Assembly: GCA_050124795.1 (NCBI GenBank)
Contig: JASFEO010000003.1
Span: 15,622 to 79,621, forward strand
DNA length: 64,000 bases
Direction of reading: 5' to 3'
Source: Candidatus Pacearchaeota archaeon
GTDB taxonomy: Archaea; Nanobdellota; Nanobdellia; Pacearchaeales; GW2011-AR1
Shown here: positions 1 to 64,000 of the stretch, one piece after another
Position numbering within the stretch: position 1 is the stretch's first letter
Layout: the number at the start of each line of letters is the position of its first letter
Notes under the pieces: model-generated
Databases searched by the model: none
Told to the model about the DNA's origin: nothing
The model's input: the letters and a program-made list of their open reading frames with translations, nothing else
Translations under genes and position numbers: made by a program

Positions 1-1
1 A

Positions 2-547
2 ATGAGAGAATATTTAGAAAAAGTATATGAGAAGAAAAAAAGAATTTCTGTTTCAGAATTATTATATGAAATTGGGCTAATGTTAAAAGATGAAAATTCA
101 ATTCTTTATCAGGCTGCGAAAAACAACATTCCGATTTATTGCCCTGGAATTGCTGACTCAAGTTTTGGTTTTCAGTTATTTATGTTTCAGCAAAATCACA
201 GTGACTTTGTCGTCGATACAATTCTTGACATGCAGAGAGTTGTGACTGATTTAAGTTTTGATGAAAAAAAGGGTCTGATTTCTTTGGGGGGTAGCACTTC
301 AAAACATTATGCAGTTTTTTCTGCGCTTTTATCAGGGGGTTTTGATTATGCAGTTTACATGACAACTTCGCACGCATCCTCAGGAAGTTTTTCAGGCGCA
401 ACAACTCAGGAAGCAAAATCATGGGGAAAAATAAAAGATGATGCAGAAGCAGCAACAGTAAACGGGGATGTGACAATTACTTTTCCTTTAATGATGTGCA
501 GTGTTTTGGATAAGTTAAATGAGGAAGGGATTTTGGAAGATGAATAA
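2..547 (+). CDS. dys: deoxyhypusine synthase (5'-partial)
   Basis: SILYQAAKNNIPIYCPGIADSSFG, LGGSTSKH and GSFSGA..EAKSWGK motifs. Confidence 0.92.
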   Translation: MREYLEKVYEKKKRISVSELLYEIGLMLKDENSILYQAAKNNIPIYCPGIADSSFGFQLFMFQQNHSDFVVDTILDMQRVVTDLSFDEKKGLISLGGSTSKHYAVFSALLSGGFDYAVYMTTSHASSGSFSGATTQEAKSWGKIKDDAEAATVNGDVTITFPLMMCSVLDKLNEEGILEDE

Positions 548-1130
548 AGGAATTATAATTACTTGCCCAGGAAAAGGAATCTACCAGGGACTGTCTGAAA
601 GAAAAATTGCAGAGGTTTATACTAAAATGGCGTCAGATGATTTTGATAAGTTTGTTGGGTTCAGCGAGTCTTATGCAAATTCAGAAGCAACAGAAAATCC
701 GGATTTGGAAAGAGAAATACATGAAAAAGAAGGGAGAAAAATAATTTTAGGAACTTTTGCAAGACAGCCTTTGTTAAATGTCGGGGATGTTGATGCAAGA
801 GGTTTTATTTCTTCAAGTTATATTTTTAACCCATCTTATAATTCCAAAAATTTATGGCTGCCTGATTTAGAAGTTGTTTCGTTTAGAGGAGAAAATAAAA
901 ATAAATTAAGAGATATTCTTTATAATATGGTGGAATTTTATTCTGGATACAATTGGAATACAATTATTTGTAATGATTTTAAAAATAAAGAAAAATTTGG
1001 ATTTCAGATTCAGAATAAAAATAGAGGATTTGCCCACGCCAGAGCTCCAAAGTTAGAAGCTATTGCAAAGAGAGCAGAGAGTATAGGATATGATTTAGAA
1101 AAACTTTTTTTTACTCAAGATAAATCTTAA
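540..1130 (+). CDS. hypothetical protein between dys and the decarboxylase
   Basis: Open frame; ATG at 540 overlaps the dys 3' end; no recognisable motif. Confidence 0.6.
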   Translation: MNKGIIITCPGKGIYQGLSERKIAEVYTKMASDDFDKFVGFSESYANSEATENPDLEREIHEKEGRKIILGTFARQPLLNVGDVDARGFISSSYIFNPSYNSKNLWLPDLEVVSFRGENKNKLRDILYNMVEFYSGYNWNTIICNDFKNKEKFGFQIQNKNRGFAHARAPKLEAIAKRAESIGYDLEKLFFTQDKS

Positions 1131-1131
1131 A

Positions 1132-2175
1132 ATGACACAACCTAAATTCATCCTATCAAAAAGTAAATTAATTTCTCAAGTAAAAAAATTAAAAGATTTA
1201 GATTTAGAAATTTCTTATTCATATAAAACAAATAAAGAGGTTGGAAAAGTTTTGCAGGATTTAAGTGATGTGGATTTTTCAATTCATGCTAGAGAAGAGT
1301 TTGAGGATATTAAGGATAAGAAAAAGATTTGGTTTTTTACTCAGGCCCAAAGTAGAATTGAGTTTTCTGAGATTTTAGATATTGGGATTAAAAATTTTGT
1401 AATTGATAATGAAATTGATTTGGAAAACTTATTAAAAGTTTGTGAGGAGAAGAGAGTTAAAATTAATCTTTCTTTAAGAATGAAATTTCGTGAACATAGA
1501 ATTGGAACAGGTAAATATTTTGTTTATGGAATGAATTCAAAAAGAGTAAATGAAATAATTTTAAGAATTAAGGATAATAAATTTATTGAAAAACTTGGAG
1601 TTCACATTCACAGAAAAAGCCAGAATACAAGTGAATGGGAAATTAAAAGGGAGATAATTGATTCTTTAAATAAAGAAAGTTTAGAAGAAATTGATTTTTT
1701 AAATTTAGGCGGGGGCCTTCCAACTAAATATAAAAGTTATAATTTAAAGGCAATGGATTATATATTTGAAAAAATAAAAGAAACAAGAGATTTTTTAAAA
1801 GAAAATAATATTGAAACTTTTATTGAGCCTGGAAGATTTTTTGCCTCTCCCTCAATAAAACTTGTTACAGAAATTATTCAGATTCAGGAAAAAAATATTA
1901 TAATTAATACAACAATTTATAATTGTGCTCTTGATACACTTTTGACTGGAACTAAGATGCTTGTTGAAGGAGAATTAGAGGATAATAAAGAGGGAGAATA
2001 TTTTTTAATTAAAGGAAATTCTCCGACAAGAGATGATATATTTCGTTATAAGGTTAGGTTAAAGAATCCTAAGATTGGAGATAAAATTATTTTTTTAAAT
2101 GCAGGAGCATATAATTATACAACTGATTTTTTTGGGTATAGGAAAATAAAAATTTTCCTTCAAGAAAGTTTTTAG
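1132..2175 (+). CDS. PLP-dependent group IV decarboxylase (ornithine/arginine/diaminopimelate family)
   Basis: YSYKTN (PLP lysine), LNLGGG, IEPGR and NAGAY motifs; next to dys, a polyamine context. Confidence 0.85.
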   Translation: MTQPKFILSKSKLISQVKKLKDLDLEISYSYKTNKEVGKVLQDLSDVDFSIHAREEFEDIKDKKKIWFFTQAQSRIEFSEILDIGIKNFVIDNEIDLENLLKVCEEKRVKINLSLRMKFREHRIGTGKYFVYGMNSKRVNEIILRIKDNKFIEKLGVHIHRKSQNTSEWEIKREIIDSLNKESLEEIDFLNLGGGLPTKYKSYNLKAMDYIFEKIKETRDFLKENNIETFIEPGRFFASPSIKLVTEIIQIQEKNIIINTTIYNCALDTLLTGTKMLVEGELEDNKEGEYFLIKGNSPTRDDIFRYKVRLKNPKIGDKIIFLNAGAYNYTTDFFGYRKIKIFLQESF

Positions 2176-2214
2176 GGATGTGCGGAATAATTAAAAAACT
2201 CCTTCAGAATCATA

Positions 2215-2988
2215 TTATCTCGCAAGCGCCTTCCTTTGAGGAGCAGTTTTGCCTTTTGCTTTGCCTCCGCTCTCGTGCTTCATTTGTTTCGCAGCCTGCT
2301 TTTCAATTTTCTTTCCCTCTTCTTTAACTGCCTTCTTTTTTTCCTCAGCTTCTTTTGCTTCTTCACGAGTTTCCTTTTTTTCAGTTTTAGCTTCTTTTGC
2401 TTTTTGCATTAAACCTTTTTTCTTTCCTGCAGATTCAACTGCTTTTTGCTCACGCTTTAATTCTCTTCCTCTTCTTAAACTAATTTTCTTTGGAACATCA
2501 ACAAGTTCAACACGAACAACTTCACCGTCCATAAAAGCTTTCACCTTAACTTTATGCGGGGGATTCTTAATTCCTCTGTGCCAAATAAATTCATTAATTG
2601 ATTTTTCAAGTTTGATTTTTTTCAGGTCTTTATCATAAATTTTCATATGGCGAACTAAAAATTCTTTTATTGTCTTGATTGCTTTAGGTGATTTTTTATA
2701 TCGTGGAGCAGGACGAACTTTATCACGAATTGGAATTGTAAATTCCTTATATTCTTTAGGAGTCTCGGTTGCTTTTTTAATTTTGTCTGTAGAAATTTTT
2801 TCTTTAATCTCTTTTTCAACTTCTTTTAACTTTTCTTTAGTTTCTTTTTTCTCTTCAACTTTTTCTTCAACTTTTGGTTCTTTGATTTCCTTATTTTCTT
2901 TTGGAGTTTCAACTTCTTTTCTTTCTATTTCTTTTTCCATTTTCTTTTCTTCTTTTTTTTGATTAGTCATTTGTTTTTCTTGCGGCAT
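2215..2988 (-). CDS. rpl31e: 50S ribosomal protein L31e with long Lys/Glu-rich N- and C-terminal extensions
   Basis: FTIPIR..APRYKKSPKAIKTIKEFLVRHMK..INEFIWHRGIKNPPHKVKVK core. Confidence 0.93.
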   Translation of the reverse strand: MPQEKQMTNQKKEEKKMEKEIERKEVETPKENKEIKEPKVEEKVEEKKETKEKLKEVEKEIKEKISTDKIKKATETPKEYKEFTIPIRDKVRPAPRYKKSPKAIKTIKEFLVRHMKIYDKDLKKIKLEKSINEFIWHRGIKNPPHKVKVKAFMDGEVVRVELVDVPKKISLRRGRELKREQKAVESAGKKKGLMQKAKEAKTEKKETREEAKEAEEKKKAVKEEGKKIEKQAAKQMKHESGGKAKGKTAPQRKALAR

Positions 2989-2995
2989 ATTCTAA

Positions 2996-3199
2996 TTATC
3001 CAAAGTGTGATTTTTTTTGCTTGCGCGGTTTCACATGCAATTTAGTTCTTTTCCATGAACGCCTGTGTTTTGTCATGCTCGACGGATGAATTCTTTTCCC
3101 CATTCCATATTTTTTCAAAACAGCCCAAACCGGCGCCCACTTAGTTTGCCTTGCTTTTTTTGCAAGAGTTGCTTTTTTTTGTTGATTTTTAATTCCCAT
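2996..3199 (-). CDS. rpl39e: 50S ribosomal protein L39e
   Basis: LAKKARQTKWAPVW..HRRSWKRTKL; upstream of rpl31e. Confidence 0.9.
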   Translation of the reverse strand: MGIKNQQKKATLAKKARQTKWAPVWAVLKKYGMGKRIHPSSMTKHRRSWKRTKLHVKPRKQKKSHFG

Positions 3200-3548
3200 T
3201 TGAATCTCCTAAAAGATCATTTAATTGTGAATATGCATCGCTCAGAACAAAGGGATCCCCTGAAACAAGTACTGCAAGTAAATTATCTTTTTCAGAATCA
3301 TAACCCCCCCAAATATCTTTCACCCCCTCTTCAAATACCCCAAGAATCGCAGCACCCTCATCTGATCCTCGCTTATGAAAGGTAATTCCCTTGGGATGCA
3401 ATTTATAATGATGTGCCCCCCTATACTTATGGATATAATGAATCTTAGTAGGTTCTTTAAGGTTAGATGATTCTCTATTTAATTTATTTAAATCTTTCTG
3501 GGTTAACCTAAGAATCATTTCATTTTTTTCCTCAGTTTTAATTCTCAT
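3189..3548 (-). CDS. hypothetical protein, paralogue of 3545..3874
   Basis: Shares RLTQxDLxKL and SGD..L..AYSQL with its neighbour. Confidence 0.75.
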   Translation of the reverse strand: MRIKTEEKNEMILRLTQKDLNKLNRESSNLKEPTKIHYIHKYRGAHHYKLHPKGITFHKRGSDEGAAILGVFEEGVKDIWGGYDSEKDNLLAVLVSGDPFVLSDAYSQLNDLLGDSNGN

Positions 3549-3564
3549 TTTACTTCCTCCAAAA
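3542..3564. repeat. 23-bp direct repeat, copy 1 (TTTTGGAGGAAGTAAAATGAGAA on the minus strand)
   Basis: Identical to 3868..3890. Confidence 0.95.
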
Positions 3565-3874
3565 TACTTTTTAACTGTGAATATGCATTTTGTAAAAGAG
3601 ACTTGTCTCCTGAAGAAAGTATAGCTATCTGATTATTGTATTCAGAATAATCCTCATCTCTATGTGGGTTCCCACAACCAATCCCCCAAATTTCTAATCC
3701 TACTTTTTTATTTCCTAAAAACAAATTATAATAATCCTTATTTCTATAAAGATTGAGATATTGAATTGATACCTTTCCTTCTGAACTTTCAGGAGTTAAC
3801 CCAACTAATTTTTCCAAATCATTCTGGGTTAATCTAAATTTTATTTCACTCTTCTGAATATTTTCAGTTCTCAT
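3545..3874 (-). CDS. hypothetical protein, paralogue of 3189..3548
   Basis: ATGA overlaps at both ends; shared motifs with its neighbour. Confidence 0.75.
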   Translation of the reverse strand: MRTENIQKSEIKFRLTQNDLEKLVGLTPESSEGKVSIQYLNLYRNKDYYNLFLGNKKVGLEIWGIGCGNPHRDEDYSEYNNQIAILSSGDKSLLQNAYSQLKSILEEVK

Positions 3875-3890
3875 TTTACTTCCTCCAAAA
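3868..3890. repeat. 23-bp direct repeat, copy 2 (rps19e 3' end/next gene start)
   Basis: Identical to 3542..3564. Confidence 0.95.
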
Positions 3891-4338
3891 ACTTCTTGCC
3901 TTTTTCAGTTAATTGCCTTCCTGGTCTTCGGCTTCTTACATTTTTTATGTCTTTTGCAATTTCAGTAAAACCTGCTTTGTCTGCTTGCTGCAAAATTGTT
4001 CTGATTATTTTCCCGCCTGCACGCTGGAATTTTTCAGGTCTGAATCCTCGGTTTTTTCGGCTTCCGTATTTTGTTCTAAGTCTGTTAACTCCGACAATTT
4101 TCTTTTTGTAAATTTGCCTTAAAATACTTGCAGCTCTCTTGTGCCAAAAGTCAGGGTCATCAATTGGCCTTTCTTTCGACGGAGAAGATTTAACAAACTT
4201 TGCCCATTCAGGTTCCTCAAACTCTGGCAATTTCTTCAAAGCATCAGCTAATTTTAAATTATATTCCTGTGCAGGTAAATCAAATACACTAATCATCTTA
4301 GACATTCCTTTCGGAATTAGATTGAAAACTTGTTTCAT
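3871..4338 (-). CDS. rps19e: 30S ribosomal protein S19e
   Basis: PEWAKFVKS..ERP..DFWHKRAASILRQIY..VGVNRLRTKYG. Confidence 0.95.
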   Translation of the reverse strand: MKQVFNLIPKGMSKMISVFDLPAQEYNLKLADALKKLPEFEEPEWAKFVKSSPSKERPIDDPDFWHKRAASILRQIYKKKIVGVNRLRTKYGSRKNRGFRPEKFQRAGGKIIRTILQQADKAGFTEIAKDIKNVRSRRPGRQLTEKGKKFLEEVK

Positions 4339-4448
4339 TTATCTAATAAAACAGGAAATTTATAGTTTATAAAACTTTTTACTTTGCAAAAATTTATGTA
4401 ATTTTAATAACCATAATATTTAAAAACTGTAGTAATTCTAAAATTACA

Positions 4449-4628
4449 ATGGTAAACAAACACAACCTTAAAAATTCTTTTAGGGCGATTAAGTCTGACA
4501 TCATGAAGATTGAGGGGGATATCATGAACATCAGAACTCAGCAGGCAGAGATTTTAGTTGAACTTGAAAAACTAACTGCAACAACAAAAAAGCCTGTTAA
4601 GAAAAAAACTTCTAAAAAAAAGAAATAA
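4449..4628 (+). CDS. small coiled-coil protein with Lys-rich tail (59 aa, not in ORF track)
   Basis: MVNKHNLKNSFRAIKSDIMKIEG..KKKK; TATA-like TTTAAAAA about 30 bp upstream. Confidence 0.65.
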   Translation: MVNKHNLKNSFRAIKSDIMKIEGDIMNIRTQQAEILVELEKLTATTKKPVKKKTSKKKK

Positions 4629-4712
4629 TTTTCTAAGAAAAAGTTGAAGAGAAAATTTTTAAGATTTGAAAGTTTGCAATATATTTTAAAACCCCCCTTC
4701 CTTTATTTTAGA

Positions 4713-5492
4713 ATGGCAAAACAAATTTTTGTTATAAAAATGAATGGTGATAAAGCGCCTTATGACGAGAACAAATTAAGAAATTCCATGCTTCGCGCAG
4801 GTGCAAGTGATGAGGCAATTAATCGTGTTTTAAAAAAAGCAAAAGAATTTGTTTATAATGGGATAAAGACAAAAAAACTTTTCAGATTTGTGTTTAGTGA
4901 ATTAAAAAAAGAAAAAGGTGTTGCAGGGATAAGGTATAATTTAAAAAATGCAATAATTGATTTGCACATTCGGGGAGCTGGTTATACATTTGAGAAATTT
5001 ATGAAAAGGGTTTTTGATAAAAAAGGGTATGAAACAGAAATTAACAAAACAGTTAATGGAAAATTTATTACTCATGAAATTGATATATTAGCGAGAAATA
5101 AAAATGAGACTTTGATGATTGAGGCAAAGCACCACACAAGACCATGGCTTGGAGTTGACATAAAAATCGCGCTTTATGTTTATGCAAGGTTTCTTGAAGT
5201 GAAAAAACATTTTACAAAACCTGAACTTATTACAAATACAAAATTTTCCCCGCAAGTAATTAATTATTCAAAAGGTGTTGGAATGAATTTAATGGGATGG
5301 AATTATCCTCGGGGGGATAGCTTGATTGAGAATATTGAAAAATATAAAATTTATCCAATAACAATTCTGCCAATGGAAAAAAAGAAAATTGAATATTATA
5401 TAAGAAAAGGAATCTTAACACTTGATGAATTAAAAAATGAAAAAGATTTGCCAAATGAGTTAAGAAAAAATATTAATGAAATTTTAAAATAG
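4713..5492 (+). CDS. ATP-cone domain + Mrr-like PD-(D/E)xK restriction endonuclease
   Basis: VIKMNGDKAPYDENKLRNS (ATP cone); GYTFEKF, HEIDIL and IEAKHH. Confidence 0.85.
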   Translation: MAKQIFVIKMNGDKAPYDENKLRNSMLRAGASDEAINRVLKKAKEFVYNGIKTKKLFRFVFSELKKEKGVAGIRYNLKNAIIDLHIRGAGYTFEKFMKRVFDKKGYETEINKTVNGKFITHEIDILARNKNETLMIEAKHHTRPWLGVDIKIALYVYARFLEVKKHFTKPELITNTKFSPQVINYSKGVGMNLMGWNYPRGDSLIENIEKYKIYPITILPMEKKKIEYYIRKGILTLDELKNEKDLPNELRKNINEILK

Positions 5493-5558
5493 CCGCGCCC
5501 GCCAGAAAGAAAAATTTATAACCAAATAATTTAAAAACTAAAATTTGTAGATAATTCA

Positions 5559-6065
5559 ATGGCATTTAAGATTAATATTGCAACCAAAGATGGAAAGACT
5601 TTTCATATTGAGTCAGATGCAGAAAGTTTAATGGGTAAAGAGCTTCATGATAAAGTTGAAGGTAAAGATATCTCCTCAGACCTTGAAGGTTATGAATTTG
5701 AAATTAGCGGGGCGAGTGATAAATCCGGTTTTACTGCAATGAAAAATGTCGAAGGTATTGGCTTAAAAAAAGTTCTTTTAACTTATGGCAAGGCAATGAA
5801 GACTCGGCCGAAAAAAGAAGGAAAGAAAAAACAGCTTTGCAAAAAACCAAAAGGTTTAAGACTTAGAAAAACTGTTCGCGGGAAAGTTATTAGTGAAGCT
5901 ATTATTCAGATTAATTTAAAAATTGTTAAAGAGGGAAAAAAGAAACTTTCTGAAATTTTCCAGGAGCAAAATAATAAAGGTGAGGCTGTAAAAGAAGTTA
6001 AGGCTGAAGAAAAAGTTGAAGAGAAAAAAGAAAGTGAAACACCTAAGGAAGAGAAGAAAGAATAA
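5559..6065 (+). CDS. rps6e: 30S ribosomal protein S6e
   Basis: FEISGASDKSGF..GLRLRKTVRG..IIQINLKI. Confidence 0.95.
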   Translation: MAFKINIATKDGKTFHIESDAESLMGKELHDKVEGKDISSDLEGYEFEISGASDKSGFTAMKNVEGIGLKKVLLTYGKAMKTRPKKEGKKKQLCKKPKGLRLRKTVRGKVISEAIIQINLKIVKEGKKKLSEIFQEQNNKGEAVKEVKAEEKVEEKKESETPKEEKKE

Positions 6066-6535
6066 CAAACTAATTTTTTAATCAACCGATCAATAAATTC
6101 ATCTTGTCCTGAAATTAATTTTTCTTTTGCTTTTTTAATTTCAAAATAATCTGCTTTGTCAACTTCAGGAATTTTTATTTTTTTGCCTGTAAAATTATCT
6201 TTAATTTCTATAAAATTTTGCTTCATTAAAATCCCCTTCCAGAAATTTTCTTTGTCTTCAATTGCCCAAGCAAGAATTTTTTTCCAGGATTTTTGTTTTA
6301 CTTCTCCTAAAAAAATATACCTCTCTTTTTCTTTTGGCAACTTAATTCCTGTTTCTTCATTAACTTCTTTTATCGCCCTTGACAAATCATTTTCTCCGTC
6401 GTTAATTTCTCCCTTGGGGATGCTCCAAACACCAAGATCTTTATTTTTCCAAAATGGTCCGCCCGGATGAACAATAAAAACTTTTAATTTATTCTCAACA
6501 AATTTATACATTAAAATTCCTGCTGATTTTTTCAT
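5906..6535 (-). CDS. NUDIX hydrolase; the frame runs on into the antisense of rps6e
   Basis: SAGILMY..VHPGGPFW..WSIPKGE..RAIKEVNEETG..PEVDKA. Confidence 0.85.
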   Translation of the reverse strand: MKKSAGILMYKFVENKLKVFIVHPGGPFWKNKDLGVWSIPKGEINDGENDLSRAIKEVNEETGIKLPKEKERYIFLGEVKQKSWKKILAWAIEDKENFWKGILMKQNFIEIKDNFTGKKIKIPEVDKADYFEIKKAKEKLISGQDEFIDRLIKKLVCYSFFSSLGVSLSFFSSTFSSALTSFTASPLLFCSWKISESFFFPSLTIFKLI

Positions 6536-6620
6536 AAATTCATAAGTAATTAAAGGTTATAAAATTATTTGATATAACTCGCAATTCTTCTTAGTCTTCT
6601 GTAATTTGTTTCTCCTTCAA

Positions 6621-6839
6621 TTACTTTTTTATCAAGAAAATTGTTTCCTTTTTTCCAGACCATTTAAAACCCTCTGCAAAAACGAATTCCCGGAAATTGA
6701 ATTCCCCATCTCTAATTTTTTTAGTCAATTGATTTGTTGTTTCTCCATTTGCTATATCAATAAAAACTTTTTCAGGATTGACAAGTTCAATTTCCTGAGG
6801 AAAAATTCTTCTATAAAGTTTTTTTAAATATTCATACAT
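6621..6839 (-). CDS. hypothetical protein
   Basis: 72-aa ORF with an upstream TATA-like element. Confidence 0.5.
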   Translation of the reverse strand: MYEYLKKLYRRIFPQEIELVNPEKVFIDIANGETTNQLTKKIRDGEFNFREFVFAEGFKWSGKKETIFLIKK

Positions 6840-7052
6840 AATTAATCAAATAAAAGTAGGTTTATAAAAATTTATATAAAACATTACAAATCTTCTAAAA
6901 GTTCCCGGAGTCTTTCATAAGTTATTATTCCTTGTTCGACATTTGCTTTAATATACTAATCATCACAATTTAACTTATAATGAATTTTTATAGCTAATTC
7001 TTCACTATTGGGCTTTTTTACTTTGTCATAATTTTCAGGAAATTTGGAATTA

Positions 7053-7577
7053 TCAATTGATTTCATTTTCAAGATTAATGATTTTTCTAGGAACTTTAAA
7101 TAATCTTTGTATTTTGCTGAAAATTATATTGGGATGGTTTGGGGTGAGGGTTTTATTGTATAAATTTAACATAAGCACAACATCTTCTTCTGCAGCATGA
7201 TTTGCAAATATGAGGTGAGGAAAATTACTATAATCTGAATAATGAAATATATAAGGATCATTTCTTGCTTTTGGAACTAAACTTAAATGCTGAAAAAGGG
7301 CATATTGAAAATTAGAGTGATTTGATCTGGTCGATTTAAAACTTATTTTGCAGAACCATTTTTTTTCACTGAATTTAATTCCATTATTAAACTCTTTGAC
7401 AATAGGACACAATGAAAACTTTAATGCATCTAATTGAGAATTCATATACAATTCTTTATAAGAATTATGATTAAACTCATCCTTGCCCCATTCTGGCTTA
7501 TAGAAAAATTCAGCTTTTTTTATTGCCATATTTTTCATTATAAAAAACATTTTTAAAATTATTGTTTTGGAATTCAA
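7053..7577 (-). CDS. hypothetical protein
   Basis: 174-aa ORF, no motif. Confidence 0.55.
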   Translation of the reverse strand: MNSKTIILKMFFIMKNMAIKKAEFFYKPEWGKDEFNHNSYKELYMNSQLDALKFSLCPIVKEFNNGIKFSEKKWFCKISFKSTRSNHSNFQYALFQHLSLVPKARNDPYIFHYSDYSNFPHLIFANHAAEEDVVLMLNLYNKTLTPNHPNIIFSKIQRLFKVPRKIINLENEIN

Positions 7578-7795
7578 TAATCAAAAGGATTTCCCCCGCC
7601 AAACAATATCTCAGGAGTTTTGTCATTTATGATTTCTTTTGGGACTCCATATTTTTTATTATACAATGTATCAACTGAACAAAACAGAGCATCATTATAA
7701 TCAAGTCCCAATTTTTCTGCCCCGATTTCTTTTAATTTTTTTCTAATTTCGTCTTTATCTATATTTGTAAATGTCGCTTCATATTCAATTTCCAT
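7574..7795 (-). pseudogene. CYTH (class IV adenylate cyclase-like) gene with in-frame internal deletion
   Basis: N-terminal MEIEYEATF..IRKKLKEIGA joined directly to C-terminal LGLDYNDALF; only 73 aa. Confidence 0.65.
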
Positions 7796-7845
7796 AAAAA
7801 GATTATCTTAATAACTTTTAAAAAGTCTTTGTTCAATCTATTTTT

Positions 7846-9048
7846 ATGAAACAAATACCAGAACTAAATATTGGAGTTGTAGGGCATATTGATCATGGAA
7901 AGACAACTTTACTTGGAAGGCTGACTGGAAAATTTACTGACACGCATTCTGAAGAATTAAAACGTGGGATAACAATAAAACTTGGTTATGCAGATATTTT
8001 AATTTCAAAAAATAAAGATAATTTTACAACTGAAAAGAAAGGTGAACCAGTTCGATATATTAGTTTTATCGACGCGCCGGGTCATGAGATGTTAATGGCA
8101 ACAATGCTTTCAGGAGCCGCGATTATTGACGGAGCAATTTTAGTTGTTGCTGCAAATGAGGGAATCAAGCCCCAGACAAAAGAGCACTTCATGGCTTTGC
8201 AGGCAAAAAAAATCAAGAATATAATTATTGTTCAAAATAAAATTGATTTAGTTACAAAAGAAGAGGCTTTGGAAAATTATAAAAAAATTAAGGAGTTTGT
8301 AAGGGGGAGCGCGGCAGAGAATTCTCCTGTTATCCCGATTTCTGCTCAGCAAGGAATTAATATTGACAAACTTTTAGAAGAATTAACTAAATTTGAAATT
8401 CCCAAAAAAGATGTTGATGCAGAACCGGTTTTTTTAGTTGCAAGGAGTTTTGATATAAATAAGCCCGGGGGGGAGATTGAAAAATTAAACGGGGGTGTTC
8501 TTGGGGGGATTTTAAAAAAAGGAAAATTAAAAGTAGGTGAGAAAATAGAAATTAAGCCGGGGTTAAGTTCTAAAAAAAATAATCAATTAACTTATGAAAC
8601 TCTTTACACGAAAATTTTGTCTTTGCATAAGGGAAATAAAAATGTGAAGGAGGTCCTGCCGGGGGCGAGCATTTCAATTGAAACAGAACTTGACTCGTAT
8701 TTAACAAAAACAGATTCTCTGACTGGCTGCATTGTTGGAAAAAAAGAAACATTGCCCGAGGCGACAAATAAAGTAAAATTAAAAACAGAACTTTTCAAGG
8801 AGGCGCTTGGAACAGGGGAAGAAAAAAAGATTGAAGAAATTAAAACAAAGGAAATGCTCATGCTTAGTGTTAACACAACAATTACCGTCGGAACAGTTGA
8901 AAAAATCAAAGACGATATTGTTGAACTTTATTTAAACATCCCAATTGTTGCTTTAGAAAAGGACAATGTAGGAATTGCGCGAAATATAAATGGTCACTGG
9001 AGATTAATCGGCTGGGGCGAAGTGGTTGGGGAGCGGGCAATTAGATAA
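7846..9048 (+). CDS. eif2g: translation initiation factor aIF2 gamma
   Basis: GHIDHGKTT, HSEELKRGITIKLGY, DAPGHE, QNKID, RSFDINKPG, WRLIGWG. Confidence 0.97.
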   Translation: MKQIPELNIGVVGHIDHGKTTLLGRLTGKFTDTHSEELKRGITIKLGYADILISKNKDNFTTEKKGEPVRYISFIDAPGHEMLMATMLSGAAIIDGAILVVAANEGIKPQTKEHFMALQAKKIKNIIIVQNKIDLVTKEEALENYKKIKEFVRGSAAENSPVIPISAQQGINIDKLLEELTKFEIPKKDVDAEPVFLVARSFDINKPGGEIEKLNGGVLGGILKKGKLKVGEKIEIKPGLSSKKNNQLTYETLYTKILSLHKGNKNVKEVLPGASISIETELDSYLTKTDSLTGCIVGKKETLPEATNKVKLKTELFKEALGTGEEKKIEEIKTKEMLMLSVNTTITVGTVEKIKDDIVELYLNIPIVALEKDNVGIARNINGHWRLIGWGEVVGERAIR

Positions 9049-9209
9049 ATTAAGGGAAATTTCTCATCCAAAAAATTTATAAATGATTTAATTTTAAAAA
9101 ATCTGTAAGACAAGAGAAACTAAATTAAAGATTATTAAATTCTCTATTTTGAAAATAGCAAATGACAATAAAAAAATTAAATTTGAAAAACTTAGTGAAG
9201 GTAATTTAA

Positions 9210-9935
9210 ATGGATATGCCAACAGATATGCAGCACCAGGCAATGGGTTATGACAGAACAGCGACGATGTTTTCCCCTGAGGGAACAATTTTGCAGGTTG
9301 AGTATGCGCAAAAAACTGTGAGACTTGGAGCGTCAAGTGTTGGGATGGTTTGTTCTGATGGCGCAATAATTATTGCTGACAAAAGAATTACTGATAAACT
9401 TGTTACACTTGAATCAACTTACAGAATTTATGAAATTGATTCTCACATTATTGCGAGCGCTGCAGGAATTGTTTCAGATGCAAGGGTTTTAATTGAAAGA
9501 GCGCAGGTCCAGGCACAGCAGCACAGGGTTACTTATGATTCGCCAATTGAACCGGAATTAATTATTAAGGATATTTCAAATGTAAAACAGCAGTTCAGCC
9601 AATACGGAGGAGCAAGGCCTTTCGGGGTTTCATTAATGGTTGCAGGAATTAACGGAAGTAAAGCAGAACTTTTCACAAGCGACATTACTGGAAATTATTT
9701 GTCCTATCATGCAAATGCAATCGGGGAAAACGACGAGAAGATAAAAGAAAAGTTAAGGGAAAAGTATAAACAAGATTTGACAATGAAGAAAGGTGCTAAG
9801 TTAATTATTGATATTTTAAAGGAAATGCAAGGGACAAAGTTTGACTTGAACAGGCTGGAACTTGCATATTTAGAAAAACAAAATGCAAGGTTAAAAAGAA
9901 TTGAGGGAGAAAAAATTAAGGAGTTTGTAAAGTGA
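9210..9935 (+). CDS. psmA: proteasome subunit alpha
   Basis: GYDRTATMFSPEG..QVEYA; GGARPFGVSL. Confidence 0.97.
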   Translation: MDMPTDMQHQAMGYDRTATMFSPEGTILQVEYAQKTVRLGASSVGMVCSDGAIIIADKRITDKLVTLESTYRIYEIDSHIIASAAGIVSDARVLIERAQVQAQQHRVTYDSPIEPELIIKDISNVKQQFSQYGGARPFGVSLMVAGINGSKAELFTSDITGNYLSYHANAIGENDEKIKEKLREKYKQDLTMKKGAKLIIDILKEMQGTKFDLNRLELAYLEKQNARLKRIEGEKIKEFVK

Positions 9936-9939
9936 GATT

Positions 9940-10239
9940 ATGGTAAATTTAGATCATGGAATTAGTAGTGAACCAATTGAACCAAAGGAGTATAATTTTA
10001 AAAAGAAGATAATTACTTCATTAGTCGTCCTTGGAACTTATGTTGCAATGGCAAGTAATTCTACTTTCTTCTTTACTTTAGACCGTTTGATAAAAGAACA
10101 TTCAAGAGAGGAGATAAATATAGAGGTTAATTCTGAGGATTCTGTTTTAAGGGGTTTTGCAAAGTATTCGATGTTTATCCCGGGAAAATTAGGGAAAAAT
10201 CTAGCATATTATGTTTTTGACAAGGAGGACAGAAATTAA
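9940..10239 (+). CDS. hypothetical protein with one hydrophobic segment (operon insert)
   Basis: ORF between psmA and SBDS. Confidence 0.65.
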   Translation: MVNLDHGISSEPIEPKEYNFKKKIITSLVVLGTYVAMASNSTFFFTLDRLIKEHSREEINIEVNSEDSVLRGFAKYSMFIPGKLGKNLAYYVFDKEDRN

Positions 10240-10240
10240 A

Positions 10241-10561
10241 ATGAAATTTTTAGGATTAGATTTTTATTGGGATAATTTTGGAATTGAAACTCCCAGTGGA
10301 GAAGCAATGATATTTTTTCCTTTTCCAAATATGCGAAGATATGAAGAGATTGTTATTACTTCGACTAAAAAAGAAAGTGGAAAAATTAAACATAAATCCA
10401 AACTAAAATATAGGTTTAAATCTCACAGAGACCCTTTATCAGTTGGTTTAGCAAGAGAGGTTTCTGCAAAACAATTATGTGAAAATAATTGGGGATTTTT
10501 ACAAGACAAAAATATAGGAGAAAAAGTAACTTCGCAAGAATACTTATTTAGTAAATATTAA
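10241..10561 (+). CDS. hypothetical protein (operon insert)
   Basis: GGAGG upstream; TAAAATG junctions at both ends. Confidence 0.65.
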   Translation: MKFLGLDFYWDNFGIETPSGEAMIFFPFPNMRRYEEIVITSTKKESGKIKHKSKLKYRFKSHRDPLSVGLAREVSAKQLCENNWGFLQDKNIGEKVTSQEYLFSKY

Positions 10562-10562
10562 A

Positions 10563-11234
10563 ATGACATCAACTATTGCAAGAATAAGAAAATCAGGATT
10601 GAATTTTGAAATCAGGGTTGACTTGGATGATGCATTAAAACTAAAAAAAGATGAAGTTTCAGCAATTGATGTTGGGGGGGATAAGGTTTTTTCTGATATA
10701 AAAAAAGGTTTTGTTGCAGGAAATTCTGATTTGGAACTTGCATTCGGGACAACTGATATTCATGAGATTGCAAAGAGGATAATTAAGGAAGGTGAAGTGC
10801 AGACGACTCAGGAACATAGAGACGAGGAAAGAGAAAAAAAGGTAAGGCAGGTTGTGAATTTTTTGGCTGCCAATGCAATCGACCCTCAGACGAAAAATCC
10901 TGTTTCACAGTCGAGAATTGAAAGCGCATTAAAGGACGCGCATGTTAATATTAAGAATGTTCCAGTTGAAAATCAGATTAAGGAAATTGTCGAAGCAGTC
11001 TCAAAGGTTATCCCAATAAAATTAGAAATGAAAAAGGTGAAAATCACAATTCCTGCAATGCACACTGGTCGGGCTTATGGAGTTGTTTCACAATATAAGG
11101 AAAAAGAAAACTGGCTTGACAATGGAAATTTGGAAGTAGTGGTTTCTGTTCCAGCGGGGATAATTATGGATTTTTATGATAAATTAAATAATGTAACACA
11201 CGGCAGTGCAATTACTGAAGAGGTTAATGATTAA
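10563..11234 (+). CDS. ribosome maturation factor SBDS/Sdo1
   Basis: ARI..FEI.VD; AFGTTD..EIAKRIIKEGEVQ; IDPQTKNP. Confidence 0.95.
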   Translation: MTSTIARIRKSGLNFEIRVDLDDALKLKKDEVSAIDVGGDKVFSDIKKGFVAGNSDLELAFGTTDIHEIAKRIIKEGEVQTTQEHRDEEREKKVRQVVNFLAANAIDPQTKNPVSQSRIESALKDAHVNIKNVPVENQIKEIVEAVSKVIPIKLEMKKVKITIPAMHTGRAYGVVSQYKEKENWLDNGNLEVVVSVPAGIIMDFYDKLNNVTHGSAITEEVND

Positions 11235-11235
11235 A

Positions 11236-11403
11236 ATGCCAGACTCAAAATATTTTAGACCTGAACCTATCGATGTTCCGCAAAGAGAAGAGGACAATTA
11301 TGTCGAAAAAGAGACTCCTTCTGATAAACTTTTTTTAGATGAAGATCCTAAAGTAAATGAAGTATTAAGATTTGGAGAATTAAATATAAGGAGAGATTAT
11401 TAA
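11236..11403 (+). CDS. hypothetical protein (operon insert)
   Basis: 55 aa, translationally coupled junctions. Confidence 0.55.
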   Translation: MPDSKYFRPEPIDVPQREEDNYVEKETPSDKLFLDEDPKVNEVLRFGELNIRRDY

Positions 11404-11667
11404 ATGAAACCAGAATATTTTTATAAATTAACTATCTCAAATTTTGATGAAGAAAACAATAGGATAACTTATGAAACAACAGAAGCGATAACTTTTAATG
11501 ATCCAACTGACGGCGATGTAGGTTTAGAAGAGTTTTTAAGAAATAATCTTATTGATAGAATAAGGGCAGACCCTTCTGTGTTGCCAATCACCGGGAGATT
11601 AGGATTTCTCAGGAGGGAGCTAATAAACCAACAAACCCAAAACTTTAAAAGACAAATTTATGATTAA
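11404..11667 (+). CDS. hypothetical protein (operon insert)
   Basis: 87 aa, TAAATG junction. Confidence 0.6.
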   Translation: MKPEYFYKLTISNFDEENNRITYETTEAITFNDPTDGDVGLEEFLRNNLIDRIRADPSVLPITGRLGFLRRELINQQTQNFKRQIYD

Positions 11668-11672
11668 TTAAA

Positions 11673-12119
11673 ATGACAAAATATGAAAACACACAAGAAT
11701 TTTTAGACAATCTTTATAGTTGCGTTTTTGAGAGAACAAGGTCTCATTTTGCAGATTTTGGCTTAGCTGAAAGAGAGGATTTTATCGGAGAGTCAAGCAT
11801 ACATGAAATTTCACTTAAACCATCTATCGGGGATTATTCTGTTGAAGTAATAAGAAGCTTGATAGAAAATTGTGCTAATCAAGAAAACTATTCTGAAAAA
11901 GAATTAGACAGCCTATTTTCTGGATTTGATTCAGTGATGTTCACAAATGAGGCAGGTCTTTCTCAAAAACAAGGAAGTCTCATGATATCTTTAGTTAAGA
12001 AAACATTACTTGAAGATATGTTAGAAAATCCTGTTGAAATAGATTTTAACAAAAAATCTTATTGTATTGAAAAAACTAATGAAGGATTATCCGTAACTAA
12101 TCTGGGAGGAAGAAATTAA
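11673..12119 (+). CDS. hypothetical protein (operon insert)
   Basis: 148 aa, starts at TAAAATGACAAA. Confidence 0.65.
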   Translation: MTKYENTQEFLDNLYSCVFERTRSHFADFGLAEREDFIGESSIHEISLKPSIGDYSVEVIRSLIENCANQENYSEKELDSLFSGFDSVMFTNEAGLSQKQGSLMISLVKKTLLEDMLENPVEIDFNKKSYCIEKTNEGLSVTNLGGRN

Positions 12120-12120
12120 A

Positions 12121-12372
12121 ATGACAAATGAAAAATACACTTTAGGAAAAAACTCATGCGATTGTCATCCTGAAACATGCCATTGCGCAGATTATGCAAT
12201 TTACGAGGAAGGGAAAAAATATATCCCAGTTTTTGATAGACCAAAAGGAGAACATATTGTTAATGCTTTAAATCTTCTTGATAAATTGCAAAATCAATCT
12301 CAGGCTTCTGAAGAAAGATTAGACTCACTTGGAAATTGTCGGCGAGGATTAGATAATGGAGGCAAATACTAA
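12121..12372 (+). CDS. hypothetical Cys/His-motif protein (operon insert)
   Basis: CDCHPETCHC motif; starts at TAAAATGACAAAT. Confidence 0.65.
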   Translation: MTNEKYTLGKNSCDCHPETCHCADYAIYEEGKKYIPVFDRPKGEHIVNALNLLDKLQNQSQASEERLDSLGNCRRGLDNGGKY

Positions 12373-13043
12373 TGACAAATAGAAAAGTAGTTATTCCAGG
12401 AGAAGTTATTTCCAGTGGTGATGATTTTTTGCCTGGTGAAGGGACAGAAAAAAAAGACAATGATATTGTTGCATTAAGATTTGGTCTTGCTGAGGAATCA
12501 GGAAAACTTGTAAAAGTAATCCCCTTGTCAGGAGTTTATCAGGCTCGCAGAGGAAATGTTGTAATAGGAAATGTTGAAAATGTGACCTTCAATGGCTGGA
12601 TAATTGATATCGGAGTTCCTGAAACAGCTTTTTTATCTTTAACTGAAGTGCCAATGTATGTTAATAAAAACGGGCTGGATGAAGTCATGGATATCGGCGA
12701 CATGGTTGTTGCAAAAATCTGGAGCATGAATAAAAGAGGAGTTGACTTAAGTATAAAATCAAGAGGGCTTGGAAAAATCGACGAGGGAATAATTGTAAAA
12801 GTAAATCCAAACAAAGTTCCGAGGATAATCGGCAAGGAAGGAAGCATGATAAGTTTAATTAAAGACAAAACAAACTGCAATATCACAGTGGGGCAAAATG
12901 GATTTATCTGGATAAAGGGCGAGAAAGTTGATGAAGAGTTATTTGCAAAAAGAGCGATTAATTTTGTTGCTGAAAAATCTTTTATACAAGGTTTAACAGA
13001 AGAAGTTGAAAAATGGTTTAGTGAAAATGGAGGTAAAAAATAA
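12372..13043 (+). CDS. rrp4: exosome RNA-binding protein Rrp4
   Basis: VVIPGE; S1 domain; KH motif KVPRIIGKEGSMI..VGQNGFIWI. Confidence 0.95.
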   Translation: MTNRKVVIPGEVISSGDDFLPGEGTEKKDNDIVALRFGLAEESGKLVKVIPLSGVYQARRGNVVIGNVENVTFNGWIIDIGVPETAFLSLTEVPMYVNKNGLDEVMDIGDMVVAKIWSMNKRGVDLSIKSRGLGKIDEGIIVKVNPNKVPRIIGKEGSMISLIKDKTNCNITVGQNGFIWIKGEKVDEELFAKRAINFVAEKSFIQGLTEEVEKWFSENGGKK

Positions 13044-13044
13044 A

Positions 13045-13329
13045 ATGACAAATGAAACTGAACTTTTTAAGAGAATAAATGAAGCTTATCCTCGCGGGAA
13101 AATGCTTTCACCAACACCCGCCTATTATGAGATTGTTCTTTCTTCAGGAGAATATAAAATTTTAGCAACTTATGAAAATCTAGATGGAACTAATGAAGAA
13201 GATTGGACCAAAGATGAGATTAGGATAAATAATGTTCCCGAAAGGTTTAAAGAACATTTTATTTTTAGAGATTTTGTAGATAAAAATAAAGAGAAGTTTC
13301 CAGAATTAAAAAAGATATTAATAAATTAA
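13045..13329 (+). CDS. hypothetical protein (operon insert between rrp4 and rrp41)
   Basis: TAAAATGACAAA at both ends. Confidence 0.65.
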   Translation: MTNETELFKRINEAYPRGKMLSPTPAYYEIVLSSGEYKILATYENLDGTNEEDWTKDEIRINNVPERFKEHFIFRDFVDKNKEKFPELKKILIN

Positions 13330-13330
13330 A

Positions 13331-14062
13331 ATGACAAAAGAATTCAAAAGAAAATCAGGAAGAAAGCCAGACGAGTTTAGAACTCCGATTTCAGCAAAAG
13401 TTGGGGTTGTGAAAAGCGCAGATGGCAGTGCTATTTGGCAGCAGGGAAAAACAATTGCAATTGCTTCTGTTTTCGGGCCAAAAAAAATGCACCCGCAGCA
13501 TTTGCAGGATCCTGAAAAAGGGACTCTAAGATGTACTTATAATATGATTAGTTTCTCAGTTACTGACAGAATAAGACCCGGAATTAACAGAAGGTCTACT
13601 GAAATTTCAAAAATAATGGAGTGGGCGCTTGAGCCGGTTTTGTTAATTGACAAATACGCAAACATGGTTATTGATGTTCATGTGAATATTATTCAGGCAG
13701 ATGCAGGAACGCGGTGTGCAGCAATTAATGCAGCAGCAATGGCTTTGGCTCATGCAGGAATTCCAATGAAAAATATTGTTTCAAGTATTGCAGCAGGAAA
13801 ACTTGACAAGACAGTTGTTTTAGATTTAGATAAATACGAAGATTCAGAATTTGAAGAGGGCGAGGGTTCAACTGATATCCCAATGACTTTTACTCCTGAC
13901 GGAAAACTTACACACATTCAGGTTGACGGCAAAATTGATAAAGGGCAATTACTCGAAGCAATTGAAATGGCAAAAGAAGCTGCGAAGGAAATTTATGAAG
14001 TTCAAAAACAGGCTTTAAAAGATTCAGTTAAAAATTCAGATGAAGAAGGAGGAGAAAAATAA
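13331..14062 (+). CDS. rrp41: exosome subunit Rrp41
   Basis: GRKPDEFR, ADGSA, VFGP, RRSTEIS, IIQADAGTRCA. Confidence 0.95.
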   Translation: MTKEFKRKSGRKPDEFRTPISAKVGVVKSADGSAIWQQGKTIAIASVFGPKKMHPQHLQDPEKGTLRCTYNMISFSVTDRIRPGINRRSTEISKIMEWALEPVLLIDKYANMVIDVHVNIIQADAGTRCAAINAAAMALAHAGIPMKNIVSSIAAGKLDKTVVLDLDKYEDSEFEEGEGSTDIPMTFTPDGKLTHIQVDGKIDKGQLLEAIEMAKEAAKEIYEVQKQALKDSVKNSDEEGGEK

Positions 14063-14063
14063 A

Positions 14064-14873
14064 ATGGATAAAGTGCAAACAACATCAGACATAACAGCAG
14101 AAAGAATTGTTAAGTATATGGAAGAAGGCAAACGTTTTGACGGCAGGGGGCTTGATGAATTTAGAGAAATAGAAGTCGAGACAGGTGTTTCAAAAAATGC
14201 AGAGGGCTCAGCAAGGGTTAAAATTGGAAAGACTGAAGTTATTGTTGGTGTTAAAATGGATGTTGCTACGCCTTATCCTGATTCGCCTGATAAAGGGAAC
14301 ATGATGGTGACTGCTGAACTTTTGCCTTTGAGTTCGCCGAGGTTTGAATATGGTCCTCCGAAATTTCCTGCAATTGAATTGGGGAGAGTTATTGACAGAG
14401 GAATTCGTGAATCGCATTTTATTGATTTGGAAAAACTTTGCATTAAGGAAGGGGAGAAAGTCTGGACAGTTTTCATAGATATTTATACAATTAATGACGA
14501 CGGAAATTTGTTTGATGCTGCAGGCTTGGGCGCAATAATTGCTTTGAAAAATGCTCGCGTTCCAAAGTATGATGAAGAAAATGAAAGAGTTTTATATGGA
14601 GAATTAACTGATGAAAATGTTCCTTTAAGCAAGACAACTCCGATTTCAATTACTACTCACAAAATCGACGGCAAATTCATAGTTGACCCGACTCGCGAGG
14701 AAGAAGACATAAGCGAAACACGGATAACAATCGGAAGCACTGACGGCGTTATTTCATCAATGCAAAAAGGAGAAAAAAGCGCATTAACAATTGAGGAATT
14801 TTCAGAAGCACTTGACTTAGTCAATAAAGTGTATAAAGAAATTTTTAAAAAGTTAGAAAAACATTTAAAATAA
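14064..14873 (+). CDS. rrp42: exosome subunit Rrp42
   Basis: RFDGRGLDEFR, AEGSARVKIG, IELGRVIDRGIRES, VDPTREEE. Confidence 0.95.
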   Translation: MDKVQTTSDITAERIVKYMEEGKRFDGRGLDEFREIEVETGVSKNAEGSARVKIGKTEVIVGVKMDVATPYPDSPDKGNMMVTAELLPLSSPRFEYGPPKFPAIELGRVIDRGIRESHFIDLEKLCIKEGEKVWTVFIDIYTINDDGNLFDAAGLGAIIALKNARVPKYDEENERVLYGELTDENVPLSKTTPISITTHKIDGKFIVDPTREEEDISETRITIGSTDGVISSMQKGEKSALTIEEFSEALDLVNKVYKEIFKKLEKHLK

Positions 14874-15245
14874 ATGAAAGCTGAAAATTTTACAAAATAT
14901 GAGCAGGCGAGAATTCTTGGAGCGCGGGCTTTGCAAATTGCAATGAATGCGCCTTTGTTAATTAAGATTGAAAAAGATGATTTAGAGAAAGTAAAGTTTG
15001 ATGCTTTGAAAATTGCAGAAATTGAGTTGAGGTCAAATATTCTGCCGATTTCAATTAAGAAACCTTTTCCCGGAAAAAAACAAGGAGCATTAAAAAGAAT
15101 TCCGGAAGTTAAGTTAACTGAAAAGAAAAAGAAAGCTTTAGAAGAAGAGGAAGAAAAGGATATTTCCTCAGAAGGAGAAATCATGGCTTTGGCAAATCCT
15201 GAGGACGAGCGTGAAGATTCTGATGAAGGAAATAGTGAAGAGTGA
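14874..15245 (+). CDS. rpoK: RNA polymerase subunit K (Rpo6) with acidic tail
   Basis: TKYEQARILGARALQIAMNAP. Confidence 0.95.
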   Translation: MKAENFTKYEQARILGARALQIAMNAPLLIKIEKDDLEKVKFDALKIAEIELRSNILPISIKKPFPGKKQGALKRIPEVKLTEKKKKALEEEEEKDISSEGEIMALANPEDEREDSDEGNSEE

Positions 15246-15272
15246 AAAATTATTTAAATAAATTTAAATGAT

Positions 15273-15764
15273 TCAATCTTCATCTTCAAAAAAACTATCT
15301 AAAGTTGGAATTTTCGGCTCCACTATATCATAAATTTCAATCCCTTTACCATTAATTCTTAATTTTCCCCATTGCTGGACTTGCCCTCCATTTTCTACAT
15401 ATTGAAAAAATTCATTATGAAGTCTTTTGTAAAAATCTTTTTTTGACTTTGGAACTTCTAAAGATTCCTCTAACCAGTTTAATAAAATCTGATTAAATTC
15501 TCCGCGTTTAGAAACTTCTGTTAAATATCTTGAAGAATAATTATGTATCACATCCTCTAAACTTTCTGAAAGGTCTTTTCTATAACCATTTTTTGAAAGA
15601 CTTGAAAATGATTTCCAAAATCTGCCATGAGATAACTCATGAAAACCATCTGAAATGAACGAATTAAAAAGTCCTCTCCAACTATCCTGAACTAATCGAT
15701 ATTTAAAATATTCTCTTCGGTATTCCCCAGCCAACTTCCTGCTTGGGGTAAATTGGTTTTCCAT
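15273..15764 (-). CDS. hypothetical protein between rpoK and eno
   Basis: 163-aa ORF with own TATA-like element. Confidence 0.65.
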   Translation of the reverse strand: MENQFTPSRKLAGEYRREYFKYRLVQDSWRGLFNSFISDGFHELSHGRFWKSFSSLSKNGYRKDLSESLEDVIHNYSSRYLTEVSKRGEFNQILLNWLEESLEVPKSKKDFYKRLHNEFFQYVENGGQVQQWGKLRINGKGIEIYDIVEPKIPTLDSFFEDED

Positions 15765-15863
15765 AAAAATAATTTTTAATTGAACTTAATAAATATTATT
15801 ATACTTTAGACTACATTGCGAAGCATACAAAATCTATATAAACCAGATTTCATTTTGTTCTTT

Positions 15864-17024
15864 ATGGTTGTGATAAAAGGAGTTGATGCCAAGGCAATTC
15901 GTGATTCCCGTCGTGAAAAAACTATTTTTGTTGCAATAAAGACAAATGTTGGGAAATTTTCTGCATCAGCGCCAAATGGAAAGTCAACTGGCAAGAGAGA
16001 AGCGAAAAGTTACAGAAAAGATTTAGAGGGCGACATAAAAACAATAAAAGATTTTAGTGATTATTTTTCAAATGAGCAAATTGAAAAGTTTGATGACCTG
16101 AGAAGAATTGAAGATATTGTCGACAGGCACATTGGAGCAAACACTTTACTGGCGCTTGAATATGCAGTTCTAAAGGCAATTGCAAAAGAACAAAAAAAAG
16201 AAGTCTGGCAACTTATTAATGAAAAGGCAAAAAAATTCCCAAGACCAGTCGGCAACTGCATTGGGGGAGGAGCGCATTCAAACACAGACAAGAAACCTGA
16301 TTTTCAGGAATTTTTATTAATTCCAAATTTAAAAACTTTTAAGGAAAATTATGAATTAAATAAAAAAATAAAATCCAGTGTTGAGACAACTTTGAAGAGG
16401 CTTGACAAAAATTTTAAATCTAAAAAAAATGACGAGAATGCCTGGGTAACGCACTTAAATGAAAAGCAGGTTTTTGAAATCTTAAAGGAGGCAGAAATTC
16501 CAATTGGAACAGATGTTGCGTCTTCAAACTTTTTTAAGAGAAAAAAATATTCATATTTTAATCCGCCTTTGAAGAGAACAGAGGAAGAGCAGTTTGGGTA
16601 TGTTTCTAATTTAATTAAAAATTTTAATTTGTTTTATATTGAAGATGCATTTGGGGAAGAGGATTTTACAGGTTTTGCAAAACTCCTTAAAAAATTTCCT
16701 GAATCATTAATTGTCGGGGATGATTTGACTGTTACAAATTCAAAGAGACTGAAAAAAGCAATTGATGAAAAGGCGATTAATGCAATTATTGTTAAACCAA
16801 ATCAGTGCGGCTCACTTTTGGAAGTTGCAAGAGTTTGCGAAATGGCAAAAGAAAATAATATTAAAACTATTTTCTCGCACAGAAGCGGAGAAACTGACGA
16901 GAGTATTTTAGCTGATTTGGCTTTTGGATTCCAAGCTGATTTTTTTAAATGCGGAATTGACGGCAAAGTTCGTGAAGCAAAACTGAAACGATTGATTGAG
17001 ATTGAGAAGAGTTTGGGAAAATGA
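15864..17024 (+). CDS. eno: enolase (compact, divergent)
   Basis: IRDSR, GGGAH, DFQEF, IVGDDLTVTN, IIVKPNQCG, SHRSGET. Confidence 0.92.
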   Translation: MVVIKGVDAKAIRDSRREKTIFVAIKTNVGKFSASAPNGKSTGKREAKSYRKDLEGDIKTIKDFSDYFSNEQIEKFDDLRRIEDIVDRHIGANTLLALEYAVLKAIAKEQKKEVWQLINEKAKKFPRPVGNCIGGGAHSNTDKKPDFQEFLLIPNLKTFKENYELNKKIKSSVETTLKRLDKNFKSKKNDENAWVTHLNEKQVFEILKEAEIPIGTDVASSNFFKRKKYSYFNPPLKRTEEEQFGYVSNLIKNFNLFYIEDAFGEEDFTGFAKLLKKFPESLIVGDDLTVTNSKRLKKAIDEKAINAIIVKPNQCGSLLEVARVCEMAKENNIKTIFSHRSGETDESILADLAFGFQADFFKCGIDGKVREAKLKRLIEIEKSLGK

Positions 17025-17617
17025 AAAAGTGGGAAAGATTATATTTAGAGGGGAAATTTAAGATAGATAGTTTTGCCCCAAGCAAATTAGTTAAGGGAAT
17101 ATTAAAATACCAAGATAAGTTCGATAATGTTCTGGATATCAGGTGCGGGAACGGAAGAAATTCTGTTTATCTCTCTAAATTCTCAGTGAAGATTGATTCA
17201 ATCGATAAAGTTGATTTGGATTTCTTAAAACAATCTCCAAAAAGTGCAAAAGATAAAATTAGGTTTTATAAGAAAGATATAGAAAAATTTAATTTTGAGA
17301 AAAAGGAATATGATTTAATCCTGATGATAAGAATTATACAGTATATCCCGAAATATAAATTAAAAAAAATTTTTCATAATCTATCAAAAGTATTGAAGAA
17401 GAATGGATTAATCATAATTAGTTATACTCAATCTGGGGGGATTTTTAGCCAGAACCTAAATATAAAAAAGTATAAACATTCAATTGAATTTTTAAAAAAA
17501 TTATTTAGTGAAAATGGATTAAAAACTAAAATGATTAGAAAAGGTTGTGAAAATACTACTCATGTTCCTTATAAATGCAAAGTAAAAACATATGAATTAA
17601 TTTTGATAAAAAAATAA
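17021..17617 (+). CDS. class I SAM-dependent methyltransferase (TehB-like)
   Basis: VLDIRCGNGRN motif I with G to R change; YDLI; LKKNG. Confidence 0.75.
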   Translation: MKKWERLYLEGKFKIDSFAPSKLVKGILKYQDKFDNVLDIRCGNGRNSVYLSKFSVKIDSIDKVDLDFLKQSPKSAKDKIRFYKKDIEKFNFEKKEYDLILMIRIIQYIPKYKLKKIFHNLSKVLKKNGLIIISYTQSGGIFSQNLNIKKYKHSIEFLKKLFSENGLKTKMIRKGCENTTHVPYKCKVKTYELILIKK

Positions 17618-17672
17618 TTAATTGAAAATTCTCAATCCAAATCTTTTTAAACTAAATTTCTTGTTAAGTTAC

Positions 17673-18479
17673 ATGACAAAAGCTAAGGAAGAAAAAGTTT
17701 CAGAAGAATTAAAAAAAGAAGCTGAAAGTGTTGACACTAAAAAAACTGATGAGTTAAAGGAAAAGGAAGAATCTAAATCTTTGGAAGAAAGGAAAAAAGA
17801 ATTACTTGAGAAAGTTGCGAAGTTAAAAGAGAAAGTTGCTTCAGAAGGGCCGAGCACAGACGAATTAAAAGAGCAGGTTAAAATTAAGAAGCGAACTGAT
17901 ATGCTGATTCCCCTTGAGGAATATGTTAAGGCAGGAATTTATCTTGGGACAAAAGTTGTAACTCCTGCAATGAAAAAATATGTTTACCGTAGACGTGCAG
18001 ATGGTTTGGCAATCTTCAATACAAATATAATTGATGAAAAATTAAAAGAAGGAATTGAATACTTGTCAAAATTTAATTCTGAAGATATAATCTTAGTTTG
18101 CAAAAGACCTGCTGGTTGGAAAGCTGCAAAAATGTTTTCTGAACTTACAGGAATAAGAGTTTTCACAAAAAAGTATCCTGCAGGAGTTTTGACAAATACC
18201 AATTTGCCTGATTTTTTTGAAAATGAATTAACAATTGTAACTGATTCATGGCTTGATAAAAATGCTTTGAATGATACAATGAAAGTTCATAAAAATATTT
18301 TAATGATTTGCGACACAAACAATTTTGCAAAAGGTGCAGACCAGATTATTATTGGAAATAACAAAAGCGCGAAATCTCTTGGTGTAATTTTTTATCTTTT
18401 AACGCGCGGTTATCTGAAAGCAAAAGACATGGATACTTCAAAATTGCCTGACCTTGAATGGTGGACAGGTGAAGAGTAA
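17673..18479 (+). CDS. rps2: 30S ribosomal protein S2 with charged N-terminal extension
   Basis: YVKAGIYLGTK..MKKYVYRRRADGL; CDTNN; NNKS. Confidence 0.93.
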   Translation: MTKAKEEKVSEELKKEAESVDTKKTDELKEKEESKSLEERKKELLEKVAKLKEKVASEGPSTDELKEQVKIKKRTDMLIPLEEYVKAGIYLGTKVVTPAMKKYVYRRRADGLAIFNTNIIDEKLKEGIEYLSKFNSEDIILVCKRPAGWKAAKMFSELTGIRVFTKKYPAGVLTNTNLPDFFENELTIVTDSWLDKNALNDTMKVHKNILMICDTNNFAKGADQIIIGNNKSAKSLGVIFYLLTRGYLKAKDMDTSKLPDLEWWTGEE

Positions 18480-18560
18480 AAATCATGAAATGATTTTTAA
18501 TTATATTTTTTAGGGAATAACTTTCACATAATTTTAAAAAGCATTAAGATAAATAATTTT

Positions 18561-18812
18561 ATGGCAAAGCTTGAAAGAATAAAATTTAAATCTTTAGGAC
18601 CTGAGCAAGAGTGTGTTGGGAAATCCTTAATTCATTGGTGCCATGGAAAGAGAATGGAGATTGTAAAAAATGATTATCTCCCGGGGAATGCCCAAGAATT
18701 TTATATCTGCAGAATATGTTATTCAATTGAAATCCCTTATTTTGCTCAGTTATCGGGAAGGAATCCGGAAAACTTTTTTAAAAATTCTAATATCAGTGTT
18801 GTGAAAACATAA
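18561..18812 (+). CDS. hypothetical small Cys-containing protein
   Basis: HWCH..CRIC; upstream TATA-like element. Confidence 0.55.
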   Translation: MAKLERIKFKSLGPEQECVGKSLIHWCHGKRMEIVKNDYLPGNAQEFYICRICYSIEIPYFAQLSGRNPENFFKNSNISVVKT

Positions 18813-18814
18813 TA

Positions 18815-19015
18815 TTATTTTATCACAACCAAAGTATCAAGACTTTTAATACAGTTTCCGCAATCAGGATTTAGTTTTCCTTTGTCTTTTGAAAAAAATT
18901 TTCTATGATACTCGCATCTTGCGCCAAAACTTTTTGGATAAGGAGCATAACCTTTATCAAAATCCCCGCCAAAATTATAATACAGACATCTTGTATTTGT
19001 TTTATTCTTTTTCAT
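18815..19015 (-). CDS. hypothetical Cys-rich protein
   Basis: RC..RCEYH..CGNC; last gene of a minus-strand array. Confidence 0.5.
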   Translation of the reverse strand: MKKNKTNTRCLYYNFGGDFDKGYAPYPKSFGARCEYHRKFFSKDKGKLNPDCGNCIKSLDTLVVIK

Positions 19016-19235
19016 GATATCTCCAAAGATATTTATCAACCCATATTGTTTGGCCATTCCAAAAATTCTCAACTAAATAATCAATTATTTCATCAGGAGT
19101 TCTGTTCTCAAACAAAGAATGATAATACTGATGTTTATTTTTAGGAACATATGCAAGATTTTCTTCGAGGTTTTTTCCCTTGCGTGAAGTCGGGATGATG
19201 TGGTGTTTTGTTTTTCTTTTATTCTTTTTTGTCAT
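19002..19235 (-). CDS. small HNH endonuclease-like protein
   Basis: TKHHIIPTSRKG..NLAYV..KHQYYHSLF. Confidence 0.75.
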   Translation of the reverse strand: MTKKNKRKTKHHIIPTSRKGKNLEENLAYVPKNKHQYYHSLFENRTPDEIIDYLVENFWNGQTIWVDKYLWRYHEKE

Positions 19236-19398
19236 TTGAATTTTTCTTTAATGTTTCCCAATAAACTGAATAATATTTTCTTTGTTCAGGATAATCCCCA
19301 ATACAAAGATAAACATAGAGGTCGTAAAAATCACGATTGGATAAATCTTTTTTCCATAACTGAAAAGTGTCATAAATTTCTTCCTGAAGTGTTTTCAT
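19219..19398 (-). CDS. hypothetical protein (59 aa, not in ORF track)
   Basis: MKTLQEEIYDTFQLW..DKKE; fills the gap between the protease and HNH genes. Confidence 0.5.
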   Translation of the reverse strand: MKTLQEEIYDTFQLWKKDLSNRDFYDLYVYLCIGDYPEQRKYYSVYWETLKKNSNDKKE

Positions 19399-19399
19399 T

Positions 19400-20110
19400 T
19401 CACAAGTATTTTAGAAAATTTTTAATTGGCTGAAAATAACCCGCCCCCCAGAAACGCAAACCCATAATTCCCACTAATTTTTTGTCTGACATTGAAATCA
19501 CCGGGGTTCCTGAGTCTCCAGGGATTACCCCTATATCAGTTCCAATTGAATTTTCATATCCTTCTCCGCCAGGAATTTTAATTCCATCTAAGTCACTAAT
19601 TTTTCCCATTCGATAATTAAAACCGAGCAATTGAGGATTTCCTATGTCTGCAATTCTCTCTCCAAGATATATGTCCTTCCTTGGTTCTAATGGAAATCTC
19701 GGAACATCTAAATTTTTTGGTAATTTAAAAATTGCTACATCATTTTCATCAAAAATTAATTTTTCAAGTTTAACTCCGTTAATCTTTGTCTCAAATTTAA
19801 GTTTTTCCGGGACTCTATTAATTAATCCAAAAGGGGTGTTTACCGGAACTCCCTTGCTAAAATCAACAATGTGGCCAAGTGTGAAATAAAAATCCTTATA
19901 TACAATCCCCATCCCGTATTGTGTAAGATTCCTATCATAATTATCCATAAAATAATCTACTTTTGTTTCCGACTTAATGACATATTTTTTTAAACTTAAT
20001 AATAATTTGCCTTCATCTAAATCAATTTCGTTTAATAAATTACTTAAATAATTTTTACAACCAATTAATCCTGCAGCCAAGCCTGTGACTAGAAAATGCC
20101 TTCTGTCCAT
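19400..20110 (-). CDS. trypsin-like serine protease with twin-arginine/lipoprotein-like signal
   Basis: MDRRHFLVTGLAAGLIGC; TLGH, DVAIF and PGDSGTP catalytic motifs. Confidence 0.8.
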   Translation of the reverse strand: MDRRHFLVTGLAAGLIGCKNYLSNLLNEIDLDEGKLLLSLKKYVIKSETKVDYFMDNYDRNLTQYGMGIVYKDFYFTLGHIVDFSKGVPVNTPFGLINRVPEKLKFETKINGVKLEKLIFDENDVAIFKLPKNLDVPRFPLEPRKDIYLGERIADIGNPQLLGFNYRMGKISDLDGIKIPGGEGYENSIGTDIGVIPGDSGTPVISMSDKKLVGIMGLRFWGAGYFQPIKNFLKYL

Positions 20111-20209
20111 GGTTAATTAAGGGATTAAAAATTTATATGCCCTTGCTGAGTACAATAATAAGCAAAAAATAAATTATATACTTTTTGGAAAAATAAATAA
20201 ATTATATAG

Positions 20210-21085
20210 TTAGTTTTTCTGGAAGAATTTTTCATTTAAGTTAATTGAAGAAATATCCCTGTAAATGTCTTTTATTAAACTTGCAAGTGGAATAAAAATT
20301 CTCTTCATTTCTTTATTATTTGTTTTGAAAAATTCTTCATTAAATTTTAAACTCTGTTTTTTATAAAGGCATGCATAAATATTGTCAATAATTTTTCTTA
20401 ATTTTTCAAAATCTTTTTTTGAATAATTAATTTTCTGATTGCGAAATAAGATATCTCCAAATGCCTCGAACTTTTTTACCATGTCCAGATAAAAGAAAAC
20501 ATCCTCAATAGAATTTATATGCTCGTTGTTTCTCAAAAAAGGATCTTTTGCACAGGAAAATAAAATTCTTCTTGAAAGAAAATAAAGGCTATCAATTTTG
20601 TCTTCTATTTTTTTTAATCCAAAAGAATCTTTTTCTTCAATTAAATCAACCATTAACTCCAGAAGGTAGATTATTCTTTTAATCATTTTGCGGATGTTTA
20701 CATTAAGCCCCTCAAATAAAAAAGTGATTTCAATTTTTTCTTTTGTTTCATTTGTTATTTCGTATCCTTCAAGATATTTTAATATTTTATTAATTTCAAA
20801 AATTTCTTTTTTCATTTTATCAAATTTAATTATGATTTTTTGAATATTTTTCATATAACAAAAAACAATGAATTCAGAAATATTTTTTATGTCCTTAAGA
20901 TAAATTGTTATTTTTTCTTTTTGTTTTATCCCTGATTCAGAAGTTTTAATTAATAATTCATTGTCTTTAAAATCTTCAATAAATAAGATATTTCCTTCTT
21001 TTAAATTATTTTGAATTACCCATTTTTTAGGTAAAGAAATTGCATAGGTTCTTTTTCCAACAAGCTGTATTTTTCTTGATTCCAT
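20210..21085 (-). CDS. AbrB-PhoU phosphate uptake regulator-like protein
   Basis: RKIQLVGKRTYAISLPKKWV N-terminus, then PhoU-like helices. Confidence 0.8.
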   Translation of the reverse strand: MESRKIQLVGKRTYAISLPKKWVIQNNLKEGNILFIEDFKDNELLIKTSESGIKQKEKITIYLKDIKNISEFIVFCYMKNIQKIIIKFDKMKKEIFEINKILKYLEGYEITNETKEKIEITFLFEGLNVNIRKMIKRIIYLLELMVDLIEEKDSFGLKKIEDKIDSLYFLSRRILFSCAKDPFLRNNEHINSIEDVFFYLDMVKKFEAFGDILFRNQKINYSKKDFEKLRKIIDNIYACLYKKQSLKFNEEFFKTNNKEMKRIFIPLASLIKDIYRDISSINLNEKFFQKN

Positions 21086-21520
21086 AATTATATATTTTGT
21101 AAGAAGGATTATATAATTTATATATTTTTCTAAAACTAAAAATATTAATTTAAATTTTTAATTCTGCAGTTTAAAATCTGAAGAAGTTTTGAAATAAATC
21201 TTTTTCTCAAAATATTCTCAATTCTTTTTTCAGGTCCGATGGCAGATTGATTTTTTTCTGTCATAAAAATATTTTTCAGTTTAACAGAATTATATCCCAA
21301 GCCATAATTTGTTGAAGCAGATAATTTCCTATAGTTGCAAAATCCGCGAAATGCAATCAAATCTGCCGTCATTAAAATCACTGTCTTTTAAATATTCATT
21401 ATATTTTTAATGATTCTTTCATCATGGCGAGACAAAGTTTCACTTTCTAAAAGTTCTGTGTTTTCGCAGGCCGCTCTATAAATTTCAATTCTATCAGAAT
21501 CCTTTAATCCTTTTTTCATT

Positions 21521-21973
21521 TTATATTTTCATAAACAGCCAACTTTTCTCAGGCTTATTCCCATAATGAGTTTTTACTAAAACATATTTTCCTTTTAGTT
21601 TTTTACCAGTTAGTTTTATTTTGATTTCTTTTTTTGTCTTTTTAATTAGTTCATAAGTTCCTTTGTCCCATATTCCAACTTTGCCTGCGCCGTAATTTCC
21701 CTCGGGGATTGTTCCATGAAATTTTGCATATTCAACTGGATGGTCTTCAACTTTTATTGCTAATCTTTTTATTCCTTTAACTTTTGGGGGAATTTTTGGA
21801 ATTGCCCATGATTTTAAAACTCCGTCGTATTCCAATCTTAAGTCATAATGCAAATGTGAGGCTGAATGTTTTTGAATTACATAGATTAATTTCTTTTTTG
21901 TTGATTTTATTTTTGGTTTTGGTTCGCCTGATTTTTTTAAGTTTCTTTTTTGTTTGTAGGTTGTTAGTGTCAT
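21521..21973 (-). CDS. stand-alone LigD 3'-phosphoesterase module
   Basis: YVIQKHSASHLHYDLRLE..LKSWAIPK..RLAIKVEDHP..GNYGAG.V.IWDKG. Confidence 0.92.
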   Translation of the reverse strand: MTLTTYKQKRNLKKSGEPKPKIKSTKKKLIYVIQKHSASHLHYDLRLEYDGVLKSWAIPKIPPKVKGIKRLAIKVEDHPVEYAKFHGTIPEGNYGAGKVGIWDKGTYELIKKTKKEIKIKLTGKKLKGKYVLVKTHYGNKPEKSWLFMKI

Positions 21974-22389
21974 TTTAATTCATTAATTAATTTAATAAAC
22001 TCTAGAATATCCGGGATTAATTCTTCCGACAGAGAATGAAAAACTTGCGCATCATCTAATTTGCCGTATTGATGAGAAATTATATTTCTCATGCCTTTTG
22101 CTTCTTGCAGCCTTTCAGAAAGTTCTTTTGAGATTATTCTTTCGTTTGCAAGAATTTCAAAAACCTGTTTTTCATATTCAGGCTGTTTTAATTTTTTCTC
22201 TTTAATTATAAAAAATGCAACATCAACAACTGCTTCAATTATTTTCTCAAAATATCTCTCGCCGATTGCTTTTATTTTATAATCATTTCTGTAATCTTCA
22301 AAATCTGAAGGCAAAACCGGTTCTAATTCTTCAATAAATTTTTCTATCTCAATAATTTTATCTTTTATTCTATCTTCTTTGTTTTTCAT
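21970..22389 (-). CDS. HEPN/DUF86 RNase toxin (HepT-like)
   Basis: GMRNIISHQY (RX4HXY); downstream of MNT. Confidence 0.88.
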   Translation of the reverse strand: MKNKEDRIKDKIIEIEKFIEELEPVLPSDFEDYRNDYKIKAIGERYFEKIIEAVVDVAFFIIKEKKLKQPEYEKQVFEILANERIISKELSERLQEAKGMRNIISHQYGKLDDAQVFHSLSEELIPDILEFIKLINELK

Positions 22390-22885
22390 TATTAAATAAG
22401 ACTTTATGATTTTTTAAAATTGACTTTTTTACTTTTTCGGGGAGAAAATTAAAAACCTGTATGTCGAGTTTGTCAGGGAGTTTTGCCATCACGCTTCTTC
22501 TGAAATTAAAAGCACCTTTTTTTGTAATTTTATTAAACATAACTGCGATATCAATATCTGATTTTATAGTAATTTCATTTTTCACAACAGAACCAAATAA
22601 GAATATTTTTTTTATTTTTGGTTTTAATGGATGATCCAAGATAACTTCAAGAGCAAGATTGATTAATTTTTTGTTTTCAATTCCTTTTTTCAGGTTAAAA
22701 TCATCTTCAAATTTTGAAAGCTCTTTAATGAATTCTAATTTTTTTCTTATGTCCCTTGACAGCCTGTTTTTTTCAGACTGAGTAAGATTAATTCCATTAA
22801 CCTGTTTTTCAATTATTTTTAATTCCCCTGCCCCGAATATTTTTCTACTCTCCGGGGTTTTTTTAAGAAATTCAATCATTTTCAT
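22370..22885 (-). CDS. minimal nucleotidyltransferase antitoxin (MntA-like)
   Basis: LFGS..SDIDIAV..LDIQVF. Confidence 0.88.
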   Translation of the reverse strand: MKMIEFLKKTPESRKIFGAGELKIIEKQVNGINLTQSEKNRLSRDIRKKLEFIKELSKFEDDFNLKKGIENKKLINLALEVILDHPLKPKIKKIFLFGSVVKNEITIKSDIDIAVMFNKITKKGAFNFRRSVMAKLPDKLDIQVFNFLPEKVKKSILKNHKVLFNNEKQRR

Positions 22886-22925
22886 TGTGGGATAATTAAT
22901 AAAATAATCTATATAAAGGTTATTG

Positions 22926-22943
22926 TAACCATAATTATGGTTA
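22926..22943. promoter_or_regulatory. perfect 18-bp palindrome TAACCATAATTATGGTTA, probable operator
   Basis: Just upstream of the TATA element of the MNT-HEPN pair. Confidence 0.6.
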
Positions 22944-23141
22944 TAGGTTGATAGTTTGCATTAAGCTTGAAATATATTTTCTAAAACAGTAATAATTATA
23001 AAGGCTTGAATATTTAGTAAGCCATGGCTAACAAAGGGGTGCCGGGAGTTCTTGAAGAACTGGTGCATCATGCTGTTTCTTTGATTAAGCCAAATTCAAT
23101 TTATTTTGCTTATAAAAGGAGGGTTTATCCTGCGATTTAAA

Positions 23142-26132
23142 ATGGTAAGGGAGAAAAGAGACCTTATTTATTTAAACCCAAACGAATTAAAATTATTTAA
23201 ATTCTTAAGATTAAATTCTGCTGAAATCTCGAATTGGCCTTCCTTGAAAGATATAACAAAAAAATTTAAGATTCCTGAAAAAAAAGCAAAAAGTTTAATA
23301 TCCTCGTTAAGAAGAACAGATGGAATTACATTATCTTCTGAAACAAAAAAATTAGGAGATGAAATAATAACAAGATATGGTTTAACACCTGAAACTATCG
23401 GGGTCTTAGTTAAATCAGGGGAATCAAATAGTCAAAAGGAATTTAATTATTGCTCATTATATCTTGGAAAACCTTCTTTTGGAACTAAAGCATTTGATGA
23501 AAGATATACAATGAAAGGGCTTGCTTTAGCATTAGAGGTTAATGGATTAGCAAAAGAGATTCAGGAAGTAATTATTCAGGGGGGGATAATCCCGACTGTA
23601 CCTCCTTTTTCTTCTGTAAGTTATTTAACTGCTTTAAAATTTTTAAGCCAAATAGATAGAACCTCCGACAGAAAAAGTATCTCCGAAGAAATGCTTGAAG
23701 AAGAAATAACTACTGAATTTGAAAGAGACTTTTACAATAAATTTGTTAACAATGATAAAAAGAAAAAAATCACCTCCCTTACAGAAGCTTTTAGTGCTGC
23801 AGAAGAACAAATTTCTACGTTAATGAATGCACTCCCCGAAGAGACTGTTTTAAGAATGCAATTAGGTCATGAAGAAAGAGAGAATATCCGTTTTTTAGAA
23901 CAGGCGCAAATTCAAGGATTTGCTAAGAAAAAAACAAAGAGAATTAAAGCAATGAAAGAGGATTTAATTCAGGATAGTGAAATTGCCTACGCAAAGTCAT
24001 ATGGGCTGGCAGCTAAACAATTTATTTTAGAAAAAATTTCTTCTTCAGAAGCATTAAAGAGTAAAATTGGGGAGAAAAAAAGAGATTATATTAAAAGAAT
24101 TGAGAAAAAATTCTTAGACGCTAAAAAGATAGGGGGAAAATTAGATTTAATATGGGGGGGCTATCCTCTTGCAAGAACAAGCGAAGTATCTTTAGAAACA
24201 ATCTGGGAAAAAGCAAAGGAAGAAGCTTTTAGGTATAGCTATCACTGGAGTAAGAGGGATCAAAAAAGGATAGGGATGCAGGCAAAAGAATTAGAAGACG
24301 AACTGGAAAAAATTCCTAAACAAAAAAGGGATTTAGAATCAAGAGTCGAAGATATAGAGGAGACTGAAAGCTGGACAAAACAACTTCTTGGGGGGGATAG
24401 GGCAGCCATAACCTGGTTCACCAGACAATATCCTGTTGATGCAGATTACGCAGAATTCGGATGGAAAAAAGTAAAAGATAAGTTTACTAAACATTTTTTT
24501 AACTGGCACATTTCAAATCCAACAGTTATTCATGTATCCCCCAGAAAAAAAGTTACTCTCGATACAGGGATTGTAACGAATGTAAAAACAAAAGAAAAAG
24601 ATACAGCAGAAGTAGAATACCGAATTCATTCAGATGGAAAAAAGAAAGTAATGATGATTGAAAATATAAATCATATTTCTTCAAATGATATTCCTGCAAA
24701 AGCCATTAATGCTGCAAAACAACTTATGAATTATGAAACTACTGTTTTAAAGAAACTTTATGAAAAAGAGATCAAGATGGTTCAACCAGATATTGTTCTT
24801 TTGGGGGCTCATTTAAGTGGGGGTTTTAGAGCAATGCCTTGGTTTAAAGAATCAGAGCAATTAATTGAAGGAGAGTTTGTTGGTGCACAGGATATTAGTT
24901 GGTTAATTAACCTTCCAACACTCCAATCTATCCCCCATCTGGAATGGCTCACAGCCCATCAATTTAGAAATTGGGATGTTAAAAGATATTTAAAAGGCCC
25001 CTATGCTTCTGCAGCAATTGCCCATATAGAAGATAACGAAGGAGTTAATAAATTTTCCATAATGGATAATGGGTTTTTAGTTGAGGCAGGCAAATTAGCC
25101 GAGCAAATTGAAACATACAGAGATGAATTAAGAGATAAATCCCTTGATAAAGAAACGCGCTCAAAAATTTTTGGATTAATAAAAGAAGCTAAACAAAAAG
25201 TTAAAGCAAATTTCAAAAAAATAGAGGCTGCCGGGGATTTTCACTTAGGTTCTCCGGATCAATGGGAAAGATATAGTAAAGATCAATTAATTAAAGCCGC
25301 CCAATCATATCAAAAAAGAAAAGGTCTTCCAAATATTGTTTGTTATGATGAAATATTAAATGGTGTTGAAGAAAGAATTTTTAAATCTTCTACAAGATAC
25401 CTTGGCGGGATTCCCCAAAAGTTTGAAAGGCAAGTTATTACGCCAATCTTAGAATCTGAAAATCTTTCTAATGAAGAAAAAGCAAGATTGATCGCAAAAG
25501 AGAGCATGGCTAATCTTAGGTCGATACCTATTCATAATATGTCTGATCAAAAAGATGCATTTAGATGGCTGTGCAAACCTTATTTGGATAGAATTCTTGA
25601 AAATAATGGACTTTTAGTTCTTACAAGTGGGAATCATGCAAATCAATCACAGAGATTAGCTGACGAAGCTCAGGAACTTGCAAATCAGTTTGACAAGGAA
25701 TTAATATATGACCGATTCAATAAGCAAGGAAAGATTCATGTTCATTCAGGAAAAGGCAATCCTGTTGGAGTCGGGACAATAAGATTAGGTGGAAATGCTC
25801 AGCAAAAGTTATTCACAATTCATAAAATGCCAGAAAGAATGGATGAAGGTTATGGGGGGGCATTGCATTTAAGAAAAGGGAAAAATGATGCAGATATAAT
25901 TGTATACGGAGATAGACATCATCCTATAGCGTGGTATGCGGATGGACATCTTGGAACTCTTCATCCAGGAATGGAGCCTATTAATACATATGTTCCCTTG
26001 ATAGGAAAGCCTGCAGGAATTCATGGAATTAATAATATTTTTTATGACCCTGATAAAAGAGGGATATACCAAGTAGATTTTATTTTAGATGATGCCCTTG
26101 AAAAGATTATTGAAGCTGAGAATATAATTTAA
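23142..26132 (+). CDS. large protein: N-terminal HTH-like region, coiled coil, C-terminal calcineurin-like metallophosphoesterase
   Basis: AAGDFHLG, CYDEILNG, TSGNH, TIH and YGDRH motifs. Confidence 0.65.
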   Translation: MVREKRDLIYLNPNELKLFKFLRLNSAEISNWPSLKDITKKFKIPEKKAKSLISSLRRTDGITLSSETKKLGDEIITRYGLTPETIGVLVKSGESNSQKEFNYCSLYLGKPSFGTKAFDERYTMKGLALALEVNGLAKEIQEVIIQGGIIPTVPPFSSVSYLTALKFLSQIDRTSDRKSISEEMLEEEITTEFERDFYNKFVNNDKKKKITSLTEAFSAAEEQISTLMNALPEETVLRMQLGHEERENIRFLEQAQIQGFAKKKTKRIKAMKEDLIQDSEIAYAKSYGLAAKQFILEKISSSEALKSKIGEKKRDYIKRIEKKFLDAKKIGGKLDLIWGGYPLARTSEVSLETIWEKAKEEAFRYSYHWSKRDQKRIGMQAKELEDELEKIPKQKRDLESRVEDIEETESWTKQLLGGDRAAITWFTRQYPVDADYAEFGWKKVKDKFTKHFFNWHISNPTVIHVSPRKKVTLDTGIVTNVKTKEKDTAEVEYRIHSDGKKKVMMIENINHISSNDIPAKAINAAKQLMNYETTVLKKLYEKEIKMVQPDIVLLGAHLSGGFRAMPWFKESEQLIEGEFVGAQDISWLINLPTLQSIPHLEWLTAHQFRNWDVKRYLKGPYASAAIAHIEDNEGVNKFSIMDNGFLVEAGKLAEQIETYRDELRDKSLDKETRSKIFGLIKEAKQKVKANFKKIEAAGDFHLGSPDQWERYSKDQLIKAAQSYQKRKGLPNIVCYDEILNGVEERIFKSSTRYLGGIPQKFERQVITPILESENLSNEEKARLIAKESMANLRSIPIHNMSDQKDAFRWLCKPYLDRILENNGLLVLTSGNHANQSQRLADEAQELANQFDKELIYDRFNKQGKIHVHSGKGNPVGVGTIRLGGNAQQKLFTIHKMPERMDEGYGGALHLRKGKNDADIIVYGDRHHPIAWYADGHLGTLHPGMEPINTYVPLIGKPAGIHGINNIFYDPDKRGIYQVDFILDDALEKIIEAENII

Positions 26133-26228
26133 ATGAAAAAACAAATCTACTTAATTTGTCCTGTAAGAGAGATTACTCCTGAGCAAAGAGAATATCTTGA
26201 TAATTATGTAGGGAGCGTATTCTTTTAA
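26133..26228 (+). pseudogene. 5' fragment resembling a nucleoside 2-deoxyribosyltransferase-like protein
   Basis: MKKQIYLICPVREITPEQREYLDNYV, then an early stop. Confidence 0.45.
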
Positions 26229-26650
26229 AACACGTGTCCAAAATAAGGCGAAATGTTTTTGGGCCCATCCTTTTGCGAAAAATCTCTCAGGTTCAATAAT
26301 TAGATAAAAACCCCTTTTGTGCATCCTTTTTCTTATCATGCTCCTTTCACCTAAATTTTTTTTTCTTAGGCTTTTTATAATATCCGGGTTAATAGCATTT
26401 TTCATCAACACTTGAAACATTGTATTCTTTTAGGGCTCGATAGTATCTTTCCCCTTTTGTAACAAAATGAGTTAGGAATACAACATCGTTTTCTGGGGCG
26501 ATAATAGAATCATAAACAGAAAGGCAATTTTATATTTCCAGGATTATTCTTCTTTCTGTCATAAGTTTTGGTTTGTTTTTTCATTTAAAAATATTGTCGG
26601 GGGTTTTGCAATTAATTTTTAAACTAATTTTTCTTTAGAAAAGTGAGGAG

Positions 26651-26878
26651 GTGAAAATGAAAAAGAGATTAAGAAAGAAAAAAATGCAGAAATGTTTTAA
26701 TATGAATTCCAGATGCGGATGTTGCGGCGGAGGAATTTACGGGCTTGGATTTTTAGGTTCAGTAATTTATTACATCTCAACTGCTCAAGGTTTTTGGGTT
26801 GGAGTTTTAGGAATTTTAAAATCAATTGTCTGGCCTGCATTTTTAGTATTTGAAATCATGAAATACTTAGGGATGTAG
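26651..26878 (+). CDS. small two-TM membrane protein
   Basis: GGIYGLGFLGSVIYYI..FWVGVLGILKSIVWPAF; SD GAGGAGGTGA. Confidence 0.75.
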   Translation: MKMKKRLRKKKMQKCFNMNSRCGCCGGGIYGLGFLGSVIYYISTAQGFWVGVLGILKSIVWPAFLVFEIMKYLGM

Positions 26879-27530
26879 AAGAAAAGACTTTGAATTTTTT
26901 TGTCCTATCATCGAAAAAGCTTGTTATGTACTTTGGCGTTTTTGATTTTATTACTTTTTCTAGAATATATTTTGTTTCCGGAAAAATATTAATTTTTTTC
27001 AGTTCATTTGGGCTAACCCATTCTCCGTCCTCAGGCGTATCTTTTGTTGTTGCCCTAAAGAAAAACATTAAAAAATGATTTGTTTGGGAAATAAAATTAT
27101 TAATGCAAAACAGTTTGGGATTTTGGATATCAATTCCTGTTAATTCTTTTGCTCTCTTTTTTGCAGCTTCATAAATATCTTCGAATCTTTTTAATTTCCC
27201 GCTTAAACCGATATAATATTCTTTGAACGGCTCCCATTTCCTTTTCAACAATAAAACTTTATCTCCTTTTTTTACAAATACCGCAACGGATACCATCGGG
27301 AGCAGGTCAAATTCGCTGGCATAACGAAGATAGGGCATTAATGTCTTGCTTTTTTGCGTTAAAGAATAGCCTTTTGTACTTTTAGATAAAAATTTATTTT
27401 TCACAAGATTTTTAATATGATAAGCCAGCTGATTTGATTCTATTCTTAATTTTTTCTTAATTTCACTAAAAGAAGTTAATCCGCCCTCTACTAATGCGAG
27501 TATTTTTCTTTTGTATTCTTCATTTATCAT
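26856..27530 (-). CDS. winged-HTH + NUDIX-like transcriptional regulator
   Basis: SFSEIKK..SNQLAYHIKNL..YSLT; VLLLKR..GKL..AAKKRAKELTG. Confidence 0.8.
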   Translation of the reverse strand: MINEEYKRKILALVEGGLTSFSEIKKKLRIESNQLAYHIKNLVKNKFLSKSTKGYSLTQKSKTLMPYLRYASEFDLLPMVSVAVFVKKGDKVLLLKRKWEPFKEYYIGLSGKLKRFEDIYEAAKKRAKELTGIDIQNPKLFCINNFISQTNHFLMFFFRATTKDTPEDGEWVSPNELKKINIFPETKYILEKVIKSKTPKYITSFFDDRTKKFKVFSSTSLSIS

Positions 27531-27597
27531 AAAATCAATTTAATTTGACTAGATATAAACTTTGCGTTATATATTTTAGAGAACAGTAATATTTATA

Positions 27598-27615
27598 AGT
27601 CAAATCATTTTGACT
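27598..27615. promoter_or_regulatory. inverted repeat AGTCAAA-N4-TTTGACT (second degenerate copy at 27533..27550)
   Basis: Both copies lie just downstream of the TATA boxes of the divergent genes. Confidence 0.65.
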
Positions 27616-27644
27616 CAGATTAAGATGACTTAAGGAGATGAAAT

Positions 27645-28154
27645 ATGGATCTAAAAAAACAACTTAAAAAAGAAGAAACTGCTGAATTAAATAGAAGAAG
27701 GAAAAAAGAGAAAGATATCCTAAGAAAAGAAAGAAATAGATGTATCGAAAATTGGATAGAGGACATAAAAGAATATTCTTTTGACCCATTTAAAGATAAC
27801 GATCAAACTATCATCAAGTCAATATATAAAAATAAAATATCTAGTGGCGATGATAATGAACTGCAAATCCGATTTACTAATACAACAAATTGTTACCAGA
27901 GAGATATGGATAACTGGGAATATTTTTTTCCAAGGGTAAAACATATGTTTCCTGCGAAAGGCGAGGGCATTGCAACTAATAAAATAAATCCAAAAAGGTT
28001 AAGAGAATTTCTCTCAAAAATTGAAGATCGGTTGGAGATTGATATAGAATGGGCAATCGGGCATGATTCATATACGAGTTATACCCTCCAGACAATTATA
28101 ACTGAAGGACTTTACGGACATTGCACATATAATAAGAAAATAGGTAAGAGGTAA
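27645..28154 (+). CDS. hypothetical protein divergent from the regulator
   Basis: SD AAGGAG; 169 aa. Confidence 0.65.
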   Translation: MDLKKQLKKEETAELNRRRKKEKDILRKERNRCIENWIEDIKEYSFDPFKDNDQTIIKSIYKNKISSGDDNELQIRFTNTTNCYQRDMDNWEYFFPRVKHMFPAKGEGIATNKINPKRLREFLSKIEDRLEIDIEWAIGHDSYTSYTLQTIITEGLYGHCTYNKKIGKR

Positions 28155-28185
28155 ATTTATATAAAAATATTTTTAAATAATTTTT

Positions 28186-28686
28186 TTATTTTTTATTTAC
28201 CAACCTTTCTATGAAGAGTCCGCTGATTATTGAAAAAATAAAGATATAAGAAGCAGCAACTATTGTAAATGAAACCCCAAAGTAATATGTCATCGCCGGA
28301 ATGAAAGCTACCTGGATATTTCTGTTATATAAAAAATAAACAATTAATGAATTTTTCATTCCTGCTTTTTTTAGTTCCCCGAGAAGGGGGAAAATTACAT
28401 AGGGCGGCGCGGGAATTAAAAGGCAGGGAAAGAGCGTATAAACCCAGGCTTTGATTCCTGATTTTTCTCCCAAATATTTGCTGATTTTTTCAGGTCTTAA
28501 AAAAATATTTATAAAAAACATAAACCCAAAAACAATTAAAATTAATGGAAAAAGTTTTAGAAACGCTTTGAGAAAATTATCAAATGCAATTTTTGTATAG
28601 TCAGGGTTTACAAAAAAAGAAATTAGATATACAACAACCATCGCAAGAAAGAATAAAGTTGCAAAGCCGATTTTTCTTTTTTTCAT
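28186..28686 (-). CDS. predicted permease subunit (DUF318/ArsP-like half)
   Basis: KYLGEKSGIKAW..PPYVIFPLLGELKKAG. Confidence 0.75.
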   Translation of the reverse strand: MKKRKIGFATLFFLAMVVVYLISFFVNPDYTKIAFDNFLKAFLKLFPLILIVFGFMFFINIFLRPEKISKYLGEKSGIKAWVYTLFPCLLIPAPPYVIFPLLGELKKAGMKNSLIVYFLYNRNIQVAFIPAMTYYFGVSFTIVAASYIFIFSIISGLFIERLVNKK

Positions 28687-28687
28687 T

Positions 28688-29101
28688 TTAATTTAGAAGA
28701 TGCAAAGTTAGGATTGTTAATGTTGAGATGATTATCGCTAAAACAAAGTTAACAGTATTTCTTAGGATTGCAAATTTTTTCCCTAAGAATTTTATTTCAA
28801 GAGGAAGCATCGCAATTCCAACAGTTGTCCATGCGATTACAAAAGCTGCAACAGCGAGAAGACTGACTCCGCTTTTTAATAATTCTCCCCCGGTGATATA
28901 TGCAGTAAAGGGTATCCCGAATGCAATGCTCCCTCCAAGGGCTCCGATTAAAGGATCAAGAAAATAATTTCCCGTAAAAATAAGCGGATAATACTTCTGG
29001 AAAAGAGGATTTAAAATATTCAGAAGCAAAAGAATCCCAAGAATTATCGGGGTTGCCATTTTCAAAACTCTAAAAGTTTTTTTAGCAGATTCTTTTATCA
29101 T
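28688..29101 (-). CDS. predicted permease subunit (DUF318/ArsP-like half)
   Basis: IGALGGSI.FG.P..AY..GGELL..GVS..AF..AWTTVG..LPLE..LGKKFA..RN. Confidence 0.8.
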   Translation of the reverse strand: MIKESAKKTFRVLKMATPIILGILLLLNILNPLFQKYYPLIFTGNYFLDPLIGALGGSIAFGIPFTAYITGGELLKSGVSLLAVAAFVIAWTTVGIAMLPLEIKFLGKKFAILRNTVNFVLAIIISTLTILTLHLLN

Positions 29102-29180
29102 CTAATTTCAAAAGGTCAGGAGTATAAAACTCTTTAGGCAATTTAGGAATATTTTTAATTATCTATTTTATTCTTTATTT

Positions 29181-30290
29181 ATGCACTTCCATATAATTTT
29201 AACAGAAAAATGCAACTCGCGTTGCAAATATTGTTTTGAAAAATCAATGAATGAATTTGAAAATGGTCTTGATAAAAAATGGGAATTTGATTTAGACGCT
29301 CCTATTGAATCAGTTGTGGAAATTGAAAAATTAAAAAGTTTTTTAGAAAAAGATGAAAATCCAACTTTAATTTTTTATGGAGGTGAGCCGCTTTTAAAAA
29401 TTGAAAAAATAAAAGATATAATTGATAATGTAAATGCAAGATTTTGTTTGCAGACAAATGGAAAATTACTTGATAAAATTCCTGAAAAATATTTAAAAAA
29501 ACTTTCAAAGATTTTAGTTTCTATTGACGGAGATGAAAAAATAACTGATTTTAATAAAGGTGAGGGGGCTTACAAAAAAGTAATTGAAAATATAAAAAAA
29601 ATTCGCAGGAAAGGTTTTAATGGAGAGATTGTTGCGAGGATGACAATTGCGCAAGACTTTCCTGATATTGAAAAGCAAGTAAAACATTTAATTGAATTAG
29701 GAATTTTTGATTCAATGCATTGGCAGATCGACGCTGGTTTTTATAAAAATGATTTTAATGAAAAAGAATTTTCAAAGTTTGTTGAAAGTTATAATAAATC
29801 AGTTTCAAAACTAATTGATTATTGGATTAATGAAATGGAAAAAGGAAATGTAATAAAACTTTATCCGTTTTTAGGACTATATGACAATCTTTATTATGAG
29901 AAAAAATCAAAACTTATGTGCGGGGCAGGTTATACAAATTACACAATAACAACAAATGGAAATCTAGTTGCCTGCCCGATTATGGGATGCATAAAAGATT
30001 TTTATTGCGGGAACTTAGATTCTAAAATTAAAGATTTGAAAAAAATTTATGTGGGTGTTCCCTGCACAGATTGTGAGTATCTGGATAATTGCGGAGGAAG
30101 ATGTTTGTATTCAAACTATGCAAAACTCTGGCCAAGAGCCGGAGAAAAATTAATTTGCAAAACAGTAATTCATTTAATTGAAGAGATAAAGGGAGTTTTA
30201 CCAGAAATAAAAAAATTAATTAAAGAAGGAAAAATTAAAGAAAGTGATTTTGAATATGAAAAATATTTTGGACCTGAGATAATTCCATAA
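29181..30290 (+). CDS. radical SAM/SPASM domain protein
   Basis: CNSRCKYC, FYGGEP, CGAG..CP, CTDC..CGGRC. Confidence 0.9.
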   Translation: MHFHIILTEKCNSRCKYCFEKSMNEFENGLDKKWEFDLDAPIESVVEIEKLKSFLEKDENPTLIFYGGEPLLKIEKIKDIIDNVNARFCLQTNGKLLDKIPEKYLKKLSKILVSIDGDEKITDFNKGEGAYKKVIENIKKIRRKGFNGEIVARMTIAQDFPDIEKQVKHLIELGIFDSMHWQIDAGFYKNDFNEKEFSKFVESYNKSVSKLIDYWINEMEKGNVIKLYPFLGLYDNLYYEKKSKLMCGAGYTNYTITTNGNLVACPIMGCIKDFYCGNLDSKIKDLKKIYVGVPCTDCEYLDNCGGRCLYSNYAKLWPRAGEKLICKTVIHLIEEIKGVLPEIKKLIKEGKIKESDFEYEKYFGPEIIP

Positions 30291-30343
30291 TTAATTTTTT
30301 AAACTCCAAACTCTTTTATTCATAAAATTAAAAGGAGGTTAAA

Positions 30344-30715
30344 ATGAATTTAAAGAGAGGAATTTTGTTTGGAAGTTTGCTTTGGGTTTTGATTTTTGTC
30401 TGGTGGTCAGTGTTAATATTTATCCCGGGATTAAATGAGACTCTTCAATATGTGATCCACTATTGTTTATTGATAGTCGCAGCAAGTTTTATAGCAAATC
30501 TTTATTACAGAAAAAAAGACAAGGTTAATGGATTTTTGCTTGGTTTGGTTTTCCTTGGCGCCGGGCTCATTCTTGATACAATTATTACTGTGCCTTTGTT
30601 TACAATGCCGCAGGGTGTTGGGTATTTGGATTTTTTCTTTGCCCCATTAATGCTTGTAGGTTATGCAATTTCAGTTTTGACAGTTGGAATATATGACAAA
30701 ATAATGAATAAGTGA
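30344..30715 (+). CDS. four-TM membrane protein
   Basis: Hydrophobic helices; LDTIITVP; SD GGAGGT. Confidence 0.75.
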   Translation: MNLKRGILFGSLLWVLIFVWWSVLIFIPGLNETLQYVIHYCLLIVAASFIANLYYRKKDKVNGFLLGLVFLGAGLILDTIITVPLFTMPQGVGYLDFFFAPLMLVGYAISVLTVGIYDKIMNK

Positions 30716-30757
30716 GCACAATTAATTTTTTAAATTCTTTTTTTGTTTGTTTTACAG

Positions 30758-30828
30758 GCGTGGTTAGTTTATTGGTAGAATATTTCGTTGCCAACGAAGT
30801 GAGCCGGGTTCGATTCCCGGACCGCGCA
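30758..30828 (+). tRNA. tRNA-Gly(GCC)
   Basis: Acceptor GCGTGGT/ACCGCGC; anticodon loop TTGCCAA; T-arm CCGGG-TTCGATT-CCCGG. Confidence 0.95.
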
Positions 30829-30974
30829 TAAATAATCGAAGCCTTGGGTTTTGTTTAAAACTGAAATTTCAGACGACGGAGAGTTCTTTGAACGGCCCGC
30901 GATCCCTGGCAGTGCATTTTATTTCATTTCCCGCCAGAGGCAACATTTATAAAACTAAATTTTCTTTTGTATCT

Positions 30975-32531
30975 ATGACTAAAAATAATCCTGAGCAGGA
31001 TAATGATATTCCTGAAATGAATCTTGACAGAAAGTATGATGAGAAGTCGAAGATTATTAATGAAAATCCTGAAGAGATGCAAAAGGAGATGGACAAGACT
31101 AAGAAGGAACTTGAGAAATTAAAAAATTTTATTGTAAAAAAATATCCATTTACAAAATCGCTTTCTGTTCTGCCTCCGCAGGCAATTCCGCGTTTTATCG
31201 AAGAGGAAGAAGTTCCAAAAGAGACTGAAAAATATATGCAGCTTTATATGATTGTTCCTGAAGAAAAATTAAAAGAGATCCCAAAAATGAAAACTGAAAT
31301 TGTTAAAGAAATTGAAAAATTAAAACAAAAGATTTGGCTTCAGATTAAAACTCCTGTTGATATTTGGGAAATGTGCCTGGATTCAAAGTTTGATTTGTCA
31401 AGCGCAATTGGGATGAGTTACCCCCTTTATGATAAGGCATTTTTAGGAGCATTGAGATTAGCTGAAATTCACAAGTCGCTTGTAATGCAAAAGTTTGAGA
31501 AATATGTTGTAAGTTATGTAATTGCAGGAAGTTTCCTAAGAGGAGATGCGACTAAGACTTCTGATGTTGATGTGTTTGTTGTGATTAATGATACTGATGT
31601 AAAAAGAATGCCAAGACTTGAATTAAAGGAAAGATTAAGAGGGATTATTGCAGGTGCTCATCTGCAGGAAGCAATTGCTTTGGCAGGGGTGAAAAATACT
31701 CTGCATATTCAGACTTATTTATTAACTGATTTTTGGGAAAGTGTTAAAGACGCAAACCCAGTTATTTTTACTTTTATCAGAGACGGAGTTCCGATTTATG
31801 ACAGGGGAACTTTTTTGCCGTGGAAGACTTTGTTAAAGATGGGAAAACTAAAACCTTCGCCGGAATCAATTGATATGTTTATGAAGGCTGCGGACAGAAC
31901 AAAGGAAATGATTGAGAGAAGACTTATGGATGCGATGGTGGATGTTTATTATGGAGTCTTGACTCCGTCGCAGGCTTTAATCATGCTTTATGGCGCGCCT
32001 CCACCGACACACAAAGAAACTTTGAAACTCATGAAAGAAATTTTTGTTGATAAAGAAAAAATGCTTGAAAAAAGATATCTTAACATTTTGGAAAAAGTAA
32101 TAAAACTTTACAAAGATTATGAACATGAAAGATTAAAAAAGATTTCAGGAACAGAGATTGATAAATTAGTAAAGGAGTCTGAAGATTATGTTAAGAGGTT
32201 AAAGGAACTTCGCGAGCAAATTGACAAGCGAACTCAGGAAAAAACAATTGAGCAGATTTACAAAGATGTTTTTGAATTGTTAAAAATAATTGTCGGCAAA
32301 AAATCACAAGAAAAAACAATTGAAGAGTTTAATAAAAATTTTGTTAAAAATGGCCAGTTTGCTCCGCAGGATTTAAGAATTATAAAAGATTTAGTTAGTG
32401 CGCGAAAAGATTTCAAAAAAGGAAAACTTGATTTGCATAAAGTTGACAATGCGCGAAAAAATGCAAGTATTTTAATTAATGATTTAATTGAATATAATCA
32501 ACGTTGTGAATTAAATACTAAGAAAAAATAA
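30975..32531 (+). CDS. nucleotidyltransferase (Pol-beta-like) + HEPN-like helical domain protein
   Basis: IAGSFLRGDATKTSDVDVFVVIND; helical C-terminus (QALIMLYGAPPPTH). Confidence 0.8.
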   Translation: MTKNNPEQDNDIPEMNLDRKYDEKSKIINENPEEMQKEMDKTKKELEKLKNFIVKKYPFTKSLSVLPPQAIPRFIEEEEVPKETEKYMQLYMIVPEEKLKEIPKMKTEIVKEIEKLKQKIWLQIKTPVDIWEMCLDSKFDLSSAIGMSYPLYDKAFLGALRLAEIHKSLVMQKFEKYVVSYVIAGSFLRGDATKTSDVDVFVVINDTDVKRMPRLELKERLRGIIAGAHLQEAIALAGVKNTLHIQTYLLTDFWESVKDANPVIFTFIRDGVPIYDRGTFLPWKTLLKMGKLKPSPESIDMFMKAADRTKEMIERRLMDAMVDVYYGVLTPSQALIMLYGAPPPTHKETLKLMKEIFVDKEKMLEKRYLNILEKVIKLYKDYEHERLKKISGTEIDKLVKESEDYVKRLKELREQIDKRTQEKTIEQIYKDVFELLKIIVGKKSQEKTIEEFNKNFVKNGQFAPQDLRIIKDLVSARKDFKKGKLDLHKVDNARKNASILINDLIEYNQRCELNTKKK

Positions 32532-32569
32532 TTTTAATTTTGTTTTTCACTTAAAAGAAATCTTCTTCT

Positions 32570-33291
32570 TTATTCAAATCTTTTATTTACACTTTCTCTT
32601 GTAAAATAAATTCTTGGTTTTATTCCTTTTTTAGGGTTCCCGGCATAATACCCCGGAAAAAAATCTTCAAAAGGATTTATTTCGTCGCATTCTGATTTTG
32701 CGTTTTTTAATTTTTTAATTATTTCATAACTTCCATTCATAGCTAAACCCTGCTCGCATCCACAGGCATGCAATACTTCGTGTTTTGCAACTCCGACAGG
32801 TCCGCGGGAAAACCCCTGGTCTGCAGAAAGATACATTAAAGAATGAGTCATAGTATCGACTGCCCCTGAAATTTCCGGCAATAAGGATAAACCCCATAAA
32901 TAATCCCCCAGATTTTTTTCAACAAGATATAAATTTCTATCACATGGTTTTTCAATTTTCGCCCCGCCCATGATAATTGAATCAAAAATGCTTTTGAAAA
33001 AAAATCCCCCTCTTTTAAAATCTCTTATCCATGCTACTTCAGGTTTTATGGCATAAGCTTCTAATTCTTCTTTCATTCCATTAAAAATCTTTTCTACTTT
33101 TTTATCTGAGACACCTTTTGTTTTATAGACTCCGAATCTCAAATGCATTTCAGGACCAAAGTCAATTGAGTCTTTTAATTTGTGATTTTCAAAACCCATT
33201 GTGGAACATCCTGTAATTAATGCGCTAGTTAGCAATAAACCTGGTTTCAAAAAATCTCTTCTTATATTTTATTTTCAATATTTTCTTTCAT
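32570..33291 (-). CDS. HEXXH zinc metalloprotease-like lipoprotein with twin-arginine signal; 5' frameshift
   Basis: KHEVLHACG; the frame extends upstream as IRRDFLKPGLLLTSALITGC; ATG 33291 is one base out of frame. Confidence 0.6.
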
Positions 33292-33410
33292 TTTTTAATA
33301 AACATTTTCATTAATGGAAATTTATAAACTTTTCCTTTTTGTTACTACTATAATGTTATTATTTTATTGCTCTCCAAAACTTATTTAATCTATTTTAATC
33401 TTTAAATTAA

Positions 33411-34487
33411 ATGGCAAAATACTTATTCATCTTGGGAAGAAATATTGAATTGTCTTTAGCAGAACTAAAATCTGTTTTAGGAGAATTTGAATTTGTAAAA
33501 AACAAAAACGCAATACTAACTGAACTTGAAAGTTTAGATGAAAACATAATTGACCGGCTTGGGGGGGTAATTGCAATTGGCAAAGTTATTTGTAATATAA
33601 ATGAATTAGAAAATAAAGAAATTTATTTCGGTGCAAAAAACAATTTTACATATTGTATTTGGGATTTTTCTACAGATAGTGATTTGGTTTCAGAAACATT
33701 AAAGAAAAAATTCAAACAAAATAAATTAAAAGCAAGTGAAAAAAGGATTCATGAAGAGATGCATTTGCAGGGGGAAGGCAAGGTAAAAGTTTTGAATTCA
33801 AAAAGATTGGTTGATGAAGAATATTTTGTGTTTGAAGAATCTTTTGGCAAAGTGATTAAGAAAACTAATTACAAAAGTATTGAAGAGCGGGACATGAAGA
33901 AGCCTCATCGTCGGGAATCACTTTCAATTTCTCCCCGCTTAGCAAAAATAATAATTAATTTGCCAGGTGCAAAAAAAGGTGAAACTTTGTTGGATGGGTT
34001 TTGCGGAGTTGGTGTTGTTTTGCAGGAAGCACTTTTGCAAAATATAAAAGTTGTTGGAATTGATAAGGACAAAGATGCAATCAGTTCTGCGAGGGAGAAT
34101 TTAGAATGGTTTAAATTTGAAAAACAAAATTATAAATTAATTTGCGATGATTCAGCAAAAGTTAAGATTGGGAAAGTTGGCGTGATGGTGAGTGAACCTG
34201 ATTTTGGGAAAATTTTAAGAAAAGCTCCAACAACTGAATACGTCGCAAAAGCATTAAAAGATTTTGAGAATTTAATGATAAGAGTAATTAATAATTTAAA
34301 AGCAAATATTAAAGGGAGAATTGTTTTCACTTGTCCTAATATTAAAACTATGAAAGGAAGAAAGAGTTGCGATTTTGAAAAGATTGTTAAAAAAACCGGT
34401 CTTGAGGTTATGGAAGGTTTTCCAATTTCTGAATTTAGAAAGAATAAAATTGTTGGGAGAGATGTTTTGGTTTTGGAAAGGAGATGA
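33411..34487 (+). CDS. Trm11/TrmG10-like RNA methyltransferase
   Basis: RDMKKP..SISPRLAKIIIN..LLDGFCGVG..VSEP. Confidence 0.8.
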   Translation: MAKYLFILGRNIELSLAELKSVLGEFEFVKNKNAILTELESLDENIIDRLGGVIAIGKVICNINELENKEIYFGAKNNFTYCIWDFSTDSDLVSETLKKKFKQNKLKASEKRIHEEMHLQGEGKVKVLNSKRLVDEEYFVFEESFGKVIKKTNYKSIEERDMKKPHRRESLSISPRLAKIIINLPGAKKGETLLDGFCGVGVVLQEALLQNIKVVGIDKDKDAISSARENLEWFKFEKQNYKLICDDSAKVKIGKVGVMVSEPDFGKILRKAPTTEYVAKALKDFENLMIRVINNLKANIKGRIVFTCPNIKTMKGRKSCDFEKIVKKTGLEVMEGFPISEFRKNKIVGRDVLVLERR

Positions 34488-34549
34488 TAATTTTAAAACT
34501 TATTTTTTATCACAATAATTCTTAAAAAGATTATAAAATAAAAAGATTT

Positions 34550-34813
34550 ATGTACAATCCGGATAAAGACATTTTGGAAAAAGACCCTGTTAATGCCATA
34601 ATCCAAAAAGTTCGGGGGATTATGACTAATAAAAGAATGGAGATTTTTACAGAAGATGATTACAAAAGATATGGGGCGATTTCTGAAGAGATTCTTTATT
34701 CAATGGAAAAAGTTCTTGATAATATTATTCTCGATCTGGGGGACGGAAATGTATCTGAAAGGTTTTATAATGAATTAAATAGTTTATCTAAAGAAGAATT
34801 TTATCCCATATAA
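34550..34813 (+). CDS. hypothetical protein
   Basis: 87 aa; leaderless-type TATA upstream. Confidence 0.6.
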   Translation: MYNPDKDILEKDPVNAIIQKVRGIMTNKRMEIFTEDDYKRYGAISEEILYSMEKVLDNIILDLGDGNVSERFYNELNSLSKEEFYPI

Positions 34814-35027
34814 AAACAAAAACTCTTGAAAAACTTTCTCAAGACCAACAATGTTATGATTTCGGAAATTTACTTACGAGAGGAAAGCCTCGTTTGTTAG
34901 TTTTTAAGTAAATCTCATTAGAAAATTTTTTAATTAGTAATCTTTTTAAACCACTTTTATTCATAATATTTATGGCAAGAGTAAATCCTAAAAGGATTTT
35001 CACTCATTCAATTATAGGAGTAATCAA

Positions 35028-35285
35028 ATGAAAGGAAAAGTTATTCAATTCAGGCGAGGACGAAAGACTGTTCACGAAAGGCATTTTTTAATAGAAGTGG
35101 CTGATAGTAAAACTAAAGAAGACGCTGAAAAGTTTGTTGGCAAAAATGTTGAATGGGAAAGTCCGGCTGGAAAAATTATCAAGGGAAAAATTAAATCTGC
35201 TCACGGCAACAAAGGTGTATTAAGAGCAATTTTTGAAAAAGGTCTGCCGGGGCAAGCAATTACGACGGAGGTAGAAATAAAATAA
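35028..35285 (+). CDS. rpl35ae: 50S ribosomal protein L35Ae
   Basis: FRRGR..GKI..AHGNKGVLRAIFEKGLPGQAI. Confidence 0.95.
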   Translation: MKGKVIQFRRGRKTVHERHFLIEVADSKTKEDAEKFVGKNVEWESPAGKIIKGKIKSAHGNKGVLRAIFEKGLPGQAITTEVEIK

Positions 35286-35286
35286 A

Positions 35287-35439
35287 ATGGCAGATTTATT
35301 AAAAGAAGATTCAATATTAGGATTAATTGATATGATAAGACAAAGGGGGGCTTATGAGGAAGCGAATTTACTTGAAGGGCTTTATCTTTTTACTAAGGAT
35401 CAAAAAACGCGCGAATATAATCCGGAGGCAAATAAATAA
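35287..35439 (+). CDS. hypothetical 50-aa protein between rpl35ae and rpl10e (not in ORF track)
   Basis: MADLLKEDSILG..NPEANK; exactly fills the junction. Confidence 0.6.
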   Translation: MADLLKEDSILGLIDMIRQRGAYEEANLLEGLYLFTKDQKTREYNPEANK

Positions 35440-35985
35440 ATGGCAACACTTAGAAAAGCAAATGCATATTCAAAGAGAAAGGTTACGCCTTTTACGCGGG
35501 TGAGTAAGAGGAGGCAAAAGTCGTATATTAAAGTTGTTCCTGCACAAAAGATTGTTAAGTTTGAAATGGGAAAAAATAATTTATTGAAATCAGGAAAACT
35601 CCCTTTTGTATTAACCTTAGTTACAGACGAGAAAGTTCAGATTCGGCACAATGCGCTTGAAGCATGCAGGCAGTATATTAATAAAAAACTTGACAAGGAA
35701 TTAAATGGGCAGTATTTTTTTAAAGTTATTCCTTTTCCACATCACATTCAAAGGGAGAATAAAATGCTTACAGGCGCAGGGGCTGATCGTATGCAGACAG
35801 GAATGCAATTAGCTTTTGGAAAGTCAATGGGCAAATCAGCAATTATGAAAAAAGGCGGGAAAATATTTTTTGCTGCGCTTCCAAATCAAAAGGCAGTAAC
35901 TTTCGCAAGACGAGTTTTCAAGCAGGTTAATTCTAAACTTCCCTGCAAGACAAAAATAATTTCTGAAGAAATAAAAAATAATTAA
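35440..35985 (+). CDS. rpl10e: 50S ribosomal protein L10e/L16
   Basis: QIRHNALEACR..PHHIQRENKMLTGAGADRMQTGMQLAFGK. Confidence 0.96.
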   Translation: MATLRKANAYSKRKVTPFTRVSKRRQKSYIKVVPAQKIVKFEMGKNNLLKSGKLPFVLTLVTDEKVQIRHNALEACRQYINKKLDKELNGQYFFKVIPFPHHIQRENKMLTGAGADRMQTGMQLAFGKSMGKSAIMKKGGKIFFAALPNQKAVTFARRVFKQVNSKLPCKTKIISEEIKNN

Positions 35986-36209
35986 ACTTTTAATTGATAA
36001 TTCTCGTCATAAAATTGCCGACGATAGATCCTTGCTTCTTCTTTAGTTAAATAACCAAAATTTTCAAAACGAAAAACAGCTGCTCGAAAAATATTTTCTT
36101 TTTTTAATCTTTTAAAGTAAGGAAGTTCTCTGATTCTTTGCATTTCCGTATAATCACAAATATTTTTCTCGCTCCATTCATTTAAATTTCCCGCAAATAT
36201 TTTTTTCAT
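35982..36209 (-). CDS. hypothetical protein
   Basis: 75-aa ORF. Confidence 0.5.
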   Translation of the reverse strand: MKKIFAGNLNEWSEKNICDYTEMQRIRELPYFKRLKKENIFRAAVFRFENFGYLTKEEARIYRRQFYDENYQLKV

Positions 36210-36274
36210 TTTTGTTAATCCTTTAGTAGTAACAGAATAGAAAGGTTTATAAAGTTTGTGTTTTGATAAATTTC

Positions 36275-37300
36275 ATGAATTTGTATGATTATATTACAAT
36301 CGGGGCAGGAGCAGTTGCAAGTGGAGTTGCGATTTATCAATATGCTACAGGTGGTTGGCCATTTGAAGAATTTCCAGAATATGGCTGGTATATTGTAGAG
36401 TCCTGGAGAGAAAGAATCGCTACCCCAAAAGAAGGTCCGGATACTCACACCCTTATTCGTCCATTTTATAGAAAAAAATTAGATAAAGATGGAAATCCAA
36501 TAGTTGTTCCTAAGGGAGTTCAGGAAGAAGAAATCCCTAATTTAAAATTTCTTTCAGCAAAAAATTATCAGGGAACTTTAACTCTTGAATATCGTTGGTT
36601 TGTTGACACTCCTGAAGGGGCAAATGATTTTTATTTTCGTTCAAATGCAGAACCAGATCAGATTGATAATTTCATTAAAAGAAGAACCTCTCAGCTATTA
36701 GCAGGAGTAGACCCTAAGATTTTAGGATCAAAACAAGAAGAACTTTCACAATCTCTTTATTTATATTTTGATGGGGGAGAAGGAGAAAAAGGACTTCTTT
36801 ACGAAAAAACAGGGGTGCATCTTGATTCCCTGAGCATTTCAGAAGTTCAGTGGGATCCTAAATCATGGGAGGTATTGATGATGGAAGAAAAAGCAAATAA
36901 AGAAGTTGCACAGCAGGCAACTCAATCAGAAGGACCTGTAAGGAGTTGGGATGCAATCTATGCCAGACTAAAAAAATCATCTGAAGAAAAAGGTTATAAT
37001 TTCTCTGATGAAGAATTAATTCAAAGAACAGATAAGATGTATGATGATCAAAGAATCTTTGAATATACTCAAAATAGTGCAGGAGTTATTTTAGATACAC
37101 GAAGAGGAGATTATCATGATAGAATTACTCCAATACCCCCAAGAAGTTCACCTCAATCACCGTCGCCAAATTCACAAAATAGTTCACAAAATGATTCAAC
37201 AGAAAGTCCTCAAGAACCAAGACCTCAAAACCTCGACGATATTATAAGAAATAGTGATAATAAGGCAAGAGTAAATTTTATATTAAAGGATAGTGAGTAA
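36275..37300 (+). CDS. membrane-anchored protein, possibly divergent SPFH/band-7
   Basis: N-terminal TM; YIVESW..EGP; TGVHLDSLSISEV; Pro/Ser-rich tail. Confidence 0.5.
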   Translation: MNLYDYITIGAGAVASGVAIYQYATGGWPFEEFPEYGWYIVESWRERIATPKEGPDTHTLIRPFYRKKLDKDGNPIVVPKGVQEEEIPNLKFLSAKNYQGTLTLEYRWFVDTPEGANDFYFRSNAEPDQIDNFIKRRTSQLLAGVDPKILGSKQEELSQSLYLYFDGGEGEKGLLYEKTGVHLDSLSISEVQWDPKSWEVLMMEEKANKEVAQQATQSEGPVRSWDAIYARLKKSSEEKGYNFSDEELIQRTDKMYDDQRIFEYTQNSAGVILDTRRGDYHDRITPIPPRSSPQSPSPNSQNSSQNDSTESPQEPRPQNLDDIIRNSDNKARVNFILKDSE

Positions 37301-37355
37301 TTACTTAGTAGTAACAAACCAAAAGATTTAAATACTTGAACAACTTAAATAAATC

Positions 37356-38033
37356 ATGGCAGAAGTAATACCAATGAAAAAGAAAGAAGAATTAACTGAA
37401 AGAGATATTGCTAAAAAGACTCTTGAGTCTAAATTTTGGCAGAATATTTATGGAGCTAATAGTTATGAACTTGGTGTAAAAAATGGAGAGATAGCAGGAG
37501 ACCCTGGGTTAACAGGGGCATATGATGCAGTTTTAGGAAGTGAAGAAGCTTCAAAATTAAGAGAACAAACATATGTTGCCAGAAAGAAAGCTTACGAAGA
37601 AGCAGGAATTGCAGGAGAACCGGCAATGCCTTCAAATGCAGATGTTGTTTATGGAGGGATGGGGGATATTCGAAATAGTCTTCAACTTGTTGGATTAGAG
37701 GACTTATATGAGATTATGACAAAAATAGATCCCACTATAAAAAAATATTCTCTTCCTGAAAAAGGGCTTGAATTATCTTTAGCAGATATTTATGTGAAAG
37801 CAGAGAAGGATGGAGCACTTGTTAGGGAAGAAGGAAAGGAACCAAAATTGGATTTTGAAAAATTAAGCCCGGAATATCAGGAGGCACTAATTTCATTAAA
37901 TGAATTGCAAACAAGGTATCAAGAAAGCTGCCAGGAATCATTAAGAAGAGAAAGAAAAGAATCTACTCTTGAGGCATTGAGCAGGCAAAGACATGAACAG
38001 TTTCATCCTAAAGAAGAAAAACAGGCTGCTTAA
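37356..38033 (+). CDS. hypothetical protein
   Basis: 225 aa, own promoter. Confidence 0.7.
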   Translation: MAEVIPMKKKEELTERDIAKKTLESKFWQNIYGANSYELGVKNGEIAGDPGLTGAYDAVLGSEEASKLREQTYVARKKAYEEAGIAGEPAMPSNADVVYGGMGDIRNSLQLVGLEDLYEIMTKIDPTIKKYSLPEKGLELSLADIYVKAEKDGALVREEGKEPKLDFEKLSPEYQEALISLNELQTRYQESCQESLRRERKESTLEALSRQRHEQFHPKEEKQAA

Positions 38034-38038
38034 TTAAA

Positions 38039-38245
38039 ATGACAAAAAATAGAAATTTAAAACTTGAAAAAATCGCAAAATGCGCAGGAGCTTTGTTAGT
38101 CAATGGGATTATGTATTCACTTTATTCTCTTACAACTATTTTTAATTCTTCTTTTAGAGATACTCAGGATTTAGAAAGAGGAATGGATGAAAGTTATCAG
38201 GCAATATCCGAAAAGTTTGAGAATATTCGTGGAAGATCTTATTGA
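38039..38245 (+). CDS. hypothetical protein
   Basis: 68 aa; starts at TAATTAAAATGACAAA. Confidence 0.5.
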   Translation: MTKNRNLKLEKIAKCAGALLVNGIMYSLYSLTTIFNSSFRDTQDLERGMDESYQAISEKFENIRGRSY

Positions 38246-39312
38246 GGCGAAGTTCCGCTAACTAAGTCATCAACAATTTTTATCATTGTTTCTAAGAAGT
38301 CTTTTGTTCTTGCCTGCCATTCGTCGATTTCAACACCTTTTAAGTCGCTTATTTCTCCATGAACAATTTTTTTATGCAATGCTAATAAATCCCTGTACCA
38401 GACAACATATTTCATTTTTAGTCGTCCTGTGTCAACAAAAGTTTCTTTTAATTCTTTTGGAATGAATTCCGGCGACGGCGGCAAGACATTTGCTGAGATT
38501 AATGCAGCATGCGCAGAATCAACCATCGCCCAATAAAGTCCTTCAATGCTTCCAAGTTCTGCTGCTTTGCTTCTTGCATAATGTATTGGCGCTCTTTGAA
38601 GGCAGTCATGAATTGCTTCCGGTGTTGCCCTGATTTTTCCTTTTATTAATAAATATTTAAGTGGCTCAAAAAATCCTGCAAAGTCAATCATTGCTTCGCC
38701 ATATCTTAAAACATTAATTACCGTTGGGTCCCCCTTCATTAGGTCCCCCCACCACGTTGACAATTTAACTGTGTTAATATGCAGGTCTTTTGAATATGGA
38801 TTTGCTCTTAGAATCTTGTCCAGTTCTGTTCTGTACCATGCAATGAGTTCTTCATCCCAGTTTATTGCAATATCGTCGATAACAATTATTATGTCAATAT
38901 CTGAACCTGCTTGATTCATCTGCTTTGCAACTGAACCAAATAAAACAATTGACTTAATTAACTTGTTGAATTTTTGATAAACTTTTGTTGCAAAGTCCAT
39001 TGCAATTTCCTGTTCACTTTTAAACTGCAAGCTTGGAGAATTTTTTTCTATTGGTTTTTTTTGAGAAGTTTTTTTATGAATAGTTTTTTTCACTGGCTTT
39101 TTTTCACTGGCCCTTTTTTCTGCCATGGCTTTTTTAGCTTTTTTGTAAACTTGCCAGCCTTTTTTAAAACCCATTTTTGCATATTTTTTAGGCAAGCCTT
39201 TTTTTGCTGAATGTTTTTTATGAACAATTTTTTTGTCAGGGTTTTTTTTAGCAACTTCCTTTTTATGAAAAGTTTTTTTCTTAGAATTTTTTCTAGTCTT
39301 TTTTTTCACCAT
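38239..39312 (-). CDS. nucleotidyltransferase + HEPN-like protein with Lys-rich N-terminus
   Basis: SIVLFGSVAK..SDIDIIIVIDD; YWAMVDSAHAAL..PPSP. Confidence 0.82.
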   Translation of the reverse strand: MVKKKTRKNSKKKTFHKKEVAKKNPDKKIVHKKHSAKKGLPKKYAKMGFKKGWQVYKKAKKAMAEKRASEKKPVKKTIHKKTSQKKPIEKNSPSLQFKSEQEIAMDFATKVYQKFNKLIKSIVLFGSVAKQMNQAGSDIDIIIVIDDIAINWDEELIAWYRTELDKILRANPYSKDLHINTVKLSTWWGDLMKGDPTVINVLRYGEAMIDFAGFFEPLKYLLIKGKIRATPEAIHDCLQRAPIHYARSKAAELGSIEGLYWAMVDSAHAALISANVLPPSPEFIPKELKETFVDTGRLKMKYVVWYRDLLALHKKIVHGEISDLKGVEIDEWQARTKDFLETMIKIVDDLVSGTSPQ

Positions 39313-39375
39313 CTTTTCTCAATAACAAAACGCATTACTTGTTTTTAAATTTATTGAAATCACTAATGTGATTTT

Positions 39376-41283
39376 TTATTCCATCCCCCGCCCGCTCATT
39401 CGAGAACCTCCGCCGCCCTGCATTTGACCTCCAAGTTCAGTTGGCAAACTTGCCATTGAAAATCCCCCGCCATACATTTGAAAATGTGTGTTTGGCAAAA
39501 TCTGTCCGTACCCTGAAAAATATCCTTGCTGAAGACCTGCTGTCTGATTCCAATAAGGCCCCATTTGCATTGAATAAATTCCTGAGCCAAAAGCTTCAAG
39601 TGATGCCTGAACAGGGGCAGTCTGAAAATGCTGCCACCAATTACCAGCCTCAATAACTTTCTTTGCTTCAAACCCTTCCTTGCCAAGTTTCTCCATAATT
39701 TCTTTAATAGGAACATTCCCCATCCCCATTGGCAGTTCAGTGTGTTCAAGACCGAAATTATCAGACAAGTGAACATGCTTGACAAAGGGTTTTATTGCTT
39801 CGCTCTCTTGTATAACATTTTCTTTTGTTGCGCCAAATTTTCTGATCATGTTTATATGCCCCACGTCCCATGTTGCGCCAATTAATTTCTCAGCCTCTTT
39901 TCTTGCTTCTCTTTCAGAAATTCCTTCTGCCTTTGCTTTTTCAATAAACTTTGCATGGGATTTTTCAATTAACATTTTTAATTCCTTGCCTGTACTCAAT
40001 GCCCCGCCTGCAGGAGGATTCTCAATTGCAATAATTGGCGCAGCTTTCCATTCTCCTTTTCTTACTTTTTCATATCCTGCAAAAGCAGTGTTGGCGAAAG
40101 TCTCAGCAGATTTATCACTTGCAAACTTCTCCATTGACTCATACATTTTTGGTGCAAGACGACGGTTTTTTAAATTATGAAGCAAATTCTGCATTGCATT
40201 TGACTGCCCGACAATTGACTGCCCGCTATTTTTTAATTCCTCGCCGTATTGTTTTGATATTATTTTTAATGCTTCTCTTTGATTTTCATCTCCATATTCA
40301 TAAGCCTTGCTAAATAATGCCTGAAGCTGCTGGTCTGTATCATGAAGATATGTTTCTGCATTTTTGTAATGGTCATATGCTGCCTTTTGCTCTGGGAATT
40401 GACTTAGCAGTTGAGGATTAAGTTTCCCTTCTTGGCGAGCTTTTTCAAGATGCGCAATCTTAGGAGCATTCCTCTGTAAAATTTCATCTGCTCTTTCTTT
40501 ATTAAATAAAATCTGGTTAAGAGAATTATCCCATTCTGAATGATTCAACATATTAATTCTGTCTTCAGGGGCCAGAAATTTTCCATCGCCTTCCAAGGGG
40601 ATTTCTTTAAAAACTTTTTCAGGGGAGATTTCACCTGCTTTATATCTTTTAATGTCTGCTTCTGTAACGCCCTCTTTTATTTCCCCTTCTGTCATTCCTC
40701 CATAAATTCCTCCTGGATAAAACTTTTTTTCAGGTTTTAATTGTCCGGGTTTACCAGTCTCGCGATTTACAATAATTAATTCCTTTGTTTTTCCTTTTCC
40801 TTCTTTTCCCCATTCATATTGAGAACCAGGGATTCCCGCAGAAGAATGAAAAACAACAGGTGAACTTCCGTCAGGGTTTACGTCGTGGGCTCTATCCATG
40901 ACATTTTGCATTTGCCTCTCAACTGCTTCTCTTTGCAATTCACTAAAGCCCTGATTTGTCATCCCTGAAGCTTCAAATTGAGGTGAGCCGTGAACAGTCA
41001 CAGTAGCTCCGACTAATTTTGCCTGTCTTGCAACCTCCTTGAAATGCTCTTTTGGGATTGATTCAAAAACACTGGGCTCAACAGGAGAAATCTCAATATG
41101 CTTAACCCCGCTTGATAATTTGTCAGTAACTTCTTTTAAGATATTCGCAGATCGAAAATCAGTTGTCAAACCAAACTGGCCAGCAGTTACAGGATAATTA
41201 GAAGGCGATAAACTGTTTTTATTTGGGTCCAGGCTTGAATAACCCCCCTGATAAATATTTTTAATTTCGTAAGCCATTTTCAC
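39376..41283 (-). CDS. xylose isomerase/AP endonuclease 2-like TIM-barrel protein with large insertion
   Basis: VTVHG, VVFHSS, IAIEN, TWDVGH, HVHLSDNFG..ELPMGMG, VIE. Confidence 0.78.
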   Translation of the reverse strand: MKMAYEIKNIYQGGYSSLDPNKNSLSPSNYPVTAGQFGLTTDFRSANILKEVTDKLSSGVKHIEISPVEPSVFESIPKEHFKEVARQAKLVGATVTVHGSPQFEASGMTNQGFSELQREAVERQMQNVMDRAHDVNPDGSSPVVFHSSAGIPGSQYEWGKEGKGKTKELIIVNRETGKPGQLKPEKKFYPGGIYGGMTEGEIKEGVTEADIKRYKAGEISPEKVFKEIPLEGDGKFLAPEDRINMLNHSEWDNSLNQILFNKERADEILQRNAPKIAHLEKARQEGKLNPQLLSQFPEQKAAYDHYKNAETYLHDTDQQLQALFSKAYEYGDENQREALKIISKQYGEELKNSGQSIVGQSNAMQNLLHNLKNRRLAPKMYESMEKFASDKSAETFANTAFAGYEKVRKGEWKAAPIIAIENPPAGGALSTGKELKMLIEKSHAKFIEKAKAEGISEREARKEAEKLIGATWDVGHINMIRKFGATKENVIQESEAIKPFVKHVHLSDNFGLEHTELPMGMGNVPIKEIMEKLGKEGFEAKKVIEAGNWWQHFQTAPVQASLEAFGSGIYSMQMGPYWNQTAGLQQGYFSGYGQILPNTHFQMYGGGFSMASLPTELGGQMQGGGGSRMSGRGME

Positions 41284-41486
41284 CTCGATTAATTTAAGTA
41301 TAAGAAGTTTATAAAATTATTTATCCTGATTGCTTTATACTTTCTTTTTGGTTCGAGGAAAATTTGTCTTTGCGAAAGACTTAAATAATTGCAATTATTC
41401 AGTATTTTAAGGTAACAGGGATTGCCTTAAGTCATCATGACATCCCGCTATGTATCCCGGCTGTGTCTAACACTGGGATTTTTAAA

Positions 41487-41582
41487 AGGGTAAAGAGAGT
41501 TTCTGTTTATATTGATGGGGCTAATTTTTATGGCGGTCTAACATCTATAAATAAAAATTTTAGTGATTTGAATTTTTATTAG
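41487..41582 (+). pseudogene. 5' fragment of an NYN (LabA/DUF88) domain gene
   Basis: RVKRVSVYIDGANFYGGL, then stop. Confidence 0.65.
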
Positions 41583-41643
41583 ATATTTTATTTTTGATTT
41601 TTCCTGCAAAAAGTTTAAATACTTATAGATATCTATTAGTACC

Positions 41644-41898
41644 ATGGAAACAAAACAGATAAACATGAAAATTCCCCTGAATCTTCTTAGTGCTGCCGAG
41701 AGTTATGCAAAAAATTTCGGGTTTAGAAATATTCAGGAACTTGCAACAGAGAGCATGAGAGAAAAGATTTTTGAAAAAAATGAATTTGATGAAAATTTTA
41801 GTGAAAGGGAAATTGATTTAATTGATAATTTAATTTCAAAAACATTAAAGAGTAAAAAATTTATTTCTGAAGATGAATTATTTGGTTCATTAAAATGA
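41644..41898 (+). CDS. putative RHH antitoxin
   Basis: QINMKIP..AESYAKNFGF; ATGA overlap with RelE; palindrome ATAGATATCTAT at 41625..41636. Confidence 0.7.
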   Translation: METKQINMKIPLNLLSAAESYAKNFGFRNIQELATESMREKIFEKNEFDENFSEREIDLIDNLISKTLKSKKFISEDELFGSLK

Positions 41899-42188
41899 AC
41901 TATTATGTAATTTCATCAAAAGAATTCAAAAAACAATTTGATAAGTTAGATGAAAAATCAAAAAAAATTATTTATGAAAAAGTCCAGTTAGTTAAGGCAA
42001 ACCCATTCAGATATAAAAAGATTCACTCAAAACTTTTTTCAAGAGTTTTTAGAATAAGATTTTCAATTACAAGAAAAGAAACCCGTCTTATTTATGTATT
42101 ATTGCATCAAAAAATAATTTTAATTTGTCTTCTCAACAGAAAAAATGATTATAAAAATTTAGAAAAATATTTGAAAAAAATTAAATGA
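41895..42188 (+). CDS. RelE/ParE-family toxin
   Basis: SKEFKKQFDKL..NPFRYK..FRIR..RLIY. Confidence 0.8.
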   Translation: MNYYVISSKEFKKQFDKLDEKSKKIIYEKVQLVKANPFRYKKIHSKLFSRVFRIRFSITRKETRLIYVLLHQKIILICLLNRKNDYKNLEKYLKKIK

Positions 42189-42270
42189 TTTTTCAAACTT
42201 TCACAAAAATTAAATTTTTGAGTATCCTTAATTATCCAATGCAGAATTAAAAAATTTCTTTAGAAATTTT

Positions 42271-42849
42271 TTACTTAACTTCATACTTTCTTTCAAATTT
42301 TCCTATTTCTTCAAATCCGCTTTTTCTTTTTTTTCCTGCGCTTTCAAAATCTGTTCTTTCAACAGAATAAGTTTCTCCTGATGAAGAATTATTTTCCATG
42401 GTGCCTTCAGACGGCATAAATGCAACTTCATCTGGTGAAGAAGATTGCCTTGTTCTTCCTGCCTGAGAAAAGTCAACTTGCCCCGGGGCATTATAAGTTT
42501 CTGAAGACTGAGCATATTTTCTCTCTTCTTCATTTTCTGAATCTACCCTGTAACTAAATGGTTCTTTGTCTTTTGTTTTTGGAGCAGATTTCATTCCTGC
42601 CTCGAGATTTAACCCTCCTTCTTTTGGAGCTTCTGCCATTTGCGTTAAAACAGGCGCGCGAAAACCAATTTCCTGCAATCCTGAATCAGAAGAAAAATCC
42701 TCCTCAATTAAAATTTCCTCCAAGTCATCATCCTTCGGCTTTTCTTTTTTCTCAATTAAAATTTTTTTCTTAGTTTCCTTAATTTCTTTTTTATCTTTAG
42801 AATTTTCTTTTAATTCTTTTTTATCTTTTTTTTCCTCTTTCTTTTTCAT
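42271..42849 (-). CDS. hypothetical low-complexity charged protein
   Basis: 192 aa, Lys/Glu-rich. Confidence 0.7.
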   Translation of the reverse strand: MKKKEEKKDKKELKENSKDKKEIKETKKKILIEKKEKPKDDDLEEILIEEDFSSDSGLQEIGFRAPVLTQMAEAPKEGGLNLEAGMKSAPKTKDKEPFSYRVDSENEEERKYAQSSETYNAPGQVDFSQAGRTRQSSSPDEVAFMPSEGTMENNSSSGETYSVERTDFESAGKKRKSGFEEIGKFERKYEVK

Positions 42850-42925
42850 AAGTTGTTAAAGAAATTTTAATTTTTAATTTTTTCTAATTGGTTAAATTTA
42901 TAATGTTTGTTTTCTTTTTGTTTTT

Positions 42926-43339
42926 ATGAAAAGAGGTATTGGGATTTTATTTTTTGCATTTGGGATTTTGCTAATTTTAAATTCATTCCATGGATTAACC
43001 GGATTTGCAATTTATGAGAAAATTAGAGAAGCACAGAGTTCTGTATTTGGGCTTATGTTTATTCTTGTTGGGGTATTTTTGATTTCTCTTGGAAAACTTG
43101 AAAAAGGATTAATGAAATTGAAAACCGGAGTTATAACTGATCCAAATCAATTAAAGAAGATTGCAAGAAAATTGGGCTATGAAGGAAAAATGGTAAAAGA
43201 AGGTTGGCAGGTTCTGGATGAAAAAGGAAAACCAGTAACAGTAATCCCAAGGCGTGTTTCACGAGGAGTTTTTTATAATATCCGAGATGCATTGAGAAAA
43301 GGAGAATCAAATTTCAGAAGATATAGTTATGGAGGTTAA
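42926..43339 (+). CDS. two-TM protein with LTGFAI motif and HicA-like C-terminal domain
   Basis: TM-LTGFAI-TM-GKLEK, then LKKIARKLGY..WQV..PVTVIP..GVFYNI. Confidence 0.55.
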   Translation: MKRGIGILFFAFGILLILNSFHGLTGFAIYEKIREAQSSVFGLMFILVGVFLISLGKLEKGLMKLKTGVITDPNQLKKIARKLGYEGKMVKEGWQVLDEKGKPVTVIPRRVSRGVFYNIRDALRKGESNFRRYSYGG

Positions 43340-43455
43340 TCTTCTTCATTAATTAATCCATCATACTCAGCAATTTCTTCTTTTATAGTCGGTCTTTTTT
43401 TGCCATAGGGTGAATCAGAAAAATGCTTTTCTTCAAAAATTTCTTCTTTATTCAT
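43336..43455 (-). CDS. 39-aa acidic peptide (not in ORF track)
   Basis: MNKEEIFEEKHFSDSPYG..NEED; TATA-like element upstream. Confidence 0.35.
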   Translation of the reverse strand: MNKEEIFEEKHFSDSPYGKKRPTIKEEIAEYDGLINEED

Positions 43456-43754
43456 CTTAATTAAAAAAATTAAAGTTTTTAAAATTAATGAAGGGAAAAT
43501 CTGCATGAGAAAAATTTTTAAATGGTGTTTTTGTAAAGGTTTTATGACAAGAAATGAATATAAGTTAACAAAAGAATTTGTTAGGCTTAGCTATGCTTGT
43601 CATCTTTCTTCGTAAACTTATTTCCCTTTAGAGGAGAAGTATGCAAAATTTCTAAATTTTCTAACGAGACTATGATTTCTATGCAAACTTTTTTTGACAT
43701 TGAAAGAGAAAACTATTCTAAATTAAAATTAATTTGGAGGAAATTCTAATGGGG

Positions 43755-44987
43755 ATGCCAATCGATGTTTTAAAGCAGTCAATTAAAGAGCGGCTTTTGG
43801 GAAAAGAAGGAAAGGCAAGAATTGAAGAAGTTAAAAAAATCTTGTCAGAAATTCCAAATATTCATCCAAGTCCTTATGGCAGGATAAAGAAGTTGTTAAG
43901 AAAAGAAATTGATACAAGAGTGAATGCTTCTTACAAAACTTTCAAAAAAGCAGTTGTAATAGATGAATCTAAATGGGCGTTTGCAAATATTGCGATAACT
44001 GCAATGGCGGTCCTTGTCCTAATCTATAAGACTTATACAGACTTTCATACAACAGGCGTTATCTTAATTGGAACACTTTATATTTTATATGGTTATCTAA
44101 ATAAAGTTGGAGAATCTTTTTTCCAATTTGGAAGATTTTATGGAAGATGCACAAGATTAAATGCAAGAATTGAAGGAGCTTATTCAATTGATGAGGAATT
44201 TGAAAAATTGAATTTTTCAAAAAAGAATAAAATTCAAAATGATTGGAAAAATATTGAAATTAAAAATTTAAATTTTAGTTATAATGAAAATTCTGAAAAC
44301 AGCCATCTTGATAAAGTAAATTTTAAGTTTAAGCGAGGAGAAAAAATTGCATTAGTCGGAGAGAGCGGCTCAGGAAAGTCAACAATTTTAGCAATCTTGC
44401 GAGGACTTTATTTGCCTCAAAAAGGAGAAGTTTATGTTAATCGCGAGAAAATAAAAAGGGGATTTGAAAAATTAAAACAAAATATAACTTTAATACCGCA
44501 GGACCCTGAAATTTTTAATGACACAATCGGCAACAACATTACAATGAATCTGCCGACAAAAAAAGAAGATTTAAATAAGATGATTGACATGGCGCAGTTT
44601 ACAAAAGTTGTTGATAGATTGGAAAAAGGTCTTAATACAAATGTTTTGGAAAAAGGAGTTTCACTTTCAGGAGGAGAAAAACAAAGATTAGCCTTAGCCA
44701 GAGGACTTTTAGCTGCGAAAAATAGCGACATAGTTTTATTAGATGAATCAACTTCAAGTGTTGACAGTTTAAATGAAATGAAGATTCATGAAAATATATT
44801 TAAGGAGTTTAAAGACAAAACAATTATTTCCTCAATTCACAGATTGCATCTTTTAGATAAATTTGACAGAATTTATTTGTTTGACAAAGGACGAGTTATT
44901 GCAGAAGGAACTTATGCTGAATTAAAGAAAAATTACAAGTTCAGATTTTTACTTAAGAAGTATGGATTGAAGCGAGAGATGAAATAA
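43755..44987 (+). CDS. ABC exporter lacking most of its TM domain (probable deletion-fusion)
   Basis: GESGSGKST, LSGGEKQR, LLDE; only about 2 TM helices; foreign-looking N-terminus. Confidence 0.75.
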   Translation: MPIDVLKQSIKERLLGKEGKARIEEVKKILSEIPNIHPSPYGRIKKLLRKEIDTRVNASYKTFKKAVVIDESKWAFANIAITAMAVLVLIYKTYTDFHTTGVILIGTLYILYGYLNKVGESFFQFGRFYGRCTRLNARIEGAYSIDEEFEKLNFSKKNKIQNDWKNIEIKNLNFSYNENSENSHLDKVNFKFKRGEKIALVGESGSGKSTILAILRGLYLPQKGEVYVNREKIKRGFEKLKQNITLIPQDPEIFNDTIGNNITMNLPTKKEDLNKMIDMAQFTKVVDRLEKGLNTNVLEKGVSLSGGEKQRLALARGLLAAKNSDIVLLDESTSSVDSLNEMKIHENIFKEFKDKTIISSIHRLHLLDKFDRIYLFDKGRVIAEGTYAELKKNYKFRFLLKKYGLKREMK

Positions 44988-45041
44988 TTATATATTTTCA
45001 AGAACAATAATTCTTAAAAAAGATTCAATTAAAGAATTTTT

Positions 45042-45692
45042 ATGAAGAGATTAATTTTAATTTTATTTTTGATATTATTTTTTTCAGTTATAACTGCAGA
45101 AGAAGTTTCTATTTCAAGGGATTTATCTAATCTCAAAGTTAATGAAACATTTGAAGTTGTTTTGGAAATAAATGTTTCCGGAAATTTGCTTGCTGTTGGA
45201 ATTGAAGAATATGCTCCGGAAAATGCAACAATAATAAACTCATCTGCTGAAAATTTTAGGATTAATAAAAGCAAAATTGAGTTTTTGTTATTTGATTTTA
45301 ACGATTCTGTTCAAAGTCAAAATATAAGTTACTTTGTTTTGTTAAATTCTTCAAATACTAATTTTACAGAGAATCATGAAGTTATGATTATTGGAGAACC
45401 AACAGATAATCCTTCCGAGGAGGATAATCTGGAACCTTCGGGAGGTTCTTCATCAGGCAGTGGAGGTTCTACTTCAACAAACTCCGGAGAAAATCAAACC
45501 CAAAATGATTCATTAGCAAACAATATAACTATTTTAAATAATATTAATAATCTTGGTTTAGAAGAGGGGCAAATTGAAGAGACTGTAAAGGAAGTTTCTA
45601 AAAAGATGTTTAATAAAAATAATTTTGTTTATATCGGAGTTCTACTTTTTATAGGGGTTTTCTTTTTTATAAGCAATCTAAAGAAGAGTTAA
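45042..45692 (+). CDS. surface protein: signal peptide, beta-sandwich domain, Gly/Ser linker, C-terminal TM anchor
   Basis: N-terminal hydrophobic signal; SGGSSSGSGG; many NxS/T sites; C-terminal TM. Confidence 0.7.
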   Translation: MKRLILILFLILFFSVITAEEVSISRDLSNLKVNETFEVVLEINVSGNLLAVGIEEYAPENATIINSSAENFRINKSKIEFLLFDFNDSVQSQNISYFVLLNSSNTNFTENHEVMIIGEPTDNPSEEDNLEPSGGSSSGSGGSTSTNSGENQTQNDSLANNITILNNINNLGLEEGQIEETVKEVSKKMFNKNNFVYIGVLLFIGVFFFISNLKKS

Positions 45693-47149
45693 TTATAACT
45701 CGGCATGCCATGAGCTTTTTTGTAAATATTAAAAAGTAAAAATGCTTTTTTTTCTGCGTCTTCAATTGCTTTTTTCCGAATGTAATTTTTTTCTTCCCAT
45801 GTTTCAGGCGCTATTTTTTTATCTTTTTTCTCTTTCTCTTTTTTTGGTTTATCACTTTTTTCATAATGCCCAATTAAAGCTAAAAAAGGGTTAGCGCCAC
45901 TATCAGATTTCTTTTTTTCTTTTTTCTTTTTTTCCTTTTCCTCTAAAAAATCATTAATTTCTTTTTGCAAAACATCCAGGCTTTCTGTTGTTGTGCCCTC
46001 AATTAATTTCAGTGCATCTCCGACATCAGACTTGCCCAACTCTTCATTAAGTTTATCTAATTCATCAGAATTTAATGCATAAGCGCTGAATGTTATTTCT
46101 GCTCTGCCTCCAAATGCATAATGCTGCTGCTGAGCAACTCTCTGCGGGATCCCCCTGAAACGAAAATCAACCAAAACACATGAAAAATAATCTCTTTTTA
46201 ATTTTAATTTTGCAAAATGCGCAGGAAAATTTCCAGCTAAAGCCTCTTCATCAACTTTAATTTTATTTTTTCCAAAGATACTTAATTCTAAAATTATTGT
46301 ATTAAAAGTTTTCACAAGCGCCGCCTCTCTTCCCCCTTCCTTCATTTCCAAACTTTGCGCAGCTTTCAAATACGGCTTTGCCCAACGCGAATAAAGTTTC
46401 AAACTATTCACCTGACTTTTCAAATAAGTTTTTTCCAAATTATATCTTTTTTTTAATTCTCCTTCTGAATGTTCCAGCCAGGTATTAAATTCCAAAATCC
46501 TTGCTCTCAAAATTCTTTTAACTCTGTCGTTCAAATCAATTTCATTTCCTTTTGAGTCTTTTAATTTTTCATCTCTAACTGCTAAGAACGCATCCCGCAA
46601 AGTTTGAAAACCTAACTGACCTGTTGCCATTGCATGAATACTTCCCTGTCCTCTGCCAATATCAACTTTGTCAAGCCAGATTTGTTTTAAACTTAACCTC
46701 GCTGCCTCGCTTGTTGCTTTATCCTTGGAATGAAAATCATTATAAATTGCAAGCCTTGTTCTGAAATCCTTTAAGTCATAAATAATATTCAAAACACTTC
46801 TTAAAATTGTGTTAATATCCCCCATAACCTTGAAACCCTGCTGCTGCATAACTGCTGATCTTTGACCGAGTTCAGAAAAATGACCTGAACCTGGCGACGA
46901 CGTAAAATTATCAAGAAGTTTTTCTGTGCCCATTCCAAAATCATTCATTAAATCCAAAATAAAAAAATAAACCGGCTCCAACTGCTCTGTTGCAGAATCA
47001 TAAACCAACTTATGCTCAACCAAAGGTTTTGCTTTTATTTTCTCAGGAGGGATTTTTTCATATGAACCATATTCCTCAAGCAGGTCCTTTCCATTTTCAG
47101 AATAAGAAAAATTAACTTTCCCAATCATTTGCTGAATTGTCGCCACCAT
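45689..47149 (-). CDS. hypothetical protein
   Basis: 486-aa helical ORF with host-like composition. Confidence 0.8.
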   Translation of the reverse strand: MVATIQQMIGKVNFSYSENGKDLLEEYGSYEKIPPEKIKAKPLVEHKLVYDSATEQLEPVYFFILDLMNDFGMGTEKLLDNFTSSPGSGHFSELGQRSAVMQQQGFKVMGDINTILRSVLNIIYDLKDFRTRLAIYNDFHSKDKATSEAARLSLKQIWLDKVDIGRGQGSIHAMATGQLGFQTLRDAFLAVRDEKLKDSKGNEIDLNDRVKRILRARILEFNTWLEHSEGELKKRYNLEKTYLKSQVNSLKLYSRWAKPYLKAAQSLEMKEGGREAALVKTFNTIILELSIFGKNKIKVDEEALAGNFPAHFAKLKLKRDYFSCVLVDFRFRGIPQRVAQQQHYAFGGRAEITFSAYALNSDELDKLNEELGKSDVGDALKLIEGTTTESLDVLQKEINDFLEEKEKKKKEKKKSDSGANPFLALIGHYEKSDKPKKEKEKKDKKIAPETWEEKNYIRKKAIEDAEKKAFLLFNIYKKAHGMPSYN

Positions 47150-47271
47150 TTTTATAATAAACTAAAGTAAAGAGTCTTTAAAAAATGTTTTGTGGATTTT
47201 AATAATAGAAACCTTGGGCTTATCCTTTTTGAGTAGAAAAATGAATTTGTTGAAGATGAATTTTTGTGGGA

Positions 47272-47520
47272 TTATTTTACTTTAATCATTTCAGGGATAA
47301 AACTCCTAATTTCATAGGAAGTTTCCCATATTGTTTTTGAACCAAATTCTTGTGAGACCTCTTCTTTAGTGATGCATCCAAGGTCTGTTCCTTTTTCCTT
47401 ATAATAATCATAAATAACTCTTAAAGAGTTGATAGTTCCTTCGGGTAGAATATATCTTCCAAGAACTTCACTTGACCTATCACCGGGATTAGACCCATGA
47501 ATTCTTAGAACTTCATACAC
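47272..47520 (-). CDS. hypothetical protein, possibly 5'-degraded
   Basis: Frame extends upstream without an ATG. Confidence 0.4.
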   Translation of the reverse strand: MYEVLRIHGSNPGDRSSEVLGRYILPEGTINSLRVIYDYYKEKGTDLGCITKEEVSQEFGSKTIWETSYEIRSFIPEMIKVK

Positions 47521-47640
47521 TTCACATCTTTTAGTTTCTTTTCCTAAAAATTCTTCTCTTGTCTTTAATCTTTCTTGGTAATTTTTCTCTATATATAAAT
47601 TTTATTGTGATTGAATTTTTAATCATAAAATATCTAAGAA

Positions 47641-47901
47641 CTAATCATAAACTCTTTCGCGTTTGTCAATCTTTACTACAACAATCAAATTATTTTCATA
47701 ATTGATTCTGTAAAGGATTCTATATTTTCCAATCCTTATTCTAAAAGTCGGCTCCTTATGGCCTTTCATTCTTTTGGCATTGGATGGAACAGGATTTTCT
47801 TTTAATCTCTCAAGGCAATTGAAGATTCTTAACAATAAATTTTTGTCTAATCTTTTAAGAAATTTTTCAGGTTGATTCTCATAATCTATATTGAGTTTCA
47901 T
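47641..47901 (-). CDS. RelE-family toxin
   Basis: NPVPSNAKRM..FRIRIGKYRILY..IDKRERVY. Confidence 0.9.
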   Translation of the reverse strand: MKLNIDYENQPEKFLKRLDKNLLLRIFNCLERLKENPVPSNAKRMKGHKEPTFRIRIGKYRILYRINYENNLIVVVKIDKRERVYD

Positions 47902-48143
47902 AATCCTAACTCTTTCTTTAATTCCTCGTGAGAAATTAGTTTTCCTTCTTTTTCATTAACTAAACTTTCATCAATCATCCGGATTTCTTCATCTGTTAAA
48001 ACATCATCGTCTTCATCAACCATATTTCTCTTGATAAAATCAACATCTGCCTGAAGTTTCGCCAACCTTGCGAGAATTTCATTATTGCCAATTTGCATTT
48101 CCATGGATTTATTTAATTTCCCAATTTTATAAAACTTTTGCAT
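47898..48143 (-). CDS. cognate antitoxin
   Basis: LTDEE..GKLISHEELKKELGL; ATGA overlap with the toxin. Confidence 0.8.
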   Translation of the reverse strand: MQKFYKIGKLNKSMEMQIGNNEILARLAKLQADVDFIKRNMVDEDDDVLTDEEIRMIDESLVNEKEGKLISHEELKKELGL

Positions 48144-48225
48144 TTTATTTAGAATTTATTTATTTGCTTTTTTAACCCTCATCTTGAAACAACAAATTAT
48201 AAAAAGAAAAATTCATTCTGATTTT

Positions 48226-48609
48226 ATGGCATTGTTTAAGTCAAAGAGAAATAATGTTCTCGATTTAACTGAGCGTTACAAAAGGCAGCAGGAAAAACTT
48301 GCTGAACTCAAGGCTGAAAGAGAAGAAGCAATTGCAGAACAAGGTTCTCAGGAAAGTTTGCCTTCCCAAAGTTCAGGAGGATTTTTTAGTTTTTTTGATA
48401 GTTCTTCAAATGCAGTAACTTCCTCTTCAACTGCGCAAACAGAATCAAATGAACCTGTTGATTTAGAAAGTGCAGAAGATAGAAAAAAGAAACTCGCAAA
48501 AAGACTTCTTGATATTACAAATAAGTTAGAAGAAATAAGCAATCAAATTTATCATCTGCAGCAAAGACTTGAAGTTGTTGAAAGAAAAGCCGGTGTTAAT
48601 AATTTTTAA
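48226..48609 (+). CDS. hypothetical coiled-coil protein
   Basis: VLDLTE..GFFSFF..IYHLQQRLEVVERK. Confidence 0.7.
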   Translation: MALFKSKRNNVLDLTERYKRQQEKLAELKAEREEAIAEQGSQESLPSQSSGGFFSFFDSSSNAVTSSSTAQTESNEPVDLESAEDRKKKLAKRLLDITNKLEEISNQIYHLQQRLEVVERKAGVNNF

Positions 48610-48651
48610 TTTTAAATAAGTTTATTAATAAGGGGTTCTTTAGAGAGTAAA

Positions 48652-49524
48652 ATGAAATTCTCACACATTTCAATAATGCCAAATGAAGTTCTTGAAGCTT
48701 TTTCAGATTTAAAAAAAGAAAGTATAATCGTCGATGGAACTCTTGGAAAGGGAGGGCATTCAAAACTTCTTCTTGAAAGGGGATTTCATATTATTGGGAC
48801 GGATAGAGATAAAGATGCAATTGAAGAAGTTAAAAAAAACTTGAAAAATAAAAATATAAAAATCTTCCATGACAATTTTTCAGATATCAAAAAAGTTTTA
48901 AAAAAAACAAAAGTGAATTTAGTCTCTGGAATTTTGCTTGATCTTGGAGTCTCAACTTATCAACTGGAAAACAAGGAAAGGGGATTTGGATTTGCTGGAA
49001 AACTTGACATGAGAATGAATCAACAACAAAAAACAACTGCAGAAGAAATTGTGAATGATTATGATGAAAAAACTCTTTCCAGGATTTTTAAAAAATACGG
49101 CGAGAAAGTTTACTATAAAGAAATAGCAAAGAATATTATCAAAAAAAGAAAAGAAAAAAGAATAACTTCTGGTGAGGAATTAGTTGAAGTAATAAAGATG
49201 AGCATGCCCCATAGATATAGAAAAACAAGAAAACATCATTGGGCAACTCCGGTTTTTCGGGCCTTGCGAATTGAAGTAAATCGCGATTTTGAAAATCTTG
49301 AAAAATTTCTTAATGATTTTAAAGACTGCTTAGAATCGGGGGGGATTTTGTGCATTATAACTTTTCATTCACTTGAAGAAAGAATAATTAAAACAAAGAT
49401 AAAATTATTAAAGAAGCAAGGAGTAAGATTAGTAACTAAAAAAGGAATTATCGCAACTGAACAGGAAATTAGAAAAAATCCTAAGGCTAAGAGAGCTAAG
49501 TTGTGGATAGCAATCAAAAAATGA
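48652..49524 (+). CDS. rsmH: 16S rRNA m4C1402 methyltransferase RsmH (bacterial type)
   Basis: HISIM, VDGTLGKGGHS, LLDLGVS..QL..RGF..LDMRM, FRALRIEVN, ITFHSLEE, NPKAKRAKL. Confidence 0.93.
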   Translation: MKFSHISIMPNEVLEAFSDLKKESIIVDGTLGKGGHSKLLLERGFHIIGTDRDKDAIEEVKKNLKNKNIKIFHDNFSDIKKVLKKTKVNLVSGILLDLGVSTYQLENKERGFGFAGKLDMRMNQQQKTTAEEIVNDYDEKTLSRIFKKYGEKVYYKEIAKNIIKKRKEKRITSGEELVEVIKMSMPHRYRKTRKHHWATPVFRALRIEVNRDFENLEKFLNDFKDCLESGGILCIITFHSLEERIIKTKIKLLKKQGVRLVTKKGIIATEQEIRKNPKAKRAKLWIAIKK

Positions 49525-50717
49525 AAAACTTAAATAAAAAAGCTCGTGCATATGCACTAAAAAATGCAATTAGTTATGGCGGCAAAGCAAATCAAGGAGC
49601 AGTAGTTTCAGGATTGTTTAATGAAGGAATGAAAAAAGACGAAGTTAAAAAATACATTAGAGAAATTTCTGAAGTTGTAAAAAAAGTTAATTCATTATCA
49701 GTTGATAAACAAAAAAAAGAATTTGAAAAATTAAAAAACTTGGTTGGAAAAAGACCTGAGCGAGAGGGTTTGCCAGAACTACCAAATGTAAAAAAGTCGG
49801 GGGTTGTAATGCGTTTTAGTCCTGCACCGTCAGGAAGACTTCATATCGGAGGAGTGAGAACAGCTGCGCTTTCTTATTTATATGTAAAAAAATATGGAGG
49901 GAAATTCTACATAAGGATGGATGACAGCGACCCTGCAAAAGTGAATCAGGAATCTTATGATTATATAAAAGAAGAATTAAAATGGCTTTTTGGCAATTCT
50001 TTTGAAATAATTATTATCTCCGACAGATTAAAACTCTATTATAAATATGCAGAAAAATTAATTAAAAAAAATTCAGCTTATGTCTGCACCTGCTCAGGCG
50101 AGGATTTTAGAGAACTTGCAAAAGAAAAAAAAGAATGCCCCTGCAGAAATAATAGTGTGGGAGAAAATCTCAAAAGATGGAAAAAGATGCTTGACAAAAA
50201 AGGATACAAAGAAGGGGGGGCAGTGCTACGTTTTAAATCAGACATGAAACATAAAAATCCCGCGATGAGAGATTTTCCCTTGGCGAGAATTAATCTGACT
50301 TCTCACCCGATTCAAAAAAATAAATTTAGGGTTTGGCCTTTGATGAATCTTATTGTCAGTGTTGATGATATTGAATTAAAAATGACGCACATTATAAGGG
50401 GGAAAGATCACAAAGATAATGCAGAACGACAAAAAATGATATTTGAAGTCTTGGGCAGAAAATTTCCCTGGACGAGTTTTATTGGCAGATATAAATTTAA
50501 AGGTGTTGATTTATCAAAAAGAAAAATAACTCAGGGGATTAAAGAAGGAAAATATTCAGGCTGGGATGATGAAAAACTTTTAACTGTTGCCTCATTAAAA
50601 AAGAAATATTCGCCAGAAGTTTTTTTAAAATTCACAGAACATATGGGGATAAGTGAAGTCGATAGAATTTTTGACAGAAAAGAATTTCTTAGATTGCTGG
50701 ATACATTTAAAGAATAA
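49521..50717 (+). CDS. gltX: glutamyl-tRNA synthetase, archaeal type, C-terminally short
   Basis: ALKNA..GGKA; RFSPAPSG.LHIG; AYVCTC; HKNPAMRD; THIIRGKDH; LSKRK; GWDD. Confidence 0.9.
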   Translation: MKNLNKKARAYALKNAISYGGKANQGAVVSGLFNEGMKKDEVKKYIREISEVVKKVNSLSVDKQKKEFEKLKNLVGKRPEREGLPELPNVKKSGVVMRFSPAPSGRLHIGGVRTAALSYLYVKKYGGKFYIRMDDSDPAKVNQESYDYIKEELKWLFGNSFEIIIISDRLKLYYKYAEKLIKKNSAYVCTCSGEDFRELAKEKKECPCRNNSVGENLKRWKKMLDKKGYKEGGAVLRFKSDMKHKNPAMRDFPLARINLTSHPIQKNKFRVWPLMNLIVSVDDIELKMTHIIRGKDHKDNAERQKMIFEVLGRKFPWTSFIGRYKFKGVDLSKRKITQGIKEGKYSGWDDEKLLTVASLKKKYSPEVFLKFTEHMGISEVDRIFDRKEFLRLLDTFKE

Positions 50718-50821
50718 AGAAAGTTTTTGATTCTTAATAAATATAATAAATAACCTCTGAACAAAAAAGTTTTTAAAGAAGTTTTGTTTAATTAAATTAT
50801 AACATTCAAAAGGAGGTTAAG

Positions 50822-51271
50822 ATGATAAAAAATAAGAAGGCATTGTCGACTGTTGTGACAACTTTGATAATTATTCTTTTGGTGCTCGTCGCTATCGGGA
50901 TAATCTGGGTGGTTATTAGTAATGTTGTAACAGAGGGTTCTCAAAATGTTGATTATGCAACAAAATGTTTTAGTATAGATGTAAAGGCTACTACAGTTGC
51001 ATGCTCCGGGCCGACTTTATGCAATGTAACCTTAAAAAGAGGAGCAGAAGGAGATGATATTGCAGGTATAAAATTTGTATTTAGCAATTCTACAACTGGT
51101 TCAAGTGATGTTATTGATTATCCAAATAATGTGGCTCCATTGCAGACAATTACAGTGCCAATAACAATAACGGGTTTAACAAGCAATCCTGACAAGGTTG
51201 AAGTAACTGCTTACTTCGCAGATGACATGGGAGAAGAAAGACCCTGCACAACATATCCATTTAGTTTTTAA
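50822..51271 (+). CDS. archaeal type IV pilin-like protein
   Basis: Class III signal NKKA/LSTVVTTLIIILLVLVAIGIIW. Confidence 0.88.
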   Translation: MIKNKKALSTVVTTLIIILLVLVAIGIIWVVISNVVTEGSQNVDYATKCFSIDVKATTVACSGPTLCNVTLKRGAEGDDIAGIKFVFSNSTTGSSDVIDYPNNVAPLQTITVPITITGLTSNPDKVEVTAYFADDMGEERPCTTYPFSF

Positions 51272-51307
51272 TTAATTTTTATTTTTCTATTTCTTTAATT
51301 TTTATTT

Positions 51308-52489
51308 TTAAGAATTATTTTTTATAATATAGACTTCGTCATTTTTTCTTAGTCTTGAAATTTTTATTCCAACTTCATCTCCTTTTTTCCCTGAGTTGAC
51401 TTTTTTATTTTTTATTTCTATTGAATTAATTTTTGAATTTTTAATTCCTGTTGTTTTTCCTATCACAATTATTTTATCTTTTATTTTTAGGGGGGAAACA
51501 AGTTTTATTGTTGCGACTTTTGCTTTTGGATAATAATGAGTTACTTTTCCTACAAAGTGTTTTTTTTCTTTTGTTGCACTGTGCTCTACTCGTGAGAAAT
51601 CGTCTGATGTCGGAAGACCAAAATAAAATCCAGATGAGAAACCCCGATGATAAACTTTTTTTAATTCTTCAATTGATTTTTTGATTTCTTTTTTTGAAAG
51701 TTTTTTGTCAAGTGCCATTCTATAAATTTTTACAACTGTATCAACATATCTTGCATCGCGATTTCTTCCTTCAATTTTAAATCCTTTTATCCCGGATGAT
51801 TTTAATTTTTCAATAAATGGCAAGGTGCATAAATCTTTTGCAGACATAACTTTGTCATTATTTATTTTAAGTTCATATCCTTCCTGCTTGTCTTTTACAA
51901 TGTAACTTCTTCTGCACGGCTGGATACATTTTCCTCTGTTAGCAGAATGGTTAAATAAAAATTGTGAAGTGAAACAACGTCCCGAAATAGCAACGCACAT
52001 CGCGCCGTGGGCAAAAACTTCCACATCAATTATTTTTGAAATTTTTTTTATTTGCAATAAACTCAATTCTCTTGCAAGAACAATTCTTTTTGCCCCGAGG
52101 TTTTTGTAAAATTTTGCAGTTTCAATATTTGCAACTGAGGCCTGGGTAGAAATAAAAAAAGGAATTTTATATTTTTTGCATAAATTAACTATTGAGAAGT
52201 CCCAGCAGATTATTGCGTCTATTTTTTCTTTTACTTTTTTAATTATATTTTCAATCTTCTTTATTTCGTCGTCATAAATTATTGTATTAAGTGTTAAATA
52301 TTTTTTTACTTTTTTCTTTTTACAAATTTTATTGATTTTATCTAAGTCTTTGATTGTGAAATTTTTTGCGTTTTTGCGCATTGAAAATTCTTTTAATCCA
52401 AAATAAACTGCATCTGCATCTGCGTTAACTGCTGCAACTAAGGTGGGGAAACTTCCTGCAGGGGCTAATAATTCAAATTTATTTTTCAT
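51308..52489 (-). CDS. U32-family protein (TrhP/RlhA-like RNA hydroxylation)
   Basis: ELLAPAG, DAVYFG, LARELS, HGAMCVAISGRC, NRGKCIQPCR, KIEGR. Confidence 0.9.
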   Translation of the reverse strand: MKNKFELLAPAGSFPTLVAAVNADADAVYFGLKEFSMRKNAKNFTIKDLDKINKICKKKKVKKYLTLNTIIYDDEIKKIENIIKKVKEKIDAIICWDFSIVNLCKKYKIPFFISTQASVANIETAKFYKNLGAKRIVLARELSLLQIKKISKIIDVEVFAHGAMCVAISGRCFTSQFLFNHSANRGKCIQPCRRSYIVKDKQEGYELKINNDKVMSAKDLCTLPFIEKLKSSGIKGFKIEGRNRDARYVDTVVKIYRMALDKKLSKKEIKKSIEELKKVYHRGFSSGFYFGLPTSDDFSRVEHSATKEKKHFVGKVTHYYPKAKVATIKLVSPLKIKDKIIVIGKTTGIKNSKINSIEIKNKKVNSGKKGDEVGIKISRLRKNDEVYIIKNNS

Positions 52490-52562
52490 TTTAAAATTTT
52501 AAAAGATTTGTAACAGATGATTCTCATAAAAAGAAATATGAATTTTGGTTTTTAAGTTTTTA

Positions 52563-52829
52563 TTAGTAATTTTTTATCGCGGAAATAAGGCCTGCTGCTG
52601 AAAATCCTGCTGAAGCAAGATACATAAGCACATTTTCTGTTATGTTATATCCCGCCACATTAATATAATCCGGCAGGGGGGTGTCAATGTTTATTCCTGA
52701 TATAATGCCAAGAACTCCAATTGCAGTAAGTGTAAACCATGATGTTGAATAAAACGGAATCTGAGAATTATCATTAAGGGTAGGTTGGTTTCTTGAAGTT
52801 TGTTCAAGTAAATTTATTTTCCTTGGCAT
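52563..52829 (-). CDS. small membrane protein
   Basis: Two hydrophobic segments. Confidence 0.55.
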   Translation of the reverse strand: MPRKINLLEQTSRNQPTLNDNSQIPFYSTSWFTLTAIGVLGIISGINIDTPLPDYINVAGYNITENVLMYLASAGFSAAGLISAIKNY

Positions 52830-52941
52830 TTTATGACTACCCGGGGGGTATTATGTTTAAAAGTCTTTGCATTGCTAATGAATTCTGAATAAAATGAAGT
52901 TAGTTAAAAAGATTTATAAGTTAATTTTTTGGAATAAATTT

Positions 52942-53304
52942 ATGGATAAAGAAGAATATTATGAAATAGTTAAAGATTTGAGATACAATTATAGTGGAGG
53001 GTCCCAATCTGCAGGTGAAGTGGGCGGACTGAAGATGAAAATTAGAAAAGCATTGTTTCAGGCAGTAGAAGGAGTTTTGGTTAAGGGAGTGGATAATGGA
53101 TTTTTGCCAGAGGAAAAATATTCAGGAGAACTTCATAAGTTTAATAACCGGGTTAGGGAAACAAAGTTTTATCGTGGAAACCCGACAAGAGAAGATATTT
53201 ATTATGGCAATAAAATTTTAGATGGGATTCTTGCTGAGTTAGAGTTAGGGGAGGTGACTACAAAGACTCCCCCCAGAGATAGAGGATATTATTTTTCTAT
53301 ATGA
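52942..53304 (+). CDS. hypothetical protein
   Basis: ORF with TATA-like TTTATAAG upstream. Confidence 0.6.
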   Translation: MDKEEYYEIVKDLRYNYSGGSQSAGEVGGLKMKIRKALFQAVEGVLVKGVDNGFLPEEKYSGELHKFNNRVRETKFYRGNPTREDIYYGNKILDGILAELELGEVTTKTPPRDRGYYFSI

Positions 53305-54339
53305 TTATTTTCTGATATGAATATCTGTTTGCGGGAAAGGGATTTCTATTTTGTTTTTGTTTAGTGTGTTATAAATTTTTGTGTTGGCTTCGTCAATTGA
53401 GGAGATTCTGTTTTCAAAAGAGTCCACGTAAAAGTAGGCTTTGAAGTTTAGGCTTGAGTCTGCCATTTCTAAAAATCTTACTTTGATGTCATCGTCTTTT
53501 ACAATGTGCTTTAGTTTTTTTATTTCTGTTAGGATTAATTTTTTTACTTTTTCAATGTTTGAACCATAGGCAACTCCGAATGGAACAACGACTCTTGTTT
53601 TTGGTTCAGGCAATGCGACATTTTGTATTGTGCTGTCTGCGAGTTTATTGTTTGGGACAATTATTAGTTCGTTATCAAAGGTTTTTATTCTTGTGCTTCT
53701 TAAACCAATCTTGTCAATTTTTCCTTTTGTTTGGGCATCAAGATAAACTAAATCTCCGACTCTGACAGAATGGTCGAGGATAATTGCAGCTCCTGAAAAA
53801 ATATTACTCAATATTGGCTGTAATGCGAGTGCAACTGCAAGACCTGCAATTCCAAGTCCTGCCAAAAGAGGGGTTATTTCAATTCCCCATAAATTAAGAA
53901 TATAAAGAAATGTTATTAGGATTAATGCAATTTGCAAAACACTTTCGAAGAGGGAAATTAAACTGTCGTCGATTCTTGACTTTGTTTTTCGGGCTGCTTT
54001 TTTTATTGCTGTTATGACGATTATATTTACAAATGCGTAGATAAGGTATGCAAGAACAATTATTATCGCAGAGTGTATTATGTTGAGTGCAACTAAATTA
54101 TAATTTTCTCTTAATGCAAGTTCAATGATTGAAATTCTAAGTGCAATTAAAAGCGCAAGGATTGTCAGGGGTTTTGAGGCTTTTTGAATTAATTTGTCGT
54201 CGAGGTTTGTTTTTGTTTTGCTTGTAAGTTTGAGAAAAATTTTTTCAATAAAATAAAGGGCGACTCTTATTGCAAATAATAATACAATTAATGTGGCAAG
54301 CGCTCTTAGGTAATCATTTGGTATATATTGTTCAATCAT
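53305..54339 (-). CDS. mscS: small-conductance mechanosensitive channel
   Basis: LAGLGIAGLAVALALQ..NIFSG; IGLRSTRI; IEIPFPQ. Confidence 0.93.
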   Translation of the reverse strand: MIEQYIPNDYLRALATLIVLLFAIRVALYFIEKIFLKLTSKTKTNLDDKLIQKASKPLTILALLIALRISIIELALRENYNLVALNIIHSAIIIVLAYLIYAFVNIIVITAIKKAARKTKSRIDDSLISLFESVLQIALILITFLYILNLWGIEITPLLAGLGIAGLAVALALQPILSNIFSGAAIILDHSVRVGDLVYLDAQTKGKIDKIGLRSTRIKTFDNELIIVPNNKLADSTIQNVALPEPKTRVVVPFGVAYGSNIEKVKKLILTEIKKLKHIVKDDDIKVRFLEMADSSLNFKAYFYVDSFENRISSIDEANTKIYNTLNKNKIEIPFPQTDIHIRK

Positions 54340-54380
54340 AATTTATCAAAAGAAAAAGAATTTATAAATTTTCTTAAATC

Positions 54381-55247
54381 TTATAAAATAAAATCTGTAT
54401 CTCCATATCTTTGCATATCAAAACTTATTTTGGTATCTTTTGGAAGTTTCAATAATCGAAGAACTTTTTCAGGATTTTCTCTGTGCTCTTTATTCCCGCA
54501 GAGTATTTCATCTTTTGAAATATTTATCAGTCCTTTTTTTGAATTAAATAAATTATATAGGCCGAATGTTAGTGCTCCGACTTTCATTCCTCTTATATAT
54601 TCGCCGCTTGATACGCTTATAGAATCTTCTTTTGTAGCCGAGATAACAACAAAATTATTTATGATCTTTTTTTTAAATGTTAATTTTGATCGCCCGAGAT
54701 GTTCTTTTATCCAATAGGGGAATATCCCGCTAAAGCATGAATCTATTATAATAGCTTTTTTCCCTTTTATTTTTCCAATTTCTCTAAAAATTTCTTTTGG
54801 TGTTATCCTGCTTTTGTTAATATCGGGGGGAACGCCATTAATATAATCTATATTGATAATAAAAGAATTTTTTATCCTCCCCCCATGCCCTGTATAATAA
54901 AAAATAGTTTTATTATTTTTTTCATTGCTTGCGATTCTATTAATTTTTTTAAAAATATTATCTTCTGTAGCATGGTTTGGCGGGATATAATCAATAGAAT
55001 AACCAAATTTTTTAAAATAATAATTAGCAATTTTTATGTCATCTCCGCGTGTTGGATCTTGTTGAACTAAGATTGCTTTTTTGCCAGGGATGGGGGTATA
55101 ATCTATTTTCTGCAATAGTCTTTCCAGAGTTAATATTGTTTTTTTAGTTTTGAAAATAGATTCTTCTAAACAATAGCCAAACGTGGCTGCTGCGAGAGAT
55201 TTTCCAATTAATCCCAAAAATTCTCTTCTTGGACTTTGTTTTTTCAT
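54381..55247 (-). CDS. caspase-like (C14) cysteine protease with twin-arginine-like N-terminus
   Basis: SPRREFLG; FYYTGHGG and IIDSCFSG dyad; GALTFGL. Confidence 0.8.
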   Translation of the reverse strand: MKKQSPRREFLGLIGKSLAAATFGYCLEESIFKTKKTILTLERLLQKIDYTPIPGKKAILVQQDPTRGDDIKIANYYFKKFGYSIDYIPPNHATEDNIFKKINRIASNEKNNKTIFYYTGHGGRIKNSFIINIDYINGVPPDINKSRITPKEIFREIGKIKGKKAIIIDSCFSGIFPYWIKEHLGRSKLTFKKKIINNFVVISATKEDSISVSSGEYIRGMKVGALTFGLYNLFNSKKGLINISKDEILCGNKEHRENPEKVLRLLKLPKDTKISFDMQRYGDTDFIL

Positions 55248-55454
55248 AATAACTTTTTTATATAATGATCTATAAATCTTTTTAGGTTAGTCTGTTGGGA
55301 GGAATGATATTTTCAATCTTAAGAAAATTTTAAAAACCTTGTCTTTTTTGTTTTTTCATGGCACTTAAATTTTGTAATTGTCGGCATCATTAGAAAGGCA
55401 AATTTTCCTAGCTGTGCAAAGGTTTTTAATTCTTTTTTGGATAAATTAAATTAT

Positions 55455-55526
55455 GGTGGATGTAGTACATTGGTAGTACAGATGGTTGTGGTCCGTCAGA
55501 AGAGAGTTCGATCCTCTCCTTCCACC
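55455..55526 (+). tRNA. tRNA-His(GTG) with encoded G-1
   Basis: G-GTGGATG..CTTCCAC-C; anticodon arm GATGG-TTGTGGT-CCGTC. Confidence 0.93.
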
Positions 55527-55562
55527 CTTCAAGTTTGAGAATCAAACTGGGATAAAAATAGA

Positions 55563-55748
55563 ATGGTGAAAATAAAAAACAAATATAGTTTATTAGATAT
55601 TTTTGAAGATTATTTTTGGATAATTGGACTAAGTTTAGTTATTGTTGGAGGAACTAAATTTTTTGAAAGAGACCCATTAGGAATATTTATATCTGGTGTA
55701 ATTCTATTATTAGTAGGAGTATTTTTAAAAAGTATAAATAAAAAATGA
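55563..55748 (+). CDS. small two-TM protein between tRNA-His and hisS
   Basis: 61 aa; ATGA overlap with hisS. Confidence 0.6.
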   Translation: MVKIKNKYSLLDIFEDYFWIIGLSLVIVGGTKFFERDPLGIFISGVILLLVGVFLKSINKK

Positions 55749-56887
55749 CAAAAAAATTTTCAGAACCAGTAAAAGGCTTCAAAGACTACACCGAAGCTGA
55801 AGCAATCAAGCGAAGCGAGATTCGTAAAATCTTAGTGGAAACTTTTGAAAAATATGGATATGAGCCTGCTGAAACCCCAATTATTGAAGATGAAAAATTT
55901 GTAAGAGGAGAAAATCCAAATGACGAGGCAGTTAGTGACATTTATAGACTTCGTGACAAAGGAAAAAGAAAATTAGCACTTCGTTATGAATTTACTTTTC
56001 AATTGAAAAGATTAATGCAAAATAAAAAATTGCCATTTAAGCGTTACCAGATTGGAGAAGTTTTTCGTGATGAACCGACTTCACAAAATCGTTTTAGACA
56101 ATTCACTCAATGTGATGTTGATGTTGTGGGCTCAACAATAAAAGATGAAGCAGAATTACTTTCAATTGCAAAAGAAGTTTTAGAAAAGTTAGGTTTAGAA
56201 TTTGCAATTTTAATTAATAATAGAAAACTGCTTAATGAAATTTTAGATGATTTGAAAATCAAAAAAAAGCGTGAAGAGATTTTAAGAGAACTTGATAAAC
56301 TTGATAAACAAGGTTTGCAAAAAACACAAAACAATCTTTATGAATTCGGTGCAGGAGACTTACTCGAAGCAATAACTCAGGGTGAAGAATATTTTTCAAA
56401 GTTTGAGTCTTACAAAGAAATAATTAGTTTAATGGAATACTGCAAATTATATAATGTAAAAATTAAATTTTCACCGACAATTATTCGTGGTTTAAGTTAT
56501 TATAACGGAACAGTCTTTGAAATAAAATCTAAAGATGTAAAAGAAACAATTACTGCAGGAGGAAGCTATCAATTTAATCAAAAACAATGTTCAGGAATTT
56601 CATTTGGCCTTGATAGATTAGCAATTATTTCAAAACTAAAAAATTCACAAGAAAAATATTTAGTAGTTTCATTAGAAGAAGACAAGGCTGCAATTAACTT
56701 AGCTCAAAAATTAAGAAAGAAAAACAAGAACACAACCTTGTTTTATGGAAAACCTTCAAAAGCACTTGAGTTTGCAAATTCAAAAAATATTAATAATGTA
56801 ATTTTTGTCGGGGGGAAAGAAGTTAAAGAAAAAAAATTTAAGGTTAAAGATATGAAAAGCGGGAAGGAGAGTAGGTTAATTATTTAA
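55745..56887 (+). CDS. hisS: histidyl-tRNA synthetase
   Basis: VKGFKD, LALRYEFT, FRDEP..RFRQFTQCDVD, RGLSYYNG.VFE, SFGLDRL. Confidence 0.95.
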   Translation: MTKKFSEPVKGFKDYTEAEAIKRSEIRKILVETFEKYGYEPAETPIIEDEKFVRGENPNDEAVSDIYRLRDKGKRKLALRYEFTFQLKRLMQNKKLPFKRYQIGEVFRDEPTSQNRFRQFTQCDVDVVGSTIKDEAELLSIAKEVLEKLGLEFAILINNRKLLNEILDDLKIKKKREEILRELDKLDKQGLQKTQNNLYEFGAGDLLEAITQGEEYFSKFESYKEIISLMEYCKLYNVKIKFSPTIIRGLSYYNGTVFEIKSKDVKETITAGGSYQFNQKQCSGISFGLDRLAIISKLKNSQEKYLVVSLEEDKAAINLAQKLRKKNKNTTLFYGKPSKALEFANSKNINNVIFVGGKEVKEKKFKVKDMKSGKESRLII

Positions 56888-56931
56888 TTAATCACAACAA
56901 TCTTTAAAAAGTTGTAAAGAATTATCCTGAC

Positions 56932-57603
56932 ATGGCAAAAAGAAATTATATTGTAGCTAACCAGTTAAGAAAATATCCTGTTTCAAACGACGTAGATGAA
57001 TTATTAGACACATTATCTTTTAAGAAATTTTCATCTTCGCAAGTTCCTGATTGGGAATTATTTACAAGAACAGACAGGGATAATTTTGACTTTGCAGCAA
57101 TCTATGGAGATAAAGAATTTTTTGTTCATGGCGATTTTTCTTCAATTGAAACTCCTCAAAGAGATTTAGAAAATATTTCAAGAATTTTCAATGAAAATTG
57201 GGCTTCAAGAAAAATCCGCGGGAGAACAATAGCCCCTATTTTTGCGCCTTTATTAGGGGGACTTGGGGTGGTGTCTTATGATGTATATAATGAAAATATT
57301 GATATCCTCGGGGGGATCACTGATTTCTTAGGAAATATTTTTCCATCAATATCCCGGGATGAGGCAGGATTATCCGCGGGTCTTGGGATTCTTGGGCTTG
57401 CTCTTCTTGGAGAGATAGGAGGTCTAGTTGCAAATAACTTATTAAATAGACATTATGGTTCTAGATTATCAAAAGAAGCAGAAGAATATAATTATGGGGG
57501 GGATGGCGAGAATAGATTAAGAACAGAACTTGTTTTTAATAAGATCAAATCAGGCGAGATGAATAGCTTAGACTTTTTGAAATTGCAGGGTTACAAATTA
57601 TGA
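56932..57603 (+). CDS. hypothetical membrane protein with Gly-rich TM hairpin
   Basis: APLLGGLG..AGLGILGLALLGEIGG. Confidence 0.65.
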   Translation: MAKRNYIVANQLRKYPVSNDVDELLDTLSFKKFSSSQVPDWELFTRTDRDNFDFAAIYGDKEFFVHGDFSSIETPQRDLENISRIFNENWASRKIRGRTIAPIFAPLLGGLGVVSYDVYNENIDILGGITDFLGNIFPSISRDEAGLSAGLGILGLALLGEIGGLVANNLLNRHYGSRLSKEAEEYNYGGDGENRLRTELVFNKIKSGEMNSLDFLKLQGYKL

Positions 57604-57612
57604 TTTATATTT

Positions 57613-57663
57613 ATTAATTTCACTCTTTCACTTTCTTTTCCTTAGACATTAAAGCGAACTTTT
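57613..57663. repeat. degenerate duplicate of the rpl24e 3' end (58164..58213)
   Basis: 17-bp identical core ACTTTCTTTTCCTTAGA plus matching ATTAATTTC and CGAACTTTT flanks. Confidence 0.8.
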
Positions 57664-57727
57664 TTGAATAATCTTTTATATCCCAAAAATATAAATCCTT
57701 TTAAACTATCGATTTCTTAATTTAATT

Positions 57728-58168
57728 ATGTCAATAGTTGAGGAAAATGATATTGGTTCAAAGTATTCTGCTGTCGCGATTATTATAAGTAGTTGGTTTG
57801 ACGATTCAATTAATGGGAAGGCCCCTGAAATTCAAAAAGGAATTTTAAACTCAGGAAAAAAAATTTTGGAAAATGCTCTTGGGATTTTTGATTTAGAAAA
57901 CCCGAATACAAAAAATGGGGCTTATTTTTTATTTGTCATGGATGCTTTGCAAAATGCAACAGGGAAAATTTATGATGATTTTAAAGAATCAGAACAAGAT
58001 ATAAGAACTTGCAGGGAATTACTTGATTTTCCTTTGATAAATCAACAAAACAAAAAAAATTATAAATTGTCAAGAGACATGTGGGAGGAATTACACAGAA
58101 TATCTTGTGAGAATAGAGTTAATCAATATTTTACTGGCGAAAAAAGTTCTTATGCTTATGTTAATTAA
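57728..58168 (+). CDS. hypothetical protein flanked by rpl24e 3'-end repeats
   Basis: 146 aa, own TATA element, convergent with rpl24e. Confidence 0.65.
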   Translation: MSIVEENDIGSKYSAVAIIISSWFDDSINGKAPEIQKGILNSGKKILENALGIFDLENPNTKNGAYFLFVMDALQNATGKIYDDFKESEQDIRTCRELLDFPLINQQNKKNYKLSRDMWEELHRISCENRVNQYFTGEKSSYAYVN

Positions 58169-58341
58169 TTTCCCTTCTTAACTTTCTTTTCCTTAGAAAC
58201 CCAACGAACTTTTCTTCGCTTCATTTTCATGTTCTTCCTGCACTTTGCTGAACACAAATGATTAATTGTTCCGTCTATCATTACAAGTGTAAGCCCTTTT
58301 GGGATATCATAGTCTTTTCCGCAATAAACACATCTAGGCAT
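58165..58341 (-). CDS. rpl24e: 50S ribosomal protein L24e
   Basis: CVYCG..IPKG..DGT..CSAKC..VRW. Confidence 0.92.
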   Translation of the reverse strand: MPRCVYCGKDYDIPKGLTLVMIDGTINHLCSAKCRKNMKMKRRKVRWVSKEKKVKKGN

Positions 58342-58388
58342 ATTCAATTTCCCCCTGAAGGCTATTTATTTTCTGCGCCAGCATTTTC

Positions 58389-58679
58389 TTATGTATAAGC
58401 CCCTTTTGTTACTTTTGATTTGATTCTTCTTGCTTCAATTTCTGTTTCTCTTAACATTAAAGTATCTCCGACTCTGATAGGTCCTTTAACATTTCTTCTC
58501 ATGACTCGCCCTTTGTCCCGACCTTCCTGCACTGCGCACTTAACCTGGATAACTTCTCCACGAAAGCCGGTTCTGCCAATAATTTCTTCAACTATTGCAG
58601 GCACAACTTCACCTAAAAGTTTCTCACTGCCCTTTGTTGCTCCTTGCTTTTTTTCTTGTTTTTTTTGAGTCTTTGCCAT
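58389..58679 (-). CDS. rps28e: 30S ribosomal protein S28e
   Basis: [35 protein letters not shown]. Confidence 0.96.
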
Positions 58680-58681
58680 TT

Positions 58682-58942
58682 TTAATCAAAATAATTTAAA
58701 TTTATTCTTGTTATTTGTATGCAATCAGAAGGGGAATCGGCGCACGGACCAAAACGAGTTGAACCCTCATGAAAAATTTGCTCATCTTTTGCTCCATCAC
58801 AACCTTCATAAGCATTCCAGCAAATAGCCCCCCAACCTGTAGCTAATCTTCCTAACCTTTCAATAGCCCCATCAAATCCCACAAATACCTCTAAGTCTAT
58901 AAAATCTTCTTCAGTAATTGGTTCTAATACTTCGTTACTCAT
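58682..58942 (-). CDS. hypothetical Cys-containing protein between rpl7ae and rps28e
   Basis: 86 aa, four Cys. Confidence 0.6.
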
Positions 58943-58955
58943 TTTATTTGAAAAT

Positions 58956-59258
58956 TTATTTTAACTGTGAAATATCCTTTTCTGCGTCGCCAGCTTCAAT
59001 TACAACTGCTGAAGATGTGCTCACAGGCAGGCCAACTGCAATTCCAAGTTTCTGCTTTGAGTCTGCTTCAATGCATGGAATTTTTTTCTCCTTGCAAAGA
59101 ACCGGCAAATGCTGGACAATTTCTTTTGGCTCAACATCTGCAGCATACGCAACTAACTTTGCAGTTCCCCTCTCAATAGCCTTAGTAACTTCATTAGTTC
59201 CTCTCTCGAGTTTTCCTGACTTTCTTGCTTTTTCCAATATTTGATACACGTCTGCCAT
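58956..59258 (-). CDS. rpl7ae: 50S ribosomal protein L7Ae
   Basis: GTNEVTKAIERG.AKLV..A.DVEP.EIV.HLP.LC. Confidence 0.96.
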   Translation of the reverse strand: MADVYQILEKARKSGKLERGTNEVTKAIERGTAKLVAYAADVEPKEIVQHLPVLCKEKKIPCIEADSKQKLGIAVGLPVSTSSAVVIEAGDAEKDISQLK

Positions 59259-59390
59259 TTTATTTATAGAACTTAGAAAAATCCTCCCCTAAGCTCATCG
59301 GATAAAATTTAATGAGAAACTTGGTTTATAAAACTTTTCTTTATAAAAAATTATAGAAATTAATTTAAAGTCTTATTTTATTTTAGGGAT

Positions 59391-59681
59391 ATGATTGAAG
59401 ATTATTTATTAGGAGACGGAAGTGTTGATTGGAAAAAAGTAAACAGAAGTGCAATTGAATTCAGGCAAAATCCCAAATTACGATTGGATGAAATTCTTGA
59501 TTATTTAAAAGAAAAAGACAAAGTAACTGATTATTTAAGAGAAGATGCCCTAATACTTTTTAGGCCCGATGATGGGATCAAAATTCTCTTCATTCTAAAG
59601 ATGAATGCCATTGGTATTTCACACAAAAGGGAATTAATGAAGCAAAAAGTTATGCAAAAGATTTTCTTGAAAAGAGTGTAA
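59391..59681 (+). CDS. hypothetical protein
   Basis: 96-aa ORF. Confidence 0.5.
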   Translation: MIEDYLLGDGSVDWKKVNRSAIEFRQNPKLRLDEILDYLKEKDKVTDYLREDALILFRPDDGIKILFILKMNAIGISHKRELMKQKVMQKIFLKRV

Positions 59682-59716
59682 GAATTTGTAAACCAATCGG
59701 GATTGCTTAATTAAAT

Positions 59717-60904
59717 TTACCGAGTAATTATCTCAAGCGCATCACGATTTTTCAATTCATAATCTTTTCCTAAAACCATTTTTGTTTTTGCATTAATTGC
59801 CTTGATAAAATTTTTCCCAAAATCAGTATGCAAAAAATATGCAAAATCTAAGGCTGTGCTTTTCGGCGGAAGTAAAAAACAATCTGGCAAAATATTTCCT
59901 TTTGAGTCTCCGAGTTTATTTGCGCTTGCAGGAAAAATCGCTAAATACCCCAACAAATCAAAAACAGCATAATTCAAAACTTCCTGAACACCTGTCCCAA
60001 AATCCTGTTTTTCCAAAACATTTTGTTTTATTTTTTCAAGAGCTTGTTTTTGCTTTTCATTTAATTCTTTTAAAATTTCAAAATCTTTTTCTCCTGGAAT
60101 GTATTTGATAATTTCAGCTTTTGCAGCTTGTCTAAGTGCAAGTTCTGAATCAGCTGAACAAGGAATAATCTTAATTTCGGGAAATTCTTTTTTTAAGTTC
60201 TCATAATTCTCTTGTCCTTTTTCTTTGTCAACCTTATTTGCTGCAATTACAACTGGCTTTGTTAAATGCCTAAGTTCGTGTGAGAATTTTTTTAAGTCTT
60301 CCTCGCTCCAAGTCGTAGGCTTAGTTGAATCAAAATTTAATTTTCTTACAACAACTTTAACATCATCTTCTTTTACTTTTAATCCTGAAAATTGTTTTGC
60401 AACTGCTTTTGAAAAATCTGATTTAGTGTTTTGAATTGTTCTTGCAAAACCTGCCCAGACCTTTTTTAAGATTCCAAGATACCACAAATCAAGTTCTTCT
60501 TCCAACATTCTAACGTCGTTAACAGGGTTATAATTTTTTGTTTCCCGTCCTTCTTCATTTGTCTCACCCGAAGCATCAACAATCTGAATAAAAACATCTG
60601 CCTGACGAAGATCGTCGAGAAATTGGTTTCCTAATCCTTTTCCCTCGCTTGCTCCTTTTACTAAACCTGCAACATCCATTAATTCAACTGGCACAAATCT
60701 TTTATGGTCAAGACAAAATCCATGATTTGGATTGCACTGTGTGTTAAATTCAGAATCAATGCAGTCAACTTTTACATAGGCGATTCCTCTGTTTGCTTTT
60801 ATTGTTGTGAATGGGTATGATGCAATATCAACTTCTGCCAGAGTCGCTGCTTTGAAAAATGTTGATTTTCCTACTGAAGGTTTTCCGACTAATCCGATTA
60901 ACAT
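59717..60904 (-). CDS. ychF: YchF/OLA1-family translation-associated GTPase
   Basis: [39 protein letters not shown] domain. Confidence 0.93.
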
Positions 60905-60963
60905 AAATTTTTATTTGATTGGTTATATTTAAAATTTATCATATTGTTTTTTAAAATTTTTAG

Positions 60964-61494
60964 TTAATCAATTCTTGTCAGATGAAAAGTTCCTATTTGT
61001 TTCTTTTTTAATTGCTCATTAAAGTATTTTTCATTTCTTTTTTGATGTCTTAGAAATTGAAAAAGTCCATTCCAAGGTCTGTTTGCTTTATATTTTATCT
61101 CAGTTAAATAATTCAATAAATCTATTTTGGAATTCAAGAGTCTTTTTTGGGAAAACACGTCAATTAAATTTACAAATCTCCATGGACCTTTTAGACAATA
61201 GTCAGTGCCTTCTTCTGGAGGAGTTAAAGAAAGAGAATAGATTACTTGGTTAAAGTAAGAATTTTCAGGTGAAGCTGGAATTTTTGCAAGAACTATTCTT
61301 GAGATTTTCGGAAGAATTTTTCCGAGAATAATTTTTTCAAGGTCTTCTTTAGGTTTTTCTGAATCTGTTAAAGAACCAATTATTCTTTTTCCTTTACAGA
61401 CTATTATTTCTCCTGAATGAGATCCTCTTTTTTGGTCTTTAGATTTACTACTCCAATAATTTCCTTCAACTTTGTGTCTTCCAATTGAAATCAT
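60964..61494 (-). CDS. hypothetical protein downstream of tRNA-Ile
   Basis: 176-aa ORF. Confidence 0.6.
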   Translation of the reverse strand: MISIGRHKVEGNYWSSKSKDQKRGSHSGEIIVCKGKRIIGSLTDSEKPKEDLEKIILGKILPKISRIVLAKIPASPENSYFNQVIYSLSLTPPEEGTDYCLKGPWRFVNLIDVFSQKRLLNSKIDLLNYLTEIKYKANRPWNGLFQFLRHQKRNEKYFNEQLKKKQIGTFHLTRID

Positions 61495-61548
61495 ATAAAG
61501 ATAATCAAAGATTTGTTTTTAATTATTTGTATATGTTGAAATAGTTAA

Positions 61549-61671
61549 TGAGCCTGCACAGATTTGAACTGTGGACCCCCAGCTCTCTTAGACGAATCTA
61601 AATTGAGCTATAACCCTAATGGATTATCGTCTTATAAGACTGGTGCTCTAACCAGGCTGAGCTACAGGCTC
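61549..61671 (-). tRNA. tRNA-Ile(TAT) with 48-nt intron (61585..61632)
   Basis: GAGCCTG/CAGGCTC acceptor; CCAGT-CTTATA|intron|A-GCTGG; canonical BHB (CTTA/TAAG central helix, two 3-nt bulges). Confidence 0.92.
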
Positions 61672-61864
61672 ATTTATCTTTGAAGAGAAATGGTTATTTA
61701 TAAGTTTTGTTGGAAGAAATAAAAAGATTAATAATCCTTTTTTTAAATTAAATATGAAAAGATGGTTGATTCAGAGAAATATATTTTCGCGCAAACAGTG
61801 AGGTTCTTAAAAGAGTAGAATTAAAGAGATAAACTTTTATAGTCAGTTGTTTAAAGAATTTTAA

Positions 61865-62000
61865 AGCCCCGTAGTACAGTGGTCAAGTATACTAGACTCT
61901 GGTCGAGCGATTACGTGGTAGAGAGCATCTTTACCTGCACAATAACTCGTGCGTAATCGGGAGATATCTGGTGACCCAGGTTCGAATCCTGGTGGGGCTA
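61865..62000 (+). tRNA. tRNA-Gln(CTG) with 63-nt intron (61903..61965)
   Basis: A1-U72 acceptor AGCCCCG/TGGGGCT; CTAGA-CTCTGG|intron|A-TCTGG; relaxed BHB. Confidence 0.92.
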
Positions 62001-62277
62001 TAAAATTATTTCACTTTCTGAAAGCAGTTAATTTTAAAAATAATAGTTTGAATATAATTTCATGAAAAATTTGTCTTTAGATAACTTTGTGGTTGATAAC
62101 TATGTTCAGAGATTAATCAATTGTCTTAAAGATACAAGTGTTGAAACTGATGAAAAATTTGCAAATGTTGTGAGAGAATATTATAAATATTATGAATTTT
62201 TTTTGCATGAGCTTGATGTTTATTGATACTATAATTTAATTAAAAAGAAATAAAAACTTATTTTTCTTTGGGATTTT

Positions 62278-62826
62278 ATGAGGGTTAAAAAAGTATTGTT
62301 GATAATTGTTTATATTGGGGTCTTTTTTTCGTTTTCGTATTTTTTGTTTTCAATGATAAATTTTGAAAGTGTGCTTGAGCAAATTGGAATTTACAGGTTT
62401 GTTTTGATACCTATTCTTTCTGTTTTTGGATGCAATATGCTGACGTCGTCTTTTCTTTATCCTGTGCTTTTTTTCATGCATCAAAACGGGATGAATCTTT
62501 TTCTTTTGTCGGGCCTTACTACAATTGGCGCAACAACAGGGGATCTTTTGTTTTTGTTTTTTGGTAAAAAGATAAATGAGAATTCAGGAAGAACTAATCA
62601 TCGTGTTACAAAATTTTTCAGGAGAAACAGGGATTCGCGTTATATAAAGTTTTTTATATTTTTTTATGCTGCATTTTTTCCGACGTCAAATGAATTTATG
62701 ACTCTTGGTTTTGGGTATATAGATTATCCTTTTAGAAAAACATTTTTGCCGCTTTTGCTTGGGAATATTTTTTATTTTACTATTATGATCTGGCTTGGAG
62801 GAATTTTTCTTGGGAAGATATTTTAG
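62278..62826 (+). CDS. membrane protein, DedA/VTT-like
   Basis: GATTGDLLFLFFGKK; FFPTSNE..GFG..YPFRK. Confidence 0.7.
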   Translation: MRVKKVLLIIVYIGVFFSFSYFLFSMINFESVLEQIGIYRFVLIPILSVFGCNMLTSSFLYPVLFFMHQNGMNLFLLSGLTTIGATTGDLLFLFFGKKINENSGRTNHRVTKFFRRNRDSRYIKFFIFFYAAFFPTSNEFMTLGFGYIDYPFRKTFLPLLLGNIFYFTIMIWLGGIFLGKIF

Positions 62827-62896
62827 TTGTTTTTTTAGTTTTTGAGAGTGCGGCAATTCTAAAGATTTATAAAAAAGAATTTTTTATTAGAATAAT

Positions 62897-63078
62897 GCCC
62901 CTGTAGTACAGAGGCCAAGTATGCCACCCTCTCAAAGAAGAAATTTCGAATTTCTATAAAGAGGTGATCTGGTCTCGATGAGAGAAAAGGTCTATGCATC
63001 TCAATGTAACCTTTTTGGCTGCCTATATGGGCAGTTTGGAGAACGGTGGTGACCCGAGTTCGAATCTCGGCTGGGGCG
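62897..63078 (+). tRNA. tRNA-Glu(CTC) with 109-nt intron (62935..63043)
   Basis: GCCCCTG/CTGGGGC acceptor; CCACC-CTCTCA|intron|C-GGTGG; CTCT/GGAG central helix. Confidence 0.92.
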
Positions 63079-63297
63079 TAAAAGGGATTTTTCAAATCCC
63101 TTATTTTTTCCTGAGATTCTTGCACGTTAAATTCAAAATGATTTTTTGAAAATTTTATTTTCAACCCGAGATTTCGAATCCGAGCAACTTCGTGGTAGAA
63201 GTCCAAAAAATTCAGGTTAGAAAATTAAAAACTTCGCGCGAGGTTGGGAGTCGGCTGGGGCATTTAAGAATTTGCCTGTGATCCCCTAAATATTTCA

Positions 63298-63831
63298 TCA
63301 ACTATTTTTTGATCTTTGAAATTTTGAAAATTCTTCACTTTGTAAAATCTGCTTATATTTTTTCATGATCTCTCTATCGATTGGATTAAAAACTTTTGCT
63401 AAAAGCTCTTTTGTTATTTGCCTATTTTGAGGTAAAACAAAATTAAGAAAAGAAGTGCGATAATACCTCTGACTATAGCCAGTCATATTCCATCCAAGTT
63501 GTGTATCGTAATCTGTTAACTCTTCACCAAAAATAAATGATTCTCTGTTCTGGCTTTCTTTTCTCGTGGATTTAATTGACCACTTTTTGAAAAATCCATG
63601 AAATGGCGAATTAATGCTTTTAATCTTTTGAGATAAACTTCTTTTTTCTGCTGCTTTATCATATCTTGTTAGAATAGCAGTTCCGTCAACAAATTCATAA
63701 TGATCAAATTCAAATACTAAATTAGTTGCTCTTCCCAAGTAAATTGTATTCTCATTAGGCTGATATTTATTAGAAAAATATCCCAAATTCACTTCTTGCC
63801 CGCATTGGATTTCTAAATCATTTGCATTCAT
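63298..63831 (-). CDS. hypothetical protein
   Basis: 177-aa ORF with TATA element upstream. Confidence 0.6.
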   Translation of the reverse strand: MNANDLEIQCGQEVNLGYFSNKYQPNENTIYLGRATNLVFEFDHYEFVDGTAILTRYDKAAEKRSLSQKIKSINSPFHGFFKKWSIKSTRKESQNRESFIFGEELTDYDTQLGWNMTGYSQRYYRTSFLNFVLPQNRQITKELLAKVFNPIDREIMKKYKQILQSEEFSKFQRSKNS

Positions 63832-63893
63832 GTTTTTAGGGATTAATCTTTGTTTATAAAGATTATTGTGTTTTATGTTATGTTGAAAAAGTC

Positions 63894-64000
63894 TTCAGGG
63901 AAAAATAGATAATCCCTGAAAACATAGATATCATGAGGTGATATCTATGAAAAAACAAGAAAAACTAACTAGAAAAATTAAACGGTTTTTGAAAAGAATC
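63894..64000 (+). mobile_element. possible left end of an IS: two hairpins and the start of a putative transposase ORF (63947..)
   Basis: TTCAGGGA/TCCCTGAA and CATAGATATCA/TGATATCTATG hairpins; MKKQEKLTRKIKRFLKRI recalls N-termini of DPANN DDE transposases; cut off by the window. Confidence 0.4.

What the first reader, a model, noticed from the sequence alone, without database searches (positions are those of the whole stretch)
9936..13345. Housekeeping operons filled with single-gene ORFan cassettes joined at stereotyped stop-start junctions: candidate gene-capture system
Seen: the psmA-SBDS-rrp4-rrp41-rrp42 operon, normally contiguous in archaea, holds 7 unrelated small ORFs (2+4+1). All are co-oriented, with no spacer or promoter. 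Junctions recur: TAAAATGACAAA at the 11673, 12121, 13045 and 13331 starts, TAATGACAAAT at rrp4, and GGAGGA(C)AGAAATTAAAATGA before both 10241 and 12121. Inserts often start like the host gene they precede (MTNEK before rrp4 MTNRK; MTNET before rrp41 MTKEF). Similar inserts occur at dys/decarboxylase, rps19e/rpl39e, eno/rps2, rpl35ae/rpl10e, tRNA-His/hisS and rpl7ae/rps28e. No integrase or attC-like hairpin is visible. Inference: promoterless genes are captured one at a time by recombination at the SD-stop-start junction, giving an integron-like array expressed from essential operons.
Basis: partly seen in the sequence, partly recalled or inferred. Interest (0 to 1): 0.82.

Follow-up and report, generated by a model that had tools for sequence, protein, structure and literature searches.

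The report
Swappable small genes inside housekeeping operons
In this tiny-genome archaeon and its relatives, single small genes of unknown function sit exactly between the genes of essential operons and are gained, lost and swapped even between almost identical strains, like an integron-style gene shuffle without the known integron parts.

Summary
Seven small co-oriented ORFs with normal coding statistics fill three junctions of the psmA-SBDS-rrp4-rrp41-rrp42-rpoK operon, with gaps of -1 to +5 nt.

In relatives whose records are labelled Pacearchaeota, Woesearchaeota or Nanoarchaeota, the same five junctions are either tight or hold other, mostly unrelated small ORFs. Of 289 junctions in 80 metagenome loci, 121 are occupied.

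Occupancy shows almost no phylogenetic signal. One pair of contigs 99.8% identical differs by an exact 277-nt one-gene insert at a TAATG overlap. Alleles in one slot differ at dS about 0.9 while the flanks differ at 0.04, with boundaries within about 15 nt of the ORF. Four families occur in different contexts.

The proposed mechanism is only partly supported:
- TAAAATG is the genome-wide coupling junction.
- No attC-like hairpin or integron integrase was found.
- Copying of the host gene's start is confined to window inserts E, F and G.

Best reading: single-gene flexible slots expressed by hitch-hiking, swapped by recombination in conserved flanks, and first entered by short-homology recombination at stop-start junctions.

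The parts
9210..9935 (+). psmA (proteasome alpha), first conserved gene of the operon
   Evidence: tblastn orthologues at 56-73% identity in 18 of the 20 relatives' loci; ORF
9940..10239 (+). insert A, 99 aa, one hydrophobic segment, no family
   Evidence: coding score 30.9; no relative in 20+80+74 loci
10241..10561 (+). insert B, 106 aa; distant relative in the same slot in L201
   Evidence: 38% identity over 102 aa, E 3e-13, psmA/SBDS slot of L201
10563..11234 (+). SBDS
   Evidence: Pfam SBDS_N, domain II and C
11236..11403 (+). insert C, 55 aa, acidic
11404..11667 (+). insert D, 87 aa
11673..12119 (+). insert E, 148 aa; member of a rare family with a confident predicted fold that matches no solved structure
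   Evidence: 11 relatives at 24-36% identity among 1.84 billion representatives; alignment A3; AF2 pLDDT 87.9, pTM 0.83; best PDB Foldseek E 0.38
12121..12372 (+). insert F, 83 aa, Cys/His-rich N-terminus; a relative sits in a different slot (rrp41/rrp42) in L210
   Evidence: 44% identity over 50 aa, E 3e-10; found in 1 of 400 other family genomes, marginally at E 6e-4
12372..13043 (+). rrp4
   Evidence: Pfam ECR1_N, RRP4_S1, KH
13045..13329 (+). insert G, 94 aa
   Evidence: only itself in the 5.8-billion protein index; coding score 34.5 for the ORF as called from 13006, which includes an upstream extension
13331..14062 (+). rrp41
   Evidence: matches in 39 of 41 genomes, own included
14064..14873 (+). 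rrp42
14874..15245 (+). rpoK (Rpb6-like), last gene of the chain
   Evidence: Pfam RNA_pol_Rpb6, E 8.9e-5, 22.9 bits against a cut-off of 26, so below threshold; syntenic in relatives
11666..11680 (+). AATTAAAATGACAAA, left copy of the 15-nt direct repeat flanking insert E (right copy at 12114-12128)
   Evidence: D7
13041..13052 (+). TAAAATGACAAA, left copy of the 12-nt direct repeat flanking insert G (right copy at 13327-13338)
   Evidence: D1, D2
35287..35439 (+). 50-aa ORF between rpl35ae and rpl10e, gaps 1 and 0 nt: another occupied slot
58682..58942 (-). 86-aa ORF between rpl7ae and rps28e: another occupied slot
17021..17617 (+).
55563..55748 (+).

Best explanation
The seven ORFs are real protein-coding accessory genes. 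They occupy 'single-gene flexible slots' at the stop-start junctions of an essential operon. This is a lineage-wide habit of this Pacearchaeota-like DPANN family, not a peculiarity of one genome.

Shown:
- The slots are bimodal, either tight or filled by one to four co-oriented small ORFs.
- The contents are extremely diverse and turn over with almost no phylogenetic signal.
- Presence/absence and deeply divergent alleles segregate in near-identical backgrounds, with boundaries at the ORF ends.
- The same family can sit in different slots, or stand free elsewhere.
- The proteins evolve under purifying selection.

Inferred:
1. The genes have no room for promoters of their own, so they are expressed by hitch-hiking on the operon transcript. 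Translation would follow by coupling or from a Shine-Dalgarno-like GGAGG in the 3' end of the preceding gene.
2. Once a filled slot exists, it spreads, is lost or is replaced among related strains by ordinary homologous recombination in the conserved flanking housekeeping genes, as in replacement-type flexible genomic islands.
3. First entry into a new slot happens by short-homology (illegitimate or template-switch) recombination. It would use the A-rich stop-start motif that nearly every coupled gene in these genomes carries at both ends. Selection then keeps only co-oriented, non-polar insertions.
4. No dedicated integrase is needed.

The direct repeats of 9-15 nt that include ATGACAAA around E, F and G may be the footprint of such short-homology events. 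The function of the cargo is unknown. Fast allele replacement suggests roles in conflict or host interaction, but that is speculation.
For: Coding reality:
- Codon scores of A-G resemble those of core genes.
- The 764 unique and 646 conserved ORFs of the genome match in GC (0.311 vs 0.321), GC3 (0.229 vs 0.249) and codon score (0.259 vs 0.265). The nearest relative's unique genes track that genome's own GC3 (0.179 vs 0.169).
- dN/dS is 0.21-0.70 in 25 of 26 pairs of homologous inserts.
- The E family folds with pLDDT 87.9.
- The three relatives of the L205 cassette are all 91 aa long and align end to end.

Lineage-wide slots:
- 9 of 15 same-family genomes carry 18 other inserts.
- 121 of 289 junctions are occupied in 80 metagenome loci, and 105 of those 121 are filled by same-strand ORFs.
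- 85 of 259 junctions hold 101-700 nt in 58 named species genomes. Seven outgroup loci are mostly tight, with 2 of 28 junctions at 101-700 nt and 1 above 700 nt.

Diversity: 143 inserts fall into 115 clusters, 97 of them singletons. Only 4 of 117 inserts hit any Pfam family.

Turnover:
- Minimum occupancy changes on the rrp4 tree are 26/32/34/24/12, against 28.8/36.2/38.0/26.6/15.8 for shuffled labels.
- 43 of 73 non-independent locus pairs at >=85% nt identity differ in at least one slot (my count of the listing).

Genome-wide: of 293 syntenic anchor pairs between G000 and G020, 102 are adjacent in both, 69 have extra genes only in G000 (126 genes, median 105 aa) and 41 only in G020.

Strain-level alleles:
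- L205 and L199 show 4 real mismatches in about 3590 nt, none within 100 nt of the exact 277-nt insert. The empty form reads TTATAATGACACAA and the filled form TTATAATG|GAAAAT...GTTAAAATG|ACACAA. Five more distant relatives are empty at this slot.
- The cassette is not new-born: relatives at 74% and 65% identity exist.

Flank-driven replacement:
- For L199 against L203, rrp4 is 100% identical (dS 0.044) while the insert is 37% identical (dS 0.885). Identity drops from 37-40 of 40 to 16-31 of 40 between about 14 nt before the upstream stop and the AAAATG of the next gene.
- L191 and L195 are mosaic inside the cassette.
- A two-gene replacement upstream of psmA separates L203 from L199 and L205.

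Relocation:
- 3 of 18 multi-member clusters span different junctions.
- The L162 rrp4/rrp41 cassette has a 60%-identical free-standing homologue in the window's own genome on contig C10. The homology runs from ATG to stop only.

No dedicated parts.
Against: - ORF-exact boundaries in a very recent event (L205) are not what random illegitimate recombination predicts. This keeps a junction-directed mechanism alive.
- The short homology at L205 is only AATG (7 of 8 nt with a mismatch). Since all junctions are A-rich plus ATG, its use cannot be told apart from functional constraint.
- The L205/L199 polymorphism could itself be a recombination import from a conspecific donor or a precise deletion, so it does not show a primary insertion.
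- Homologous recombination in the flanks is inferred from sharp divergence boundaries. No donor was identified.
- The repeats around E, F and G are local and were noticed post hoc. E and F may be old tandem duplicates (z 5.2, marginal among 300 pairs).
- Genome-wide, 25 of 92 genes inserted between co-oriented anchors lie on the opposite strand and many have spacers. The neat operon picture is therefore partly a selected subset.
- Gene calls come from my own crude caller. 'Unique' was judged against only two whole relatives plus one contig. The rrp4 tree is a single-gene quick tree. dS near 0.9 is close to saturation.
- Expression was not tested.
Confidence: 0.55

Rival explanations
1. A dedicated capture system that works like an integron. 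An enzyme recognises the SD-stop-start junction, or a feature of incoming cassettes, and inserts or excises promoterless single-gene cassettes at operon junctions.
For: - Cassettes are single-gene, co-oriented and without spacer.
- There is an ORF-exact gain or loss in a 99.8%-identical background with clean flanks.
- Homology to a free-standing copy runs from ATG to stop only.
- Families recur in different slots.
- E, F and G are flanked by repeats of 9-15 nt.
- The genome encodes two XerA-like tyrosine recombinases, a serine recombinase, reverse transcriptases and two Y1 transposases.
Against: - Insert 3' ends show no hairpin excess: mean MFE -7.1 against -7.9 for native gene ends, z -0.14 against -0.63.
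- No Rfam hit in 9000-15300.
- The IntI model scores 177-180 bits against a cut-off of 265, in two stretches.
- The junction motif is the genome-wide coupling consensus.
- Slots are scattered through many operons, with no recombinase next to the operon.
- Genome-wide, a quarter of inserts between co-oriented anchors are inverted.
- Start mimicry is absent in relatives.
Confidence: 0.15
2. No insertion at all. The operon ancestrally held many small fast-evolving genes that were lost differentially and have diverged beyond recognition.
For: - 15 of 18 multi-member clusters sit in the same slot.
- Same-slot homologues are only 27-60% identical where rrp4 is 83-100% identical.
- Window insert B has a same-slot relative.
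Against: - Synonymous divergence is also about 20-fold higher than in the flanks, with razor-sharp boundaries.
- Parsimony favours a gain in L205, because five more distant relatives are empty.
- The nearest genome has overlapping stop/start at psmA/SBDS and SBDS/rrp4, where the window holds 2 and 4 genes.
- Occupancy lacks phylogenetic signal.
- Families occur across slots and free-standing.
- Outgroups are mostly tight.
Confidence: 0.12
3. De novo gene birth. The ORFs arise in place from expanded junction DNA or from partial duplications of the neighbouring gene's start.
For: - Most inserts are singletons without any family.
- Their composition equals that of the host genome.
- E, F and G begin with the first 3 codons of rrp4 or rrp41.
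- A, C, D and G have no relatives in the searches made.
Against: - The recent L205 cassette has relatives at 65-74% identity elsewhere.
- E, B, F and the L162 cassette belong to families.
- E folds confidently.
- dN/dS is below 1.
- Spacers of 10-80 nt in other families cannot yield ORFs of 150-450 nt without imported DNA.
Confidence: 0.05
4. Artefact: assembly chimeras or over-called ORFs in AT-rich DNA.
For: All genomes are metagenome assemblies. My gene caller is crude.
Against: - One contig at depth 35 spans 9000-15300 without alternative joints.
- The same architecture recurs in more than 150 independent contigs.
- ORFs of 55-148 codons are far longer than expected at 32% G+C (own estimate of roughly 13 codons between stops, from base composition).
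- Codon scores resemble those of core genes.
- Homologues show purifying selection.
Confidence: 0.03

Closest known systems
Integron cassette arrays, including those reported in Archaea (PMC9668308; passages read with 'find')
   Same: Arrays of short, mostly single-gene, same-orientation, promoterless units of unknown function. They are expressed from an upstream promoter, have an enormous sparse cargo pool, and are gained and lost one unit at a time.
   Different: No IntI is present; both tyrosine recombinases are XerA-like. No attC-like folded sites lie between units. There is no single attI platform. Units sit between essential genes in many operons, and their boundaries are stop-start junctions.
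Replacement-type flexible genomic islands swapped by homologous recombination in conserved flanks (for example O-antigen clusters; concept recalled from memory, no paper read here)
   Same: Deeply divergent or non-homologous contents lie between near-identical flanks with sharp boundaries. Many alleles exist per slot in a population.
   Different: The scale is one small gene rather than 10-100 kb. The location is inside translationally coupled housekeeping operons, and boundaries fall at start and stop codons.
Phage 'morons' and the small ORFs of T4-type hyperplastic regions (recalled from memory)
   Same: Extra small genes of unknown function lie between conserved syntenic genes and differ between close relatives.
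   Different: Morons typically bring their own promoter and terminator, and here there is no spacer for either. The host is a cellular genome. No PHROG family matched any of the 8 cassettes tested.
Diversity-generating retroelements, known to be common in DPANN and CPR (recalled from memory)
   Same: Reverse transcriptases are present in this genome, and the loci are hypervariable.
   Different: Divergence covers whole ORFs, with indels and all base types. No template/variable repeat pair was found next to the reverse transcriptase in 3.7 kb.

Membership tests
Integron (cassette array with IntI, attI and attC) | Integron integrase: a tyrosine recombinase with the IntI-specific extra domain | tested here: not met
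   Two PF00589 proteins in the genome. Both match archaeal XerA best (234.5 and 200.8 bits; cut-off 220). The TIGR02249 integron integrase model scores 177-180 bits against a cut-off of 265, split in two stretches. The genome is 90% complete, so absence is not proven.
Integron (cassette array with IntI, attI and attC) | attC: an imperfect inverted repeat forming a folded recombination site at the 3' end of each cassette | tested here: not met
   No spacer between ORFs. The 85 nt at 175 insert 3' ends are no more structured than at 271 native gene ends. No Rfam match. The inverted repeats in 9000-15300 are short scattered pairs.
Integron (cassette array with IntI, attI and attC) | One platform: cassettes inserted at a single attI next to intI and read from Pc | tested here: not met
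   Occupied slots lie at five junctions of this operon and in other operons of the window. Genome-wide, 69 and 41 syntenic gaps hold extra genes in only one of the two genomes.
Integron (cassette array with IntI, attI and attC) | Promoterless, mostly single-gene, co-oriented cassettes with unit-wise gain and loss | tested here: met
   The absence of promoters is inferred from the lack of spacers and was not measured.
Replacement flexible genomic island | Non-homologous or deeply divergent content between near-identical flanks, with an abrupt identity drop | tested here: met
   L199/L203 and L191/L195; two-gene swap in L203 against L199 and L205.
Replacement flexible genomic island | Exchange by double crossover in the flanks (donor tracts detectable) | not testable with these tools
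   No donors or raw reads were available. Only one run is held, as contigs.
Phage moron | Autonomous unit with its own promoter and terminator, in a phage or prophage | tested here: not met
   Gaps of -1 to +5 nt leave no room. No PHROG hits. The neighbours are cellular housekeeping genes.
Diversity-generating retroelement target | Reverse transcriptase with template and variable repeats, and adenine-specific changes in a short variable region | tested here: not met
   Reverse transcriptases lie on contig C2, not near the operon. No repeat pair was found. Divergence is ORF-wide and includes indels.

The most novel reading that the evidence does not exclude
In this DPANN family, the translational-coupling junction (stop, one to a few A, ATG) doubles as a recombination address. 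Any gene flanked by such junctions behaves as a portable cassette that can be copied ORF-exactly into any other coupled junction. This would need no integrase, perhaps working through template switching or a still unrecognised enzyme. Essential operons would then serve as always-on expression platforms for a vast, fast-cycling pool of small proteins: an integron-like system built from the grammar of operons itself.
Probability: 0.3. Interest if true: 0.9.

Novelty: new variant of a known kind. Interest (0 to 1): 0.74.

Why it matters
DPANN archaea have tiny genomes in which more than half of the genes may be lineage-specific and unexplained. Here 764 of 1410 called ORFs have no match in the nearest genomes. 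This finding shows where and how that dark matter is kept: as single-gene units wired into essential operons and exchanged at strain level.

If the junction itself directs insertion, it would be a new, enzyme-light route of gene capture and a simple rule for finding mobile cargo in uncultured archaea. Even on the conservative reading, three points follow:
- Housekeeping operons are not the stable landmarks they are taken for in this lineage.
- The fast-replaced small proteins are prime candidates for host-interaction or conflict functions.
- The E family adds a confidently folded protein with no match among solved structures.

I found no description of this pattern in five literature searches (and the failed). 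Supplements were closed and most subscription journals are not held.

Tried and rejected
- **Reads.** Only one public run holds the region, as contigs, and it is probably the source sample. One contig of depth 35 spans 9000-15300 with no alternative joints. Contigs drop rare variants, so this says nothing about empty sites or circles. No RNA holder is listed.
- **Source of cassettes.** The L205 cassette family (A1) was found neither in viral contigs nor in genome contigs, nor in 400 family genomes.
- **Function.** PHROGs and PADLOC gave nothing for A-G and the L205 cassette. The ESM Atlas gave no structural neighbour above TM 0.39 for E. Foldseek against the PDB gave nothing below E 0.38.
- **Homology among the first 25 inserts.** Only marginal pairs appeared: E-F z 5.2, A-L031_94 z 5.4, L031_107-L032_103 z 3.7, among 300 pairs. 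They are not used as evidence.
- **DGR near the reverse transcriptase.** No repeat pair.
- **Junction logos.** These are blurred because start positions were approximated from alignments. Only the folding comparison is used.
- **False insert.** The L220 '124-aa insert' is the C-terminal part of SBDS. It was among the 143 inserts counted.
- **Tree.** The careful tree search did not finish in time, so the quick tree was used.
- **Promoter scan.** The sigma-70 promoter scan was not run because it does not apply to archaea.
- **Rows dropped.** Loci with identical rrp4 were collapsed for the tree (133 kept). Gaps of 31-100 nt were left out of the tree states. Duplicate 85-nt segments were removed.

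Full report
**1. What is in the window.**
The interval holds one uninterrupted chain of 13 same-strand ORFs: psmA, A, B, SBDS, C, D, E, F, rrp4, G, rrp41, rrp42, rpoK. Coordinates are given under 'parts'.

Gaps between successive genes are 4, 1, 1, 1, 0, 5, 1, -1, 1, 1, 1 and 0 nt. Pfam names SBDS, Rrp4 and Rpb6, and gives nothing for A-G. With a codon model trained on the genome's long ORFs, A-G score 19.7-42.7, about the same per codon as the core genes.

The window lies in a 1.06-Mb, 38-contig, roughly 32% G+C genome. Named relatives with rrp4 at 64-80% identity are almost all labelled Candidatus Pacearchaeota, Woesearchaeota or Nanoarchaeota.

**2. The repeated strings.**
- TAAAATGACAAA occurs at the four stated starts, plus once at 38035. 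That is 5 against 0.11 expected in shuffles, and 13 in the whole genome.
- AGAAATTAAAATGA is identical before B and F.
- The F and G start regions share 26 of 29 nt.
- E is flanked by the 15-mer AATTAAAATGACAAA, G by the 12-mer, and F by ATGACAAAT.

The literal observation is therefore confirmed.

**3. Is the junction special?**
No. Among 1030 co-oriented neighbouring ORF pairs of the genome, the commonest arrangements are the ATGA overlap (138) and a 1-nt gap (77, of which 68 read TAAAATG). ATGACAAA is the fourth commonest start octamer, at 22 of 1030.

Genes without a homologue in the nearest genomes have tight upstream junctions as often as conserved genes do, 28.4% against 27.5%.

The starts of rrp4 (MTNRK, MTERK) and rrp41 (MTKEF, MTTKEF) are ancestral in relatives. 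The 18 inserts in relatives start with many different residues, only 2 with MT, and none copies its neighbour.

Genome-wide, adjacent tight pairs share 11.05 of 24 positions around the start, against 9.72 for random pairs. Five of 93 share at least 5 nt after ATG, and four of those belong to one paralogue array on contig C8.

The resemblance of E, F and G to the starts of rrp4 and rrp41 is thus a local feature. Three of seven inserts carry an octamer of 2.1% frequency, which is unlikely by chance, but the pattern was noticed post hoc. It could be a short-homology footprint, an old tandem duplication (E against F, z 5.2, marginal) or convergence.

**4.
None of A-G has a tblastn match at E<=1e-3 in the operon neighbourhoods of 20 relatives. 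Nine of 15 same-family genomes nevertheless carry 18 other small same-strand ORFs that exactly fill one or more of the same five junctions. Five genomes of other families in the order mostly have non-coding spacers of 10-80 nt.

Eighty metagenome loci with rrp4 at 69-85% identity give bimodal junctions:

| Junction | Occupied (>60 nt) |
|---|---|
| psmA/SBDS | 18 of 55 |
| SBDS/rrp4 | 36 of 71 |
| rrp4/rrp41 | 33 of 71 |
| rrp41/rrp42 | 23 of 52 |
| rrp42/rpoK | 11 of 40 |

Of these 121 occupied gaps, 105 are at least 70% covered by same-strand ORFs and one by an opposite-strand ORF.

In 58 named species genomes, the same junctions hold 101-700 nt in 17 of 51, 22 of 56, 22 of 54, 15 of 50 and 9 of 48 cases. 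Nine more distant Pacearchaeota-like loci also show occupied slots. Seven outgroup loci are mostly tight.

The window's 1137-nt, four-gene fill of SBDS/rrp4 is the largest seen in the metagenome loci. One of the 58 named loci has a gap above 700 nt at this junction, whose size I did not read.

**5. Diversity and turnover.**
The 143 inserts fall into 115 clusters at blastp E<=1e-4, and 97 are singletons. One of the 143, the L220 '124-aa insert', later proved to be part of SBDS. Several of the 18 multi-member clusters are the same population sampled twice. Fifteen clusters stay in one slot and three span different slots, including window F (SBDS/rrp4) with L210 (rrp41/rrp42). Window B has a same-slot relative in L201.

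Of 117 inserts scanned, 4 hit any Pfam family.

On a quick rrp4 tree of 133 distinct loci, the fewest occupancy changes per slot are nearly as many as with shuffled labels:

| Slot | Observed | Shuffled |
|---|---|---|
| psmA/SBDS | 26 | 28.8 |
| SBDS/rrp4 | 32 | 36.2 |
| rrp4/rrp41 | 34 | 38.0 |
| rrp41/rrp42 | 24 | 26.6 |
| rrp42/rpoK | 12 | 15.8 |

A single-gene quick tree inflates such counts. Even so, 43 of 73 non-independent locus pairs at >=85% nt identity differ in at least one slot (my count).

**6. An empty-site allele.**
L199 and L205 are 99.8% identical. There are four real mismatches in about 3590 nt, none within 100 nt of the junction.

L205 carries an exact 277-nt addition at psmA/SBDS that encodes a 91-aa protein. 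The empty form reads TTATAATGACACAA. The filled form reads TTATAATG|GAAAAT...GTTAAAATG|ACACAA.

L203 (98.4% identical) and four relatives at about 86-91% identity are empty at this slot, so a gain is the parsimonious reading. The cassette has relatives at 74% and 65% identity elsewhere, all 91 aa long. It is therefore an acquired, pre-existing gene. Whether it arrived by primary insertion or by recombination with a conspecific carrier cannot be told.

**7. Allele replacement with razor-sharp edges.**
Homologous inserts in one slot are far more divergent than their surroundings, at synonymous sites too.
- L199 against L203: rrp4 100% identical with dS 0.044; insert 37% identical with dS 0.885.
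- L191 against L195: rrp4 dS 0; insert 60% identical with dS 0.68.
- dN/dS is 0.21-0.70 in 25 of 26 pairs.

Identity falls from 37-40 of 40 to 16-31 of 40 between about 14 nt before the upstream stop codon and the AAAATG of the downstream gene. L191/L195 is mosaic within the cassette. Between L203 and L199/L205, two whole genes upstream of psmA are replaced. The L205/L199 homology also begins exactly at the ATG of another gene.

This is the signature of replacement-type flexible islands, shrunk to one gene.

**8. Relocation.**
Besides the three cross-slot clusters, the rrp4/rrp41 cassette of L162 has a 60%-identical homologue in the window's own genome. That copy stands free on contig C10, with non-coding DNA on both sides. 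Similarity runs from ATG to the stop codon and not beyond. ORF-exact units therefore move between contexts.

**9. The phenomenon is genome-wide.**
The figures below rest on my own gene caller and blastp at E<=1e-3 against the nearest genome (G020), a second whole genome (G002) and one contig of a third.
- 764 of 1410 ORFs are unique, with a median of 117 aa.
- Unique and conserved ORFs match in GC, GC3 and codon score.
- G020's 548 unique ORFs match that genome's own, different GC3.
- Of 293 syntenic anchor pairs, 102 are adjacent in both genomes, 69 have extra genes only in G000 (126 genes, median 105 aa) and 41 only in G020.
- Between co-oriented anchors, 67 of 92 extra genes are co-oriented. 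Nineteen of 34 all-co-oriented chains are tight throughout.

In the window, 58 of 101 ORFs are unique.

**10. Machinery.**
- The genome has two tyrosine recombinases, both XerA-like. The integron-integrase model stays below its cut-off and matches in two pieces, so the IntI-specific domain is not supported.
- It also has one serine recombinase, reverse transcriptases on contig C2, two Y1 transposases and no TnpB. None lies near the operon.
- Insert 3' ends are no more structured than native gene ends.
- Rfam finds nothing in the interval.

By the criteria in the archaeal-integron paper, IntI and/or clustered attC (PMC9668308, passages read), this is not an integron.

**11. What the cargo is.**
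E is not a strict ORFan. An exhaustive HMMER search finds 11 relatives at 24-36% identity, with a conserved C-terminal half. The family model folds at pLDDT 87.9 and pTM 0.83 but matches no solved structure. The word-indexed search had found only E itself, as it did for G, so 'only itself' there is weak evidence. The inserts are mostly soluble-looking: 7% have a membrane-like segment and 14% have at least 4 Cys. There are no phage or defence family hits. Function is unknown.

**12. Verdict.**
The specific mechanism is not confirmed: there is no special junction, no att-like site and no dedicated enzyme, and the start mimicry is local.

My best reading, at 0.55, is hitch-hiking single-gene slots. 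They would be maintained and swapped by flank recombination and seeded by short-homology events at the ubiquitous stop-start motif, with selection for non-polar insertions.

ORF-exact boundaries in a very young event keep a junction-directed mechanism open (novel case, 0.3). I found no published description in the searches made.

Noticed in passing
G000 contig C8, about 32972-35500 (outside the window): Tandem array of five unique paralogous ORFs (144-359 aa). Their start regions are identical over at least 34 nt (AAAAAAGGAGATAACGCATGAAAAAACTAACACA), which looks like a recently amplified family with a shared N-terminus.
   Followed up: no
G000 contig C2: 37837-38550 and 818-1533 (L308-L310): Reverse transcriptase genes: one intact (298-aa frame) and one apparently split in two frames. 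No template/variable repeat pair lies within 3.7 kb of the intact one, so its type (DGR, retron or group II) is open.
   Followed up: partly
G000 C3:922-1704 (L051) and C5 (L052:1453-2277, minus strand): Two XerA-like tyrosine recombinase paralogues in a 1-Mb genome. One is above and one just below the XerA equivalog cut-off. One lies about 14 kb upstream of the window on the same contig.
   Followed up: partly
L203 against L199 and L205, between the 92-aa gene and psmA (L203:2356-3258; L199:3589-4531): Strains 98% identical in the flanks carry two entirely different genes here: 137 + 154 aa against 145 + 167 aa. This is a two-gene replacement. The L205/L199 homology also starts exactly at the ATG of the 92-aa gene, with unrelated DNA upstream.
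   Followed up: partly
L220, SBDS/rrp4 gap: The 124-aa 'insert' matches the C-terminal part of SBDS in all genomes. SBDS therefore appears split or frameshifted in that contig.
   Followed up: no
window 23142-26132 (+): A 996-aa ORF with no match in G020, G002 or the G001 contig, preceded by a 38-aa ORF with a 1-nt gap. It is the largest unique gene of the window.
   Followed up: no
L045 (G018): psmA is inverted relative to SBDS. A gap of about 1 kb between SBDS and rrp4 has no convincing same-strand ORF, so it may hold an RNA or an opposite-strand gene.
   Followed up: no
L050 (G031, another family of the order), SBDS/rrp4: A 2.6-kb insertion holds a 393-aa multi-pass membrane protein and two ORFs of about 175 aa whose sequences suggest a nucleotidyltransferase/HEPN-like pair. 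That reading is by eye and was not tested.
   Followed up: no
window 9049-9209: The only sizeable non-coding stretch near the operon, between aIF2-gamma and psmA. It contains the palindromic AAAAAATTTATAAAT (9070-9089), a candidate TATA/BRE-type promoter for the whole chain. The promoter reading is from memory and was not tested.
   Followed up: no
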